Shown here: positions 1 through 64,000 of the stretch, one piece after another | How positions within the stretch are numbered: the first letter of the stretch is position 1 | Layout: every line of letters starts with the position of its first letter | Origin: Alphaproteobacteria bacterium | Lineage (GTDB): Bacteria > Myxococcota_A > UBA796 > GCA-2862545 | Length of the DNA stretch: 64,000 nucleotides | Direction of reading: 5' to 3' | NCBI GenBank assembly: GCA_020632925.1 | Contig: JACKER010000007.1 | Span: 244,910 to 308,909 of the forward strand | Notes under the pieces: generated by a model | What the model saw: only the letters and a program-made list of their open reading frames with translations | Database searches by the model: none | Told to the model about the DNA's origin: nothing | Made by a program: the position numbers and the translations under genes

Positions 1-1
1 G

Positions 2-2539
2 GCACGTCGCGGGCTGTTCGACGAGGTCGAGCACCGGGTCCCGGGGCTGGGGGCGGTGCTCGCACGGTGCCTGGCGCCGGACCCCGACGATCGACCGGCC
101 TCGGCCGACGAGCTGGGGCGCGCGCTGGCGGCGCTCCGGTCTCGCCAGCGTCCGGGCCCGCCGCTGCGGGAGCTCGTGGGGCTGGTCGCGCCGGACACGG
201 TCGGTGGCGTGCCGACGGACCGCACCCCGCCCGTGGAGGTGGAGCCCACGCTGGTCGTGCGGGGGAACCTGCCCGTGTCGCGCGGCGCGTTCGTCGGGCG
301 CGACGAGCTGCCGCGGGTGCGGGCGTTGCTCACCGAGGGCCAGCGCCTGATCACGCTGCTCGGCCCTGGTGGGATGGGGAAGACGCGGCTGTCGATCGAG
401 GCCGCGCGCTCCTTCGGCGCCGACCAGGGTGTCGCGACCTGGTTCTTCGACCTGGCGGAGGCGCGCGACGCGGACGCCGTCTGCGCCACCGTGGGTCGCG
501 CGCTGTCGGTCGAGCTGCCGGAGCGGGATGAGGTCGAGCGGCTGGGCCACGCGCTGCGGGCGCTGGGGCGGGCCGTCGTCGTGCTCGACAACCTCGAGCA
601 GGTGGTGGAGGCGATGGGCCCGGTGGTGGAGCGCTGGCGGGCGCTGGCGCCGGACGCGTCGTGGCTGTGTACGTCGCGCATCCCCCTGCGTCTCCCGGGC
701 GAGCGCCGCGTACCGGTGGGGGCCCTCACGCTCGAGGAGGGGGTGGCGCTCTACGCGCAGCGCGCAGCGAGCCCGCCGACGGACGAGGAGCTGCCGCTGG
801 TGCGGCGGCTGGTGGAGGAGCTCGAGGGGATGCCGCTCGCGATCGAGCTGTGCGCGGCGCGGTCGGCGCGGATGGACCTGGTGACGATGCTGGCGCGGAC
901 CGACGATCGGCTGCGGCTGCTCGCCGGGGGTGGGTCGGAGCGACCCGAGCGGCACCGCAGCGTCCAGGCCTCGCTCGAGGGCAGCTGGGAGCTGCTGCCG
1001 GCGTGGGCGCGCCAGGCGCTGGCGAGGCTGTCGGTGTTCGAGGGCGGGTTCGCGGCGGCCGCGGCCGGCGTGGTGCTGGGTGCGCTCGCGGACCGCGGGC
1101 GGTGGGGCGTCGACGTGCTGCAGACGCTGTGCGACGACAGCCTGCTGCGGTACGACCCCGACCACGACCGGTTCGGGATGCTGGCGGTGGTCCAGGTCTT
1201 CGCGTCGGAGAAGCTCGGGGAGGCCGAGCGTCGGGCCGCCGAGATCGAGCACGGACGGTGGTTCGCGCAGCTCGGTGCGCAGGACGCGCTCGACGCGCTG
1301 CGGGTGCACGGCGGGACGGAGCGCGAGGCCGCGCTGCGCTTCGAGACGGACAACCTGCTCGCCGCCTGCCGGCGCGCGATCCGGCGGGGCGACGTGGCGG
1401 TCGCCGTGCCCACCGTGCGCGCGCTGGACGTGATCCTGAGCCGCACGGGACCGACGGGTCCGCTGCGCGACCTGCTCCTCGACGTGCGGGCGATGCCCGC
1501 GCTGCACCCCGACGACCCGGCCGCGATGGAGCTCGAGCTCGACGCCGCCTGGGCCGCGACGAAGTCGGGACGCGCGCGCGAGGCCCTCGCGGAGCTCGAG
1601 GAGCTGTTGCGACGGACCTCGAAGCGCCACCCGCGCGTGGAGGGCCGGACCGCCATCCTGCTCTCGCTCGAGTACAACGCGCACGGGCAGAACGGGCTCG
1701 CGGAGGTGACGGCACGTCGCGCCCTGGACCTCGCGCGCGAGACGGGCAGCGTCCTCGCGGAGATCAGCGCGGCCTTCCGGCTGGGGCAGGCGCTGCGGCT
1801 CTCGGGTGCCGTCGACGAGGCGGAGCGCTGGTTCCTGGGGGCCATGAAGCTGGCGCGCGACGTGGGCGACCGCCGCTCCGAGGGCGTGGGCCATGGGCTG
1901 CTGGGCCACACGTACCACTCGCTCGGCCGCTTCCGGGAGGCCCGACGGTCGCTGCTGCGGGCCCTGGCCGTCCACCGCGAGCTCGGCGACCGGTTCCAGG
2001 AGGCCGCGCGGCTCAACACGCTGGGCTTGATGGAGAAGGACCTGGGGCGGGTGGACGAGGCCCGGCGGGTGTACCGGGAGGCGCTGCGTCTGCACCGGGA
2101 GCTCGGTGATCGCGCGTCGGAGCACTACGTGCTCGGCTGCCTCGGGTTCCTGGAGCTCGAGCTCGGGGATCCGGACGCCTGCGCGCCGTTCCTCGCGGAC
2201 GCTGCCACGATCGCCGCGGAGCTCGGCGAGACCTCGATGCGCGCGCAGTGGGAGGCGGCCATGGGGCGCTACCACGCGCTGCGCGGGCGGGTCTCCGAGG
2301 CGACCGCAGCGATCGGGCGAGGGGAGCAGCTGCTGCGCGCGGGCGAGGTGGGCAGCACCCGGGTATGGGTCGAGGCCGCTCGGGCGGAGGTCCAGTGGCG
2401 GACGGGCGACGTACAGGGCGCGCTGCGGTCGCTCGAGCAGCTCGAGGCCTGGCTGTCGCGCCGCACGACCGATCGCGCCGCGCGGACCTGGCTCGAGGTC
2501 TCCCGCGTGCGCGGGCTCATGGAAGGAGACGAGGAATGA
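2..2539 (+). CDS. 5'-partial multidomain signalling protein. It carries the C-terminal end of a Ser/Thr kinase domain, an NB-ARC/AAA-type P-loop NTPase and C-terminal TPR repeats, so it looks STAND-like.
   Basis: The frame is open from the window start. The first residues ('ARCLAPDPDDRPASADELGRAL') look like the end of a kinase C-lobe. A Walker A motif 'LLGPGGMGKTRL' follows. The C-terminus has helical TPR-like repeats ('GRFREARRSLLRALAVHRELGDRFQEAARLNTLGL...'). Confidence 0.6.
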   Translation, partial: ARRGLFDEVEHRVPGLGAVLARCLAPDPDDRPASADELGRALAALRSRQRPGPPLRELVGLVAPDTVGGVPTDRTPPVEVEPTLVVRGNLPVSRGAFVGRDELPRVRALLTEGQRLITLLGPGGMGKTRLSIEAARSFGADQGVATWFFDLAEARDADAVCATVGRALSVELPERDEVERLGHALRALGRAVVVLDNLEQVVEAMGPVVERWRALAPDASWLCTSRIPLRLPGERRVPVGALTLEEGVALYAQRAASPPTDEELPLVRRLVEELEGMPLAIELCAARSARMDLVTMLARTDDRLRLLAGGGSERPERHRSVQASLEGSWELLPAWARQALARLSVFEGGFAAAAAGVVLGALADRGRWGVDVLQTLCDDSLLRYDPDHDRFGMLAVVQVFASEKLGEAERRAAEIEHGRWFAQLGAQDALDALRVHGGTEREAALRFETDNLLAACRRAIRRGDVAVAVPTVRALDVILSRTGPTGPLRDLLLDVRAMPALHPDDPAAMELELDAAWAATKSGRAREALAELEELLRRTSKRHPRVEGRTAILLSLEYNAHGQNGLAEVTARRALDLARETGSVLAEISAAFRLGQALRLSGAVDEAERWFLGAMKLARDVGDRRSEGVGHGLLGHTYHSLGRFREARRSLLRALAVHRELGDRFQEAARLNTLGLMEKDLGRVDEARRVYREALRLHRELGDRASEHYVLGCLGFLELELGDPDACAPFLADAATIAAELGETSMRAQWEAAMGRYHALRGRVSEATAAIGRGEQLLRAGEVGSTRVWVEAARAEVQWRTGDVQGALRSLEQLEAWLSRRTTDRAARTWLEVSRVRGLMEGDEE

Positions 2540-3369
2540 CGACGACGGTGGCGGTGCTGGGGACGGGCCTGCTGGGCGCGGGCTTCGCGAAGAACCTCCT
2601 GGAGAAGGGGGTCGCGGTCCGCGTCTGGAACCGGACGCGGGCCAAGGCGGAGGCGCTGGCGGCGCTCGGCGCGGTGGTGGCGGACTCGCCGGCGGACGCG
2701 GTGCGGGGCGCGGATCGCGCTCACCTGGTGCTGTCCGACGACGCCGCGGTGGACGCGGTGCTCGAGGCGATGGGGGACGCGCTCCCCGAGGTCGTGATCG
2801 ACCACACGACGGTGCTCCCGGCGGGCGTGCTCCGCCGCGTGGAGCGCTACGGGCGGCGCTACCTGCACGCGCCGGTGTTCATGGGGCCGAAGAACGCCGA
2901 GCAGGCGACGGGCACGATGATGGTGTCTGGCCCCGCGGACCTGGTCGCGGCGCACGCCGAGGCGCTGCGCTCGATGACGGGCAAGCTGGTCGAGCTCGGC
3001 GAGCGGCCCGACGTCGCCGCGGTCTACAAGCTGTGCGGCAACGGAATGCTGCTGTCGCTCCTCGCGAGCACCTCGGACATCATCGAGGTGGCGCGGGGTG
3101 CTGGCGTCGACCCCGTCGAGATGCTGACGATGTTCAGCTGGTTCGACGTGGCGCCGGTGATCGGCTGGCGTGGGACGCGCATGGCCAAGGGGCAGTTCGG
3201 CCCGCCCACGTTCGAGCTGGCGATGGCCCGCAAGGACATCCGCCTGATGCTGGAGACCGCGGACAGCCCGCACCAGATGGTGCTCCCCGCGATCGCGGAG
3301 CGCATGGACGAGCTGCTGGCCGCGGGGCTGGGCGCCGAGGACTACAGCGTGCTCGGCCGGCGGCGCTGA
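2536..3369 (+). CDS. NAD(P)-binding oxidoreductase of the 6-phosphogluconate / 3-hydroxyisobutyrate dehydrogenase-like family
   Basis: The N-terminal Rossmann motif 'VAVLGTGLLGAGFAKNLLEKGVAVRVWNRT' is present. A GGAAGGAG RBS lies 6 nt upstream of the ATG at 2536. The start overlaps the upstream stop as ATGA. Confidence 0.7.
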   Translation: MTTTVAVLGTGLLGAGFAKNLLEKGVAVRVWNRTRAKAEALAALGAVVADSPADAVRGADRAHLVLSDDAAVDAVLEAMGDALPEVVIDHTTVLPAGVLRRVERYGRRYLHAPVFMGPKNAEQATGTMMVSGPADLVAAHAEALRSMTGKLVELGERPDVAAVYKLCGNGMLLSLLASTSDIIEVARGAGVDPVEMLTMFSWFDVAPVIGWRGTRMAKGQFGPPTFELAMARKDIRLMLETADSPHQMVLPAIAERMDELLAAGLGAEDYSVLGRRR

Positions 3370-3372
3370 CGG

Positions 3373-3900
3373 GTGGACGTGGAGCTGCCCGAGTCCTTCG
3401 CACCGCGGATGACGGAGCACGGTCTCGTGCTGCGCGTCCGCGGCGAGGAGGGCGTGATGGCGGGCTGCGGGCTGCTCATCGCGGCCGCGGGGGTGTTCGG
3501 CGCCGCCCTCGGGTGGGGGGTGGTCGTCCTGCTGTTCGGGCTGCCCTTCGCGTTGCTCCTCCTCCTGCAGTACGCGACCACCAACGAGATCGAGCTCGTG
3601 GTCGACGAGCTGCGCGTGGTGCGCCGGCTGGCGGGCATCCGGCTCCGGACGCGACGCCTGCGCTGGGCGACGCTGCGGCCGGTGCAGGTGGAGACGGGCT
3701 CGGGCGTGCTCCGGCGCCTGGTGCTGACGGACGGGCGGACGACGTGCAGGGTGCTCGCCGACGGGCACGAGAGCGCCGACGTCGACAAGCTCCTGACCGT
3801 CCTCCAGCAGCTGCGCGAGCGGGCCGCGACCCGCGAGGACGTCCCCGTTCCGGCCGCACCCGCGGAGCTGCGCGGGTTGGTGGAGCGCACCCGCGAGTGA
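3373..3900 (+). CDS. hypothetical small membrane protein with two predicted TM helices
   Basis: This is an ORF with a hydrophobic stretch 'GCGLLIAAAGVFGAALGWGVVVLLFGLPFALLLLL'. No family was recognised. Confidence 0.4.
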   Translation: MDVELPESFAPRMTEHGLVLRVRGEEGVMAGCGLLIAAAGVFGAALGWGVVVLLFGLPFALLLLLQYATTNEIELVVDELRVVRRLAGIRLRTRRLRWATLRPVQVETGSGVLRRLVLTDGRTTCRVLADGHESADVDKLLTVLQQLRERAATREDVPVPAAPAELRGLVERTRE

Positions 3901-3903
3901 GCG

Positions 3904-4434
3904 TCAGCGGGGCCTGCGGGCGATGAGGACCCGGCGCGTGACGTTGAGGAGGATGAAGGGCAGCCCGCCGCCGAGGCGCACGTTGTCCCGCATCACCCAG
4001 GCCCACACCACGATGACGGCGGTGAGCGCGAGCAGGCCGAGCGACCGGCTCCGCACCCAGCTCGGGTCCGTGTGCGTCTGGCCGACGTACCCGGCGGGGG
4101 AGGCGAAGGTGGCGACGGCCCCGACCGCGAGCGCGCCCACGAACAGCCCGGTCGCCTGGGCCTCGCCCATCACCGCCGCGAGCGGGCCCACCCCCACGCC
4201 GAAGGCCAGCGCGCCGAGCCACAGCCAGATCGCCGTGCCCACGAGGATCGGGTTCGCACGCTGGCCCTGCCACCACACCAGGGCGTGGACGGGCACCGTC
4301 AGCGCCGCCGCCACCAGGAACAGCGGCCCGACCCGCGCGAGATCGACCGAGCCGCTCGTGACGAAGGAGATGGCCAGCGTGATCACCGGGACGAGCTGGA
4401 GGAGCTCGGCCCACGGCTTGTTCGCGTCGTGCAT
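3904..4434 (-). CDS. hypothetical integral membrane protein
   Basis: The ORF has several hydrophobic segments. Its start overlaps the upstream stop by 1 nt (TGATG). Confidence 0.45.
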   Translation of the reverse strand: MHDANKPWAELLQLVPVITLAISFVTSGSVDLARVGPLFLVAAALTVPVHALVWWQGQRANPILVGTAIWLWLGALAFGVGVGPLAAVMGEAQATGLFVGALAVGAVATFASPAGYVGQTHTDPSWVRSRSLGLLALTAVIVVWAWVMRDNVRLGGGLPFILLNVTRRVLIARRPR

Positions 4435-5003
4435 CAGAACCCGAACCCCACCGTCACCGAGGCGAAGGGCACCACGGGCCCTCCGCGTCCGAACACGTCA
4501 GGCGCCGCCGGGATCAGCGCCGCACCGCCGTCGATCACCCCGGTCACGTACGTCCGCGCGCCCGGGTCGACCCAGTAACGCCCCTGCAGCGACAGCGATG
4601 CCTCCGCGCCGGCGGCCTCGATGGGATCGGGCTCCTTGGCCTGCCCGAACTGGAAGCCCGGGCGGTCCGCCGTGCGCTGGACCTCGGCGAACCCGAGCCC
4701 CGGCATCAGCGTCGCGTTCAGCCGGCCCTCGCCCACGTCCAGCACCTTCCCCTTCGCGCGGAAGTGCGCCATGTCCGGGGCGTCGTCGTGGTGCAGGAAG
4801 CCGGCGCCCGTCCCGCAGGCCTCGATGGCGAGCCAACCCGTGGGCAAGCCCTGCGCGCAGAGGTACGGATGGGACAGGTCGTCCAGACGGTCCACGCCGA
4901 CCCGCAGATCGAACACCGGGTGCCCGGCATAGGGACGCGGATGTTCGGCGACGGAGCTCGATCCCGCGTGTGCCGACAGCATCAGGTACGCGACGACCAG
5001 CAT
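4434..5003 (-). CDS. putative secreted or outer-membrane protein
   Basis: There is an N-terminal signal peptide ('MLVVAYLMLSAHAGSSSVA'). The sequence is Gly-rich with alternating residues and ends in '...GFGF'. A C-terminal aromatic residue is typical of beta-barrel outer-membrane proteins. Confidence 0.4.
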   Translation of the reverse strand: MLVVAYLMLSAHAGSSSVAEHPRPYAGHPVFDLRVGVDRLDDLSHPYLCAQGLPTGWLAIEACGTGAGFLHHDDAPDMAHFRAKGKVLDVGEGRLNATLMPGLGFAEVQRTADRPGFQFGQAKEPDPIEAAGAEASLSLQGRYWVDPGARTYVTGVIDGGAALIPAAPDVFGRGGPVVPFASVTVGFGF

Positions 5004-5042
5004 CCGGACAGGCTATCATGTCCGGTCATCGATGGAGGAATC

Positions 5043-5498
5043 ATGCGCCGTCTCGTTGCCGCCGGGCTGCTGCTCGCCGCCCCCGCCGCCCTGTCCGCCC
5101 CGCCGTCCCCCGCGCAGATCGTGAAGTACCGCCATGCGGTGATGAACGGCCTCGGCGCCCACATGGCGGGCCTGTCCATGATCGTGAAGGGCGAGACCGA
5201 CCGGACCGGCGACGCCGTGATGCACGCCACCGCCGTGAAGGAGCTGGCGCACACCATCGGCGCGCTCTTCCCCGAGGGCACGGGCCCCGGCCACGAGTTC
5301 GAGACCGAGGCGAAGGCCGAGATCTGGTCGCAGCACGACAAGTTCGTGGAGGCGGTCAAGGCGCTCGAGACCGCCAGCGACAAGCTCGTCGACGCCGCCA
5401 AGACCGGTGACGTCGCCCAGATCAAGACCGCGCTCGGCGGTGTCGGCGGCGCCTGCGGCGACTGCCACGACGTGTACAAGGTCGACGACCACCACTGA
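5043..5498 (+). CDS. cytochrome c' (class II c-type cytochrome)
   Basis: It has a signal peptide, a four-helix-bundle-like sequence and a single CxxCH near the C-terminus ('GGACGDCHDVYK'). That placement is the hallmark of cytochrome c'. Confidence 0.75.
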   Translation: MRRLVAAGLLLAAPAALSAPPSPAQIVKYRHAVMNGLGAHMAGLSMIVKGETDRTGDAVMHATAVKELAHTIGALFPEGTGPGHEFETEAKAEIWSQHDKFVEAVKALETASDKLVDAAKTGDVAQIKTALGGVGGACGDCHDVYKVDDHH

Positions 5499-6280
5499 TG
5501 GTCCCGGTGCTGGTGGTGGGGGTGGCATGGGCTACCCCCGACGCCGAGGTGGGGGCGCTGCTCGCGGGCCTCGCGGGGTGCGCCTCCTGCCACACGGCCG
5601 CGGACGGCGCGCCCTACGCGGGCGGGTACGCCATCGAGACGCGCTTCGGCACGTTCTATGGCTCGAACCTCACGCCCGATCCGGAGACCGGGCTCGGGGA
5701 GTGGACGGAGCACGACCTGCTCCGCGCGCTGACGCGTGGCCGCTCGCCGAAGCACCATCCGTACTGGCCCGCCTTCCCCTACACCTCCTTCCGTCGGCTC
5801 ACCGACGAGGACGTGGGACACCTCTGGGCGTACCTGCGGACGCTCGATCCGGTCGTGGCGGAGGAGCGCGAGCAGGAGGCGAATGCCCCGGGCGTCGGGC
5901 TGTGGGGCTGGCGGCGGGTGGCGTTCCACGCTCGGGACTGGAAGCCGCTCGACGACCCCGAGCTCGACCGCGGTGCGTACCTCGTGGAGGTCGTGGGCCA
6001 CTGCGGCGAGTGCCACACCCCACGGAACGGCATCGGTCAGCTGAAGCGGAAGCAGGCGCTCGCGGGCAGCGACGAGCCCCCGCACCCCGCACCCGACATC
6101 CGGCCCGAGACGCTGAAGTGGACGCTGGGTGACTGGGACACGTTCCTGACGATGGGCATGATGCCGGATGGCGACTTCGCCGGGTCCGGCATGCGGCACG
6201 TGGTCCGCGACGGCACCGCGAAGCTGCCCGAGGCCGATCGCGCCGCGATGATCCGCTGGCTGATGGCGCCGACCGAGTAG
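5498..6280 (+). CDS. diheme c-type cytochrome
   Basis: There are two CxxCH motifs ('CASCH', 'CGECH'). The start overlaps the cytochrome c' stop as ATGA. Confidence 0.7.
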   Translation: MVPVLVVGVAWATPDAEVGALLAGLAGCASCHTAADGAPYAGGYAIETRFGTFYGSNLTPDPETGLGEWTEHDLLRALTRGRSPKHHPYWPAFPYTSFRRLTDEDVGHLWAYLRTLDPVVAEEREQEANAPGVGLWGWRRVAFHARDWKPLDDPELDRGAYLVEVVGHCGECHTPRNGIGQLKRKQALAGSDEPPHPAPDIRPETLKWTLGDWDTFLTMGMMPDGDFAGSGMRHVVRDGTAKLPEADRAAMIRWLMAPTE

Positions 6281-6281
6281 G

Positions 6282-6935
6282 TCAGAGCGGCTCGATGCAG
6301 CGCGGGATGATCTCGAAGAAGTTGTTCTCGACGGAGTTGCTCACGCGGGCCGCGAGCGTGTTCGTGCCGGGGACGAGCAGCGAGGTCACGTCGATGGGGG
6401 GGACCACCGTGGTCACCAGGCAGTTCGCGTTCTCGTTGACGCAGCCCTCCTGCTGCCAGGCGCCGCCCCAGTGCCCGACGGCGGTGCCGTTGAGCCACAC
6501 CCAGACGCCGTCGTCGCTCTGCAGCTCGAGCGAGAGGTTCAGGGGGATGTCGGTCAGCGTGAAGGTCGCCACGTACGCGCGGTCGCTGCCGGGTGGGGTG
6601 GCGGTGTCCGGCAGGGTGACGGCGGTGTAGGAGCCCGTGTCGGCGGCCGGGTTCCAGAACACGCGACCCTGCCCATCGGTGGGATCGGAGCGCTGGGTGA
6701 ACGTCGGGCTGCCGCGGAAGGCCAAGACCGGCAGCGTCACGTCGTCGCAGGTCCAGGGGACCGTCCCGGTGTGCACCACCGGTGTGGCGCTGTGCTCGGG
6801 CGGGGGAGTGGTGGGGGTCGTCGGCGTCGTCTCGGCGGTGTCGCCGATGGCCCCCGTCTCGGTCGAGGGCACGACCACCGGATCGGGCTTGCTGGCCAGG
6901 TGGTAGTCGGAGCACGCTGCGAGGAACAACAGCAT
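6282..6935 (-). CDS. lipoprotein with a PA14-like C-terminal domain
   Basis: The lipobox 'MLLFLAACS' is present. The C-terminus ('DDGVWVWLNGTAVGHW') resembles a PA14 domain. I chose the internal ATG at 6935, not the ORF start at 7037. Confidence 0.5.
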   Translation of the reverse strand: MLLFLAACSDYHLASKPDPVVVPSTETGAIGDTAETTPTTPTTPPPEHSATPVVHTGTVPWTCDDVTLPVLAFRGSPTFTQRSDPTDGQGRVFWNPAADTGSYTAVTLPDTATPPGSDRAYVATFTLTDIPLNLSLELQSDDGVWVWLNGTAVGHWGGAWQQEGCVNENANCLVTTVVPPIDVTSLLVPGTNTLAARVSNSVENNFFEIIPRCIEPL

Positions 6936-7018
6936 CCACGTCCTGCGCACGATCGCCCTCCGCGCGACACGGTAACTCCTGTTCGAGTTACGGTCATCCC
7001 CAAACTTCGAGGTGTCTC

Positions 7019-7894
7019 TTGGCGCGTCGCTCCTCACCGTACCTGGCCCTCGCGGCGCTCGTCCTCGTCGGCTGTACGGGCTCCGGCCTGCAGCCCACGA
7101 CCAAGGACCACACGGTCCCGACGGACGAGCCGGACGCGGATGCGGACGCGGACACGGACACGGACTCGGACGCGGACACCGACGCCGACACGGACGCGGA
7201 CACCGACTCGGACACGGACACGGACGCGGACGCGGACACCGACGCGGACACCGACGCCGACACGGATACCGCGGACACCGGGGGGCCGGGCAACCCCTGG
7301 TCCCACACGATCACGGTGGACGGGAACCTGTCGGACTGGCTCGCCGGAGAGACGTTCACCACCACGTCGTCCGGCACCGGATACGTGACCTGGGACGCCA
7401 CCTACCTCTACGTGGCCTACCAGCACCCGGACGTCGCGGCCGGGGGGCCCCAGCACTGGGTGGTGATCTACCTCGGGGACGGCGCTGCCGGGTCGAGGAC
7501 GGGCATCCAGCTCAACACGCAGCAGCCCGCGCTGCCGGCACCGTTCCGCTTCGTGGTGCGGTGGAAGGCCGACAACAGCTACAACGCGCTGGACGTCTGG
7601 AACGGCGCCAGCTGGTCGACCCAGAACAACTGGCTCGGGACGCAGGGCAGCGCGGTCGCGGAGAGCAACGCGAACCAGGCGGTGGAGTTCCGCATCCCGT
7701 TGGCCGCGTTGGGCGGCGCGAGCCGCGTCTCGCTGTACACGTCCTGGGTGTTCGAGGGCGCCGGCTTCGAGACGACCTACTCCCCGCTGCCCTCCGGCAC
7801 CTTCACCGACGGCTACGACCCCGACCCGACGACCTACTACAGCTTCGACCTCACCGGCCCCGGCGCACCGAACAGGACCGGTCCGAGCTTCTAG
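7019..7894 (+). CDS. lipoprotein with an acidic Asp-Ala/Asp-Thr repeat linker and a C-terminal CBM9/DOMON-like domain
   Basis: A TTG start gives 'M-ARRSSPYLALAALVLVGCTGS', which is a lipobox. About 50 aa of DADADTDTDSDADTD follows. The C-terminus has 'ITVDGNLSDW', which is carbohydrate-binding-module-like. Confidence 0.5.
   Translation: MARRSSPYLALAALVLVGCTGSGLQPTTKDHTVPTDEPDADADADTDTDSDADTDADTDADTDSDTDTDADADTDADTDADTDTADTGGPGNPWSHTITVDGNLSDWLAGETFTTTSSGTGYVTWDATYLYVAYQHPDVAAGGPQHWVVIYLGDGAAGSRTGIQLNTQQPALPAPFRFVVRWKADNSYNALDVWNGASWSTQNNWLGTQGSAVAESNANQAVEFRIPLAALGGASRVSLYTSWVFEGAGFETTYSPLPSGTFTDGYDPDPTTYYSFDLTGPGAPNRTGPSF
7135..7280 (+). repeat. in-frame hexanucleotide repeat ((gac gcg/acc)n) encoding the DA/DT acidic linker
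   Basis: This is a visible run of gacgcg/gacacc/gactcg units. Confidence 0.7.
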
Positions 7895-7972
7895 TCGACT
7901 CCGGCTTCGCTTCGCTCCGCCTCCGCGGGCAGCAGAGCTGCCTCCCACGGGTGCGGTTGCGTCGACTGGTAA

Positions 7973-8551
7973 CTAGAGCGTCTTCTTCGGCGTCATGAGC
8001 TTCTCGACGGCCTCCGCGGCGCGCTTCACGTCCGGATGGCCCTCGGGGCCCATGGCGGCCTTGCGGAGGACCTGGAGCGCCTCGTCCTTGCGGCCGCTCA
8101 CGCGCAGCAGCGTGCCCAGGTTGTACAGCGCCGACGGGTCGTCGGGCCGGCGGTCGAGGGCCTCGCGATACTTCTTCTCCGCCGCCTCGCTCTCGCCCTC
8201 CAGATACAGCTGCAGGCCCTCCTGGACCAGCTCGTCCGCCTCGTGCACGAACTCCACGTCCAGGATCGCCTTCGCGCCGAGGTTCACCAGCAGCGCGGCA
8301 AGCGGCGAGATCAGCCAGAAGGCCACACCCTCGCCCGCCAGGAACACCGCCAGCGGGATGTCGGGGCCGATCGCCTTGCCCCGGTACGACAGGCGGACCT
8401 TGGTGTACCGCCCGGCGACGAAGGACTCGTTCACCCGCTCGCGGAGCTTCTGCAGCGTCTGCTCGATCCGCTCCGGGTCGATCTCGAACTGGAAGCCGCC
8501 GAAAGGCCGCTGGGCTCGCTGCTCCTGCCGGTCCTGGTCCTCGTCGCTCAC
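7973..8551 (-). CDS. TPR-repeat protein with an N-terminal hydrophobic or amphipathic region
   Basis: The GTG start at 8551 overlaps the upstream stop as GTGA. The C-terminal half has TPR-like helices ('AAEKKYREALDRRPDDPSALYNLGTLL'). Confidence 0.5.
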   Translation of the reverse strand: MSDEDQDRQEQRAQRPFGGFQFEIDPERIEQTLQKLRERVNESFVAGRYTKVRLSYRGKAIGPDIPLAVFLAGEGVAFWLISPLAALLVNLGAKAILDVEFVHEADELVQEGLQLYLEGESEAAEKKYREALDRRPDDPSALYNLGTLLRVSGRKDEALQVLRKAAMGPEGHPDVKRAAEAVEKLMTPKKTL

Positions 8552-8880
8552 CGCTGCTCCCCGATTCGCGTGGTGTGGTCCCCGAACCACTTCGCCAGCC
8601 GATCGACCTCGGCCCGGACCGGGCGCGTCGCGTCCCGGCACCCGGCGGGGTCCGCGGAGACGGCGGCCGGGTCCAGGCAGTGTAGCTGCTCTGGCGTCAG
8701 CGCGAGAGCGTCGCACTGCCGAACGTATTCGGCCTTGTCCGGCCAGGCCGGCAACGGCGTGCCCGACTGGCGGAACATCTGCTCGAGGCTCGCCACCACG
8801 CCGTCGTAGGCGTCGGCGCACGGGCCCTCGGGCGCGGGCGGAGGTGCGGTGGCGCATCCCGCGAGGACGACGGCGAGCAT
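8548..8880 (-). CDS. small Cys-containing lipoprotein
   Basis: The lipobox 'MLAVVLAGCA' is present. The ATG overlaps the prc stop as ATGA. The protein is 111 aa with 4 further Cys. Confidence 0.45.
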   Translation of the reverse strand: MLAVVLAGCATAPPPAPEGPCADAYDGVVASLEQMFRQSGTPLPAWPDKAEYVRQCDALALTPEQLHCLDPAAVSADPAGCRDATRPVRAEVDRLAKWFGDHTTRIGEQR

Positions 8881-10961
8881 CAACCCAGGGCTTCCACCAG
8901 GTCGGCGAGCACGTGCAGCCCCTCGTCCAGGCCGTAGTCGTGAGCGCGCTGGTACGCCTTGCGCTCCTCGTCCGACATCGCCGAGAAGTCCACGTCCTCC
9001 TCGCCGCTCTCGGCGTCGAGCAGAGCCTTGCGGGCCTCGTAGTCGGCCTTGCGCTGCTCGAGGACCAGGGAGACCGCCGTGCGCGCCTTGTCCTCCTCGC
9101 GGCGGGCCAGCTGCTTGGCGAGGCGCTCGTAGTCGGGGTCGGCCGCCACCCGCGCCGCGGACTTCTCCTGGAGCTTCGGCACCGCGGACGCCAGGTCGGA
9201 GGTCTTCGCGTACGGAGCGGGCGGGATGCGGTCCCAGGCGAGCGCGTTGGGCAGGTCGGACTCGTGGATGAAGTCCACCCCGTCCCACACGGACGGGAGC
9301 TCCACGTCGCTCGTCACGCCGAGGTTCTGCGTCGAGCCGCCCGACACCCGGTAGAACTTCTGGATCGTGATCTTGAGCGCGCCGCCCTCGTCGTCGTCGG
9401 GCGCGTGGCGGCCCTTGAGCGCGGGGGTCAGCGGCACCACCTGCTGCACCGTGCCCTTCCCGTGCGTGGTGTGGTCGCCGACGACGAGCGCGCGCCCGTA
9501 GTCCTGGAGCGCCGCCGCCACGATCTCGGAGGCCGACGCGGAGGTCGAGTCCACCATGACCGTCAGCGGCCCGTCCCACACCACCCGCGGGTCCTCGTCG
9601 TGCAGCGCCTCGATCGCGCCCTTGCGGTCACGCACCTGGACCACGGGCCCACCGGGGAGGAAGAGCCCCGCGACCTCGATCGCCTCCATCAGCGAGCCGC
9701 CGCCGTTGCCGCGCAGGTCGAGGACGACGCCCTCGGCGCCCTGCGCCTTGACCGCCTCGAGCTGGTTGCTGAGGTCGTTCGAGGCGCTGCGCCCGCGGCG
9801 TGCACCCTGGTAGTCGACGTAGAAGTTCGACAGTCGGAGGATTCCCAGCTTGTGGCCGTCGACCTCCTCCACGTGCCCCTCGGCCGCGCTGCGCTCGAGC
9901 GTCACGCGGTCCCGCTGGATGGCGACGACCTCGCGCTCCCCGTCCGCGTGCTCGATGGTCAGGTTGACCTGGGTGCCCTTGGGGCCGCGGATCATCTTCA
10001 CGACGCGGTCCAGCCGCATCTCGACGACCTCGACCGGCGCCTCCGACTTCTGCGCGACCTCGAGGATGCGGTCCTTGGCGCGCACGCGACCGCTCATGTC
10101 GGCCGGACCACCGGGGATCACCCGGTCGATCACGACGTACCCGTCGTCGGTGGTGAGCTGCGCGCCGATGCCCTCGACGCTGTTGGTGATGTCCACGTCG
10201 AAGTCGTCCTTCGACGTCGGCTTGAACCAGACCGAGTGCGGGTCGGCGGACTGGGTCATCGCGTCGAGGTACGTCTCGAGCACGTCGACCGTCTCCATGT
10301 CCGAGACGTTCTTCGCGTAGCGATCGTACCGCTTGATCAGGCGGTCGCGGACCTGATCCTCGCTGTCGCGACCCGTCAGCATGCCGCTGATGAAGTCGTC
10401 CTCGACCCGCTTGCGCCACAGCTCGCGGGCCTCGGCGGCGGTCTCGGGCCAGCCGAGCCCGGCCTCCTTGCGGTCGTAGACGATGGTCTCGTCGTTCGTC
10501 AGGTCGACGGGGCCGGCGGCGAAGGCCTTCGCGTCCGCCGCGCGCTCCAGCATGCGCTGACGGTATCGGGAGTAGATGACGATGGCGGGCTCGAGGCGGG
10601 AGAGGGGCCGCGCCATCACCAGGTCGTCCAGCTGGTTGCGGTACTGCTCGAACTCGCGGATGTCGGACGCGAGGAACACGATCCGCGCGCCGTCGAGCTC
10701 GTCGATGTACCGGTCGAGCCACTTCGACGAGAGCTCGTCGTCGATCTGGACGTGCTGGTAGTGGACCTCCTCGAGGTACCCGGCGACCAGGCCCGCGACC
10801 TCCTGCTGGTACGGCTGGACGTCGAGGGAGGGGAGGCCGTCGGCGCCGGACGCGTCGAGCTTCGGGGTCGCCTTGGCCACCGGCCCCGGGTCGGGCATGG
10901 CGGCCACCGCGGTGACGGCGAACAGTGACAGGACCACGGGCAGCACGAGACGACGGGTCAC
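8880..10961 (-). CDS. prc: tail-specific (C-terminal processing) protease, S41 family
   Basis: It has a signal peptide, a PDZ region ('GGPADMSGRVRAKDRILEV') and an S41 catalytic region ('VVLDLRGNGGGSLMEA'). Confidence 0.85.
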   Translation of the reverse strand: MTRRLVLPVVLSLFAVTAVAAMPDPGPVAKATPKLDASGADGLPSLDVQPYQQEVAGLVAGYLEEVHYQHVQIDDELSSKWLDRYIDELDGARIVFLASDIREFEQYRNQLDDLVMARPLSRLEPAIVIYSRYRQRMLERAADAKAFAAGPVDLTNDETIVYDRKEAGLGWPETAAEARELWRKRVEDDFISGMLTGRDSEDQVRDRLIKRYDRYAKNVSDMETVDVLETYLDAMTQSADPHSVWFKPTSKDDFDVDITNSVEGIGAQLTTDDGYVVIDRVIPGGPADMSGRVRAKDRILEVAQKSEAPVEVVEMRLDRVVKMIRGPKGTQVNLTIEHADGEREVVAIQRDRVTLERSAAEGHVEEVDGHKLGILRLSNFYVDYQGARRGRSASNDLSNQLEAVKAQGAEGVVLDLRGNGGGSLMEAIEVAGLFLPGGPVVQVRDRKGAIEALHDEDPRVVWDGPLTVMVDSTSASASEIVAAALQDYGRALVVGDHTTHGKGTVQQVVPLTPALKGRHAPDDDEGGALKITIQKFYRVSGGSTQNLGVTSDVELPSVWDGVDFIHESDLPNALAWDRIPPAPYAKTSDLASAVPKLQEKSAARVAADPDYERLAKQLARREEDKARTAVSLVLEQRKADYEARKALLDAESGEEDVDFSAMSDEERKAYQRAHDYGLDEGLHVLADLVEALG

Positions 10962-10998
10962 GGGGACTCCAGGGCGAGATCCGGGGATGGGCGCAGCG

Positions 10999-11712
10999 TC
11001 AGCGCGCGACGACGCCGGGGAATGTCTGGGGCTTCTCCTCCCACGGGGGAGGGCGGCCGGTGGTCCGCTCCCAGTTCATGGCCACGAGCCGCTCCTTCTC
11101 GGAGTTGAGGGCGACGTGGAGGAAGGCGCCGACCAGCGCGAGGTTGAGGCTGCGCAGCGGGAACGCAGCGATCAGGAAGACCCAGGCGAAGCCGCGACCG
11201 ATGCGCACCGCGAGGCGGCTCGCGGGGATGAAGCCCATGTACTTGGCGAGGACGGCGCGGAGCACGCGGCCACCGTCCATCGGGAAGGCGGGGATCAGGT
11301 TGAACAGCCCCATCAGGACGTTGCTGGCGACGAACACCAGCGCGAAGGGCTGGCTGGTGCCGAGCCAGATCCAGCCGGCGATGGCGGCGAGCACGAAGTT
11401 GACCGCGGGGCCGGCGAGGGCGATCACGATCTCCTGGTCGGGCTCTTCGGGCATGCGCTCGATCGCCGCGACTCCGCCGAAGGGGTAGAGCGTGATGTGC
11501 GCGGTCTCGATCCCGAACCGCCGCGCGGCGAGGGCGTGGCCGAGCTCGTGCAGCACCACCGAGATGGACAGCCCGACGCTGGCGAACGCGCCGGCCAGCA
11601 TGCCGGGGAGACCGAACTGGTACCCCCCCATGGCCACCATCGCGACGATCAGCAGCGAGAACGACCAGTGGAGGCGGAGCGGAATGCCGGAGAGGGAGAT
11701 GACGTGGAGCAT
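10999..11712 (-). CDS. M50 family site-2 protease-like zinc metalloprotease
   Basis: It is polytopic and carries 'HELGHA' (HExxH) and 'NLIPAFPMDGGRV' (the LDG motif). Confidence 0.8.
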   Translation of the reverse strand: MLHVISLSGIPLRLHWSFSLLIVAMVAMGGYQFGLPGMLAGAFASVGLSISVVLHELGHALAARRFGIETAHITLYPFGGVAAIERMPEEPDQEIVIALAGPAVNFVLAAIAGWIWLGTSQPFALVFVASNVLMGLFNLIPAFPMDGGRVLRAVLAKYMGFIPASRLAVRIGRGFAWVFLIAAFPLRSLNLALVGAFLHVALNSEKERLVAMNWERTTGRPPPWEEKPQTFPGVVAR

Positions 11713-11792
11713 GGCACCTCGATCTCAGGTTCCCATGAAACCCACGATCCCGCACGCCGCTCGCGGTCAACAATGGTCATGGGGTCCGTGAC

Positions 11793-12860
11793 GTGCCGTT
11801 GACCAGCAGGCTGACGAACGGTGTCCGCAGGCGAGCGAAGACCGTCGGGCGGTCGTTGCGCGCGCTCGGCTGGTCCGCGACCCACCGGCCCGCGGAGGTC
11901 GAGGACGTCGTGGTCGTGGGTGGCGCGGCGGCTCCGCTGGTGCCCGTCGACCGCCCGATCAGCGTGCTGTGCTGGAACGTGCAGTTCGCCGCCGGCCGCG
12001 ACCGGGTCTTCTTCTACGACGGGGGACGCGCGGTCCGGGTGCCGCAGGACACCGTGCGCACCTGCCTGGACCGCCTCGCGGACGTGATCCGGTCGGCGGA
12101 CGTCGACCTGGTGCTGCTGCAGGAGGTCGACCGGGGCTCGGACCGCACCGGGCGCGTCGATCAGCACGCGGAGCTGCTCGCGCGCGTGCCGTACCCGTGC
12201 CACGCGTCCACCTGGTACTACCGCAACCCCTACGTGCCCTACCCGTCGTGGGAGCACCTGGGGCGCACGGAGGTCCACCTCTCCGTGTTCTCCCGCTTCC
12301 GCATCGCGGGGGCGCGGCGTTGGCGGCTGCCGGAGATGCGCGAGTCCTGGGTGTCGCGGCAGTTCAACCTGCGGCGGGCGCTGCTCGAGCTCGAGCTCCC
12401 GTTGCCCACGGGGCGGGTGGCGCGGGTGATCGACACGCACCTGTCGGCGTTCTCGAAGGGCGACGGGACGCTGCCGGCGCAGATCGAGGTCCTGGAGCGG
12501 CGGCTGGCGGCGGCGGACGCGGCGGGCATCCCGTGGGCGGCCGCGGGCGACTTCAACGCGCTCCCGCCGGGTGACGACCCCAGGCGGCTGGGGCCCGACG
12601 CGGAGCTCTACTCCGACGAGGGGCGGCCGCTGCTCCCGCTGTTCGACCGCTGGCAGAGCGCCGTGTCGCTCGAGGCCCACGAGGACGAGCCCGAGCGGTT
12701 CCGCACCTGGCTGCCGCCGGGGTCCGTGGTTGCCGACCGCGCGATCGACCACCTGTTCGCCTCGCACGACGTGGAGATCTATGACGCGACCGTGCTCCGC
12801 GGCGTGGTCGACGCCTCCGATCACCTGCCGCTGCGCGTGGAGCTGCGGTTCCCCTCCTGA
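11793..12860 (+). CDS. endonuclease/exonuclease/phosphatase (EEP) family protein
   Basis: It carries 'LLQEVD' and a C-terminal 'SDHLPLRVEL', which are typical EEP catalytic motifs. Confidence 0.75.
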   Translation: MPLTSRLTNGVRRRAKTVGRSLRALGWSATHRPAEVEDVVVVGGAAAPLVPVDRPISVLCWNVQFAAGRDRVFFYDGGRAVRVPQDTVRTCLDRLADVIRSADVDLVLLQEVDRGSDRTGRVDQHAELLARVPYPCHASTWYYRNPYVPYPSWEHLGRTEVHLSVFSRFRIAGARRWRLPEMRESWVSRQFNLRRALLELELPLPTGRVARVIDTHLSAFSKGDGTLPAQIEVLERRLAAADAAGIPWAAAGDFNALPPGDDPRRLGPDAELYSDEGRPLLPLFDRWQSAVSLEAHEDEPERFRTWLPPGSVVADRAIDHLFASHDVEIYDATVLRGVVDASDHLPLRVELRFPS

Positions 12861-12961
12861 CAGCGGTGTCGCGGTTCACGTCGCGGGGTTCCGTGCTGTA
12901 CGGGTGAACGCCGGGGATCCGCTGGCACGCCACGTGCTCTGCCCTCCGCGTGGAGGGTGGG

Positions 12962-13456
12962 ATGCGCGCGTGGTGGCTCGGTGGCCTGGTGGTGGTGGCG
13001 GCGGGGTGTGATCCGGAGGCGCAGGACGCGTGCGCGCAGGCCTCGAAGCTGTCCGCGCGCCTCGAGCTCGGGAACGGGATCGAGGACTTCGGCCGCCCGA
13101 TCGCCGACGGTGACCTCGTGCAGGTCGCCTACGGGATGCAGGGGGGCCAGCACGTGTGGATGAGCGTACGGACGGTCGGCCTGGTCCCGGGGCGTCACCG
13201 GACGCTCGGCAACGACCAGGACGTGCCGGTGTTCGAGGTCCGGTTGCTCGACGAGGACGGCGGGACCGTGGAGACGCAGACCTTCGACTTCTTCGCCATG
13301 GCGGGGACGGTCGAGGAGGCGACGCTGGCGCTCGGGACCTTCTTCGTCCCCTACGAGGACGAAGGGACGGTGCGGTCGTGGACCCTCGAAGGGGAGGCGG
13401 TGGACGTTTGCGGTACCCTCGTCGAGGACGCCCACCCCGTCTCGCTCCGCTGGTAG
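12962..13456 (+). CDS. hypothetical lipoprotein
   Basis: A GGAGGG RBS precedes the ATG at 12962. The lipobox 'LVVVAAGCD' is present. Confidence 0.45.
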   Translation: MRAWWLGGLVVVAAGCDPEAQDACAQASKLSARLELGNGIEDFGRPIADGDLVQVAYGMQGGQHVWMSVRTVGLVPGRHRTLGNDQDVPVFEVRLLDEDGGTVETQTFDFFAMAGTVEEATLALGTFFVPYEDEGTVRSWTLEGEAVDVCGTLVEDAHPVSLRW

Positions 13457-13530
13457 TGACGACGGCTCGTGGACAGTCGCCGAGCCTCCTGCGGGCTGGA
13501 CGATCCGTGGCGGCGTGACACACTCTGGTC

Positions 13531-14505
13531 GTGACGCGCGTGAACCTGGCGCTGATGACCGTCGCCCTGTCCGTCCTCGTGACGGCGGGTGGCAGCCTGG
13601 CCTTCCACGGCCGGGTGGGCGTGGACTTCCTGGTGACGGGCTTCGTCGCCTCCGCCCTGACCTACCTCGTGGTCGATCGGTTGACCTACCCCCTCCGCGC
13701 GGCGTTGAAGCAGAGCCGCGAGGACCTCGAGCGGCGGGTCGACGCGCGCACCTCGGAGCTCTCCGCGGCCCTGCACGCCCTCGAGACGGCGCACGCCGAG
13801 ACCAACGCGCTGCAGCTCCGGATGCGGATGAGCGAGCGCATCACGGGGACAGGCGCGTTCGCGTCGGCGGTGTCCCACGAGATCCGCAACCCGCTCTCGG
13901 CGACGTTGGGCAACCTGGAGCTGATGGTGGAGATGCTCGAGGAGGGCGCCGACCGGGACGAGCTCCTGGAGACCGCGCGCGACGCGCTGCTCGGCGCGCG
14001 GCAGGTCCACACCGTCGTGGGCGACCTGTCGACGCTGTCCCCGGCGAAGCACCAGGTGGCGACGACGGAGGTGGCGGAGATCGCGGGATCGGCGGTGCGT
14101 CTGGCGGCTCACGTCACCCGGCGAACGGCGGAGGTCCGCGTCGAGGTCCCTCCGGGTCTGCGGGCCGCGATCGCGCCACCCCGCCTCCTGCAGGTCGTGA
14201 TCAACCTGGTGGTCAACGCCGCCCATGCCACGAGGCCAGGTGCGGCCAACCTGATCGTCGTGTCGGCGGCGGAGCGTGACGGTGGGGTCGAGGTGTCCGT
14301 GGCCGACCAGGGCGTGGGCATCCCGGCCGACCAGCAGGACAAGGTCTTCGAGCCCCACTTCACGACGAAGGGGGAGGAGGGGACGGGCCTGGGGCTGGCC
14401 ATCGTGCGCCAGATCGCGGAGGCGGCGGGCGGTCGGGCCTCCCTGTCGTCGGTCGAGGGGGAGGGCACCACCGTCCGGGTCTGGCTACCGGCGGCTCACT
14501 CGTAG
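13531..14505 (+). CDS. sensor histidine kinase with no adjacent response regulator
   Basis: It has two TM helices, an H-box ('SHEIRNPL') and HATPase G-boxes ('GTGLGLAIV'). Confidence 0.8.
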   Translation: MTRVNLALMTVALSVLVTAGGSLAFHGRVGVDFLVTGFVASALTYLVVDRLTYPLRAALKQSREDLERRVDARTSELSAALHALETAHAETNALQLRMRMSERITGTGAFASAVSHEIRNPLSATLGNLELMVEMLEEGADRDELLETARDALLGARQVHTVVGDLSTLSPAKHQVATTEVAEIAGSAVRLAAHVTRRTAEVRVEVPPGLRAAIAPPRLLQVVINLVVNAAHATRPGAANLIVVSAAERDGGVEVSVADQGVGIPADQQDKVFEPHFTTKGEEGTGLGLAIVRQIAEAAGGRASLSSVEGEGTTVRVWLPAAHS

Positions 14506-15623
14506 CCCTGGTAGTCCTGGGCGCGCGCGACGTGCTCGGCGAGCTTCGCGTAGTCGTAGTCGCTGATCCAGCGAGGGAAGCAGTACCCCATCATGTCGGC
14601 GTGGTCGGCGGGGACGAAGCTCTTCGTGCGGAAGTCGTAGCCCTCGACGCCGATCGTGCCGTCCGCGTAGGGGAAGTCGGGGTCCGGGTCGCTGGGGTCG
14701 TTGCACGGGGCGTGCATCAAGCGGTGCGTGTGGCCGATCTCGTGGATGAGCGTGTCCTCGGACTTCTGGTCGCCGAACGCGGCCCCCGCGGCGAAGTACG
14801 AGCGAACCAGCTCCCCGTCGCCGCCGTCCTCGCTCGTGCCCGTGATGCCCTCGTACTCGTCGCGCGTCGCCACGCCGGTGGCCATGCCGTACCAGGTGAC
14901 GTTCCAGTCCTCCTCGCCGGCGAACATGGCCTCCTCCTGGAGCTGCCCGACGCGGACGTTGATGTCGCCGAGGTCGAACGGACCGGTCCACACCTCCACG
15001 GGGCCCACGTCGAGCTCGACGTCGGTGACCGGGTAGACCGCCATGAGGGCCGCGCGGTACCCCTCGACCACGGACGGCGAGGTGTCGGGCACGAAGCCGT
15101 CGACCTCGAAGGGCACCAGGTGGAGGCGCAGGGGGCCGGTCACCTTCGCGCCGAGCGCGGTCGGACCGTCCGCGGGCGCCGTCGCGACCACGGCGCCCTG
15201 GTCGAGCACACGCGCGGACCACGTCGCGTCCTCGGTCATCGCGTCGGCCGGGATCTCGACCACGAGCGTGTCCGGCACACCGACCGCGGCGAACGTGCGC
15301 ACCACGCCCCCCGACGCCAGGTCGAGCTCGAGGCGCACCTCGGCGCTCCAGCCCTCCCCTGGCTCCATCCTCGCGCGCACCACCGCCTGACGCCCCACGA
15401 CGAGGGGCGCGTTGCGGTCGGAGGCCGGGACCTGCTCGCCAGCGGACAGCACGGGGACCTCGACGGCCTGGAAGAACGCGAGGTCGGACAACCCCCCGTC
15501 GGCGGAGGGGGTGCTCCCCGTCGCCGGTGGCGTCGTGGTGCTCCCGGTGGGCGTCGCGATGGAGGTGAGGGTGCTCTCGGACGAGCAGGCGGTCAGCGCC
15601 AACGCAGTGAGACAGCGGAACAT
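14496..15623 (-). CDS. secreted zinc metalloprotease lipoprotein (metzincin-like)
   Basis: The lipobox 'LALTACSS' is present. 'HEIGHTHRLMH' fits HExxHxxxxxH spacing. Confidence 0.6.
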   Translation of the reverse strand: MFRCLTALALTACSSESTLTSIATPTGSTTTPPATGSTPSADGGLSDLAFFQAVEVPVLSAGEQVPASDRNAPLVVGRQAVVRARMEPGEGWSAEVRLELDLASGGVVRTFAAVGVPDTLVVEIPADAMTEDATWSARVLDQGAVVATAPADGPTALGAKVTGPLRLHLVPFEVDGFVPDTSPSVVEGYRAALMAVYPVTDVELDVGPVEVWTGPFDLGDINVRVGQLQEEAMFAGEEDWNVTWYGMATGVATRDEYEGITGTSEDGGDGELVRSYFAAGAAFGDQKSEDTLIHEIGHTHRLMHAPCNDPSDPDPDFPYADGTIGVEGYDFRTKSFVPADHADMMGYCFPRWISDYDYAKLAEHVARAQDYQGYE

Positions 15624-15689
15624 GGGCGGCTCCTCGGTGTACGGAGAGCCTATCGCCGTATCGGTGCCCTACCCGTTCACTCGCCATCC

Positions 15690-15750
15690 AAACTGTAGTC
15701 ATGACGAATACATATAGGATATAGCTGTATTATTAATAATACGACCGTAT
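15690..15750. promoter_or_regulatory. AT-rich palindromic element upstream of the metalloprotease gene
   Basis: 'aatacatataggatatagctgtattattaataatacg' sits in a ~70% GC background. It has inverted arms aataca/tgtatt and the palindrome tattaata. Confidence 0.3.
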
Positions 15751-15760
15751 CCGGACGGGA

Positions 15761-18700
15761 TCAGGGTGCGAGCGCAGCCGCCCAGATCGCGGCCTGCGGG
15801 TCCGGCAGCTCGCCGCTCTCGGCCGCCTTCGCGAAACCCGTCCGAGCGGCCTCCCGGTCTCCGGCGGTCCACGCCGCGCGGGCCTCCTCGAGCGGGGTCG
15901 GCGCGCTGCCCTCGGCCGTTGCCCGGCGGAACAGGTCCACCGCGGAGGGCCCGTTGCGACGGCGGAGCTCGGCGCGCGCCAGATCCAGCAGGCGGGGGCC
16001 GGGCTCGCCCGACCAACCCTCCGGGGGGACCGTCGCCACCAGCCGGTCCAGGTCGGCCGCCAACCGCACGTCCAGCACCGACATCGCCCCGTCACCCCCG
16101 ACGGCGACCAGCCGCGCACCCGTCGCGTCGAACGCGAGATCCGTGACCGAGCCGTCGTGCACCGGCAGGCCCAGCACGGGCGCGCAGGTCGCCGCGTCCC
16201 ACACCGCGATCCGCCCGTCCAGCGCCCCGGTGGCGACGAGCGAGCCGTCCGGCGACAGCGCGACCGCCTGCACGGCCTCGGCCCCCGTCTGCAGGCGGCA
16301 CCGCTCGACGAGCCCCTCGGGTCCCCGCTCCCACAGCAGCAGCGGGGGTGTGTGCCGCCCGACGACGACCCGATTGCCCCGGTGCGCCACGCGATAGGCC
16401 GGTCCCCGGTCCGGTCCGGGCACCTCGCGGACGTTGCCGGGCGACACGAGGGAGGCCAGCGCCTGCTCGCGGCGGTCGGTCGCGAGGAGCGTGCCGTCGT
16501 CGAGCGCCTCGAGGTCCCACACCAGCGGGAAGCCCGATGCGACCGTGGTGAGCTCTGCGCCGTCGGCGTCCACCGTCGTGATCCGCCCGTCCCCGAGCGC
16601 CACCGCCACCCGCCCGTCCGCGAGGGGCTCCACCGCCATCGCCACGTCGGGGAAGGTGTGGACCGCGGTGGCCGTGCCCTCGACGAGATCGACCGCCCAC
16701 AGGGCGTCGTCGACCGCCGCCCACCCGCGGGTCCCGTCGGGCGACAGCGCCGTGTCCCGCACCGTACCCGCCACCTCCAGCCGCCGGATCGCGCGCCCCG
16801 ATTCGATGTCGACGAGGACGAGCCCAGCACCCCCCACCAACGCCAGCGTGCCCGTGGCGTCCAGGTCCAGGGCGCGCAGGCCACCCTCCGCCAGGAAGGT
16901 GCGAGGGTCCGCGGCGGCGCCGGTCCAGACCGCGACCCCGTCGCCGCGGGTGAGCAGGGTACCGTCCCCACCGAACGCGAAGCTCCCCGAGGTCCGCGTC
17001 ACGGAGCCCTCGACCACCACCTGGCCCATCGGGATCCCCAGAGCGTCGCTCCGGCGCAGGCGGTGTCCGTCGAGCTGCAGCAGATCGCCGGTCGACGTGA
17101 ACGCGAGGCGGTCCATCTCGGACGCCGGCGCGGTCCAGCTCTCCCCGGTGGTGGGGGTGAGCACACGAAGCGTGTCCCCATCGACCCAGGCCAGACGGCC
17201 ATCGTCGGAGGGCACGGCCCAGCTCCCCGGGCCCTCCCAGTCGATGGCGCCGCTGTCCAGGTCGACGAGCATCGAGCGCTCTGCCTGCGCCATCTCCTTG
17301 CCCGGCTGCGCGGGGATCACGACCGCGTACCGACCGGTCGGGGACAGCGCCTGGACCCAGACGTTGCGCAGGGGGGCGCGGGTCCGGCTCCCCTCCAGGT
17401 CGGTGAACGCCAACCGGCCGGTGGCACCGACGTTCTCGAGCAGCCAGCCGCCGGCGATGAGCCCTCGGTCGAACACGTGGTCGGTGATGGCGGAGGGGAC
17501 GGTGCGGGGAGGGGCGTCCGGAGAGGAGAGGTCCGCCAGTCGCCAGCGGTCCTGGTGATGCCAGCCGGCCATCGGACGGCCCCCCACGAAGCCCGTGACC
17601 CAGCGGTCGTGCGCGGCGGCGCCTGGCCCGGGGTGTCGGCCCAGCACCCGCCCGTCGGGCACGCTCATCCACACCAGCCCCGAGGGCGAGGCGAGGATCA
17701 CGCTGGTGCCGTCCTCCGAGAGGGCGACCTCGTCCCGCGGCTCCGCGCCGAGGTCCATGAGCGGACGGGGGTGGCGGTGCTCGACCCAGGCGGACACGAG
17801 GTCCGCGCGCAGCATGGGGATCCCGAGGTCCGTGCCCCCGAGCGCGTGCAGGTCGCTCCGCGCGTCCGCCAGCGCCTGCCGTGGACCGCGGATCTGCCCC
17901 TGGCCGGACTCGGAGAGCGCGAGCAGGACCCGCGCGTCGATCTCCCGCACGTGGGCGTCGCGCTCGGCCGTGCGGGCCCGATGGGCGCCGACCGCCGCGG
18001 TCACCACCCAGGCGATGCTGGTCAGGAGCACCAGGCCGGCACCCGCTGCCATCGACAGCAGCCACGGCACCAGCCGCCCGCGGTTCCGCACCACCCAGCG
18101 CGAGAGGCGCTGCCCGACACCGTAGCGGTGGGCCGCGACCTCGCGTCCGTCGAGGAAGGCCTCCACGTCGGCGGACAGCGCCTCGACGCTGCTGTAGCGG
18201 CGCATGGGGTCCGTGCGCATCGCCTCGTCGACGATGCTGTCCAGCTCCCGCGGGATGCGCGGCACCCGCTTGCGCAGGGGCACCCGTCGTCCGGCGCGCA
18301 CGGCCAGCAACAGGCGGGGATGCCCACGCTCGAACGGAGGCTCGCCCGCGAGCAGGGTGTAGAGCAGCGCGCCCAGGGCGTAGACGTCGCTGCGGTGCGT
18401 GGCGGGGAGCCCTTCGGCCTGCTCGGGCGCCATGTACAGCGGGGTGCCGATCACCGCCTGGTCGTCGGTGAGCTCCGCGGACCCGGCGTCGAACGCGTCG
18501 GCGTCCACCTTCCTGCCGCCCGTGGCCTCGCCGATTCGCGTCGCGAGGCCCCAGTCGAGCACGATCACCTGGCCGTGCTCGCCCACCATCACGTTCCCCG
18601 GCTTCAGGTCGCGGTGGATGATGCCGCGGCTGTGGGCGTAGGAGATGGCGTCGCAGACCTTGAGGAACGTGCGGAGCCGCTGGTCGCGCGTGCCCGCGAG

Positions 18701-19102
18701 CCCGGCGCGCAGCAGCTGGTGCAGCGAGCGGCCGCGGACGTGGACCATCGTGAACCAGGGCTGGCCCGAGGAGTCGAGCCCGAGGTCGTGGACGGCGACG
18801 ATGTTGGGGTGCTCGAGCTGGGCGGTGAGCTGAGCCTCGAGGACGAAGCGCCGCTGCTGCTCGTCGGTCGGCGTCTCCGTGGACAGCCGCTTGATCGCCA
18901 CCTCGCGCCGCAGCAGCCGGTCGCGAGCGGCCTGCACCTCCCCGACGCCGCCGCGCCCGAGCCGGTCGCCGATCTCGTAGCGGGCGAGCGTGCCGCGGTC
19001 GCTCACCTGGTGGGCGACCTCGCGGATCCGGTCGAACGACGCCCCGTCGGCGCTGGCCGGCGCCTCGTCGGAGAGGTGGGTGGGCTCGTCCTCGGAGGCC
19101 AA
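15761..19102 (-). CDS. Ser/Thr protein kinase with a large beta-propeller (WD40/PQQ-like) region and a C-terminal TPR
   Basis: It carries '[11 protein letters not shown]' and 'DWGLA'. A TM segment follows the kinase domain. The extracytoplasmic region has repeated 'dG..lA.g..dG.v.vWd' units. Confidence 0.8.
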
Positions 19103-19111
19103 GCGGCGCGC

Positions 19112-20737
19112 TCAGGTCGAGAACACGTAGCCGGCGAAGCGCTCGCGCAGCGTGCGCTTGAGCACCTTGCCGGTCGGCCCGATGGGCAGGGCCTCGACGA
19201 ACTCGATCGCGTCCGGGAGCCACCACCTGGGCATGCGGCCCGCCAGGAAGGACATCACCTCGTTCGCCGTCAGCTCGGTCCCGGGGGCGCGCACCACGAC
19301 CAGCATCGGGCGCTCCTGCCACTTGGGGTGCGGCAGCCCGAAGGCCGCGGCGGTCTGCACGCCGGGGCAGGCGAGGGCGGCGTTCTCGAGGTCGATGCTC
19401 GAGATCCATTCGCCGCCGCTCTTGATGACGTCCTTGCTGCGGTCGGTGATCTGCATCGTGCCCCGGGCGTCCAGGGTCGCGATGTCACCGGTCGCGAACC
19501 AGCCGTCGTGGTGCGTGTCGGAGCCCTCCTGCCGGAAGTAGCCGCTCGCGACCCAGGGACCACGGATCTGCAGGTGGCCCGAGGCCTTGCCGTCGCGCGG
19601 GAGCTCGGTGCCCTCGTCGTCGACGATGCGCAGGTCCACCCCGTACATCGGCCGACCCTGCTTCAGCTTGTACGACAGGACCTCGCTCCACGGCATGCCC
19701 TCGTGCTCGGGGAGCATGACGTTGACGGTGCCGACGGGGCTGGTCTCGGTCATGCCCCAGGCGTGGATCACGCGCGCGTTGTGGCCCTTCTCGAACGCCT
19801 CGATCATCGTGCCCGGGCAGGCGGACCCTCCGATGACGACCTTCTTCACGGTCCCGAGCTTCTTGCCCTCGGAGGCCAGGTGCGCGAGCAGGTTGGCCCA
19901 CACGGTGGGGACGCCGAGCAGGCTCGTCACCCCCTCGGCCTCGACGAGCTCGGTCAGGCTCTTGCCGTCGAGCCCGGGCCCGGGGAGCACGAGCTTGCTG
20001 CCGACCATCGCGCACGCGTAGGGCACGCCCCAGGCGTTGACGTGGAACATCGGGACGACGGGCAGCGTCACGTCGGCCGCGGAGAGCGCCAGCGTGTCGG
20101 TCATCGTCACCGCGTAGCTGTGCAGCACGGTCGACCGGTGGCTGTACACCACGCCCTTGGGGTGGCCCGAGGTGCCCGAGGTGTAGCAGAGCGACGACGC
20201 CGTGCGCTCGTCGAAGGTGGGCCACACCAGCGCGTCGCTCTCGGCCTCGAGGAGCGTGTCGTGCACGAGCAGCCCCTCGATCGAGGACGCGGGGCGGTGG
20301 GCCTCGTCGGTCATGGCGACGAAGCCGCGCACGGTGCTCTTCGGCCGCGCGGCGAGGATCTCGGCGAGCTTCACGAAGGTGGTGTCGAAGAACACCCACT
20401 CGTCGGCGGCGTGGTCGACCACGTAGGCCAGCTGCTCGGGAGACAGGCGCGGGTTGATGGTGTGCAGGATGGCGCCGAGCCCCGACACCGCGAAGTACAG
20501 CTCGAGGTGGCGCTGGGTGTTCCACGCGATGGTGGCCACCCGATCCCCCTCGCGGACGCCCATCTTCAGCAAGGCGTTGGCCAGCCGGCGAGAGCGGCGC
20601 GCGACCTCGCCCCAGGTGGAGCGGTGGATCGGACCTTCGACCGTGCGGGTCACGACCTCCACGTCGGCGTGGAAGCGCTCGGCGAAGCTGATCTGGCTCG
20701 AGATCAGCAGGGGCTGGTCCATCATCTGTCCGAACAT
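19112..20737 (-). CDS. fadD: long-chain fatty-acid--CoA ligase (AMP-dependent synthetase)
   Basis: It carries the AMP-binding motif '[12 protein letters not shown]' and 'GWFATGDIA'. Confidence 0.85.
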
Positions 20738-20788
20738 CTCGGTCCTCCCGGGGGACCGAGTGTACCCAAGCCCGAGGTCCCGGGTTCG

Positions 20789-23425
20789 TCAGTCGTCGCC
20801 CCGGTCGTCCGGGTCGCGCTGACCACCGCCCTCGGGCCGTTGCTCGACCTTCACCGGTGGCCCGTCGCCGCCGTCGACGTCGGGCTCCTGCGCCGGTGCG
20901 TCCTTGCGCGCGATCTCGCCGGATGGCGGCTCGTAGGGCACGGCGGAGTAGTCGAGGCCCGGGACGCTGTCGCGGTATCCGGCGGGGCGCTGCAGATCCT
21001 TCGGGTCGAACAGCGGCTCGTTCGCCGCGGGATCCTCGGCGCGGGCGTCGAGCCACTGCGACAGCGTCGACATGCCGTGGCCGACGTAGTCGATGCGGAC
21101 CTTCTGCTCGTTCATCGTGTACTTGATGCCGCCGCGGATCTTCTCGGGCCGCGACGCGAACATGCTGTCCAGCTCGTCGAACTGCATCGTCGCGAGGAAG
21201 CGGATCGACTCGCGGGTGGCCCGCTCGTACTTCGCCTTGCGGTCGGGCGCCGACTGCAGCGCGAGCGAGTAGGCGGCGGCCGTGCCCTCCGAGTAGCAGA
21301 AGGTCTGCATGGCCGGCAGCTCCTCGGGCAGCTTGTAGTAGCCGCCGACGTAGTCGGGCCAGGGAGAGCGCTCCTCGGACCACTGGTAGCTGTCGATCAT
21401 CCAGTCCGCGACCTCGAGGCCGAACTGCGCCGCCTTCTCGTTCTTCGTCAGCTTGTACGCCTGCTTGGCGGCCATGACGGACCACGGGCCGAACTGGACG
21501 AGGTCGAGCCGGTCGTTGTTGTCGTACGTGTCGGTCGGCCAGCGCCCGGTCGGCACCTTGCGGACCGCGCGCTCCGTGAACCACGGGCGGTAGTGCTCGT
21601 AGAACTTGTCATACGCCTTCACCCACTCGGCCTCGCCGAAGTACTCGGCGACCATCCCGAGCGCGAGCATGGCCTCGCCGGGGACGATGTCGTTGCGGCT
21701 GTTCTCGTAGGGGTGGCCGGGCTGGACGTAGTAGGCGCGGAAGCGGCCATCCTCCTCCTGCTGCGACCGGACGAACTCCGCCATCTCCCGGATGCGGGCG
21801 TCTTCGGCGTGCGACTTCGTCGCGTCCGCCCAGGCGATCCAGCCGAGGAGGCCCACGGCGACGGTGCCGAGCTTCTGGACGGGCGGCTCGGCGGGCGTGG
21901 CCTCCTGGTACGACGGGTACCGGAAGAGCATGGTGCCGGCCGGCGGGTGGGGCAGGGGACCCTCCTCGGGGTCGGACCCGTGCACGGCGTACCGCATGAG
22001 CCAGTTCATCGCGGCCTGCGAGCCCTGGAGGTACCGGTCGTCGTTGCGGTACCGCCAGGTGTCGGCCAGGTCGCGAGCGGCCAGGATGTGGCGGACCTCG
22101 TTGTAGTCCGTCGAACGCCGGTTCTGCTCCGGCCAGTACTTGTATTCGAACTTGCCCGTCGGGTACTGGTTGGCGAGCCACCACTCGCCGCCCGCGACGA
22201 GCATGTCCTGGACGTGCCGGTCGGTGATCCAGTCCATCGGGACCTCGGGCTGGCCGCGGAACATGCGCAGCGCCGGGCCGCCGGGCGAGGACTCGACGAA
22301 GTGCTGGGTGCGGATGAGGTCGAGACGGGTGCGCGGGTCCTTCTCCCAGGGGCGGGCGTCGTTCCAGCCACCCTCCTGCACGGCGACGCGGAGGAACTCG
22401 TCGGCCGAGTGCAGCGAGCGGGTCACGAGCTCGGAGCCGGGCATGTACGTGAACTTCTCTTCGAGGTCCTCGCCCTTCTTCGGCTCGCGCTGCCGGAACA
22501 TCATCCCGTCGATGCCCATCTCCCACAGGTCGAAGATGGCGTGGCGCGAGCGCGGCTCGACGGGCGCTCGCTCCATCACGATCTGCACCTCGAGGTGCAC
22601 GTCGTCGAGGCGGTTCTGGAGCTTGCCCATGCCGAGGGTCTCGACGTTGCGCTCCCACTCGCGGGTCATCTTCTGCGCGAGCTCGTCGAGGGCGAGGTCG
22701 ACCGCGGACGTCCCGGGCTTGGCGTTGGCACCGACGACGTGCCGCGAGACGAGGGTGGAGCCCTGCAGGCGCATCGTGCCGATGATGCGCACGGCGTCGG
22801 GGCGCCACGTCTGGCCGTTGACGAGCCACTGGCCGCCCAACCGCTGGCGGAGCCCGCGCAGGATGCGGTCGCCCGTCTCGATGGGGACCCGCGCCGGCGA
22901 GCCGCGCACCGAGTACACCATCAGGTCCTCGGTCACGTAGCGGAGCTGGAACCACTCGAGGAAGTCGTGCTGCGCGAGGCGGGACAGCACGATCCGGTCG
23001 CGGTCGAGGGCCCCGGTGAGGTCGCGGCTGACGACCAGACCGCGGATGTCCCGGTCGAGGAACGCGCGGGCGACGGCCTCCTCGTCGGTCCCCATCAACA
23101 ACGGTTCGAGGTCCGGCTGGTCCTTCAGCGTGACGGTCGGGGCCTCGATCTCGATGTCGGCGATCGAGAACACCTTCTTCTTGGACCCGAGATCCTCGAT
23201 CGCCTGTCGGGCCGCGTCCGACAGCTTGGACCGCTCGAGGTCGGCGAGGCAGGCGTGCAGCCGATCCATGGGCTCGCCCGACAGGTGCCGGCAGCGCGGG
23301 ACGCGGTCGGCCCTGGACGGCTTGGAGGCCGGCCCATCGGGGAGCTTGTCGACGTTCTGCCAGACGACCGCGGCGATCACGACGCCCACGATGCCGATCG
23401 TCGGCACCCACTCCTTCCAACCCAT
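20789..23425 (-). CDS. large hypothetical protein anchored by an N-terminal TM helix, possibly with an alpha/alpha-toroid-like C-terminal domain
   Basis: The ORF is 878 aa with non-repetitive composition and a hydrophobic N-terminus ('[13 protein letters not shown]'). No motif was recognised. Confidence 0.5.
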
Positions 23426-23563
23426 GCAGCGCTCCCGGTCGTGCCAGTTAACGGATCCTCGGCAGCCGGTGCCAGGGGACGGTTGCTCGGGCGGGGTGGG
23501 CCGGATAACGCGGTGGGGTTGCGTGGTCGGCGTCGGCCGGGGTCACGCGAAGAGGAACCGACG

Positions 23564-23869
23564 ATGGCGAAGACGAGCTCGATCTACAAGCAGAAGAAGC
23601 GGGAGCGCCTGGTCCGCAAGTACGCGGCCCGCCGCGAGGAGCTGAAGCGGAAGTCCAAGGACCTGTCGCTGTCTCCCGAGGAGCGCCAGACCGCGCGCGA
23701 GCAGCTCGCGAAGCTGCCCCGCAACTCGAGCCCGGTGCGCCTCAAGACCCGCTGCATCGTCAGCGGCCGCAGCAAGGCGGTGTACCGCAAGCTCATGCTG
23801 AGCCGCATCGCGTTCCGCGAGCTGGCGCTGCAGGGCAAGCTGCCCGGGATCATGAAGGCCTCCTGGTAG
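23564..23869 (+). CDS. rpsN: 30S ribosomal protein S14 in a stand-alone context (long, non-zinc-ribbon form)
   Basis: '[28 protein letters not shown]...[38 protein letters not shown]' is 101 aa. An AAGAGGAA RBS is present. Confidence 0.9.
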
Positions 23870-23876
23870 GCCTCGG

Positions 23877-23907
23877 TCGCCGGCGGGATCGAGCCCGATC
23901 CGCCGGC
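23877..23907. terminator. GC-rich hairpin between convergent rpsN and the M32 peptidase gene
   Basis: Inverted repeat gccggcgggatcg...cgatccgccggc. Confidence 0.35.
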
Positions 23908-23932
23908 AGCCCGAGCCCTCGGCCCGCGACCC

Positions 23933-25447
23933 TCAGGACCTCCCGAGCACGGTGAGGAGGTCCGCGACGTGGTCGCGCTCGCCGATCGCGTCCTTCAGCA
24001 GGCGGTCGACCCTCACGGTCGCACCCCGCTGGTGGACGTGCTCCCGGAACCACCCGAGGATCGGCGCGAAGTCGCCGGCGCCGACGAGCTCGTCGACGGG
24101 CAGCTCGGTCTCGAGGTGCAGCAGGAAGGACGCTGCCCAGACGTTGCCCAGCGTGTAGCTCGGGAAGTAGCCGAACAGCTGGAAGGACCAGTGGATGTCC
24201 TGCAGCACGCCGGTCGCGGCGTCGGCGGGGCGCAGACCGAGCGTGCGCTCCATCGCGTCGTCCCAGGCCGCGGGCAGGTCGGCGACGGCGAGCTCGCCCG
24301 AGATCAGCGCCTGCTCGAGCTGGAAGCGCAGGGCGATGTGCAGGTTGTACGTCACCTGGTCCGCCTCGACGCGGATCGGCGTCCGCGCGACGCGGTTCAC
24401 GCGCGTCCAGAGCGCCTCGGCGTCCGGCACCGCGGCCAGGTGGCGGGAGAGCGGCCCCCGCAGCCAGCGCACGAAGGCCGGTGACCGCCCGATGGCGTTC
24501 TCCCAGAACCGCGACTGCGACTCGTGCAGCCCGGTGGACGGTGCGTGCATCAGCCCCGCGCCCGCGAGCGAGGGCGCCATGCCCTGCTCGTACATCCCGT
24601 GGCCGGCCTCGTGCAGCGTGGCGAACACGGCGCCCAGCGGGTCGTCGGGCAGGAAGCGGGTCGTGATGCGCACGTCCCGCAGGCCGCAGCGCGTGGTGAA
24701 CGGGTGCTCCGAGCGGTCCAGGCGGCCGATGGAGAAGTCGAAGCCGACGGCGCGGCTCAGCTCCTCGCAGAGCGCGCGCTGGGCGTCGGCGGACTCGGCC
24801 CAGGCCTCGGGCTCCGGGCTCGGCTCCACGGCGTCGAGGATGCCGCGCAGGCCGGGCACCAGGCGATCGAACAGCGCGGTCAGGTCGGCGCTGCGCACGC
24901 CGCGGTCGTAGTCCTCGAGCAGCACGTCGTACAGCGGCCCGTCGTGGCCGGTCGCCGCCGCGATCGCCGAGGCCCGCTCGCGCACCAGGGCGAGCTGACC
25001 CTCCATCGCCGCGAGCCACGGCCCGTGGTCCCCGGTCTGCCGCGCACCGAGCCAGGCGGTCATCGTCTCGCTGCGCACCCGCGCCAGCCGTTCCGCCAAC
25101 CCCGCGTCCACCGCGACCGAGCGCCGCCAGCCCCACGTTGCCTGTTCGATCGCCACCCGCTGGAGCTCGGTCGGATCGTCGCGCCCCTCGAGCGCCACGA
25201 GCAGCTCGCCGAGGGCCGGATCCGTCGTGCGCTCGTGCAGCAGGCGCGTGAGCGCCGCCTCCTGCTCCTGGCGATCACCCGCCGCGCCCGGAGGCATGCC
25301 CGTCTGCTGGTCCCAGCCCGCGAGCGCCTGGAGCCACCCCCAGGTCGCGATCTCGCGGTTGGCGCGCTCGAAGCGCTCCCAGAGCTCAGCGGTGGTCGCC
25401 ACGGTCGCCTCCGCGCGCGGGCAGCCCGAGGACGGCGCGCAGGTCAC
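23933..25447 (-). CDS. carboxypeptidase Taq-like M32 metallocarboxypeptidase
   Basis: It carries '[11 protein letters not shown]' and 'HESQSRFWE'. The start is uncertain and may overlap the thyX 3' end. Confidence 0.8.
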
Positions 25448-26360
25448 GGCGCTCTCGGAGCGACAGGCCCGAGCCGGGCAGGATGGCGTCGGCGTCGGCG
25501 CCAGCGATCAGCTGGCGCACCAGGTCGAGCTCGGCGCGCGACAGCGTGACCGCCCCGAGCCGGTAGTCCTCGAAGGCCTCCCAGGCCATGGGGACCCAGG
25601 CCTTCACGAGCTCGCCGATGATGTCGCCGTAGACCCGGATCTCGAGCTGGGCGTGGGGGTCCATCCGCAGGGACAGGAAGTGGAGCAGGTTGTGCAGGTC
25701 CACCTTCCAGTACCACTGCGTGTAGTAGTTGAGGGTGAGGTCCATCCGGGCCAGCTCGCGGGCGACCTGCGGCGCCCCGTCGTCCACGGGCTCGCCGTCG
25801 CCGCGGTCGTTGAGCAGCCGCTCGTACGTGTCGTACACCTGCATCGCGTCGCGCCGGAGCAAGGCGAGCACCTCGGCGGCACGCTCGGCGTCGAGCGTGT
25901 CCCCGCGACCCTGGCGGTTGCTCGCTGACTGGATCGCGAGATCCTCCGGGCGCGGGAGGTAGAACTCGCGGTCGAGGATCGAGTAGCGCGCGCTGTACTC
26001 GTTGACGTTGGCGGTGCGGTGACGGATCCACTGGCGCGCCACGAAGATGGGGAGCTTCACGTGCAGCTTGAGCTCGCACATCTCGAAGGGCGTCGTGTGC
26101 CGGTGGCGCATGAGGTACCGGACGAGCCCGCGGTCGTCGCGCGTGTTGCGGGTGCCCCGGCCGTAGGACACGCGCGCCGCCTGCACGATCGCCGCGTCGT
26201 CCCCCATGTAGTCGATCACCCGGACGAACCCGTGGTCCAGCACCGGATGCACGCGGAACAGCCGCTCCTCGAGCGCGGGGACCGTCGGGCGGCGCGTGGG
26301 CACCGGGGGCGCGGCGAGGAGGTCCTCGAGCTCGGTGGACGAGGGATCGGGCTCGGACAT
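25386..26360 (-). CDS. thyX: FAD-dependent thymidylate synthase
   Basis: It carries the ThyX motif '[14 protein letters not shown]' (RHRx7-8S). Confidence 0.9.
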
Positions 26361-26384
26361 GACACCTCCGCCGGGGGCGTCGCC

Positions 26385-26759
26385 CTAACCGTCCTTCGGG
26401 ACCCAGCCCAGGTCGGCCTTCTTCGCGCGGTAGAAGGTGTACGTGACGGTCCGGTCGACGCTCCTGCCGAACAGCTGGACCCGGAAGTGGAGGAAGATCA
26501 GGTCGTCGCCCAGCGCGCCGAGGAGCACCGGCTCGGCCGAGCCACGCCCGTACGGATCGTCGAAGTTGTCACAGCACAGGCGGTATCCCTTGGGCAGATC
26601 CTCGGTGCGCACGGAGGGCTCCCCGCCCGTCGACGTGAACACCAGCTCGACGCGGACGCGGTCGGCGCCGAGATCCAGATCGATCGACAGATCGTTGCCT
26701 CCGAACGTCGTCACCACGCCGCTCGCCACCACCCGGGCCGCACCCGACTCCACCTTCAC
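26385..26759 (-). CDS. hypothetical 124 aa protein, divergent from the spike gene
   Basis: This is an ORF with no recognised family. Confidence 0.4.
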   Translation of the reverse strand: MKVESGAARVVASGVVTTFGGNDLSIDLDLGADRVRVELVFTSTGGEPSVRTEDLPKGYRLCCDNFDDPYGRGSAEPVLLGALGDDLIFLHFRVQLFGRSVDRTVTYTFYRAKKADLGWVPKDG

Positions 26760-26778
26760 CGTCGACCTCCCGGACGCT

Positions 26779-26808
26779 TGACGCTGCGCGTTCGCTGCCT
26801 CTATCCTC
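26779..26808 (+). promoter_or_regulatory. sigma70-like promoter for the spike gene
   Basis: TTGACG, an 18 nt spacer, then TATCCT, about 45 nt upstream of the ATG at 26852. Confidence 0.3.
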
Positions 26809-26851
26809 AGGGTGCGCCATCCTCAGCGTCCCATTCTGCGAGGCCCCTGCC

Positions 26852-27745
26852 ATGCCGAAGATTACTGATTCCAAGGGCGGACCGCACTCCGGTCAGCAGC
26901 CCAACTACCAGATCGGGATCGTCGTCGACAACGTGGACCCCGAAGAGATGGGTCGGATCAAGGTCAAGTTCCCGACGTTGCAGGGCGAGCCGGTGTCGTA
27001 CTGGATCCGCCAGGCCTCCCCCGGTGCGGGCAAGGAGCGCGGGTTCTACTCGCTGCCCGAGAAGGAGGACGAGGTCAACGTCGCCTTCCAGCAGGGGTCG
27101 CAGGATCACGGCGTGATCACCGGCCAGTTCTGGAACGGCAAGGACAAGCCGCCCAAGGAGGCCAAGGACGGCCTGCCCGGTCCGGACAAGCAGCTGCTCG
27201 GCCAGGGCAAGGGCCAGTGGTCCAAGGACAAGTTCACCGACGGCACCAAGAGCCTCGACAAGAACGATCGCCGCTTCTGGAAGTCGCGGTCGGGCTCGCT
27301 GATCGTGTTCGACGACAGCTCGGGCGCCGAGTCCATCCAGATGTGGGACAGCACCCACACGCTGTCGTTCGCGCTCGACACGGCGAGCAAGCGGATCATC
27401 CTCGCGAACACGGGCGGGGACATCCACATCCGGACCCAGAACGACTTCTACCTGGAGGCCGGGAACGACATCAAGATTCGTGCCGGGAACGACATCATCG
27501 GCGAGTCGATGAACGACACGAAGCACCACGTCGGCAACAACTGGAAGGTCGACGTCGACGCGAAGACGGACCTGACCAGCAAGGCCGACTTCACCGCCGA
27601 GTCGAAGGCGAACATGACGCTCAAGTCCGCCATGACCACGAAGATCATCGGTGACGTGAGCTTCGAGGCCAAGGGCGGATCCACGGCGAAGCTTCAGGGC
27701 GGCTCCCTCACCGAGGTGAAGGGCGGCATGGTGAAGATCAACTAG
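26852..27745 (+). CDS. phage baseplate spike (gpV / gp5 / VgrG-like) protein
   Basis: The N-terminal OB-fold signature 'MGRIKVKFPTLQGEPVSYWIRQASPGAGKERGFY' is present. The C-terminus has beta-helix repeats ('GDIHIRTQNDFYLEAGNDIKIRAGNDI'). Confidence 0.65.
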   Translation: MPKITDSKGGPHSGQQPNYQIGIVVDNVDPEEMGRIKVKFPTLQGEPVSYWIRQASPGAGKERGFYSLPEKEDEVNVAFQQGSQDHGVITGQFWNGKDKPPKEAKDGLPGPDKQLLGQGKGQWSKDKFTDGTKSLDKNDRRFWKSRSGSLIVFDDSSGAESIQMWDSTHTLSFALDTASKRIILANTGGDIHIRTQNDFYLEAGNDIKIRAGNDIIGESMNDTKHHVGNNWKVDVDAKTDLTSKADFTAESKANMTLKSAMTTKIIGDVSFEAKGGSTAKLQGGSLTEVKGGMVKIN

Positions 27746-27771
27746 CGAGCCGCGGGCGCCTACTGCGCGAG

Positions 27772-29097
27772 TCAGGCGAAGATCGCGGGAACCTCGCCCA
27801 CGGGGCGCAGCGTGATCGAGGGCATCAGGGCAGGCCGCGGGCCCGTCGTCCGCAGCGCGCCGCGCTGCAGGATCGTCGCGAGCACGAGCGCGGCCTCCAT
27901 CAGCGCGAAGTGCTGACCGATGCACACGCGCGGCCCGCCGCCGAACGGGAAGAACGCGAACCGGGGGAGCCGGTCGTGCAACCCGTCGAGCCAGCGGGAC
28001 GGGTCGAATGCGAGCGGGTTCGGGAACCACCGCGGGTCGCGGTGCACCGCCCACTGGCTGATCAGCAGCTGTGCCCCCTTCGGGATGGTGTACTGCCGGA
28101 CGACCATGTCCTCCTGCGCCTCGCGGCCGATCGCCCACACCGGCGGGAGCAGGCGCATGGCCTCGTCGATGGTGGCCTGGACGCGTGGCAGCTTCGGCCA
28201 GTCGGCCACGGTGGCGGGGCGGTCGCCCAGCACCTCTCGGACCTCGGCGAGCAGGGGCTCGACCTCGACCGGGTTCTCACCGAGCAGCACCCAGGTCCAC
28301 GTCAGCGCGAGCGCCGTGGTCTCGTGGCCGGCGACGAAGGCCGTGACCGCCTCGTCCCGCAGCTCCACGTCCGACAGGCCCCCGTCGTCGTCGCGCGCCT
28401 GGATCAGGTGCGACAGCAGGTCGTCCCCGAGCCCCTTGCGGCGACGCGCCTCGATGAGGGCGTAGATCGTGCGGTCCAGCTGCTCGATCGCGGCGGAGGC
28501 CCGGCGGCGGCTGGGTGTCGGGATGGCCTTGGGCAGCAGGCGGCCCGGCCCCTGCGCCTCCTGCACGAACTCCGCCATCAGCACGTCGATCGTGTGGCCC
28601 ACCTCCGTGGTGTCGACGTCGAGGTCGGTGCCGAAGAGCGTGTCCAGCACGATGCGCTGGGTGACCAGCATCATCTGCTCGTGGACGTCGAGCGCCTGGT
28701 CGCGGTGCAGCCCGTCGAGCCACGAGCGCGTACAGGCGACCATGGTGTCCGCGTACTGCTCGACGTGCCGGCGGGTGAACGAAGGCGCGGCGAGCTTGCG
28801 GTGCCGCTTCCAGACGTCGTCTTCGGCGGTGACCAGCCCGTTGCCGAGCATCGGGCGGAGCAGGTCGTAGATGGCGTCCTTGTGGAGCTTCTTCGCGTCG
28901 CGGACGAGGATCTGCTCGATGTCGTCGGGATGCGAGAACATCCACAGGTCGTGCTCGAGGATGCGGAAGAAGGCGACGTCGCCGTGGTCGGTCGCCATCC
29001 GCTCGACGAAGCCCAGCGGATCGCGCGCGAACGGGACGAAGCTGCCCAGCAGCGGCCACTGGAACGGCCCTGGGACGTCGGGGCGGGGGCGCAGCAC
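27772..29097 (-). CDS. cytochrome P450
   Basis: It has the heme loop 'FGGGPRVCIG' and 'AGHETT'. The GTG start at 29097 has a GGAGG RBS. The remainder of the 993 aa ORF upstream is artefact. Confidence 0.85.
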   Translation of the reverse strand: MLRPRPDVPGPFQWPLLGSFVPFARDPLGFVERMATDHGDVAFFRILEHDLWMFSHPDDIEQILVRDAKKLHKDAIYDLLRPMLGNGLVTAEDDVWKRHRKLAAPSFTRRHVEQYADTMVACTRSWLDGLHRDQALDVHEQMMLVTQRIVLDTLFGTDLDVDTTEVGHTIDVLMAEFVQEAQGPGRLLPKAIPTPSRRRASAAIEQLDRTIYALIEARRRKGLGDDLLSHLIQARDDDGGLSDVELRDEAVTAFVAGHETTALALTWTWVLLGENPVEVEPLLAEVREVLGDRPATVADWPKLPRVQATIDEAMRLLPPVWAIGREAQEDMVVRQYTIPKGAQLLISQWAVHRDPRWFPNPLAFDPSRWLDGLHDRLPRFAFFPFGGGPRVCIGQHFALMEAALVLATILQRGALRTTGPRPALMPSITLRPVGEVPAIFA

Positions 29098-29111
29098 GGG
29101 GCCTCCGGAGG

Positions 29112-31076
29112 CTACTGCTGCGTGTTGAACCGCAGCGTGGTGGTCTTGCCCGGCTCGAACGTGTGGCGCTCCGTGAGGTCGAGCCCGGTGGTCGGGTTGG
29201 CGGCGCGGATCTCGTGCGGCCCGGCAGGCACCTGGAGCTCCTTGAACGGAGCGGTCTTGGGGAGCTTCTCGCCGTCGACGTAGATGTTCGCCCACCCGCC
29301 GCCGAGCAGCGTCACGGTGAGCAGGGGCGGGCTCGCGACGGGCTTGAGGTTCGAGGAGATCCGGTTCGTTCCGGGCTTCACGCTGCGGACGCCCGTCTTC
29401 GCCGTCTCGTACCCGTCGAGCCGCAGGTCGATGTTCACGGCGTCGCCGACCGACACCTTGCTCCAGGTGCAGGGCGTGGTGCAGATCTGCTTGCCGTCGA
29501 GGAGCACGGCCGCGCCCGAGGGGCTCGAGCGGATATCGAGCTCCGGGGGACCGGTCGGCTCGGGGGCCTGCGTGGGCACCGGCTCCGTCGGCTGCGGATC
29601 CGGCGTCGCCACCGGGATCGCGGCCAGCTGCTTGACCACCTTCACGATGCGGCCCTGCTCGACGTTGACCGACTCCTCGAGCGGCTCGTATCCCTCGGCC
29701 TCGAGGCGGACCGTGTACGTCCCGGGGGCCATGTCCTCCAGCATCACGCTGGTCCCGTTGCCCTTCTCGACGCCGTCCACGAGCACGCGCGCCGCGGGGA
29801 AGACCGTCACGTCCAGGATCGTCCGCTCGGCCGGCTGGGTCACGATCACGCCGTTGGGCGGTGCGTTGGGCGGCGGCTGGGTCCACACGAAGTAGACGAT
29901 GGCGGCGAGCGTGAGCCCGCCGAGCACGAAGAGCCCCACGCTCGCCCCGGCGATCCAGGGGACGACCGCCTGGACCGCGGTCTGCGTCACGTGCGACAGC
30001 GTCTCGCCCTGGGTTCCCTCCCAGTCCGCCGGCGGGAGGGTGTCCTTGAGCTTGCGGGCGAGCGTCTCGCCCTGCTGCAGCCGCGTCCGCTCCGACGCGA
30101 TCTCCTCGGCGAAGCTCTCCTGCAGGTACGCCCGCATCTTCGCCTTGAGGGTGTCCGAGGTCTCGGGGAAGAGGAAGTCGCGGAGGTCGGACTCGAGGTC
30201 GGCGGCCGATGCGTACCGGATGTCGCGGTCGCGGGTCAGCGCCTTCATGCAGATCGACGCCAGCCGCTCGGGCAGATCGGGGCGGAGCGTCTCGGGCGGC
30301 GTCACGTCCGCTTCGCGGACCTTGTTCAGCGTCGCCGTCTCGGAATCGGTCCGGAACAGGCGGCGCCCCGTCATCGTCTCCCACAGGATGATGCCGAGGC
30401 TGAAGAGGTCCGAGCGATGGTCGATCTCCGAGCCCTGGGCCTGCTCGGGCGACATGTACTCGAACTTGCCCTTGAGCATCCCGTCGCGCGTCTGGTACGC
30501 GTTCGACTCGGCCTTCGCGATGCCGAAGTCGGCGATCTTGACCTCGCCCTCGTACGACAGCAGCACGTTCGACGGGGAGATGTCGCGGTGGACGATGCCG
30601 AAGGGGTTCCCCTCGAGGTCGGTCTTCGCGTGGGCGTAGTGCAGGCCCTTGCAGACCTCGAGCGCGATGTACGCGCAGAGCTCCGGGGGCATGAACTGCT
30701 TGCGACGGGAACCGGCGCGCAGGAGGAAGCGGACGTCCTTGCCGTCCACGCACTCCATGACGATGAACCAGTTCTGCTGGATCTTCCCGAAGTCGTAGAT
30801 CCGGACGATGTTCGGGTGCTGCAGCTGCACGCTGACCCGCGCCTCGTCCTGGAACATCTCGACGAAGTCGGGGTTGTCGCCGATGTGCGGCAGGATCCGC
30901 TTGATGACGACCAGGTTCTCGAAGCCGCCGTGCGAGAAGGTCTTCGCCTTGAAGATCTCGGCCATGCCTCCGGCAGCGATCTTGTCGACGAGGAAATACT
31001 TCCCGAACGCGACGGGCTGGAACGCGGCGGGCTCGTTCGGTGCGCTGGAGCTGGTCTCTGACACGTCGGCCCCCAT
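29112..31076 (-). CDS. Ser/Thr protein kinase with a TM helix and three extracytoplasmic PEGA-like domains
   Basis: It carries 'HRDISPSNVLL' and 'DFGIA'. The PEGA-like region includes 'RVLVDGVEKGNGTSVMLEDMAPGTYTVRLEAEGYEP'. Confidence 0.85.
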   Translation of the reverse strand: MGADVSETSSSAPNEPAAFQPVAFGKYFLVDKIAAGGMAEIFKAKTFSHGGFENLVVIKRILPHIGDNPDFVEMFQDEARVSVQLQHPNIVRIYDFGKIQQNWFIVMECVDGKDVRFLLRAGSRRKQFMPPELCAYIALEVCKGLHYAHAKTDLEGNPFGIVHRDISPSNVLLSYEGEVKIADFGIAKAESNAYQTRDGMLKGKFEYMSPEQAQGSEIDHRSDLFSLGIILWETMTGRRLFRTDSETATLNKVREADVTPPETLRPDLPERLASICMKALTRDRDIRYASAADLESDLRDFLFPETSDTLKAKMRAYLQESFAEEIASERTRLQQGETLARKLKDTLPPADWEGTQGETLSHVTQTAVQAVVPWIAGASVGLFVLGGLTLAAIVYFVWTQPPPNAPPNGVIVTQPAERTILDVTVFPAARVLVDGVEKGNGTSVMLEDMAPGTYTVRLEAEGYEPLEESVNVEQGRIVKVVKQLAAIPVATPDPQPTEPVPTQAPEPTGPPELDIRSSPSGAAVLLDGKQICTTPCTWSKVSVGDAVNIDLRLDGYETAKTGVRSVKPGTNRISSNLKPVASPPLLTVTLLGGGWANIYVDGEKLPKTAPFKELQVPAGPHEIRAANPTTGLDLTERHTFEPGKTTTLRFNTQQ

Positions 31077-31092
31077 AACCGCCGATCAGCGT

Positions 31093-31938
31093 TCAGGCGG
31101 TAGGATCGGCGGGGCGATGGGGACCGGGCGTCGCGATGCGGCTCGACAGGTCGAAAGCGGCGCCGTTCGAGAGGATGTGCAGACGCACCCCGACCAGCTC
31201 GACGGGATCGCCGACCTCGGACAGTGCCATCGAGCTGTACGCGAGCTGACTCACGTCGACGACGGTGATCCCGCCGCTGCCCACCACGTGCGCGTGGTCG
31301 CGGGGGTCGATGAACGCGGCGGTGTCCTCGTCGAGCCCGAAGCCGACGCTGAACGGGTTGTACGACAGCGCCGTCAGCAGGCGGCCGAGCCGGTCCCGCT
31401 CGCGGAAGTGCTGGTCGATGATGATGCGGTTGGTCAGCCCCAGGCCGGGCGCGAGCGCCACCTGGCCCGCCCGTGGGGTGGCGCCCGAGGCGCCGTGCGC
31501 GATCATGTGCTCGCAGATGAAGGCAGCGCCGGCCGAGGTCCCGGCGACGTGCACGCCGCGGGCGTTCATCCGCCGGATCCGGGTGGCGATGGGCGTGCCG
31601 CCGAGGATGGTGGACAGGCGCAGCTGGTTCCCGCCGGTCAGGAAGATGCCGGTCACGCCCTCGAGCGCGTCCGACCAGCGCTCCTCCTCCGCGTGCTTGC
31701 GCTCGGCCACGTCGACGACGACGACATCGGCGATCCCGAGCTCCCGGAACACCCGCTTGTACGCGTCGCCCGTCGTCGGGAGCAGCGAGGCGGTGGGGAG
31801 GACCGCCACCCGCCCCTCGGAGCCGCCGCAGAGCTCGACGAAGCGGGCGAGGATGCGGCGATCGGAGATCTTGTCCTCGGCGCCGCCGATGGGGACGACG
31901 TAGCCGCGCGCGCCGGGAGAGGGTGCTGGGGAGGGCAT
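31093..31938 (-). CDS. cphB: cyanophycinase (S51 peptidase)
   Basis: It carries the catalytic-Ser motif 'GTSAGA' and 'GGNQ'. Confidence 0.85.
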   Translation of the reverse strand: MPSPAPSPGARGYVVPIGGAEDKISDRRILARFVELCGGSEGRVAVLPTASLLPTTGDAYKRVFRELGIADVVVVDVAERKHAEEERWSDALEGVTGIFLTGGNQLRLSTILGGTPIATRIRRMNARGVHVAGTSAGAAFICEHMIAHGASGATPRAGQVALAPGLGLTNRIIIDQHFRERDRLGRLLTALSYNPFSVGFGLDEDTAAFIDPRDHAHVVGSGGITVVDVSQLAYSSMALSEVGDPVELVGVRLHILSNGAAFDLSSRIATPGPHRPADPTA

Positions 31939-32031
31939 TCCGTGCTCCGCGTGGGGTGGGACACCCGGGTACCTGTCCCCGGACCGCGCAGCAAGCCCTT
32001 CGGGTCACCCATCGGCTACACTGCGCCGGTG

Positions 32032-32799
32032 ATGTGGTGGTGGATGACCAGCGCCTGGGCGGAGTGCACCTTCCGCGCCGGGCTGTCCGAGGTGACGACC
32101 GCGCTCGATTCGGCCGAGCTGGCGTACGTCTCCCTCGATGTGGCGCTCTTCGAGAAGGCGACGACGGAGGTCGACTTCGTCGTGCCCTGCCTCGAGGCGC
32201 CGTTGGACGTGGCCACGGCCGCGCGGCTCCACCGGCTGCGCGGGCTCGGTCGGTTCGCCGAGGGCGACACCCGGGGCGCCGTGCTCGAGCTCAGCACGGC
32301 CCGCGTCCTCGAGCCGGCCTTCGTCTTCCCGCTCGAGATGCTCCCCGAGGGCTTCGAGCTGCGCGTGATCTACGAGGGCCTGCCCACCGAGGCCTCCGAC
32401 GAGGTCACGCGCCTGCCGCGTCCGCGTGGCGGGAGCCTCGTGCTGGACGGCGCCGTGGGCCGGGACCGCGCGGACGACCGCTCCGTGATCTTCCAGCGGG
32501 TGGAGGGCGACGCCATCGTCCAGACCGCGGTGCTCGCGCCCACCGATCCCGTGCCCTGGTACCCGGGCATCTCGAAGCGCAGGACGGTGCTCGCGGTGTC
32601 GAGCCTGGCGACGGCCGCGGTGGCGACGGGCTTCTACGCCGCGGCCCTGCAGTCCAACAGCCACCTGTCGGACGCGACGTCGGAGGAGGAGCTGTTGCGC
32701 CGCGCGGGCGTGACCAACGTGCTCGGCGGGATCGGACTCGGCCTGTACGGGCTGGCAGGGGTGGGCGGCGTGGCCGCGGTGGTGGTGGGGCGCCCGTGA
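32032..32799 (+). CDS. hypothetical protein with a C-terminal TM segment
   Basis: This is the last 255 aa of a 663 aa ORF, starting at 'MWWWMTSAWAE'. No family was recognised. Confidence 0.4.
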   Translation: MWWWMTSAWAECTFRAGLSEVTTALDSAELAYVSLDVALFEKATTEVDFVVPCLEAPLDVATAARLHRLRGLGRFAEGDTRGAVLELSTARVLEPAFVFPLEMLPEGFELRVIYEGLPTEASDEVTRLPRPRGGSLVLDGAVGRDRADDRSVIFQRVEGDAIVQTAVLAPTDPVPWYPGISKRRTVLAVSSLATAAVATGFYAAALQSNSHLSDATSEEELLRRAGVTNVLGGIGLGLYGLAGVGGVAAVVVGRP

Positions 32800-34454
32800 A
32801 GCGCCTGGCGCTCCTCGATCCCGGGACGCGCATCGATCGGTACGTGGTGCTCGACGTGATCGGCCAGGGCGGGATGGCCGTGGTGTACCGCGTGCGGCAC
32901 GAGAGCCTGGGCAGTGTGCACGCGCTCAAGGTCGTGGGTGTGCCGAGCCGGAGCATCATGCAGCGGCTGTTGGCCGAGGGGAAGGCGCAGGCCAGGGTCC
33001 GGCACCGCAACATCGTCGCCGTCCACGACGTGATCGAGGTCGACGGCTCGCCCGGGCTGGTGATGGAGTACGTCAACGGCCCCTCGCTCGACGGCCTCAT
33101 CCACCACGTGCAGCTGGACCTGGTCACCATCGATCGCATCGGTCGGGCCTTGCTGCGTGGGGTGCAAGCCGCCCACGACGCCGGGCTCATCCACCGCGAC
33201 CTCAAGCCCGCCAACGTCCTGGTTTCGCTCGAGGACGACGGGCTGATCCCGAAGATCGCGGACTTCGGGCTGGTGAAGGACGTGGCCGTGGGCGGCGACA
33301 CCCGCACCGGCTCGATGATGGGGACGCCGAACTACATGTCGCCGGAGCAGATCCGGGACACGAAGTCGGTCGACCACCGCACCGACCTGTTCGCGCTCGG
33401 CGCCATCCTGTACGAGCTGGTCACCCAGCGGCTGGCCTTCAGCGGCAACGACGTCCTCGACATCTTCAACCGCATCGACCGCGGGCAGTACACCCCCCTG
33501 GGCGAGCTGCGCCCCGACGTGCCGCAGCGGATGGTCGAGGCGATCGAGGGCGCGCTGGCGGTCGACCGGGACCGGCGTTGGCCGGGTTGCGCCCGGATGC
33601 TCGAGGTCTGGTGCGGCGACGTCCTGGACCAGCAGATCCCGGCGATCCAGCTGCCTGAGGACACGGTGGAGTGGATCCGCTCCAGCACGACGCTCGTGCC
33701 CGACAGCGTCCCGCCGACACCCGCCGGCACGGCCGTGCCACCCTCGGACGCCGCGGACTCCAACGCGCCGATGACCTGGGCACTGGACGGCGCGGTGAGC
33801 GAGGAGTCTCCGGCCCTGGATCTCGACGCACACGCGCGGCGGCCCGTCTGGCTGGTCGGGGCGGGTGTCGCTGGCCTGGCGCTGCTCTGCGCGGGCGGCC
33901 TGGGCCTCGGCCTGGTGGGGGGCGCGGGCTCCTGGTGGGCGAGCAGACCGCCAGATCCCGTCCCCGTCCCCGTCGCCGCTCCTCCTACGCCCGCTCCCGC
34001 TCCCGCTCCCGCTCCCGCTCCCGCTCCCGCTCCCGCTCCCGCTCCCGATCCCGCTCCCGCTCCCGCTCCCGATCCCGCTCCCGCGCCGACACCCACGCCC
34101 CCCAGCCCACACCCCACCCCAACACCCGTCCCCATCCCGACGCCGACGACGCCGGACCCCGCGCCCGTGCCGGTACCCGAGCCCGTCCCCGTCCCCGTCC
34201 CCGCGCCACCCTCCGCCACCACGACCGCCACGGTGGCCGTCCAGGGCGACGCGACCTCCGTGCTCCTGCGCGACGGCGCCGGCGGCTCGGTCGTCCCGGG
34301 TGGCTCCGTCCCGCCAGGGTCCTACACTGTCCTCGCGACCTTCCCCGGCGCCCAGGAACCCGTCCAGATCGCCACGGGTGTCGCCCTCGCGGCGGGTGAT
34401 CGCATCCTCATCGTTTGCCAGTCCCAGTTCCGTCGGTGCAACATCAGAAGATGA
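32796..34454 (+). CDS. Ser/Thr protein kinase with a TM helix, a Pro-Ala repeat linker and a C-terminal PEGA-like domain
   Basis: The GTG at 32796 overlaps the upstream stop as GTGA. It carries 'HRDLKPANVLV' and 'DFGLV'. Confidence 0.8.
   Translation: MKRLALLDPGTRIDRYVVLDVIGQGGMAVVYRVRHESLGSVHALKVVGVPSRSIMQRLLAEGKAQARVRHRNIVAVHDVIEVDGSPGLVMEYVNGPSLDGLIHHVQLDLVTIDRIGRALLRGVQAAHDAGLIHRDLKPANVLVSLEDDGLIPKIADFGLVKDVAVGGDTRTGSMMGTPNYMSPEQIRDTKSVDHRTDLFALGAILYELVTQRLAFSGNDVLDIFNRIDRGQYTPLGELRPDVPQRMVEAIEGALAVDRDRRWPGCARMLEVWCGDVLDQQIPAIQLPEDTVEWIRSSTTLVPDSVPPTPAGTAVPPSDAADSNAPMTWALDGAVSEESPALDLDAHARRPVWLVGAGVAGLALLCAGGLGLGLVGGAGSWWASRPPDPVPVPVAAPPTPAPAPAPAPAPAPAPAPAPDPAPAPAPDPAPAPTPTPPSPHPTPTPVPIPTPTTPDPAPVPVPEPVPVPVPAPPSATTTATVAVQGDATSVLLRDGAGGSVVPGGSVPPGSYTVLATFPGAQEPVQIATGVALAAGDRILIVCQSQFRRCNIRR
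33988..34086 (+). repeat. in-frame (cccgct)n hexanucleotide repeat encoding the PAPAPA linker
   Basis: About 15 tandem cccgct/cccgat units. Confidence 0.7.
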
Positions 34455-37342
34455 AGACCTTCCTCGATCCTCGCGTTCTGCTCACGCTCGTGCTGTTCGG
34501 CTGCCCGTTCGCCGGAGACGGACGACTGGATCGGGTGCGCGACGCGGATGGCGACAAGGACCCGGCGATCGCCTTCGGCGGGCACGACTGCGACGACACG
34601 AACCCGAACGTGAACTCCAACGCGGTCGAGGACTGGTCCAACGACATCGACGACGACTGCGACGGCAACGCGTTCGACCAGGACGGCGACGGGTATCAGC
34701 GCGACGTGGACTGCGACGACGAGGACGCTGCCGCGAACGTCGACCGCACCTGGTACGAGGATGGCGACGGCGACGGCTTCCGCGGCATGACCGGCGTGGT
34801 GTCCTGCCGCGCGCCCGGGGAGGGGTGGGTCGCCGAGCAGGGCACCGACTGCGACGACACCGACGCGCTCGCCTTCCCGCAGGCGCAGGAGACGCTGTGC
34901 GACGGGGTCGACAACGACTGCGACGCGGAGATCGACGAGTCCGACGACGTGACGTACACCTCGTGGTGGCCCGACCTCGACGGCGACCACTTCGGCGACC
35001 GCCGCGAGACCCCGGTGAGCACCTGCGACGGGGCGCCGGGTGTCGACTGGGCCGACAACCAGCTCGACTGCGACGACGCGGACGCGACCCGGAGCCCCGA
35101 CGCCGACGAGGTCTGCGACGACATCGACAACGACTGCGACGACGACGTGGACGAGCCCGGCGACGTCACCTGGACGACCTACTGGCTCGATCTGGACGGC
35201 GACGGCGCGGGGTACTCGGGGAACACCTGGTCCGCGCCCGGCGTGCCAGCGTTCACGGAGGATGCCGGCAGCCTGAGTTCCTGCGCCGAGTCCGCGCCAG
35301 CCGGGTACGCCGACAACCAGGACGACTGCGACGACAGCGATCCCGACGTGCAGTGGTTCACCTGGTACCCGGACGGCGACGGTGACGGCTACGGCGCCTC
35401 GGGGAGCCAGGGCGTCGACGGGTGCTTCGGTCCGGCCACGACGGTCGCCAACGACGACGACTGCGACGACGCGGACGCCGAGGAACACCCCGGAGCACGG
35501 TGGTACGACGACCTCGACGGGGACGGCTTCGGCGTGGCCGGCGCCCCCGTGACCAGCTGCACGCGCCCGGCCTCCAAGGTCGCCGACGCGACGGACTGCG
35601 ACGACGACGACCCCGACGTCCACCCCGGCGCCCCGGGCGAGCAGGTGCACGACGGGGTGGACACGAACTGCGACGACGCCACCGAGTTCGACGGCCCGGA
35701 CGCGAACGACCTGCCCGATCTGGCCTGCGGACCCACCATCGCGTACGACGTGGACCCGAGCACGCTCCAGCAGGCGCTCGACGCCGCGGGCACCTGCAAG
35801 GTGCTGATCATGCACGTCAGCGCCGACCAACACTTCTACGGACCGGTCACGCTGCCCGCCTCCGGGGAGATCGCGCTGATCGGGGCTCCGTTCGAGGACG
35901 TGGCGTTCGTGTCGCCGATCGGTGGTCAGGCCATCGTGGGACCGCCCGGCTCGTCGGTCGACCTGCTGATCGAGAAGGTCACGTTCCAGGGCTGGGACAC
36001 CGCGGTGGCCCTCAACGACGGCTCGCTGACGCTGTCCGAGGTCCTGGTGTCCGACGGCGAGGGGGTCACCCGGCGGACGGGCGGGGACGGCCTGGCCATC
36101 TACGACTCGGCCTTCACCGGCGTCGATCTGATCTACGACCCGAGCTGGACCGGCGGAGGCCGCTTCGCGGACGTGTCGGCCGAGCGGGTGGTCGCCGCGT
36201 TCGCCGTGGCGCCGCACGTGGTGTTGCTGGGGGGCACCAGCACGACGTCCTGGCGGGACCTCGTCGTCACGAACAGCGCCGCCATCGTCAGCGTCCTGCA
36301 GATCCCCGACCCGCTGTTCAGCGTCGCAGCACGGAACGTCGCGATCGACGGGTTGGTCGTCCGCGACTCGCTGGGTCGGGCGCTGGACGTGCCTTCCCGC
36401 AACGGCGACGACATCGTGCTGTGGAACGTCGCGCTCGACGGGAACATCTCCGTCGACCGCGGGCTGGTGGCGGTTCAGGGTCCCGGGTTGAGCCTCCAGG
36501 GCCCCACGCTCGACGTGGAGAACCTCGTCGCACGCGACAACACGATGGAGGTGTTCTCCGCGACCCAGAGCGACCTCCGCTCGCAGGCCATGTTCGACTT
36601 CACCGGCGTGGGCACCACGATGGAGGGCGTGACCCTCATCGGCAACGAGACGGGCGAGAGCTGGCTGCTCCAGGGCGAGGGCGCGGGATCCCACGTGGTG
36701 CTCGCGGGCACGGGCGACCGCGGGCTGCGGTTCGGCGGCACCCTCGACCACCTCACCTTCGTCGGGTTCGGCGCAGGCGTGGACGCCATCGACAGCTACC
36801 TCACGTCGGATCTGACGCTGCGCGACGCGATCGTGGACCAGTCCGGGACGGCGCCGCTGACCGCACGCCTCCACCTCGACCGGGTGATCATCGGGCCGGA
36901 CAGCGCGCTGACCTGTGGGCTGCTCGAGGCCTGCGTGGAGCGGACCGACCCGCTCTTCCTCCGGTACGACCCGCTCGCCCCCTCGGAGCTGTGGGACTTC
37001 CGCGTCCTGCCGCCGAGCCCCGCCATCGCGGGCGCGGGCAGCTGCCCGTTCACCGGCGCGTGCGATCTCGGCGCGTACACCCCGGCGAACGTGCCCGAGC
37101 AGTACGACGACGCCGACGGGGACGGCTTGTACGACACCTGGGAGGAGCAGTTCTTCGGCGACGCCGCGCTGTGTCTGCCGGGGCAGAACGCCGATGGCGA
37201 CGGCTTCACCAACGGCCAGGAGTTCTTCTCGGGTACGCTCCCGACCATGAGCGACTTCGATCTGGACGGGCTCCTCGACGGTCCGGCGGACACCCCGACC
37301 GAGGACTGGGACCAGGCGCCCTGGGATCCTGCACACGGATGA
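34451..37342 (+). CDS. large secreted lipoprotein with N-terminal Cys/Asp-rich putative metal-binding (MopE-like) repeats, a central parallel beta-helix-like region and a thrombospondin-type-3-like calcium-binding C-terminus
   Basis: The ATG overlaps the kinase stop as ATGA. The lipobox 'LVLFGCPFAG' is present. About 6 repeats of 'DCDDxD..P(G/A)A.E.CDG.DNDCD' follow. The C-terminus has 'DADGDGLYDTWEEQFFGD...NADGDGFTNGQEFF'. Confidence 0.65.
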   Translation: MKTFLDPRVLLTLVLFGCPFAGDGRLDRVRDADGDKDPAIAFGGHDCDDTNPNVNSNAVEDWSNDIDDDCDGNAFDQDGDGYQRDVDCDDEDAAANVDRTWYEDGDGDGFRGMTGVVSCRAPGEGWVAEQGTDCDDTDALAFPQAQETLCDGVDNDCDAEIDESDDVTYTSWWPDLDGDHFGDRRETPVSTCDGAPGVDWADNQLDCDDADATRSPDADEVCDDIDNDCDDDVDEPGDVTWTTYWLDLDGDGAGYSGNTWSAPGVPAFTEDAGSLSSCAESAPAGYADNQDDCDDSDPDVQWFTWYPDGDGDGYGASGSQGVDGCFGPATTVANDDDCDDADAEEHPGARWYDDLDGDGFGVAGAPVTSCTRPASKVADATDCDDDDPDVHPGAPGEQVHDGVDTNCDDATEFDGPDANDLPDLACGPTIAYDVDPSTLQQALDAAGTCKVLIMHVSADQHFYGPVTLPASGEIALIGAPFEDVAFVSPIGGQAIVGPPGSSVDLLIEKVTFQGWDTAVALNDGSLTLSEVLVSDGEGVTRRTGGDGLAIYDSAFTGVDLIYDPSWTGGGRFADVSAERVVAAFAVAPHVVLLGGTSTTSWRDLVVTNSAAIVSVLQIPDPLFSVAARNVAIDGLVVRDSLGRALDVPSRNGDDIVLWNVALDGNISVDRGLVAVQGPGLSLQGPTLDVENLVARDNTMEVFSATQSDLRSQAMFDFTGVGTTMEGVTLIGNETGESWLLQGEGAGSHVVLAGTGDRGLRFGGTLDHLTFVGFGAGVDAIDSYLTSDLTLRDAIVDQSGTAPLTARLHLDRVIIGPDSALTCGLLEACVERTDPLFLRYDPLAPSELWDFRVLPPSPAIAGAGSCPFTGACDLGAYTPANVPEQYDDADGDGLYDTWEEQFFGDAALCLPGQNADGDGFTNGQEFFSGTLPTMSDFDLDGLLDGPADTPTEDWDQAPWDPAHG

Positions 37343-39678
37343 GACCGCTCGTCGCCCTCTTCCTCGTCGGCTGCCCGTTCGTGGGCGAAGATCGGCTCGC
37401 CGGGATCCGGGACGCGGACGGCGACGGCGATCCGGCCGAGCAGTTCGGCGGCAACGACTGCGACGACGGGGACCCGCTCGTGAGCTCGTTGATGACGGAG
37501 GACTGGTCCAACGACATCGACGACGACTGCGATGGCAACGCGTTCGACCAGGACGGGGACGGCTACCTGCGAGGGACGGACTGCGACGACACGGATGCGA
37601 CCGTGAACGTCGAGCGGACCTGGTACGCGGACGAGGACGGCGACGGCGTCGTCGGCGCCACCCCCTACGTCGCGTGCATCCCCGAGGACGGCTCCTCGGC
37701 CGACCCTGGCCCCGACTGCGACGACCAGGACCCGACGGTCGCGCTGGTCACGCTGTTCCGGGACGCCGACGGCGACGGGTACGGCGACCCGGCGACCACG
37801 ACCACCGACCACTGCGAGCCCGTCGAGGGGTGGGTCCCGACCTCCGGGGACTGCGACGACACCGATCCGGAGCAGCGACCGGGGGCGTCGTGGCACGACG
37901 ACGCCGACGGGGACGGCTTCGGGGCGGAGCAGGTCGCGTCCGTCGGCTGCGAGCGTCCGACCGGGCGCATCACCGACGACAGCGACTGCGACGACCGGGA
38001 CGCGAGCGTTCACCCTGGCGCTTCCGGCGAGCAGCTGCACGACGGGGTCGACACCGACTGCGACGACGGCAGCGAGCTCCCCGAGCTGGCGTGTGGGCCG
38101 ACCCCGATCGACGTGTATCCGGACGACATCCAGTCGCGACTGTCGTCGGGTGGGGACTGCCAGGCCCTCGTCCTGCACGTCGACGCCGCTCGCCCCGTCT
38201 ACGGACCCATCGTGCTCCCGGACGACGCGCGCATCTCGCTCGTCGGGGCCCCCTTCGAGGCCGTCGCCTTCGGCACCCCGATCGGCGGTGTCGCCATCAG
38301 CGGCGCTCCCGCGTTGCTCCAGATCGAGAAGGCGACGTTCGTGGGGTGGGACACGGCGGTCGCCGTGGGCGGAGGGTCGGTCACGTTGTCCGAGGTGCTC
38401 GTCGACGCCGGGGAGGTCGTGCGGGCCGACGCCCTCGCGGACGAGCTCACGATCTACGACTCGGTCTTCTCGGGGGTCGACCTGGTCTACGATCCCGACT
38501 GGGCCGGACCGGGCACCTTCGACGACGTCCTGGTCGAGCGGTCCTTCGTGGCTTCCGCCGTCGCGCCCCACGCCGTGCTGGACGGCGGCCGGAGCTCGAC
38601 CACCTGGCGCGACCTGGTGATCGCGAACAGCGCCGCCACCGTCAGCCTCCTGACCGTGCCGGTCGGTCCTACGGGCCGCGCGATCACGATCGAGGATCTG
38701 TGGGTCCAGGACTCGCTCGGCCGGGCGCTCGAGGCCGAGCTGCGCGACCAGGACGCGCTCGCGCTGAACGACATCACGCTGGTGGGCAACATCTCGGTGG
38801 ATCGCGGGCTGGTGGCGGTCACCGGGTCCGGGGGCGCCACGCTCGGGGTCAGCGGGTTCAGCGCCCGCCAGAACACGATGGAGGTGTTCTCGGGCGTGCT
38901 GAGCGACCTGCGTGAGCAGGCGATGTTCGACTTCGGACCCGGCACGGGCACGCTGCAGGACGTGTGGCTGCTCGGGAACGTGACGGGGGAGAGCTGGCTG
39001 TTCCAGGGCAAGGGGACGGGCTCGAACCTGCTGTTCGCGGGGACCGGGGAGCGGGGCTTCCGGTTCAACGGCGCCATGGACCACGTGACCGTCGTCGGGT
39101 TCGGAGAGGGGGTGCCCTCCGTGGACGGGATCTCGCTCGGTCTCCGGCTCTCCGACGCCATCGTCGCCGACTTGGGCACGGACTTCCCCGAGGTGCTCGT
39201 CCGCATGGACCGCGTGATGATCGCGCCGGGGTCCGCGGTGACCTGCGGGCCCAACGACGCGGACTGCCTCACCGGCGTCGACCCGATGCTGCTCCGCTAC
39301 GACCGCGCCGCTCCTTCGGAGCTGTGGGACCTGCGGGTCGGCCCGGACAGCCCGGCCATCGCGCCACGCGCGACCTGCACGTTCGCGGGGACGGCCTGCG
39401 ACCTCGGGGGCCTCACGCCGGTGAACGCGCCGATCGCCTACGCGGACACGGACGGCGACGGCATGTACGACACCTGGGAGACGCAGTTCTTCGGCGACGT
39501 GGCGAGCTGTGGTCCCGCGCAGAACCCGGACGGCGACGGGTACACCAACGTCGAGGAGTTCGCTTCGGGGACCCTGCCGACCGCGGCGGACTTCGACCTG
39601 GACGGGCTGCCCGACGGCGCCCCGGACGGCGTCGGAGGGACCTGGGACGACGCGCCCTGGGACCCGTCGGGCGGCTGA
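37339..39678 (+). CDS. tandem paralog of the preceding lipoprotein with the same domain order
   Basis: The ATG overlaps the upstream stop as ATGA. The lipobox 'LFLVGCPFVG' is present. Repeat and C-terminal blocks are collinear ('DTDGDGMYDTWETQFFGD'). Confidence 0.65.
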   Translation: MRPLVALFLVGCPFVGEDRLAGIRDADGDGDPAEQFGGNDCDDGDPLVSSLMTEDWSNDIDDDCDGNAFDQDGDGYLRGTDCDDTDATVNVERTWYADEDGDGVVGATPYVACIPEDGSSADPGPDCDDQDPTVALVTLFRDADGDGYGDPATTTTDHCEPVEGWVPTSGDCDDTDPEQRPGASWHDDADGDGFGAEQVASVGCERPTGRITDDSDCDDRDASVHPGASGEQLHDGVDTDCDDGSELPELACGPTPIDVYPDDIQSRLSSGGDCQALVLHVDAARPVYGPIVLPDDARISLVGAPFEAVAFGTPIGGVAISGAPALLQIEKATFVGWDTAVAVGGGSVTLSEVLVDAGEVVRADALADELTIYDSVFSGVDLVYDPDWAGPGTFDDVLVERSFVASAVAPHAVLDGGRSSTTWRDLVIANSAATVSLLTVPVGPTGRAITIEDLWVQDSLGRALEAELRDQDALALNDITLVGNISVDRGLVAVTGSGGATLGVSGFSARQNTMEVFSGVLSDLREQAMFDFGPGTGTLQDVWLLGNVTGESWLFQGKGTGSNLLFAGTGERGFRFNGAMDHVTVVGFGEGVPSVDGISLGLRLSDAIVADLGTDFPEVLVRMDRVMIAPGSAVTCGPNDADCLTGVDPMLLRYDRAAPSELWDLRVGPDSPAIAPRATCTFAGTACDLGGLTPVNAPIAYADTDGDGMYDTWETQFFGDVASCGPAQNPDGDGYTNVEEFASGTLPTAADFDLDGLPDGAPDGVGGTWDDAPWDPSGG

Positions 39679-39684
39679 GCGCGG

Positions 39685-40803
39685 TCAGAGCACCCAACGG
39701 CCGTGCGCGAGGACGCGGCTGACCGAGAGGTCCTCGCCCAGCACGACCAGGTCGGCGTCCGCTCCAGCCGCGATCCGCCCCTTGCCCTCGAAGCGATAGA
39801 GCGCTGCCGGGTTCGTCGTCACCGGCGCGAGCGCGCGTTCGGGCGGGACCCCCGCGGCCAGCAGCCCGCGCACGACGCCCAGCAGGCCCTCGGCGTCGCC
39901 GACCTCCATGTGGAGCAGCTTCCCGTCGCGGTCGAACGTCGGCAGGCAGCCCCCGGCATCCGACGACAGCGTGATGCGCGCCGGATCCCGGCCCTCGGTC
40001 AGGTAGCGGAGCACCGCGGCCGTCGGGTCGACGGTGCCGTCGTCGTAGGGGGGAGGGAAGGCGCTCACGTCGATCCAGCCGCCGTCGTCGGACCAGGCCA
40101 GCGCCTCCTCCCACAGCCGGGGGTTGCGGTTCACGTGTGTCGGGTGGAACACCCGCCGGGGGAGCTCCGTCTCCGCTGCCGCCCGGCGCAGCAGCTCGAG
40201 CCCGCGCCGGCCGTCGCCCAGGTGCAGGTGGACCAGACCCGCCTTGCGGCTCATCATGCCCGCGACGTGGGCGTCCGCGGCGACGCGCAGCAGCTCGTCG
40301 TAGGTCGGCTGGCTCGAGCGGTGGTCGGAGATGGCGACCTCGCCGACCGCCACGATCGTGGGCACGTGGACGATGTCGCCGCGCACCGAGCCGGTCAGCG
40401 TCGGCGGGGGGACCTCGTACCCTCCGGTGTGGATCCACGCAGACAGGCCCATCGCGCGGACCGCGTGGGCGCAGGCCAACAGCTCGCCGATCGTGCGCGT
40501 CGTGCAGTCCGTGCCGAGCAGGCCGACCGCGGTGGTGACGCCGGACCGCGCCAGCGACGCCGGCACCAGCGGCGGGACGCGGGTCTCGGGGCCGCCCTCC
40601 CCACCACCGCCGGTCAGGTGGACGTGGAGGTCGACCAGACCCGGGATCAGCGTGCAGCCGTCGAGGTCGACGACGTCCACACCCCAGCCGGGCGGGGGCT
40701 CGGCGGGCACCCCCAGGGCGAGCACGCGCCCGCCCCCGACGAGGACCGTGGTCGTTCCCAGGTCCTCGGGGGCCCAAACGCGGGCGCCGCGCAGCAGCAG
40801 CAT
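39685..40803 (-). CDS. iadA: isoaspartyl dipeptidase (beta-aspartyl dipeptidase)
   Basis: It carries 'HVHLTGGGGEGGPETR', 'AISDHRS', 'PTHVNRN' and 'TLSSD'. These match my memory of E. coli IadA. The ATG overlaps the cphA stop as ATGA. Confidence 0.8.
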   Translation of the reverse strand: MLLLRGARVWAPEDLGTTTVLVGGGRVLALGVPAEPPPGWGVDVVDLDGCTLIPGLVDLHVHLTGGGGEGGPETRVPPLVPASLARSGVTTAVGLLGTDCTTRTIGELLACAHAVRAMGLSAWIHTGGYEVPPPTLTGSVRGDIVHVPTIVAVGEVAISDHRSSQPTYDELLRVAADAHVAGMMSRKAGLVHLHLGDGRRGLELLRRAAAETELPRRVFHPTHVNRNPRLWEEALAWSDDGGWIDVSAFPPPYDDGTVDPTAAVLRYLTEGRDPARITLSSDAGGCLPTFDRDGKLLHMEVGDAEGLLGVVRGLLAAGVPPERALAPVTTNPAALYRFEGKGRIAAGADADLVVLGEDLSVSRVLAHGRWVL

Positions 40804-43607
40804 CAGTCGTTCGGCTCGGGCGCGCGGGCCACCCGGACCCCACGCTCGTCCATCACCAGCGCGCCCTGCGGCAGCTGGACGACGACGGGCTCCGGAGCCG
40901 GCGGCGCCGGGCGCCAGGCGGGCTGCTCCACGACCTGGACCGCGCCGTCGTGCTCGCGGCCGTAGTAGATGATCTGCTTCCAGCAGCGCGTGAGCTGATC
41001 ACCGAAGACCAGCAGCAGATCGCCCTCTCGGCAGCTGCGCAGCCCCATGTCGAGCGCCTCGATCTCGTCGGGGACGATGTGGACCGCCGCGGGCTGGACC
41101 CCGGCCTCGAGCAGCGCGTCGCGCATCAGCTTCGCCACCGCGCCGCGGTCGCGGCCGCGCGCGTCGTCGTCCTCCTTGCAGATGAACAGGTCGAACGAGC
41201 AGGACGCCCGCGCGGCGATGCGCTGGATGTCCTCGTCGCGGCGGTCGCCGGGGGCGGTGAGCAGGACCACGCGCTTCGTGCGCATCCCGGTCCCGTCCGA
41301 CAGGCGGTCGACCAGGTTGCACATCGCCTCGATCGCGTGCGGGTTGTGGCCGTAGTCGAGGATGACCTTGAAGCCGAGCTCGTCGTAGACGTTCATCCGG
41401 CCCGGCGCCTGGAAGAAGCTGTTGTCGAAGGTCCGGAGCCCGTGGCGGATGTCGTCCAGCTTCACGCCCATCGCCCAGGCCATCGCGGCCGCGAACATCG
41501 CGTTCTGGACGTTGTGGATGGCCTTGCCCTCCATCGTCGCCGGGATGAGGTGGGTCCACAGCAGCGGCATGTGCGACATCCGGTCGTAGATGGTGATCAT
41601 CTGACCGTTGACCCCACCCTCGAGCCCCACGGCCAGCCCGCCCTGCCGGATGTGCTCGCGCACCAGCTCGTGCTGGGGGTTCATCGTCACGTACGCGACG
41701 CGCCGGGCCTCGCTGTGGTCCGCCATCGCGAGGCAGAGCGGGTCGTCGGCGTTGAGCACCACGCAGTCGGACGCGACCTCGATCGGGATGCGCTTGACCT
41801 CGGCGAGCTGCTCGAGCGTGTGGATGCCGCCCAACCCGAGGTGGTCGCCGGCGACGTTGAGGCAGCAGGCCACGTCGGGGTGCCTGTACCCCATGCCGGC
41901 GCGGAGCAGGCCGCCGCGCGCGGTCTCGAGCACGGCGACCGTGACCTTCGGGTCGCGGAGCACCATCTGGGCGCTGATCGGTCCGGTCATGTCGCCCGGG
42001 ACCGTGCGGTTGCCGTCGACGTAGACGCCGTCGGTCGTGGTCAGGCCGACGACCGCGCCGGCCATCTTGTGGATGTGCGCGAGCATGCGGCTCGTCGTCG
42101 TCTTGCCGTTGGTCCCCGTCACGGCGGCGATGGGGATGCGCGTCGGCGTGCCCGGGGGGAACAGCATCTCCATGACGGCGCCCGCCACGTCGCGGGGGTG
42201 ACCCTCCGAGGGCGCGACGTGCATCCGGAAGCCGGGTGCGGCGTTGACCTCGCAGATCCCGCCGCCGACATCGGTCCAGGAGCGCGTGATGTCCGGCGTC
42301 AGGAAGTCCACGCCGCACACGTCCAGCCCCACGGCGGCCGTCGCCCGCTCCGCCATCTCGCGGTTGTCGGGGTGGATCATGTCCGTCACGTCGATCGCGG
42401 TGCCGCCCGTGGACAGGTTCGCCGTCGACCGGAGGTAGAAGACCTCTCCGGCGGTCAGCACGCTCTCCGCCGTCTTGCCGGCGGCCGCGAGCAGCCGCTG
42501 GGCCTGTCCGTCGAGCTCGAGGCGCGTCAGCACCTTCTCGTGCCCGATGCCGCGCCGGGGATCGAGGTTCACGAGGTCCACGAGCTGCGCGACCGTGTGC
42601 TGTCCGTCGCCGACCACGTGCCCCGGCACGCGCTTGCTCGCGGCCACGAGCCGCCCGTCCACCACCAGCAGCCGGTGGTCGAAGCCCTCCACGCACTGCT
42701 CGACCAGCACGACCCGCGAGTGCTCGCGCGCGACCGCGAAGGCGTCGGACACGGCCTGCTCGCCCTCGATCCCGATGGTGATGCCCCGACCGTGGTTGGC
42801 GTCGAGCGGCTTGACCACGACCTTGCCGCCGATGCGCTGCCAGGCGCGGACGGCCTCCTCGCCGGTACGGACCTGGATCTGCTTGGGCACGGGCAGCCCC
42901 ATGTCCGCGAGGATCCGGTTCGTGAGGTTCTTGTCCGACGCGATCTCGACGCCGATGTTCTTGGTCTCGCTCGTCACCGTTGCCCAGATGCGCTTCTGGC
43001 GGCACCCGTGGCCGAACTGGACGAGGGACGCGTCACCGATGCGCAGCCAGGGGATGTCCCGAGCCTCGGCCGCCCGCACCAGCGAGGCCGTGGAGGGCCC
43101 GAACGCGCGGCTCTGCGTCTCGAGGATGAGATCCTCGAGCTCCATCGCGAAGTCGAAGCCGGGCTCCGGCGGCGCGTCGGGGTGCAGCGCCTCGGGGATG
43201 ATGTGGTGGAGGAGTCGGAGCGCCAGCTCGCCCGCCGCCATGCCCACCCAGGGGTCCTCGTACTCGTAGACGACGTGGTACTGCCCGACCTCGCCCGACC
43301 CCCGGGTCTTGCCGAAGGTCACGGGGAAGCCCGCGAGGTGCTGGAGCTCGATCGCGACGTGCTCGAGCACGTGGCCCATCCAGGTGCCGCCGTCCTCCCG
43401 CAGCCGCCGGACGAAGCCGCCGGGCTCGCCGTAGGAGCAGCCGTGGTCGCCCAGGCCGGGCAGCAGCTGCAGGAGCTGATCCACGAAGCCCGGGATCGCC
43501 GCGGACGGGTGGTCCTCGAGCGGGCCGAGGTCGAGCAGGAAGCGGATCACGCGGAAGTGCGCGTACAGGTTCGGGCCGAGGTAGGTACGGCGCTCGAGGA
43601 TGCGCAT
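40803..43607 (-). CDS. cphA: cyanophycin synthetase
   Basis: It has an ATP-grasp domain followed by a Mur-ligase domain ('VTGTNGKTTT'). Confidence 0.9.
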   Translation of the reverse strand: MRILERRTYLGPNLYAHFRVIRFLLDLGPLEDHPSAAIPGFVDQLLQLLPGLGDHGCSYGEPGGFVRRLREDGGTWMGHVLEHVAIELQHLAGFPVTFGKTRGSGEVGQYHVVYEYEDPWVGMAAGELALRLLHHIIPEALHPDAPPEPGFDFAMELEDLILETQSRAFGPSTASLVRAAEARDIPWLRIGDASLVQFGHGCRQKRIWATVTSETKNIGVEIASDKNLTNRILADMGLPVPKQIQVRTGEEAVRAWQRIGGKVVVKPLDANHGRGITIGIEGEQAVSDAFAVAREHSRVVLVEQCVEGFDHRLLVVDGRLVAASKRVPGHVVGDGQHTVAQLVDLVNLDPRRGIGHEKVLTRLELDGQAQRLLAAAGKTAESVLTAGEVFYLRSTANLSTGGTAIDVTDMIHPDNREMAERATAAVGLDVCGVDFLTPDITRSWTDVGGGICEVNAAPGFRMHVAPSEGHPRDVAGAVMEMLFPPGTPTRIPIAAVTGTNGKTTTSRMLAHIHKMAGAVVGLTTTDGVYVDGNRTVPGDMTGPISAQMVLRDPKVTVAVLETARGGLLRAGMGYRHPDVACCLNVAGDHLGLGGIHTLEQLAEVKRIPIEVASDCVVLNADDPLCLAMADHSEARRVAYVTMNPQHELVREHIRQGGLAVGLEGGVNGQMITIYDRMSHMPLLWTHLIPATMEGKAIHNVQNAMFAAAMAWAMGVKLDDIRHGLRTFDNSFFQAPGRMNVYDELGFKVILDYGHNPHAIEAMCNLVDRLSDGTGMRTKRVVLLTAPGDRRDEDIQRIAARASCSFDLFICKEDDDARGRDRGAVAKLMRDALLEAGVQPAAVHIVPDEIEALDMGLRSCREGDLLLVFGDQLTRCWKQIIYYGREHDGAVQVVEQPAWRPAPPAPEPVVVQLPQGALVMDERGVRVARAPEPND

Positions 43608-43666
43608 GGGGCAGGGATCTCCGGGAGGCCGGTCGGGCCGGGCGGGAGTCTAGCCGAGGAGCCGTC

Positions 43667-44221
43667 CTACGCGAACAGGCCGCGGATCATGGCGAAGAGC
43701 CTGGCGAACAGGCTCGGGGGTGCGGGCGGGGCGAGCGGAGCCTCGGGGCTCGGGGGCGCGCCGGGCGGAAGGGCGGGGGCCGTGGGCACGCCGAGGTCGG
43801 GCTCGGGCGCCAGCGCCGCCACGCGCGGGAACTCGCGCTCCGGGGTCGGGTGGAGCGGGGTCGCGAACAGGTCGAGCAGGTCGGGCACGCGCTCGGCGGC
43901 AGGATGGGGCACCGGAGACCGTGCCTCGGGCCGTGGCGGACGGCTCGCGCGCACCTGCGGGGTCGGCGGGGTCTCGGGCCCGTCGTCGGTCTCGGCCGGC
44001 CAGGTCTTCGCGAGCGTCGTGGGCGGCGTCGGCTCGGGGTCCATCCGCTCGGTCCCGAGTCCCGACGCGAGGTTCTGGAGCAGGCCGTCCACGGCCTCGT
44101 CGGTGAGCTCGTCGAGGACGGACGCCGGCAGCTCGTCCGAGGCCTCCTCTTCCGCGAAGGGGTCGTAGGTCCCGGTGCGGGGTTTCGCCGCGGCCGGTGG
44201 ATGGTCGTCGTCCGCACCCAT
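43667..44221 (-). CDS. hypothetical acidic, Pro-rich, probably disordered protein
   Basis: It is the only non-Arg-rich frame among overlapping ORFs and ends in '...LFA'. Confidence 0.3.
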   Translation of the reverse strand: MGADDDHPPAAAKPRTGTYDPFAEEEASDELPASVLDELTDEAVDGLLQNLASGLGTERMDPEPTPPTTLAKTWPAETDDGPETPPTPQVRASRPPRPEARSPVPHPAAERVPDLLDLFATPLHPTPEREFPRVAALAPEPDLGVPTAPALPPGAPPSPEAPLAPPAPPSLFARLFAMIRGLFA

Positions 44222-44278
44222 GGTTCGCTTCCATAGCGTGCTCGCACCGCGGGATCACCTCGTGACCCCGGACGGCCG

Positions 44279-44950
44279 TTACGCTGGGAACACGCTCCGG
44301 AAGAACCCGGTCAGCACCGACCACGCGGAGGGCGCCGAGGCTGTGGACTTCGTCTCGGGCGCGGGGGCGCGCTCGGGCTGGGGCCGCGGGGTGGGCTCGC
44401 TCGGCGCGGGCATGGCCAGGGCGGCGGCGAAGACGGTGGGCTCCGAAGGGACGGAGATCTCGCTCGGTTCCAGGTCGGACTCGACGCGGGGCGGGAAGAG
44501 GGGGCGGCTCGGCGTGGTCTTCAGGTTCGAGAGATCCAAGAGATCATCATCGGACGCCTCCGAGGGCAGCGGCATGTTCGTCGGCGGGAGCGAGTTCGCC
44601 CGGTTGCGGGACGGGCGCTGCTGCGGGGACGTCGTGCGGGCCGGGACGGGGGAGGCCGCGAACGACGCGGTCCGCATCGGAGGCCGCATGCTCACCGGCG
44701 CGTCCAGCGAGGGCTCGTCCGGGTGGAGCATGATCGTGGTGCCCTGGAGGTCCAGCATCATCACGTCGACGTCGACGTCGGAGAGCCCGGCCAGCAGCGC
44801 CTCGGGGACGACCGTCTCCTCCCCGTCGTCGTCGAGCGGGACGTAGGTGCCCAGGGGCTCGCCCGAACGGGCCACCATGCCAGCGATGCGGTAGGTCCCG
44901 CCGTCGGCCGTGGGGTCGGGGGTCTCGTCGTGGTCGAAGGCGATGCCCAT
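44279..44950 (-). CDS. hypothetical acidic, Pro/Ser-rich protein
   Basis: An AGGAGGTG RBS lies 6 nt upstream of the ATG at 44950. Confidence 0.35.
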   Translation of the reverse strand: MGIAFDHDETPDPTADGGTYRIAGMVARSGEPLGTYVPLDDDGEETVVPEALLAGLSDVDVDVMMLDLQGTTIMLHPDEPSLDAPVSMRPPMRTASFAASPVPARTTSPQQRPSRNRANSLPPTNMPLPSEASDDDLLDLSNLKTTPSRPLFPPRVESDLEPSEISVPSEPTVFAAALAMPAPSEPTPRPQPERAPAPETKSTASAPSAWSVLTGFFRSVFPA

Positions 44951-45126
44951 GTGAACACCTCCTGGAGGGGTGGCTTGCACTATTTGTATATAGAGCCATT
45001 CCGGAATCCACGGTTCCACTGAGGGTTACAGGGCCGATGATCAGCCTCTGAACAGAGAGATGGCCCGGTTTCGCCCCTGGTTGCACCGACGGACGGCGTC
45101 GTTGGTGGGCGGATCGGTGGGGACGG

Positions 45127-45669
45127 GTGACACTCGCCAGGTCCCGCGGTGTCCCAGGGAGTGAACGGACGCCACACGAGAGGTTCATGGGCGTCGACAT
45201 CCGTGCCTGGTACCAGCAGTATGGTCCGATGGTCCACCGTCGGTGCCGGGCGCTTCTTCGTGACGAGGAGGAGGCGATGGAGGCGATGCAGGACGTGTTC
45301 GTGGAGGTGGTGCGCCGCGGCGATCGGCTCGAGGTCGACGCTCCGAGCTCCTTCCTCTACCGAACGGCCACCAACGTCTGCCTGAACCGGATCCGGTCGC
45401 GCAAGCGCAAGCCGTCGGAGGCCGACACCGACGTCGTCGAGCGCATCGCGATGGCGCCGGAGGCCGAGGACAAGACGCTGATGGGCCTGCTGCTCGCGCG
45501 GATCTTCGCCAACGAGCAGGTGTCGACGCGCGAGATGGCGGTCATGCACCTGGTCGACGGGCTCACCCTCGAGGAGGTCGCGCAGGAGACCGGGCTGTCC
45601 GTCTCCGGCGTCCGAAAGCGGCTACGGGTCCTCAAGGCGCACGTCGCCGAGCTGCAGGAGGTCGCGTGA
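45127..45669 (+). CDS. ECF (sigma-70 family) RNA polymerase sigma factor
   Basis: It has region 2 ('FVEVVRR') and a region 4 HTH ('EVAQETGLSVSGVRKRL'). The start may be the ATG at 45187. Confidence 0.8.
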   Translation: MTLARSRGVPGSERTPHERFMGVDIRAWYQQYGPMVHRRCRALLRDEEEAMEAMQDVFVEVVRRGDRLEVDAPSSFLYRTATNVCLNRIRSRKRKPSEADTDVVERIAMAPEAEDKTLMGLLLARIFANEQVSTREMAVMHLVDGLTLEEVAQETGLSVSGVRKRLRVLKAHVAELQEVA

Positions 45670-46454
45670 CCGCCCCCGACCAGCGCCGCATCCCCGATCT
45701 GCTCGTGGAGCGCGTGTTCCTCGGCGAGGCCACCGAGGAGGAGCGGGCGCGGGTCATGGCGGACCCGGACGCCGCCGACCGCCTGCGCGCCATGCCGATG
45801 GAGAACGCGAGGTTCTTCATGGCGCACCCGCCCGAGGAGGTCGTGCCGCGGATCGAGGGCCGGGTACGCATCGACGAGGCGCGGCGCAGGCTCGCCCAGC
45901 GCAACGGGCTGCTCGGCGGGCTCGTGATGGTCCCGCTCGCGGCCGCCGCGCTCTCGCTGTTCGTCGTAACGCAGGGTCCGAGCACGGGGACGGGTACCGG
46001 CGGCGGGCCAGGTGTCGAGCACACCACGGCGAAGGGCCTGTCGTCGCGCCTTCGGGTGTACCACCAGACCAGCAAGGGCGTGCGGCGGATCGCACCCGCG
46101 CAGGTGATGCGCAAGGGCGATCGGCTGCAGCTCGGCATCATCGCGGGCGACGCGACGAACGGCGCGGTGTTCAGCATCGACGGCCGCGGTCAGGTGACGC
46201 AGCACTTCCCGGTGGACGGGGGTGGGACGACGCTGACGAACGGCGAGCTTCGGATCCCCGAGGCGTACGAGCTGGACGACGCCCCGGATTACGAGCGCTT
46301 CCTGCTGGTCACCGGGGCCGGGCCGGTCGACGTGGCCGCCGTGCGGGCGGCGGTGGAGACCCTCGCCGGATCGGCGGATGCGAGGGAGGGCGAGCTCGCG
46401 CTCCCCGAGGGGCTCGACCAGGGGTCCTTCCTCGTACGGAAGGAGGAGCGCTGA
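45666..46454 (+). CDS. anti-sigma factor: cytoplasmic N-domain, one TM helix and an extracytoplasmic DUF4384-like domain
   Basis: The GTG overlaps the sigma-factor stop as GTGA. The TM helix is 'LLGGLVMVPLAAAALSLFVV'. Confidence 0.6.
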   Translation: MTAPDQRRIPDLLVERVFLGEATEEERARVMADPDAADRLRAMPMENARFFMAHPPEEVVPRIEGRVRIDEARRRLAQRNGLLGGLVMVPLAAAALSLFVVTQGPSTGTGTGGGPGVEHTTAKGLSSRLRVYHQTSKGVRRIAPAQVMRKGDRLQLGIIAGDATNGAVFSIDGRGQVTQHFPVDGGGTTLTNGELRIPEAYELDDAPDYERFLLVTGAGPVDVAAVRAAVETLAGSADAREGELALPEGLDQGSFLVRKEER

Positions 46455-48568
46455 TGCTCCCCGTCCTCCTGACGCTCGCGACCGCGCGGGCCGAGGAGGT
46501 CCACCGCTACGCGCTGATCGTCGGGACCAACGACGGCGGCACGGAGCGGGTGACCCTCCGCTACGCCCAGACCGACGCGCAGACCATGGCCGAGATCCTC
46601 GGCTCGCTCGGCGGGGTCTCGTCCGGCCGCTCCACCGTGCTGCTCGACCCCGGCGTGGAGGATCTGCGCACCGCGTTCTCCAGGCTCCACGGCGAGATCG
46701 CGGCGGACACCGAACGGACCGAGGTGATCTTCTACTACTCGGGGCACAGCGACGAGGACGGCCTGCTGCTCGGCGACGAGCTGTTCGGGTACCGCGAGCT
46801 GCGGTCCTCCCTCGACGGGCTCGGGGCCAAGGTCCGACTCGCGATCCTGGACTCGTGCGCCTCGGGCTCGCTGATCCTGTCCAAGGGCGGCACGAAGGTC
46901 GCGTCCTTCCTGCCCGAGACCGGCGCCTCGGTCGACGGGGTGGCGTACATCACCTCCAGCAGCGCCGACGAGGTGAGCCAGGAGGGCGATCGGGTCGGCG
47001 GCTCCTACTTCACGCACTACCTCGCGTCCGGGCTGCGGGGTGCCGCGGACCTCACGGGGGACGGCCGGGTCACGCTGAACGAGGCGTACGTGTTCGCGCG
47101 GGACGAGACGCTCGAGCGGACCGAGCGCACGCAGCACGGCCCGCAGCACGCGAGCTACGACTTCCAGCTCTCCGGCTCGGGCGAGCTCGTGCTCACGGAC
47201 CTCACCCGCCGCGACGCGAGCCTGGTGATCGCCGAGGGTGTCGGCGGGCACGTGGTCGTCCGCGACGAAGAGGGCCGGCTGGTCGCGGAGCTGGACAAGC
47301 CCGCGGACCGTCAGACGCACCTGGCGGTCCCGGCCGGCGACTACGTGGTGACGGTGCTCCCCGAGGAGGGTGGCGTCCTCGAGTCCACGCTGCGGGTCGC
47401 CACCGGCGAGACCTCGATGGTCGACACCGACGGCCTCGCGGCGGCGGACGCCGAGGACGCGGTCGCGCGGGGTGATCTCGCGCCGCGGGCGGCGGCCATC
47501 CTGGACGCGCTGAAGGTGGAGCGCGAGGGCGTGAGCCTGATGCTGGTGCCCGGCGTGCCCGAGGTGTCCTCGGGCGTCGATCGCGTGGGGATCGGGCTGA
47601 TCACCGGGCGGTCGGAGGTCGTGCAGGGGTTCGCGTTCGGCACCTTCTACTACGACGTGAGCAGCGACCTCGACGGCTACGAGACCTCGTTCGGCATCGC
47701 GCGCGCCGAGACCGGCAGCGGCCTGCAGACCGCGATGATCGGCAACGTCACCGCGGGCCCGTTCGACGGCGGGCAGCTCACGCTGGGTGCCAACAGCGCG
47801 CACGGTGGCATCCGCGGCATCCAGGTGGCGATGGGCGCGAACCAGGCGGCGGGTGGCTTCCGCGGCTGGCAGACCTCGCTCGGTCTGAACCGATCGGGGA
47901 CCTACTCCGAGGGCACGCAGCTCGCGATGGGGCTGAACGTGGCGCGCGATCTGCGCGGGCTGCAGGTGGCGACGATCAACGTCGCGCGGGACACCGTCGG
48001 CGGCCAGGTGGGCCTGATCAACGTCGGCCGCGACGTGCACGGCGTCCAGCTCGGTCTGATCAACGTCGCGAACGACAGCGACCTGCCCATCGGGCTGCTC
48101 TCCTTCGTGAAGGAGGGGCGGCACGACCTGCTGCTGTACGCGAGCGAGAGCGACTGGGTGAACGGCGAGCTGCGCCTCGGCGGACCCCACACGTACACGC
48201 TGCTCGGCGGCGGCTTCCAGCCCGACCGGCACGTGTACGCGTCCTACGGCCTCGGCGGGCACGCGACCTTCGGCAAGGCCTGGCTGGATCTCGACGCTGT
48301 GCAGCAGGTCTACCTGCCGATGGGGTCCTCGCTGGTGGACCCGGCCGGCGGGACGCGCTCGGTGTTCGACGAGCCGCCGACCGGCGTGATCCGCCTCCGG
48401 ACGACGGTGGGCTTCCAGATCCTGCCCGAGCTCGCACCCTTCGCCGGCGCCTCGGTGGCCGCGCGGATCCCGGTCGACGCCCGCCAGGTAGACATGGTGC
48501 CCGCGCTGGACGCGCCGGACAACGCCTGGGTGGTGTGGCCCGGCGTCTTCGCGGGACTCCAGTTCTGA
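46454..48568 (+). CDS. secreted caspase-like (peptidase C14) protein with a C-terminal array of about 20 aa Gly/Gln repeats
   Basis: It has a signal peptide. The His/Cys dyad is in caspase context ('FYYSGHSDEDG', 'ILDSCASGS'). The repeats are 'GLQVATINVARDTVGGQVGLINVGRDVHGVQLGLINVAND'. Confidence 0.75.
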   Translation: MLPVLLTLATARAEEVHRYALIVGTNDGGTERVTLRYAQTDAQTMAEILGSLGGVSSGRSTVLLDPGVEDLRTAFSRLHGEIAADTERTEVIFYYSGHSDEDGLLLGDELFGYRELRSSLDGLGAKVRLAILDSCASGSLILSKGGTKVASFLPETGASVDGVAYITSSSADEVSQEGDRVGGSYFTHYLASGLRGAADLTGDGRVTLNEAYVFARDETLERTERTQHGPQHASYDFQLSGSGELVLTDLTRRDASLVIAEGVGGHVVVRDEEGRLVAELDKPADRQTHLAVPAGDYVVTVLPEEGGVLESTLRVATGETSMVDTDGLAAADAEDAVARGDLAPRAAAILDALKVEREGVSLMLVPGVPEVSSGVDRVGIGLITGRSEVVQGFAFGTFYYDVSSDLDGYETSFGIARAETGSGLQTAMIGNVTAGPFDGGQLTLGANSAHGGIRGIQVAMGANQAAGGFRGWQTSLGLNRSGTYSEGTQLAMGLNVARDLRGLQVATINVARDTVGGQVGLINVGRDVHGVQLGLINVANDSDLPIGLLSFVKEGRHDLLLYASESDWVNGELRLGGPHTYTLLGGGFQPDRHVYASYGLGGHATFGKAWLDLDAVQQVYLPMGSSLVDPAGGTRSVFDEPPTGVIRLRTTVGFQILPELAPFAGASVAARIPVDARQVDMVPALDAPDNAWVVWPGVFAGLQF

Positions 48569-48572
48569 TCGC

Positions 48573-50849
48573 TCAGCGCAGCACGCCCGTGGTCACGAAG
48601 CTGGTCACGCAGTCGCTGCCCTGCTCCTCGTCGCGCTCGAAGTCGTACACCCCGCCCTCCCCTCGGACGTAGGCGAGCGAGGTGATGCTGGCCTCGACCG
48701 GCTCGGTGCGCGGGTCGCCGCAGTTCGGGCCGCCGGAGTACGTGAAGGTCCCGCTCCGCAGCTGGACCAGATGGAGCGTGCCCACGTCCTTCACCGGGAC
48801 GTTGAACGAGGTGGACCCGTCGCCCTCCATCACGAACGGGCCGGAGAACGACTCGTCCAAGACGCACGCGGGATCGGGCGAGATGTTGCCGAAGTGGCCC
48901 ACCTGCACCCCGTTGCCGGAGACCGCGAGGAGCGTGCCGTCCTCGTCGATCTGCACGGTCACGTCGACGGTCGTCGTGCGCTCACCGTGCGGACAGGTCT
49001 CCGTGGTCACGCTGTGGATGGACCCGGAGTACCCGTGCAGCGGAAGACAATGGCGGGCGAGCTGCTCGTCTCGAACGTCGAGGTCGCCCGTGTACGGACC
49101 TGCGAACGCCCCCCAACACAGGATGTCGAGGTCGCTCACGGACGCCTCGTCGAGCCGCAGCTCCTCCGAGGGGGCCGCGTCGGCGGGGATGGTCACCGTC
49201 ACGATGCCGAGCCTGCCGTCGCCGTCGAGGTCGAACGCAGCCTCCCCGTCGCGGTTCGCGAAGCCGTCGCCGTTCAGGTCGCCGCGCGGCCAGGTGCGCT
49301 CGGCCGTGTCGGTGTCGATCTCGGCGAGCAGGGCCCGGATGTCGTCGTCGTCGAAGCCCTGTCTCTGTGGGAAGTAGTCGAGCATCGTGCGCCGCACGGG
49401 GAGGCCGCGTGACTCGAGGGCGAGCGTGGCGGACAGCGCGTCCACCCAGCGACCGTCCCACGCGTCCAGCAACCGGCCTCGGATCTCGGCTGCGTCGAGC
49501 GTCGGGTCCATCGCGCGCAGCCACGCGGCCAGGCCGGCCAGCTGGGGTGCCGCCCCGCTCGTTCCGCGCGACGTCATCAAGAACCCGTCGTTCTCCTTGT
49601 GGCAGTCCTTGTCCGCGCGTACGCACACACCGAGGAGCTTCTCGCCGATCATCCGAACCGGCGAGCCCCGGCTCGAGAACACCGACTCGACGCCGCTCTC
49701 GCTCGAGGCGCCCACGATCAGGGTCTGGCCCTGGACGTGGTCGATGCGCTCTCCGACCCGTGCCCGTGCGTCGGCGATCGCCTCCGTGATGTCCTCCCGG
49801 TCGCTCACGGGCACGAGCGACGCGAGGTCGTCGCCCGTCGCCTGCAGCGTGAAGACCGAGTTCATGGCCGTCACCACTCCGTCACCCCCGTCGTTGCCGC
49901 CCGAGGTGGTGTGGAGGAAGCCGGCGCCACGCCGCACGAGCAGCTCCCGCCACGCGAGGGCGAGCTCGGCCCGATCCAGCTCGCTCTCCTGCGCTCCGAA
50001 TCCGAACGACGTGTTGAGCACGAAGAACTCGGACAGGGGTAGCGTCCTGCCCAGCTCGAGCACCTGGTCGAGAGGGTCGCCGATGCCGCGGAGGTTGACC
50101 GAGACCAGGTCGAGCGAGGTCTCCGGGGCGGCGTGGGTCCCGGTGGGCGTGATGGCGTCTGCTTTCGCTCCCACCAGGCTCGCGACCCAGTACCCGTGGT
50201 TGCCGGCGAGTTCCCTCTTGATCGCTACGTCCTTCATCCTGGGGCTGGGGCCGACGAAGCGCTGCGTGGCGATCTGGGTGTGGGCCACGTTCTCGGTGTA
50301 GAAGTCGACGACGTAGACCGGAACGCGGTTCGTCGCGAGGGGTGCGGCGTTCCAGGCGGCGAAGAACCGCTGGAGGCCGAGGGCGGGCTGCGCCGTACCC
50401 GCGGGCCCGCTGGGGGCGCCGCGGTCGTTCGCGCCAGGGGAGCTGGGAGCGGTCGCCAGCCAGGCAGGTCGTGCGCGCCGGATGCCGCGCATGGCGCTCA
50501 AGCCGTCCGCGACCCGCTGCGCGTCCGCCAGATCGGCCATCGGGGGCACGGTGATCGTGAGCCAGGCGAAGCCCTCGAGGCTGGACGCGACGCTGCCATC
50601 GACGGACGCGAGCGCTTCCTCGAAGGACGTCTCGTCGACCTCGTCGTCCAGCAACACGACCAGGCGATCGAGGATCAGGCCGTCGGCGCCCACCTCGTCG
50701 TCGGTGATCGGCGCGGGCCCCTCGTCGACCACGAAGTCGAGGCCCAGCGCCGGATCGTCGCTGGTGGAGGGGTCGTTGTGGGAGCAGGACAGGAGCGAGG
50801 CGAGCACCAACGACGTGATCAAGGATCCCCCGATGTCGTGTCGGAACAT
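48573..50849 (-). CDS. subtilisin-like S8 serine protease lipoprotein
   Basis: The lipobox 'LVLASLLSCS' is present. It carries His ('GNHGYWVASLVG') and Ser ('GTSGAAPQLAGLAAW') motifs. The C-terminus has DxDGDG motifs. Confidence 0.7.
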   Translation of the reverse strand: MFRHDIGGSLITSLVLASLLSCSHNDPSTSDDPALGLDFVVDEGPAPITDDEVGADGLILDRLVVLLDDEVDETSFEEALASVDGSVASSLEGFAWLTITVPPMADLADAQRVADGLSAMRGIRRARPAWLATAPSSPGANDRGAPSGPAGTAQPALGLQRFFAAWNAAPLATNRVPVYVVDFYTENVAHTQIATQRFVGPSPRMKDVAIKRELAGNHGYWVASLVGAKADAITPTGTHAAPETSLDLVSVNLRGIGDPLDQVLELGRTLPLSEFFVLNTSFGFGAQESELDRAELALAWRELLVRRGAGFLHTTSGGNDGGDGVVTAMNSVFTLQATGDDLASLVPVSDREDITEAIADARARVGERIDHVQGQTLIVGASSESGVESVFSSRGSPVRMIGEKLLGVCVRADKDCHKENDGFLMTSRGTSGAAPQLAGLAAWLRAMDPTLDAAEIRGRLLDAWDGRWVDALSATLALESRGLPVRRTMLDYFPQRQGFDDDDIRALLAEIDTDTAERTWPRGDLNGDGFANRDGEAAFDLDGDGRLGIVTVTIPADAAPSEELRLDEASVSDLDILCWGAFAGPYTGDLDVRDEQLARHCLPLHGYSGSIHSVTTETCPHGERTTTVDVTVQIDEDGTLLAVSGNGVQVGHFGNISPDPACVLDESFSGPFVMEGDGSTSFNVPVKDVGTLHLVQLRSGTFTYSGGPNCGDPRTEPVEASITSLAYVRGEGGVYDFERDEEQGSDCVTSFVTTGVLR

Positions 50850-50945
50850 GAGCCGCAGCCTCCGTCAAGCCCCATTGCGAGCGGATCTACGGCAGCGGTG
50901 GTGAGGGGACGGGCTCGCCCACCGGCGGCGGCGGTATGGTCGCCC

Positions 50946-51650
50946 ATGCGTCGCGCCGACCGACTCTTCCGCCTCGTCCAGCTCCTGCGGACCTCGCCCG
51001 TCCGCACGGGGGCCTCGCTCGCCGAGGAGCTCGGCGTGTCGCTCCGCACCGTGTACCGGGACATCGGGGACCTCGAGGCCCAGGGCGTGCCCATCGAGGG
51101 TGAGGCGGGCGTCGGCTACCGGCTCGCGCGCGGGCACGACCTGCCGCCGATGACGTTCACGGCGGCGGAGATCGAGGCGCTCGTGCTCGGTGCGCGCATG
51201 GTGGGCTCCTGGGCGGACGGCGAGCTGGCGTCGGCCTCGCAGTCCGCGGTCGACAAGATCCGTGAGGTCCTGCCGACGTTGCTGCGGCCCCTGGCCGACG
51301 AGACCACGCTCTTCGTGCCGCACCTGCGCGCCTCCGACGACGCGCTGGGTCCGCTCCGGGTGGCGATCCGCGACCGGCGCAAGGTCCGCCTGTCGTACGA
51401 GAACGGCCAGGGGGAGGCGACGGACCGCGTGGTGTGGCCGCTGGGGCTGTTCTTCTGGGGGAAGCGCTGGTCGCTGGTCGGCTGGTGCGAGCTGCGCGGG
51501 GACAGCCGGAACTTCCGGGTCGATCGCATCGCCGCGGTCGACGTCCTCGACACGACGTACCCCCTGGACCAGGAGCGCTCGCTGCAGGCCGCCCTCGCGC
51601 GAGAGCAGGAGCGGATCGGCGAGGGGTTCCCGCGGATCCGCGGGGTGTAG
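50946..51650 (+). CDS. YafY-family transcriptional regulator (HTH plus WYL domain)
   Basis: N-terminal 'LFRLVQLLRTSPVRTGASLAEELGVSLRTVYRDIGDLEAQGVPIEGEAGVGYRL'. The C-terminus has 'WPLGLFFWGKRWSLVGWCELRGDSRNFRVDRI', which is a WYL domain. Confidence 0.8.
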   Translation: MRRADRLFRLVQLLRTSPVRTGASLAEELGVSLRTVYRDIGDLEAQGVPIEGEAGVGYRLARGHDLPPMTFTAAEIEALVLGARMVGSWADGELASASQSAVDKIREVLPTLLRPLADETTLFVPHLRASDDALGPLRVAIRDRRKVRLSYENGQGEATDRVVWPLGLFFWGKRWSLVGWCELRGDSRNFRVDRIAAVDVLDTTYPLDQERSLQAALAREQERIGEGFPRIRGV

Positions 51651-51651
51651 G

Positions 51652-52257
51652 TCAGTGTCCGCCGAGGGCGGGCCAGCCGTCGAGCTGCCGCAGGCGGTCG
51701 AGCCAGGAGGCGACGGGGCCCTCCAGCTCGAGCCGCGCGATGACCTGCGAGGACTCGAGCGCGCCGGCCAGCACGAAGTCGGCGATGGTGGGCTCGGGAC
51801 CCGCCACGAAGCTCTCCGTCACCGCCGGGGCGAGGATGGCGAGCTGCTGCTCGACGTCGGCGCGCGCGGCCGCGACCTCCTCGGGGTCCGGCGTGCCCCC
51901 GCGCATCACCGTCAGGCCGGTGGCGGCGTTGAGCCGACCGAGCGCGGTCCCCAGGTGGGCGAGGCCCCAGGAGGACCAGCGGGACACGTCGGCCCGCTGG
52001 CGCGCGTCGCGGCCGAGGGCGTTCGGCGCGTGGAGCTCTGCGAGGTAGCGGAGGATGGCCGCCGACTCCCAGAGCACGAAGTCGCCGTCGACCAGCGTGG
52101 GGACCCGGCCGTTGGGGTTGAGCGCGAGGTACGCGGGGCTCTTCTGCTCGCCCTTCTCGAGGGCGACGTGGACCAGCTCGACGGGGATGCCCTGGGTCCG
52201 GACGAAGGCGAGCACGCGGCGGGAGCAACCGGACATGGGGTGAAGATGAAGCTGCAA
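51652..52257 (-). CDS. glutathione S-transferase
   Basis: The TTG start has an AAGGAGG RBS 5 nt upstream and gives 'MQLHLHPMSGCSRRVLAF...'. The GST N-terminal motif 'GRVPTLVDGDFVLWESAAILRYL' is present. Confidence 0.75.
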   Translation of the reverse strand: MQLHLHPMSGCSRRVLAFVRTQGIPVELVHVALEKGEQKSPAYLALNPNGRVPTLVDGDFVLWESAAILRYLAELHAPNALGRDARQRADVSRWSSWGLAHLGTALGRLNAATGLTVMRGGTPDPEEVAAARADVEQQLAILAPAVTESFVAGPEPTIADFVLAGALESSQVIARLELEGPVASWLDRLRQLDGWPALGGH

Positions 52258-52321
52258 GGGACCTCCTTTCGCCCACCTCGTAGCGGGGCCTCCGGAGGCC
52301 GACCGGAGCCCTGCTGACAGC

Positions 52322-52846
52322 GTGGTGTCAGCAGTCGACGCGGGACGGGCGCGGTGGCTATGTCGGCCCTCCGACGACGGAGCCCGCATGCTGTGGATGT
52401 CCTTCGCGCTGGCCGGGGAGCCCGTCGCCAGCACCGCGTCCCACCACGAGGTCGTGCGCCTCGAGCCCGGCGAGGATCCGCGCGCCCGCCTCGAGGCCCT
52501 GCAGTCCGAACGCGGTTGGACCGGTGCATCCATCGTGTCGGCGGTCGGCAGCCTCACCGAGGCCTCCCTCCGGTATGCCGACGAGCCCGACGAGACCCAC
52601 GTCCGCGGCCCGCTCGAGGTCGTCTCGCTGTCCGGCACCCTCGGTCCCGACGGTCCGCACCTGCACCTCAGCGTGTCCGACCGACGCGGGCGCACGCGCG
52701 GCGGGCATCTGGGCCACGGCTCGACGGTCTACACCACGCTCGAGCTGGTGATCCTCGTGCTCGACGACGTGACGCTCGCGCGCGAGACCGACCCCGCGAC
52801 CACCTGGGAGGAGCTCGCCCCGCGCCACACACCCCCTACGAACTGA
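52322..52846 (+). CDS. PPC/DUF296-like domain protein
   Basis: 'VSLSGTLGPDGPHLHLSVSDRRGRTRGGHLGHGSTVYTTLELVI'. The start may be internal at 52388. Confidence 0.55.
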   Translation: MVSAVDAGRARWLCRPSDDGARMLWMSFALAGEPVASTASHHEVVRLEPGEDPRARLEALQSERGWTGASIVSAVGSLTEASLRYADEPDETHVRGPLEVVSLSGTLGPDGPHLHLSVSDRRGRTRGGHLGHGSTVYTTLELVILVLDDVTLARETDPATTWEELAPRHTPPTN

Positions 52847-52853
52847 GGTTCGA

Positions 52854-53165
52854 TCACGGTGGTGACCCTGAAGGGAACAGGGTGGTGAGGGTCTGTCGTC
52901 CGGCGGCGTTGGCGTGCGCCATGGCGTGCGCGATGTCCGCCTCCGAGGGCGGCCCGAGGACGGTCAGCAACGACTCGGGGCACACGATCGCACCGCCGTC
53001 GAGGCAGAGCACGTGCCACCAGGTGTCGTCCTCGGGCGTGGCGGCGACGCGACGGTCGGTCTGAGCCTTCAGCCAGCTCTTCGACGGCCGTGGTTGCGGG
53101 TGCACCAGCAGACCCGGACGGTCGTGGTTGTCGCGGACCAGGATGCCGGGACGCACGTGGCTCAT
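52854..53165 (-). CDS. small hypothetical protein, last gene of the efflux operon
   Basis: This is an ORF 10 nt downstream of the permease gene. No family was recognised. Confidence 0.3.
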   Translation of the reverse strand: MSHVRPGILVRDNHDRPGLLVHPQPRPSKSWLKAQTDRRVAATPEDDTWWHVLCLDGGAIVCPESLLTVLGPPSEADIAHAMAHANAAGRQTLTTLFPSGSPP

Positions 53166-53175
53166 GGGGTGGATG

Positions 53176-54405
53176 CTACTCCGAGCGGAGCGCCTGCACC
53201 GGGTCGAGGCGGGAGGCGCGCATCGCGGGGTACATGCCGAACACCAGGCCCACACCCGTCGAGAACACCATCCCGACGACGACGGACCAGGGCTCCACCC
53301 GGAACGGCCACGCCGTCACCCAGTGGGTGAGGGCCATGGTGGCGAGCCCGAGCAGCCCGAGCGCGCAGAAGAGCCCGAGCAACGCGCCCAGCAGCGCGAT
53401 GAACGTCGTCTCCGCGAGGAACTGCCACAGGATCTCGCCGCGGGTCGCGCCGAGCGCGCGTCGGACGCCGATCTCCGTCGTCCGCTCCGTGACCGTCACC
53501 AGCATGATGTTCATGATGTTGATGCCGCCGACGATCATCGAGAACAGCGTGGTCAGGTAGAGCAGGAGCTGGATCACCAGTCCGATCGTCTCGCCCATGT
53601 CGTCCTCGCGGTCCGCACCCTCGAAGCGGAAGCTGCGCACGTCGCGGTTGCGCATGAGGACGAGGTCCACGACGCTCCGCGCCTGCGTGATCAGCCCGCC
53701 GACCTCCCCGACCATGTCGGGCGGCGTGTTGATGCGGACAGCGATGTCCTGCGGGTCCTTGTTGCCCTGGAAGCTCATGGTCCAGGTGCGCTGCGGCACG
53801 AGCGCCCGGTGGTTCCAGCCCCAGTCGCCGCCCGGCCCCATCTCCGCCTTCTTCTCGAGGATGCCGACCACGAGCATCGAGCGGCCGTCGAGCTTGATCG
53901 TGTCACCGACCTTGGGTTTGCCGTCGTCCACGTCGGCGCCGAGGATGACTACGTGGCGGGTGGACGCGTAGTCGTCGGGGGCGAAGGGACGGCCGGAGCC
54001 GAGCGGGAGGTTGTGGACCTCGAACGTCTGCTCCGAGACGCCGAGGCCGAGCACCGTGAAGTCCTCGTCGCCGTAGCGGGCGGGGACGCGGCGCATCGAC
54101 GTGTTCGCGGAGACCGTCGCGCCCTCGAGCATCGTGGTCCGCTCGAGCGCCCGCACGTCGCCGCGGTCCAGCGGGCGCGCGTCGGGGTTCTGGTAGATCT
54201 CGTGGAAGTCGTTCTGCACGACGAGGACGTTCTCGCCCTTGGCCTCCGCGGACGCCGCCTCGAGCACGGTCGTCGCGACGCCGAGCAGCGACGCGATCAG
54301 CACGAGCGACGCCACGCCGACCACGATGCCGGAGACCGTGAGCAGGAAGCGCAGCTTGTTGGTCCACGCGAGGTGGAGCGCCGAGCGCAGGTGCCGTCCG
54401 ATCAC
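53176..54405 (-). CDS. ABC transporter permease of the FtsX/MacB type
   Basis: It has the FtsX topology: TM1, a large periplasmic domain, then TM2-4. Confidence 0.8.
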   Translation of the reverse strand: MIGRHLRSALHLAWTNKLRFLLTVSGIVVGVASLVLIASLLGVATTVLEAASAEAKGENVLVVQNDFHEIYQNPDARPLDRGDVRALERTTMLEGATVSANTSMRRVPARYGDEDFTVLGLGVSEQTFEVHNLPLGSGRPFAPDDYASTRHVVILGADVDDGKPKVGDTIKLDGRSMLVVGILEKKAEMGPGGDWGWNHRALVPQRTWTMSFQGNKDPQDIAVRINTPPDMVGEVGGLITQARSVVDLVLMRNRDVRSFRFEGADREDDMGETIGLVIQLLLYLTTLFSMIVGGINIMNIMLVTVTERTTEIGVRRALGATRGEILWQFLAETTFIALLGALLGLFCALGLLGLATMALTHWVTAWPFRVEPWSVVVGMVFSTGVGLVFGMYPAMRASRLDPVQALRSE

Positions 54406-54409
54406 GCCG

Positions 54410-55639
54410 TCACCTCCGCAGACACTCGACGATGTCGAGCCGACTGGCCCGCCACGCCGGGATGGAGCCGAACATCAGGCCGATGAAGGCCGTGGAGCCG
54501 AGTGCGACCGCCACCCCGTTGACCGACCACACGGGCACCCAGGTCTCGACGGCCATGCCGATCGCGACGTGCGCGAGGCTCGTGACCAGCAGCCCCGTCA
54601 CCACACCGAGCACGCCACCCGTCAGCGACAGCGTCGTGGACTCGATCACGAACTGGAACATGATGGTCGGCCGGCTCGCGCCCACCGCCTTGCGGATGCC
54701 GATCTCGCGGACCCGCTCGGTGACCGAGACCAGCATGATGTTCATCACGCCGATGCCGCCGGCGAACAGGCTGATGCCCGCGATGGCGACCACGACCGCG
54801 TCGAGCGCCATGAAGAACGTGTAGAACTGCTGGAGGAAGCTGCCGAAGTTCAGTGACGAGAAGTCCTCGACGTTGCGGTGCAGCGTGAGCAGCGCGGCGT
54901 TGCCGACGGCCTCGACGCTCGCGTTCGACTTCGGGTCGTCGGTCAGCCCGACGAGGAAGCGCGCCTGCTCCGGGCGACCCTCACGCTTCTCCGCGGTCGA
55001 CATCGGGATGAAGGCCGTGGAGTCCCAGGAGAACCCGAAGGACAGGCCGAACAGGTTGCGCGTCTCGAGCACGCCGACGACGGTGTACGGCTTGCGGCCG
55101 ATGGTCATCGTGCGCCCCACCGCGGTCGCCCGCTCGCCGAACAGCTCGTCCGCCAGCGGCCCGGTGATGACCGCGACGCGGCGCAGCGACTCGAGGTCCT
55201 GGCGCTCGACGCCGCGCCCGTGCTCCACGTGCCAGTCGAGGATGTCGAACAGCCCGAGCTCCACACCGACGACGTCCGCCTGCGTGGGCGCGTCCGACGT
55301 CACCCACAGGTTCTCGCGGCCGTAGCTCGCCTGGGGTGCGAGCCGCGCGAGGTGCGGGACCTCGCGGAGCCGCGCCACGTCGGCGTCGGTGAAGCCCTTG
55401 TCGTAGACGGCCTTCTGCCGCGTCGTGGCTTCCTTGCCCTCGCTCGGGATCCAGATCACCAGTCGCGCGCCGCCGATGCTCTCCACGGCGCTCGACAGCG
55501 TCTTGTGGCCCGACTGCGCCAGCGACAGCATCACCACGATCGAGAACGTCCCGATCGTCACCGACAGCATCGTCAGCAGCGTGCGGAACGGGTTCGCTCG
55601 CAGGGTGCGCAGCGCGAGGCGGGCGGTCTCCCAGATCAT
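54410..55639 (-). CDS. ABC transporter permease of the FtsX/MacB type (second paralog)
   Basis: It has the same architecture. The ATG overlaps the MFP stop as ATGA. Confidence 0.8.
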   Translation of the reverse strand: MIWETARLALRTLRANPFRTLLTMLSVTIGTFSIVVMLSLAQSGHKTLSSAVESIGGARLVIWIPSEGKEATTRQKAVYDKGFTDADVARLREVPHLARLAPQASYGRENLWVTSDAPTQADVVGVELGLFDILDWHVEHGRGVERQDLESLRRVAVITGPLADELFGERATAVGRTMTIGRKPYTVVGVLETRNLFGLSFGFSWDSTAFIPMSTAEKREGRPEQARFLVGLTDDPKSNASVEAVGNAALLTLHRNVEDFSSLNFGSFLQQFYTFFMALDAVVVAIAGISLFAGGIGVMNIMLVSVTERVREIGIRKAVGASRPTIMFQFVIESTTLSLTGGVLGVVTGLLVTSLAHVAIGMAVETWVPVWSVNGVAVALGSTAFIGLMFGSIPAWRASRLDIVECLRR

Positions 55640-56700
55640 TCGACCTTCGCCGACAGGTCCTTCACGTCCGCCTGGGCGTAGATCTGGTCGCCGTCGTTCA
55701 CCCCACTCGTGATCTCGACCTCGCGATCGGTCCGGTGGCCGACGGTCACCTTCGTCTTCTCCTTGGTCTTGCCGGTGGCGCCGTCGACGACCAGGTAGAC
55801 GTAGCTGTCACCGTTCTCCTGGAACACGGTCTCGGCGGGCACCTTGACCACGTCCTTCCACTCGCCGACGCGGATGCGGACCTCGGCCGTCATCCCGGGC
55901 TTGATCTCGACCTGCGACGTGGACGGATCGATCTCCACCTTCACGGTGAACACGTCGATCTGGCGCGAGGTGTCGGTGTGCCCCGCGGCGGCGATGGCGG
56001 TGACCTCGCCGGGCACCTCCTCCCCCGGGTACGCGTCGAGCAGGATGGTGGCCGACTGGCCGATGGCGACCTTGGCGACGTCGACCTGGTTGAGGTCGAG
56101 CTCCATGAGCAGCCGGTCCATCTGCGCGATGGTGAGCTGGGCCTCGCCGTTGACCGTGGCCGTCACCCCGGCGGTGACGAGCTCGCCGGGCTCGACGTTG
56201 CGCCGGATCACGACGCCGTCGATGGGGCTGCTGATGGTGCAGTAGTCGAGGCGGTCCTGCGCGGCCTGGACCTGCACGCGCGTGCGCTCGACCGCGATCT
56301 TCGCAAGGTCCACCTGGCGGACCGCGAGATCGTACTCGGCCTCCGAGATGCCGCGGCTCGCGAGCGCCTGCTCCTTGCGCTTGCGCTCGACCTCCGCGTT
56401 CTGCAGCGTCAGCCGGGCTTCCTGGAGGGAGACCCTCGCGAGCGACAGGTCGCGGGCGTAGTCGGTGTCGACGACCTTCATGAGCAGGTCGCCCTTGTGG
56501 ACCTCCTGGCCCTCCTCGACGTGGACCGAGGCGACCTCGCCCGAGACCTTGGCCTTGATGTCGACCTCGAACGAGGGCGCGATCTTGCCGGACTCGCTCA
56601 CGTCGTCGACCAGCTCGTCGCGGGAGACGGTGCGGATGAGCGCGTCGTCGAGGGCGCCACCTCCTCCCATCGAGCAGGCGAACAGCAGCAGGGCGATCAT
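55636..56700 (-). CDS. efflux membrane-fusion (periplasmic adaptor) lipoprotein, MacA/HlyD-like
   Basis: The lipobox 'LLLFACSMGG' is present. It has coiled-coil and lipoyl/beta-barrel motifs. It is the C-terminal part of a 779 aa ORF. Confidence 0.8.
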   Translation of the reverse strand: MIALLLFACSMGGGGALDDALIRTVSRDELVDDVSESGKIAPSFEVDIKAKVSGEVASVHVEEGQEVHKGDLLMKVVDTDYARDLSLARVSLQEARLTLQNAEVERKRKEQALASRGISEAEYDLAVRQVDLAKIAVERTRVQVQAAQDRLDYCTISSPIDGVVIRRNVEPGELVTAGVTATVNGEAQLTIAQMDRLLMELDLNQVDVAKVAIGQSATILLDAYPGEEVPGEVTAIAAAGHTDTSRQIDVFTVKVEIDPSTSQVEIKPGMTAEVRIRVGEWKDVVKVPAETVFQENGDSYVYLVVDGATGKTKEKTKVTVGHRTDREVEITSGVNDGDQIYAQADVKDLSAKVE

Positions 56701-57986
56701 GGCGCGGTCTCCGTGAGGTCGTCGCCGCGCGCCCAGCGCAGGGCGACCTCGGCGAGCGTGAGCTGGACGAGCAGATCGGCCTCGCGCAGGCGGGCCGACC
56801 GGAAGGCGCTCTGGGCGCTGAACAGGTCGAGGATCGAGGCGTTGCCCTGGCCGTAGAGCTCCTGCACGATGCGCAGGTTGCTGGCGGCGAGCTCCTGCTG
56901 CGACCGGACCAGGGGCACCTGCTCGCGCAGCATGTTCACGCGGCTGGCGGCGACGCGGACCTGGTTGCCGATCTCGAGCTCCTGGGAGCGCTGCTGTTGC
57001 TCGAGCTGGCGGGCGCCGACCTTGGCGCGCTCGACGTTCTGGTGGGTCTTCCACAGGTCGAAGGGGCTCCAGGTCGCGCGCAGGCCGATGCTCGCGTCCA
57101 GCGTCGGGCGGAGCTGGTCGGCGTCGGGCCCGCCGAGGGAGGTCCCCGCGGTGGCGCCGGCCGCGCCCGCCGTCCCCACGACGGAGACCGCGGGCAGCGC
57201 ACCCGAGCGGGCCAGGCGCAGCTCGGCGTCGTTCTGGTCGATGCTGGCCTCGACGCGCGCCAGCTCGGGCCGCGCGTCCCCGTCGCCCTCGCTCACGGAG
57301 ACGGGGGCGAGCTCGGGCTCGGTGGACACGGCGTCGGTGAGCACGAGGTGGTCGGAGGCGTCGTGCCCGAGCAGCTGCAGGAGGTCCTGCTCGGCGGCGT
57401 ACTGGCGCTGGCGCTGGGACAGCAGGTCGGCCTGCTGGGACACGAGATCGACCCGCGAGCGGTTCACGTCGAGATCGGCCGACAACCCGGCGGCGGCGCG
57501 GGCCTCGATGATGGCGAGCGTCTCGGCGGTGGCGTCGAGCGCATCCTCGGTGGCGGCGATGGACAGCTCGATGCCCTTCACGTTCCAGTAGGCGTCGATC
57601 GCGGAGCGCACGAGCTGCCGGCGCGTGATCTCGATGTCGGTGCGGGTGACGTCGAGGGAGGCCTCGGCGCGATCGATGTTCGCGTCCACCCCGCCGCCCG
57701 ACCACAGGATCATCGAGCCCGTGCCGCGGGCGTCCCAGTTGGCCCCGCTCGCGTCGTAGGCCTCGGCACCCCAGGGCTTGACGACACCGAGCTCGGCGCT
57801 GCCGTTGGCGGTCACGCTGGCGCCGAAGCGGTCGAGCTTCGCGCGCTGCACGTCGATGCGCGACAGGAGCTCGCGCAGCTCGGTGGACGCGAGATCGGGG
57901 TTCGCCGCCTCGACCTCCGTGATGGCGTCGGCGAGCGAGAGGTTCGTGTCGGCGGCCTGGGCCACCGCGAGCCACAGCGCGATCAC
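56697..57986 (-). CDS. TolC-family outer-membrane efflux protein
   Basis: The GTG start with a GGAGG RBS overlaps the ATPase stop as GTGA. It has a short signal peptide '[10 protein letters not shown]'. Confidence 0.75.
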   Translation of the reverse strand: MIALWLAVAQAADTNLSLADAITEVEAANPDLASTELRELLSRIDVQRAKLDRFGASVTANGSAELGVVKPWGAEAYDASGANWDARGTGSMILWSGGGVDANIDRAEASLDVTRTDIEITRRQLVRSAIDAYWNVKGIELSIAATEDALDATAETLAIIEARAAAGLSADLDVNRSRVDLVSQQADLLSQRQRQYAAEQDLLQLLGHDASDHLVLTDAVSTEPELAPVSVSEGDGDARPELARVEASIDQNDAELRLARSGALPAVSVVGTAGAAGATAGTSLGGPDADQLRPTLDASIGLRATWSPFDLWKTHQNVERAKVGARQLEQQQRSQELEIGNQVRVAASRVNMLREQVPLVRSQQELAASNLRIVQELYGQGNASILDLFSAQSAFRSARLREADLLVQLTLAEVALRWARGDDLTETAP

Positions 57987-58696
57987 GCGGACCTCCGCAG
58001 CACGGTGTCGGGGTCGCCGTCCTCGACGATGTGCCCGTCCCGCATCCAGACGACGCGCTTGGCGTAGCGCGCGACGTGCGGCTCGTGGGTGACGATGAGG
58101 ATGGTGAGGCCGCTCTCGTGCAGGCCGCCGATGAGGTTCATGATCTGCCGCGTGGTCTCGGTGTCGAGCGCGCCGGTGGGCTCGTCGGCGAGGAGGAGGG
58201 GAGGGCGGTTGACGAGCGCGCGCGCGATGGCCACGCGCTGCTGCTGTCCGCCGGAGAGCTGGTTGGGGCGGTGCCCGACGCGGTCCCCGAGCCCGACCTC
58301 TTCGAGCGCCTTGCGGGAGCGCTCGCGGCGCTCGCGGGTGCCGACCCCGGCGTAGACCAGCGGGACCTCGACGTTCTCGAGCGCCGACAGCCGGGGGAGG
58401 AGGTGGAAGCTCTGGAAGACGAAGCCGATCTTCTGGTTGCGGATGCGCGAGAGGGCGCGGTCGCCGAGCTTGCTCACCGGCTGTCCCTCGAGCTTGACGA
58501 CGCCCGTGTTGGGTCGGTCCAGCAGGCCGATCAGGTTCATCATCGTGGACTTCCCGGAGCCCGAGGTGCCCATGATCGCGACGTACTCCCCGGCGTCCAC
58601 GCGCAGGCTGACGTGATCGAGCGCACGGAGCTCCGTGTCGCCGGAGCGGTAGATGCGACTCACGTCGTCGAGCTCGACCAGCGGCCGACCGTCCAA
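57983..58696 (-). CDS. ABC transporter ATP-binding protein (MacB/LolD-type NBD)
   Basis: It has Walker A ('GTSGSGKST'), the ABC signature ('[15 protein letters not shown]') and Walker B ('[12 protein letters not shown]'). Confidence 0.85.
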
Positions 58697-58845
58697 CTGT
58701 CCCCCCCTTTCGGTGCCGGAGCCTACGCCCCTGGTGGCGTCGGTCTTGCATCGTCCGGCACGAGGGCGCCCCCGCTGGTGACGATCCGCGACACGCGGGC
58801 GGCGCTCCATCCCCCTCTCCCCCACAGGGGGAGAGGGTTGGGGTG

Positions 58846-61250
58846 AGGGGGCCCGGGACGCTGGTGGTGCTGCGCGACGCCGCTGATGGGAACCGCCGAG
58901 AAGCTCAGGACAGAGCGGGGCTGCGGTCGTGGTCGTCCTCTCGGGTCGCCGGGCGCGCCAGCACGCGGGAGCCGGCGGGTGGTGGGCCCGGCAGCACTCT
59001 GTCCTCGGCGTCCTCTGCGTCCTCTGCGGTTCCGATTCGGGGCGCCTCGCCCGTCGGGGTGTTCGCAGGCCCGGGACGCTGGTGGCGATGCGCGACGCCG
59101 CTGATGGGAACCGCCGAGAAGCTCAGGACAGAGCGGGGCTGCGGTCGTGGTCGTCCTCTCGGGACGCCGGGCGCTGGCGCTACGGTGTTCACCGCGCTCC
59201 TGACCGTGGTGGTGTACGGAGAGTCGGCGGGTGATGGGCCCGGCACTCTGTCCTCGGCGTCCTCTGCGTCTCTGCGGTTCGAATCTGGGCGCCTCGCCCC
59301 GTCGGGGGTGATCGCGGAGCCCGGGACGCTGGTGGTGATGCGCGACGCCGCTGATGGGAACCGCCGAGAAGCTCAGGACAGAGCGGGGCCGCGGTCGTGG
59401 TCGTCCTCTCGGGGCGCCCAGCACCCAGGGCTGGCGCTACGGAGAGGGCGGAAGTGGGCCCGGCACTCTGTCCTCGGCGTCCTCCGCGTCCTCTGCGGTT
59501 CCGAATCTGGGCGTCTCGCCCCGTCGGGGTGTTCGCGGGTCCGGGACGCTGGTGGCGATGCGCGACGCTGCTGATGGGAACCGCCGAGAAGCTCAGGACA
59601 GAGTGGGGCCGCGGTCGTGGTCGTCCTCTCGGGGCGCCCAGGGCCGACGCTGCGGTGTTCACCGCGCTCCTGGCCGTGGTGGTGTACGGAGAGTCGGCGG
59701 GTGATGGGCCCGGCACTCTGTCCTCGGCGTCCTCTGCGTCCTCTGCGGTTCCGAATCTGGGCGTCTCGCCCCGTCGGGGTGTTCGCGGGTCCGGGACGCT
59801 GGTGGCGATGCGCGACGCTGCTGATGGGAACCGCCGAGAAGCTCAGGACAGAGTGGGGCCGCGGTCGTGGTCGTCCTCTCGGGGCGCCCAGGGCCGACGC
59901 TGCGGTGTTCACCGCGCTCCTGGCCGTGGTGGTGTACGGAGAGTCGGCGGGTGATGGGCCCGGCACTCTGTCCTCGGCGTCCTCTGCGTCCTCTGCGGTT
60001 CCGAATCTGGGCGTCTCGCCCCGTCGGGGTGTTCGCGGGTCCGGGACGCTGGTGGCGATGCGCGACGCTGCTGATGGGAACCGCCGAGAAGCTCAGGACA
60101 GAGCGGGGCTGCGGTCGTGGTCGTCCTCTCGGGACGCCGGGCGCTGGCGCTACGGTGTTCACCGCGCTCCTGACCGTGGTGGTGTACGGAGAGTCGGCGG
60201 GTGATGGGCCCGGCACTCTGTCCTCGGCGTCCTCTGCGTCTCTGCGGTTCGAATCTGGGCGCCTCGCCCCGTCGGGGGTGATCGCGGAGCCCGGGACGCT
60301 GGTGGTGATGCGCGACGCCGCTGATGGGAACCGCCGAGAAGCTCAGGACAGAGCGGGGCCGCGGTCGTGGTCGTCCTCTCGGGGCGCCCAGCACCCAGGG
60401 CTGGCGCTACGGAGAGGGGGCGGAAGTGGGCCCGGCACTCTGTCCTCGGCGTCCTCCGCGTCCTCTGCGGTTCCGAATCTGGGCGTCTCGCCCCGTCGGG
60501 GTGTTCGCGGGTCCGGGACGCTGGTGGCGATGCGCGACGCTGCTGATGGGAACCGCCGAGAAGCTCAGGACAGAGTGGGGCCGCGGTCGTGGTCGTCCTC
60601 TCGGGGCGCCCAGGGCCGACGCTGCGGTGTTCACCGCGCTCCTGGCCGTGGTGGTGTACGGAGAGTCGGCGGGTGATGGGCCCGGCACTCTGTCCTCGGC
60701 GTCCTCTGCGTCCTCTGCGGTTCCGAATCTGGGCGTCTCGCCCCGTCGGGGTGTTCGCGGGTCCGGGACGCTGGTGGCGATGCGCGACGCCGCTGATGGG
60801 AACCGCCGAGAAGCTCAGGACAGAGCGGGGCCGCGGTCGTGGTCGTCCTCTCGGGGCGCCCAGCACCCAGGGCTGGCGCTACGGAGAGCGGGCGGAAGTG
60901 GGCCCGGCACTCTGTCCTCGGCGTCCTCCGCGTCCTCTGCGGTTCCGAATCTGGGCGTCTCGCCCCGTCGGGGTGTTCGCGGGTCCGGGACGCTGGTGGC
61001 GATGCGCGACGCCGCTGATGGGAACCGCCGAGAAGCTCAGGACAGAGCGGGGCTGCGGTCGTGGTCGTCCTCTCGGGTCGCCGGGCGCGCCAGCCCGCGG
61101 GAGCCGGCGGGTGGTGGGCCCGGCACTCTGTCCTCGGCGTCCTCTGCGTCCTCTGTGGTTCCGAATCTGGGCGTCTCGCCCCGTCGGGGTGTTCGCGGAG
61201 CCCGGGACTGGTAGCGGTGCGCGACGCCCCCGATGTGAACTGCGGCCGCC
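58846..61250. repeat. tandem array of about 10 copies of a 225-250 bp palindromic unit (noncoding, MITE/ERIC-like)
   Basis: The anchor 'gatgggaaccgccgagaagctcaggacagag' recurs every 224-250 bp. The units are near-identical, with 3 linker variants. Confidence 0.8.
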
Positions 61251-61421
61251 ATCACCGTGACCACGGATCGCGCCAACGACGTGCGTCCCCCCAGGTGACC
61301 AGGTACAGCGAATCGCTCCCGAGGCGGCGTCGAACGATCGGCGACACGCTCGGGACGGGGCGTTTCGGGTGCGGGACGGCGAGCGGGGATGGGCCCTCGC
61401 TCCAGAACTCGTGGGGGAACC

Positions 61422-62669
61422 GTGCGGATCGGCATCGACTTCGGCACCACCAACTCCGCGGTCGCCGTCCTGGGGCCGGGCGGTCCGCGCCTGCTCGAGC
61501 TGGCGCCGGGGGAGCGGACGCAGCGCACCGTGATCCACGCGTCGACCGAGGGTGAGATCACGTTCGGGAACGCCGCCTTCCGGGCCTACGTCGAGCAGGA
61601 CCTCTCCGGGCGCTTCCTGCGGTCCATCAAGGCCTTCCTGTCGCAGGACGTGCCGAAGACCACGCTCGGTCGCCGGCGCTACGCGTTCACCGAGCTCATC
61701 TCGGCCTACCTGCGCTTCCTGATCACGGGAGCCGAGCGGGTGACGGGGGAGTCCGTCACGCACGTGGTCGTCGGGCGGCCCGTGTCCTTCTCGAACGACG
61801 TGGAGCGCGACGAGCTGGCGCTCACGCGCTTGCAGCAGGCCATCGCGGACGCGGGCGTGGGGTCGGTCGGGCTGCAGCTCGAGCCCGTGGCCGCCGCGTA
61901 CCGCTACGAGCTCGGGCTGGACCGCGAGCGGATCGTGCTGGTCGGCGACTTCGGCGGCGGCACGTCGGACTTCGCCATCCTGCGCTGCGGCCCGGAGCGC
62001 ACGGCCTCGCGCGACCGCCTCGACGACGTGCTCGGGACCTCGGGCGTCGCGCAGGCGGGCGACGTGCTGGACGGGCGGTTCATGGACACGTTCCTGATGG
62101 ACGCGTTCGGCCGCGGCTCCACCTGGGTGCGCCCGTACCGGACCGAGCCCGAGCCCTGGGACCACCCGGTGCAGCGCCAGATCCAGCGGCTGTACTACCT
62201 GCACCTGCTGCGGTCGCGGGAGCTGCAGGAGGGCCTGGATCGCCTGGAGCCGCGCATGACCGATCCGACGGTGGTGCGGCGGCTGCGGCGGCTGATCTTC
62301 GACGACCTCGGGTACCCGATGGCGTGGGCGATCGAGGCGGCGAAGCGCGCGTTCGCGGACGGACCGGCGGTGACCTTCCGGTTCGACGAGTTCTACAGCG
62401 AGGCGCTCGACCTGCGTCGCGACGTGGATCTGGGGACCTACGAGGAGGGCTGCGCGGCCGTGCTCGACGCGTACCGGGGCGCCATCGACGAGGTGCTGGT
62501 GAGGGCGGGGCTGACGGCGGACGACGTGGACGACGTGTTCCTCACGGGCGGGACCTCGCAGCTGCCGTTCGTGCGGGGGCTGTTCGCGGAGCGCTTCGGC
62601 CCGGGGCGGCTGCGCAGCGCGGACGCGTTCACCAGCGTGTGCGAGGGGCTGGCGGTGGCGGCCGCTTGA
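61422..62669 (+). CDS. Hsp70-family actin-like ATPase (short YegD/HscC-like form)
   Basis: It carries 'IGIDFGTTNSAVAV', 'DFGGGTSD' and 'LTGGTSQLP'. Confidence 0.8.
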   Translation: MRIGIDFGTTNSAVAVLGPGGPRLLELAPGERTQRTVIHASTEGEITFGNAAFRAYVEQDLSGRFLRSIKAFLSQDVPKTTLGRRRYAFTELISAYLRFLITGAERVTGESVTHVVVGRPVSFSNDVERDELALTRLQQAIADAGVGSVGLQLEPVAAAYRYELGLDRERIVLVGDFGGGTSDFAILRCGPERTASRDRLDDVLGTSGVAQAGDVLDGRFMDTFLMDAFGRGSTWVRPYRTEPEPWDHPVQRQIQRLYYLHLLRSRELQEGLDRLEPRMTDPTVVRRLRRLIFDDLGYPMAWAIEAAKRAFADGPAVTFRFDEFYSEALDLRRDVDLGTYEEGCAAVLDAYRGAIDEVLVRAGLTADDVDDVFLTGGTSQLPFVRGLFAERFGPGRLRSADAFTSVCEGLAVAAA

Positions 62670-62700
62670 TTCGGCTGCAGGAGCGTCGAAGAGGTGGTGG

Positions 62701-63390
62701 TCATTCACCTCGAAGCCGCTGGAGGACGCGGATGTCGTCCGGTGTCAGCTCGACGCAGTCCACGTTGGGATCACAGGTCGGATTCCCGTTGCACCAGAAC
62801 GAACCAGGGTGACCTGGATCCCCCCACCAGGCCAGATCCGAAGCGACACCGCTGCAGCACGTGGGCTGCTGTCGTTGAATGGCCTCGACCATCCCCGCGG
62901 AGTCGAAATAGATCTGGGTGCCATGCGAGACCAGATTGGTATAGAAACCAAAGTCGTCCTGATCGATGCGGTAGGTTCGCGAGTAGACGAAATAGTGGCG
63001 GCCAGATTCCGTCTGGCACCTCAGCGCCTTCTCTGTGTGGACGGTGTATGTGCTCACACCCTCCTCGGATCGAGTCGACGTCTGAATGTATGGGTTGAAA
63101 GCGGGTTCGAGGAACCCTCTGCTCGTGACGTAGTCGAGAAAGGTAGGGTAGGACCCACCGAGAACGACCTCACATCCCCTCTCCAGACCAGCGACCGGAT
63201 AGCAGGTTCGAAAGCGATCGTGGGGAAATGTCTTGGTGCCGATGCAGCCAGCGACCTGGAGCTCTTTGGTGCCGGCATCGCATGGCTCCTGGATACCTGC
63301 GGTATCGCACACGGGCGGGGGTGTTGCCGACTCCGACCGGTGACATGCCACTACCATGACCATGAGTACAGGAAGACACGAAGCGATCAT
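62701..63390 (-). CDS. Cys-rich secreted lipoprotein, hypothetical, in a lower-GC region
   Basis: The lipobox 'MVMVVACHRS' is present. It has 14 Cys and a C-terminal 'WWGDPGHPGSFWCNGNPTCDP'. Confidence 0.5.
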   Translation of the reverse strand: MIASCLPVLMVMVVACHRSESATPPPVCDTAGIQEPCDAGTKELQVAGCIGTKTFPHDRFRTCYPVAGLERGCEVVLGGSYPTFLDYVTSRGFLEPAFNPYIQTSTRSEEGVSTYTVHTEKALRCQTESGRHYFVYSRTYRIDQDDFGFYTNLVSHGTQIYFDSAGMVEAIQRQQPTCCSGVASDLAWWGDPGHPGSFWCNGNPTCDPNVDCVELTPDDIRVLQRLRGE

Positions 63391-63489
63391 CGGCTACTGT
63401 GCCCCCGAGCCACAACCGTAGCGCATCGCCATCGCGTAGATGTTGTTCGACGGCGTTTGCGCATCCAACCGCCCGCAGTGACCAGGGCC

Positions 63490-63560
63490 GCGCGGCCGTG
63501 CTCGACGCGTGCCGCGACGCCATCGACGAGGTGCTGGTGAAGGCGGGGCTGACGGCGTAG
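63490..63560 (+). pseudogene. ~67 bp remnant copy of an internal Hsp70-like gene segment (~94% identical to 62453-62519)
   Basis: The frame is preserved ('AAVLDACRDAIDEVLVKAGLTA') and then hits TAG. Confidence 0.5.
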
Positions 63561-63572
63561 GATGCTCGAAGA

Positions 63573-64000
63573 TCAAGGAATCGCGCGGAGGCCCCGCCCG
63601 TGCCCGATCGCGCTGCGACGTTGCTGTTCGACCATGCGCTGGAGCTCGTCCTGTTGGTAGCGGTGCCACTCGACGCAGCAGTGGTCGCCAACGCAAGCCG
63701 GCGCGGTGGCGTCGTTGGGATCACCCCACCAGGCCCAGTCGGTGATGCGGCCCGCACAGCACACGGGACTGCCGCGCCGGACCGAGCGGACCTTTCCGGT
63801 GGCATCGAACCAGACCCCGACCCACCGATCCCAGACGTGGTCGTCCCACCACAGGCTACCCGGGTCGTACTGCACGAGCGAGGAACTCGTCAGCACGAAG
63901 TCGTAGTGGGCGCCGTCGCTCGTGGTGCAGCTCTGGGCGAGGCCGTACCTTTCCAGGTACTGTTCCTGGAACCCGGTGTCATCATCCGGCCCCGGCGGCC
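63573..64000 (-). CDS. 5'-truncated paralog of the Cys-rich protein at 62701-63390
   Basis: 'CTTSDGAHYDFVLTS...PVCCAGRITDWAWWGDP' aligns with 'CQTESGRHYFVYS...PTCCSGVASDLAWWGDP'. The frame is open to the window edge. Confidence 0.45.
   Translation of the reverse strand, partial: PPGPDDDTGFQEQYLERYGLAQSCTTSDGAHYDFVLTSSSLVQYDPGSLWWDDHVWDRWVGVWFDATGKVRSVRRGSPVCCAGRITDWAWWGDPNDATAPACVGDHCCVEWHRYQQDELQRMVEQQRRSAIGHGRGLRAIP

What the first reader, a model, noticed from the sequence alone, without database searches (positions are those of the whole stretch)
58800..61300. Array of about 10 near-identical 225-250 bp palindromic units fills the divergent intergenic region between the efflux operon and the Hsp70-like gene
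The core unit is about 185 bp and recurs at roughly 58880, 59105, 59352, 59580, 59828, 60070, 60320, 60548, 60796 and 61020. The core is itself a long imperfect palindrome: 5' 'ggcccggcactctgtcct' pairs with 3' 'aggacagagtggggccg', inner 'gcggttcc' pairs with 'ggaaccgc', and the centre holds 'ccccgtcgggg'. Units are joined by three recurring linker types:
- B1 is about 68 bp: 'agggccgacgctgcggtgttcaccgcgctcctggccgtggtggtgtacggagagtcggcgggtgat'.
- B2 is about 40 bp: 'agcacccagggctggcgctacggagagggcggaagt'.
- B3 is 'gtcgccgggcgcgccagcacgcgggagccggcgggtggt'.
The linker order is B3,B1',B2,B1,B1,B1',B2,B1,B2,B3, so the array starts and ends with the same linker. A strong GC hairpin (ccctctccccc-acag-ggggagaggg, 58808-58835) precedes it.
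It is not a CRISPR array: the unit is about 6 times too long and the 'spacers' recur. All six-frame ORFs across it translate to low-complexity repeats. I cannot place it in a known family. Candidate explanations are a MITE/ERIC-like element amplified in tandem, an array of structured ncRNA genes, or a protein-binding scaffold in a divergent promoter region.
Basis: seen in the sequence. Interest (0 to 1): 0.7.

Follow-up and report, generated by a model that had tools for sequence, protein, structure and literature searches.

The report
Orphan 250-bp noncoding tandem repeat array
A real 2.4-kb block of ten near-identical 217-250-bp noncoding DNA units sits between two divergent genes of an uncultured myxobacterium-like genome; it looks like a young satellite-type repeat that grew by unequal recombination, with no sign of a gene, a known RNA or a mobile element, so it is a curiosity and not a new system.

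Summary
Window 58852-61200 holds 10 head-to-tail units with periods of 217-250 bp, plus a degenerate partial 11th unit (61201-61250). The array lies between a MacB-type efflux operon (minus strand) and a YegD-like Hsp70-fold gene (plus strand). A three-unit block (720 bp) is duplicated at 99.7% identity, three units are 100% identical, and the two edge units are the most divergent; this is the signature of unequal recombination. The array is noncoding: the codon-phase GC spread is 0.09 against about 0.51 in flanking genes, and there are no Pfam or protein hits. It matches no Rfam family and has no canonical -10 element or terminator in any unit. The palindrome is only modestly better than chance (z about -3), equally on both strands, with no covariation. 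No related sequence exists in the genome, metagenome, viral, plasmid or phage collections searched, and orthologous loci at 70-75% identity lack it. An independent sister-strain MAG contig breaks inside the last unit, so the repeat is not an artefact of one assembly. The copy number rests on one assembly. The verdict is a lineage-specific satellite-like repeat of low to moderate interest.

The parts
58852..61200 (.). Tandem array of 10 complete units (U1-U10). Unit lengths are 218, 250, 220, 250, 250, 250, 222, 250, 222 and 217 bp. Unit types run A-B-C-D-D-B-C-D-C-A.
   Evidence: nhmmer E = 1e-59 to 1e-68 for each unit
61201..61250 (.). Degenerate partial 11th unit: the first ~45 nt of a unit, 83% identical over 36 nt. 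It marks the right end of the array.
   Evidence: (family D3)
58852..59069 (.). U1, type A (B3 variable segment), the left edge unit. It is 93-96% identical to U10 but only 75-84% identical to the internal units.
60984..61200 (.). U10, type A, the right edge unit. Its 3' part is also present at the start of the sister-strain contig L013.
59070..59789 (.). Higher-order block U2-U4 (types B-C-D), first copy.
   Evidence: 99.7% identical to 60040-60761; exact repeats of 349 and 373 bp at offsets of 970 and 972 bp.
60040..60761 (.). Higher-order block U6-U8 (types B-C-D), second copy.
59790..60039 (.). U5, type D. It is 100% identical to U4 and U8.
60762..60983 (.). U9, type C. It is 98-99% identical to U3 and U7.
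59457..59612 (.). Example of the core-centred imperfect palindrome (left arm GGCCCGGCACTCTGTCCT...GCGGTTCC, right arm GGAACCGC...AGGACAGAGTGGGGCC). Nine complete copies exist in the array.
   Evidence: z from -2.9 to -3.8, both strands, RNA and DNA parameters; 56 pairs, 0 compensatory
58813..58837 (.). GC-rich hairpin CCCTCTCCCCC-ACA-GGGGGAGAGGG, just left of the array and about 110 bp upstream of the probable ABC ATPase start. It is not part of a repeat unit.
   Evidence: read directly; only weak chance miRNA-hairpin matches
57983..58705 (-). ABC transporter ATPase (MacB/LolD-type), first gene of the efflux operon and left neighbour of the array. NCBI annotates it at 275 aa, starting at 58810; relatives are 238 aa.
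61422..62669 (+). Hsp70-fold protein of 415 aa (YegD-like), right neighbour of the array.

Best explanation
The array is a young, lineage-specific, noncoding satellite-type tandem repeat (a long-unit VNTR). An ancestral segment of about 220-250 bp in a divergent intergenic spacer was duplicated. The copies then diverged into four variants, mainly through slippage deletions in one variable segment. The array kept growing and being homogenised by unequal homologous recombination or replication slippage between units. The most recent events were a single-unit duplication (D-D) and a duplication of a three- to four-unit block (about 720-970 bp). The imperfect palindrome inside each unit is a DNA-level feature. 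It may promote slippage or template switching, or it may be a relic of the founding sequence. No gene product needs to be invoked.

Shown: the anatomy, the noncoding status, the higher-order duplication, presence in two independent assemblies, and absence from relatives.

Inferred: the recombination mechanism, and the idea that the array is selectively neutral or at most tunes the spacing between the two divergent promoters.
For: - Unit relationships: U4, U5 and U8 are 100% identical; U2 and U6 are 99%; U3, U7 and U9 are 98-99%. The edge units U1 and U10 are the most divergent from the interior, and the terminal partial unit is degenerate at 83%. Homogenised interiors with diverged edges are what unequal crossing-over produces.
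- Block U2-U4 versus U6-U8: 718 matches, 2 mismatches and 2 gap columns (99.7%). Exact repeats of 349-373 bp occur at offsets of 970/972 bp and 250 bp.
- The variable segments are related by an indel between TACGG direct repeats, which indicates slippage.
- Noncoding: codon-phase GC spread is 0.094 against 0.51-0.52 in flanking genes. The periods of 250 and 220 bp are not multiples of 3. There are no Pfam hits and no protein homologues.
- No Rfam family. No promoter-like or terminator-like sites. No compensatory pairs. Folding support is equal on both strands.
- No copy elsewhere in the window or in held loci or in any collection searched.
- Orthologous Hsp70-like loci at 70-71% identity and ABC-operon loci at 74-75% identity have gaps of only 50-100 bp and no array.
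- Sister-strain contig L013 (GCA_020430605.1) begins inside the last unit at window 61131 and is 98-99% identical onward. Its one difference within the unit (61145, T versus C) lies at a site that also varies between units in the window, which is consistent with exchange between units.
- Tandem repeats are generally enriched in prokaryotic intergenic space (PMC12418385).
Against: - A 2.4-kb noncoding block is unusual in a gene-dense bacterial genome, and its persistence in two sampled strains could reflect selection.
- The nested palindrome is better than chance (z about -3), so some structure-dependent role for DNA or RNA is not excluded.
- Recombination was not observed directly, because only one assembly resolves the array.
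- The rest of the source genome could not be searched, so dispersed copies, which would point to a mobile origin, are not formally excluded.
Confidence: 0.55

Rival explanations
1. Structured-RNA array. The whole array is transcribed from a flanking promoter, most plausibly on the G+U-rich plus strand towards the Hsp70-like gene, or on the minus strand as a giant leader of the efflux operon. The transcript is then cut into ~220-250-nt hairpin RNAs, or it acts as a repetitive 5' leader.
For: - Each unit can fold into a long hairpin (-87 kcal/mol for the 156-nt core on the plus strand, z = -2.9).
- All six one-sided changes inside predicted pairs are G-C to G-U on the plus strand.
- The array is strongly G>C and T>A on the plus strand (GC skew +0.12, AT skew -0.28).
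- Tandem sRNA gene arrays do exist (NsiR1, PMC4030482).
Against: - No Rfam match.
- The conserved core contains no TA dinucleotide, there are no -35/-10 pairs, and there are no T-runs of 4 or more on either strand, so the units are not autonomous genes.
- None of the 56 predicted pairs is compensatory.
- The minus strand folds with an equal or better z-score (-3.3 to -3.8), which points to DNA symmetry and not to a strand-specific RNA.
- The C/T versus G/A asymmetry is not significant (8:2 in the conserved parts, 9:11 overall).
- The array is not conserved in relatives.
Confidence: 0.12
2. Tandemly amplified palindromic mobile element (MITE-, REP/BIME- or REPIN-like). The ~155-185-bp core with terminal inverted arms began as a nonautonomous transposable element, and later local duplication produced the array.
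For: - The core has inverted terminal arms (11 + 5 bp outer, 8 bp inner) and a size typical of bacterial MITEs.
- Arms alternate in orientation and are separated by two alternating spacer classes, which recalls BIME architecture. The comparison with BIMEs rests on my own knowledge.
Against: - No solo or diverged copy in the other 61 kb of the window or in about 90 kb of related loci.
- The exact 20-mer is absent from the genome, metagenome and viral collections apart from bare chance hits.
- No BLASTN hit in the plasmid or phage collections.
- No transposase, RAYT-like or integrase gene among the window genes I annotated.
- The unit variants share their 'linkers', so the array grew by duplication and not by repeated insertion.
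Confidence: 0.12
3. Protein-binding scaffold. The ten regularly spaced palindromes are binding sites for a DNA-binding protein (a regulator of the divergent genes, a nucleoid-associated protein, or a centromere-like partition site comparable to sopC).
For: - Regular spacing of dyad-symmetric motifs in a divergent promoter region.
- Symmetry is equally strong on both strands and with DNA parameters, as expected for a double-stranded DNA site.
- The 28-mer is invariant in all ten copies.
Against: - No candidate binding-protein gene (ParB-, regulator- or partition-type) was identified next to the array.
- The unit is far longer than known iterons or centromere repeats.
- Invariance of the 28-mer is expected anyway, given how recent the copies are.
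- Orthologous efflux and Hsp70-like genes in relatives function without any such array.
Confidence: 0.1
4. Assembly artefact. The array, or its copy number, was created by the assembler.
For: - Only one assembly (the 1.13-Mb contig) resolves it.
- Some differences between units are homopolymer-length changes (GGG, GGGGG and CGGG in the type C units), which could be long-read errors.
- Collapse and mis-expansion of repeats is a known assembly error (PMC12418385).
Against: - An independently assembled MAG from another sample (GCA_020430605.1) contains the last unit plus the unique flank at 98-99% identity, and its contig terminates inside the repeat. That is what a short-read assembler does at a real multi-copy repeat.
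- The four structured unit variants in a non-periodic order, the diverged edges and the degenerate terminal unit are not what assembler stutter produces.
- Exact repeats of up to 373 bp mean a short-read-only assembler could not have laid out this order by chance.
Confidence: 0.04
5. Coding repeat protein.
For: Long ORFs of up to 296 aa exist in all six frames.
Against: - Open frames are expected at 72% GC.
- Periods of 250 and 220 bp shift the reading frame from one unit to the next.
- Codon-phase GC spread is 0.094 against about 0.51 in genes.
- No Pfam hit at E<=1 for six ORFs.
- No homologue among 5.8 billion proteins.
Confidence: 0.01

Closest known systems
Bacterial intergenic VNTR/minisatellite loci (e.g. 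mycobacterial MIRU-type loci)
   Same: Head-to-tail noncoding units in an intergenic spacer. The units show variant subtypes and indels. Growth by slippage or unequal recombination is the likely mechanism. Copy number is probably strain-variable, since the sister-strain assembly breaks at the array.
   Different: The unit here is 217-250 bp, whereas MIRUs are tens of bp up to about 100 bp (from my own knowledge). MIRU-type units are dispersed at many loci in a genome, and no second locus was detected here. This unit also carries a long nested palindrome.
Eukaryotic satellite DNA with higher-order repeats
   Same: Monomer variants are arranged in a higher-order block (B-C-D) that is itself duplicated at 99.7% identity. 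The interior is homogenised and the edges are diverged.
   Different: There are only 10 units, in a bacterial chromosome, with no centromeric context.
REP/BIME clusters (REPINs) of enterobacteria and pseudomonads
   Same: Inverted arms alternate in orientation and are separated by alternating spacer classes. The location is extragenic.
   Different: BIME palindromic units are about 35-40 bp, occur hundreds of times per genome and are associated with RAYT transposases (from my own knowledge). Here the arms are not individually palindromic, no dispersed copies were detected and no RAYT gene was seen.
NsiR1 tandem sRNA gene array of heterocystous cyanobacteria
   Same: About 10-12 direct repeats lie upstream of a protein-coding gene.
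   Different: NsiR1 units encode a 60-nt sRNA, each with its own promoter, and are conserved across heterocystous cyanobacteria next to hetF (PMC4030482). Here there is no promoter or terminator per unit and no conservation beyond one population.
Plasmid centromere repeat arrays (e.g. F sopC: 12 x 43-bp repeats, each with an inverted repeat)
   Same: Around 10-12 regularly spaced direct repeats, each containing dyad symmetry.
   Different: The unit here is five to six times longer and the location is chromosomal. No partition genes were identified next to the array. The details of sopC are from my own knowledge.
CRISPR arrays
   Same: Conserved partly palindromic repeats alternate with a more variable segment.
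   Different: The conserved part is about 185 bp against 23-50 bp in CRISPR. The 'spacers' are homologous to each other and recur. No cas genes were seen among the window genes I annotated.

Membership tests
CRISPR array | Short direct repeats (about 23-50 bp) separated by unique spacers of similar length | tested here: not met
   The conserved part is about 185 bp. The variable segments (about 36-68 bp) align with each other and recur as four types.
CRISPR array | Associated cas genes or a leader | tested here: not met
   The neighbours are an ABC/adaptor/MacB efflux operon and an Hsp70-fold gene. PADLOC gives only generic ATPase hits.
MITE / REP-BIME / REPIN | Multiple dispersed copies in the same genome | tested here: inconclusive
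   No copy in the other 61 kb of the window, on the sister-strain contig beyond the array, or in any collection. The remaining ~1 Mb of the source contig and the rest of the MAG could not be searched.
MITE / REP-BIME / REPIN | Terminal inverted repeats flanked by target-site duplications, or an associated transposase/RAYT | tested here: not met
   Inverted arms exist, but the units abut through shared homologous variable segments without target-site duplications. No transposase was found among the annotated window genes.
Tandem sRNA gene array (NsiR1-like) | Each repeat carries its own promoter (and terminator) | tested here: not met
   The scan found no promoter-like and no terminator-like sites. 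The conserved core has no TA dinucleotide, TAnnnT occurs only twice without a -35 element, and there are no T-runs of 4 or more. Caveat: only sigma-70-type and one sigma-54-type pattern were tested.
Tandem sRNA gene array (NsiR1-like) | Conservation of the array and its genomic neighbourhood across related genomes | tested here: not met
   Absent upstream of orthologues at 70-75% identity. No sequence relatives found.
Any described structured RNA family (Rfam 15) | Covariance-model match at or near the gathering score | tested here: not met
   Only two chance miRNA-hairpin hits on the flanking GC hairpin (E about 0.45, 22 bits against cut-offs of 55-88), and nothing in the units. No hit at gathering score anywhere in the window.
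Structured RNA (novel) | Compensatory base-pair changes that support the helices | tested here: inconclusive
   0 of 56 pairs show a change on both sides, and the covariation term is -0.63 kcal/mol. The copies are too similar to be informative.
Coding tandem-repeat protein | Period a multiple of 3, codon-position composition bias, and protein homologues | tested here: not met
   Periods of 250, 220, 218 and 217 bp are not multiples of 3; only 222 is. Codon-phase GC spread is 0.094 against about 0.51 in genes. No Pfam hits and no homologues.
Noncoding VNTR / satellite-type tandem repeat | Head-to-tail units, a homogenised interior with diverged edges, and higher-order duplicated blocks | tested here: met
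Noncoding VNTR / satellite-type tandem repeat | Copy-number polymorphism between strains | not testable with these tools
   The sister-strain assembly breaks inside the last unit, so its copy number is unknown.
Centromere-like / iteron protein-binding array | A cognate binding-protein gene nearby and demonstrated binding | not testable with these tools
   No ParB-, SopB- or regulator-type gene lies adjacent. Binding cannot be assessed in silico.

The most novel reading that the evidence does not exclude
The array is a functional, lineage-restricted element. Either it is a multi-unit precursor of ~220-250-nt hairpin RNAs transcribed from a flanking promoter, or it is a dyad-symmetric DNA scaffold that recruits a protein to the divergent efflux/Hsp70-like promoter region. 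In either case its copy number would act as a rapidly evolving regulatory dial.
Probability: 0.1. Interest if true: 0.6.

Novelty: new member of a known kind. Interest (0 to 1): 0.27.

Why it matters
If this is simply a young satellite-like repeat, its value is mostly practical. It shows that long-read MAGs resolve long-unit tandem arrays that short-read assemblies break on or collapse, and it provides a likely strain-typing (VNTR) locus for this uncultured Myxococcota-like population. It is also a clean bacterial example of higher-order-repeat evolution by unequal recombination, a process usually studied in eukaryotic satellites. It would become more interesting only if transcription, protein binding or copy-number-dependent expression of the flanking efflux operon or Hsp70-like gene were demonstrated.

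Tried and rejected
1. Rfam, at permissive E-value on 57.5-62.5 kb and at gathering score on the full window: nothing relevant.
2. tRNA/tmRNA scan: none.
3. Exact 20-mer CCGAGAAGCTCAGGACAGAG in genome contigs, metagenome contigs and viral contigs: only 6 single hits. BLAST showed each to be a bare 20-22-nt chance match in unrelated sequence.
4. BLASTN in distant mode with two units against plasmids and phages: no match.
5. Sensitive BLASTN and a profile HMM (nhmmer --max) of the units against the window and all held loci: no extra copies except the sister-strain edge.
6. Protein route to related arrays through spurious ORFs (a 296-aa array ORF against 5.8 billion proteins): nothing. Pfam on six array ORFs at E<=1: nothing.
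7. Synteny route. Orthologous Hsp70-like loci L001-L004 and L012, and the gene table for P0013, show no array.
8. L011 (84% orthologue) ends 37 bp upstream of the gene, and those bases carry no repeat sequence, so it is uninformative.
9. Exact look-ups of the window's Hsp70-like protein (both start codons) and of MacB found no contig, so the rest of the source genome could not be reached.
10. The left edge in the sister MAG is not on record; the ABC ATPase cluster has a single member.
11. Covariation analysis was uninformative because the copies are too similar.
12. The strand-asymmetric C/T substitution idea, as evidence for a plus-strand RNA, was rejected as not significant.
13. Sigma-54-like and sigma-70-like pattern searches found nothing.
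14. Literature searches for myxobacterial or deltaproteobacterial repeat families and for long-unit bacterial tandem repeats found no described counterpart.
15. A defence-system context for the Hsp70-fold gene was rejected: there is only a weak partial PADLOC hit and a YegD-like NCBIfam match below cut-off.
Full report
**Observation**

The sequence between 58.8 and 61.3 kb is a genuine tandem array.
- Tandem Repeats Finder reports overlapping periods of 222, 250 and 472 bp over 58849-61240.
- The repeat finder places ten copies at spacings of 218, 250, 220, 250, 250, 250, 222, 250 and 222 bp, plus a degenerate 11th start (83% identity) at 61208.
Shuffled sequence gives zero matches.
- The stated palindrome arms, the linker sequences and the linker order are all present as described.

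**Anatomy, corrected**

Cutting the array at the recurrent [C/T]CCGGGAC motif gives ten complete units, 58852-61200, with lengths of 218, 250, 220, 250, 250, 250, 222, 250, 222 and 217 bp. About 45 nt of a decayed 11th unit follow.

The array opens with a right arm (58888) and closes with a left arm (61116).

The "linkers" are not independent elements. They align with each other, and B2 equals B1' minus 34 nt lying between two TACGG direct repeats.

The units fall into four types in the order A-B-C-D-D-B-C-D-C-A:
- Type D: U4, U5 and U8 are 100% identical.
- Type B: U2 and U6 are 99% identical.
- Type C: U3, U7 and U9 are 98-99% identical.
- Type A: the edge units U1 and U10 resemble each other (93-96%) but are only 75-87% identical to the interior units.

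Block U2-U4 (720 bp) and block U6-U8 (722 bp) differ by two substitutions and one 2-bp indel, which is 99.7% identity. The longest exact repeats are 373, 368 and 349 bp, at offsets of 972, 250 and 970 bp.

**Context**

- The window is about 72% GC.
- To the left, on the minus strand, lies an efflux operon: an ABC ATPase, an adaptor/OEP-like ORF and two MacB/FtsX permeases.
- To the right, on the plus strand, lies a 415-aa Hsp70-fold protein whose best NCBIfam match is the YegD-type "molecular chaperone" model, below cut-off.
- About 145 bp of unique sequence (containing an 11-bp-stem GC hairpin at 58813-58837) separates the array from the probable ABC start codon, and about 170 bp separates it from the Hsp70-like start codon.
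- The remaining gene content fits Myxococcota: Ser/Thr kinases with PEGA and WD40 domains, MopE repeats, a caspase-like protein, a subtilase and cyanophycin synthetase. No transposase, integrase or defence system was found among the genes I annotated.
- The source is a MAG contig of 1,125,816 bp that NCBI labels "Alphaproteobacteria bacterium", but nearly all named homologues of the Hsp70-like protein are Myxococcota.

**Not coding**

- In flanking genes the spread of GC content between the three codon phases averages 0.51-0.52 in 150-nt windows. Across the array it averages 0.094, with a maximum of 0.24.
- Most periods are not multiples of three.
- Six long array ORFs have no Pfam match even at E<=1.
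- A 296-aa ORF that crosses 3.7 units, and so samples all frames, has no homologue among 5.8 billion proteins.

**Not a known RNA, and no evidence for autonomous RNA genes**

- Rfam gives only two chance miRNA-hairpin hits on the flanking GC hairpin, nothing in the units, and nothing at gathering score in the whole window. There are no tRNA or tmRNA genes.
- The consensus scan finds no promoter-like or terminator-like site.
- The array contains only 11 TA dinucleotides: ten in the variable segments and one in the decayed 11th unit. TAnnnT occurs twice, without a -35 partner. There is no run of four or more T or A on either strand, and no sigma-54-like motif.
- The nine complete core-centred hairpins yield a 56-pair consensus with no compensatory change and a covariation term of -0.63 kcal/mol, because the copies are too alike to be informative.
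- The six one-sided changes are all G-C to G-U on the plus strand. However, the C/T versus G/A counts (8:2 in the conserved parts, 9:11 over all variable columns) are not significantly asymmetric.

**How real is the palindrome?**

Whole-unit folds are not better than dinucleotide shuffles (z from -1.1 to -2.2). The arm-to-arm core (156 nt) is consistently better than shuffles:

| Strand | RNA parameters | DNA parameters |
|---|---|---|
| Plus | z = -2.9 | z = -3.0 |
| Minus | z = -3.3 | z = -3.8 |

The alternative linker-centred hairpin is weaker and depends on unit type, with z from -1.4 to -3.3. The dyad symmetry is therefore real but modest. Because it is equal on both strands, it reads as a DNA-level feature and not as a strand-specific RNA.

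**Distribution**

- No further copy exists in the other 61 kb of the window.
- The invariant 20-mer is absent from 596 Gb of species-representative genomes, from the JGI metagenome contigs and from IMG/VR, apart from six bare 20-22-nt chance matches.
- BLASTN in distant mode finds nothing in PLSDB plasmids or INPHARED phages.
- Orthologous Hsp70-like genes at 70-71% identity sit 50-70 bp from different neighbours. ABC-operon orthologues at 74-75% identity have gaps of 75-100 bp upstream. Neither has an array.
- The array is therefore restricted to this population or species.

**Independent confirmation**

The 90%-identity cluster of the Hsp70-like protein contains MCA9488692.1 from a different MAG, GCA_020430605.1 ("Myxococcales bacterium"), with 3 differences in 415 residues. 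Its 9.4-kb contig (L013) begins at window position 61131, inside the last repeat unit. It matches the window at about 98-99% through the unique flank and the gene, and nhmmer recognises its first 69 bases as a unit end (E = 2e-16).

A short-read contig that terminates inside the repeat is what a real multi-copy tandem repeat produces. The element is therefore not an artefact of one assembly. The copy number of ten and some homopolymer-length differences between units do rest on the single resolving assembly. The only difference between the strains within the shared unit (61145, T versus C) lies at a site that is also polymorphic among units in the window.

**Interpretation**

Several features match the pattern of satellite-type evolution by unequal homologous recombination and replication slippage, and do not match repeated insertion of a mobile element or acquisition of spacers:
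- identical adjacent units;
- a near-perfect duplicated three-unit block;
- indel-related variable segments;
- divergent edge units and a decayed terminal unit.

I therefore regard the array as a young, lineage-specific, noncoding long-unit tandem repeat in a permissive divergent spacer. Its palindrome may promote slippage or may be a relic of the founding sequence (confidence about 0.55). Intergenic tandem repeats are a recognised and enriched class in prokaryotes (PMC12418385).

The functional alternatives are a read-through transcript processed into hairpin RNAs, a protein-binding scaffold, or a MITE-like origin of the unit. Each remains possible at roughly 0.1, because the rest of the source genome, transcription and protein binding could not be examined.

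**Comparison with known systems**

The array works like, and can be filed with, bacterial VNTR or minisatellite loci and eukaryotic higher-order satellites, although its unit is unusually long for a bacterial noncoding repeat. It fails the membership tests for the following:
- CRISPR (repeat length, recurring homologous "spacers", no cas genes);
- NsiR1-type sRNA arrays (no per-unit promoter, no conservation; PMC4030482);
- coding repeat proteins;
- every Rfam family.

Membership in MITE/REP-type families is unsupported but not fully testable here.

**Verdict**

The array is a new sequence member of a known kind of feature, and its interest is low to moderate.

Noticed in passing
window 62701-63390 (minus strand); breakpoint near 62919; compare L013 1571-2185: The gene just downstream of the Hsp70-like gene is a mosaic relative to the sister strain. 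The C-terminal ~70 residues are identical, while the rest is only about 50% identical (66% overall, 229 aa versus 204 aa). DNA identity between the two genomes ends abruptly at 62919. The protein is cysteine-rich and has no Pfam or NCBIfam family. This looks like a recombination breakpoint or a hypervariable N-terminal region.
   Followed up: partly
beyond the window end on the same 1.13-Mb contig; weak trace at window 63480-63563: A 99-aa C-terminal fragment of the Hsp70-like protein (MCB9683668.1, 97% identical to residues 317-415) is annotated five accession numbers away from the full gene on the same contig. An identical-length fragment sits on a 743-bp ENA contig. A 28-aa match at 75% identity lies at 63480-63563. 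Together these suggest a segmental duplication or insertion downstream of the gene.
   Followed up: partly
window 55636-57975 (minus strand): The 779-aa 'HlyD' ORF has an abnormal whole-ORF codon-phase GC pattern (0.85/0.58/0.70, whereas neighbouring genes have about 0.95 in phase 3). Relatives encode a separate 433-aa OEP and a 358-aa adaptor at this position. This is probably two genes in different frames, or a frameshift, and not a single fusion protein.
   Followed up: partly
window 58706-58810: NCBI annotates the ABC ATPase at 275 aa (start at 58810, immediately next to the GC hairpin), but the closest relatives are 232-246 aa. The true start is probably near 58705, which places the hairpin at 58813-58837 about 110 bp upstream, in the promoter or leader region.
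   Followed up: partly
window 58790-58851: The ~40 nt to the left of U1 (…CCCCCACAGGGGGAGAGGGTTGGGGTGAGGGGG) loosely resembles the end of a unit (…CGCCCCGTCGGGGTGTTCGCGGGT). The flanking GC hairpin may therefore be a decayed counterpart of the unit's central CCCCGTCGGGG mini-hairpin. nhmmer does not find this similarity significant.
   Followed up: partly
whole window / source record: There is a taxonomic label conflict. The source MAG is labelled 'Alphaproteobacteria bacterium' at NCBI, but the near-identical sister MAG is labelled 'Myxococcales bacterium'. Nearly all named homologues and the gene content (PEGA and WD40 kinases, MopE repeats) point to Myxococcota.
   Followed up: partly
window 7131-7266 and 33990-34084: Two hexanucleotide tandem repeats: CGGACG about 22.7 copies (or a 12-mer about 11 copies), and CCCGCT about 15.8 copies at 95% match. 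They probably encode dipeptide repeats if they lie within genes.
   Followed up: no
L011 (ENA ERZ27258485, k141_1559237), bases 1-37: The contig carrying the 84%-identical Hsp70-like orthologue ends only 37 bp upstream of the gene. A repeat-induced assembly break in a related species is possible, but those 37 bp show no unit sequence.
   Followed up: yes
window 39685-43607 versus the P0128 locus: Cyanophycin synthetase and an amidohydrolase lie about 15 kb from the efflux operon in the window. In a relative with a 74%-identical ABC ATPase they sit immediately next to the operon. This implies that about 15 kb (including caspase-like, subtilase and GST-domain genes) was inserted or rearranged in this lineage.
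   Followed up: no
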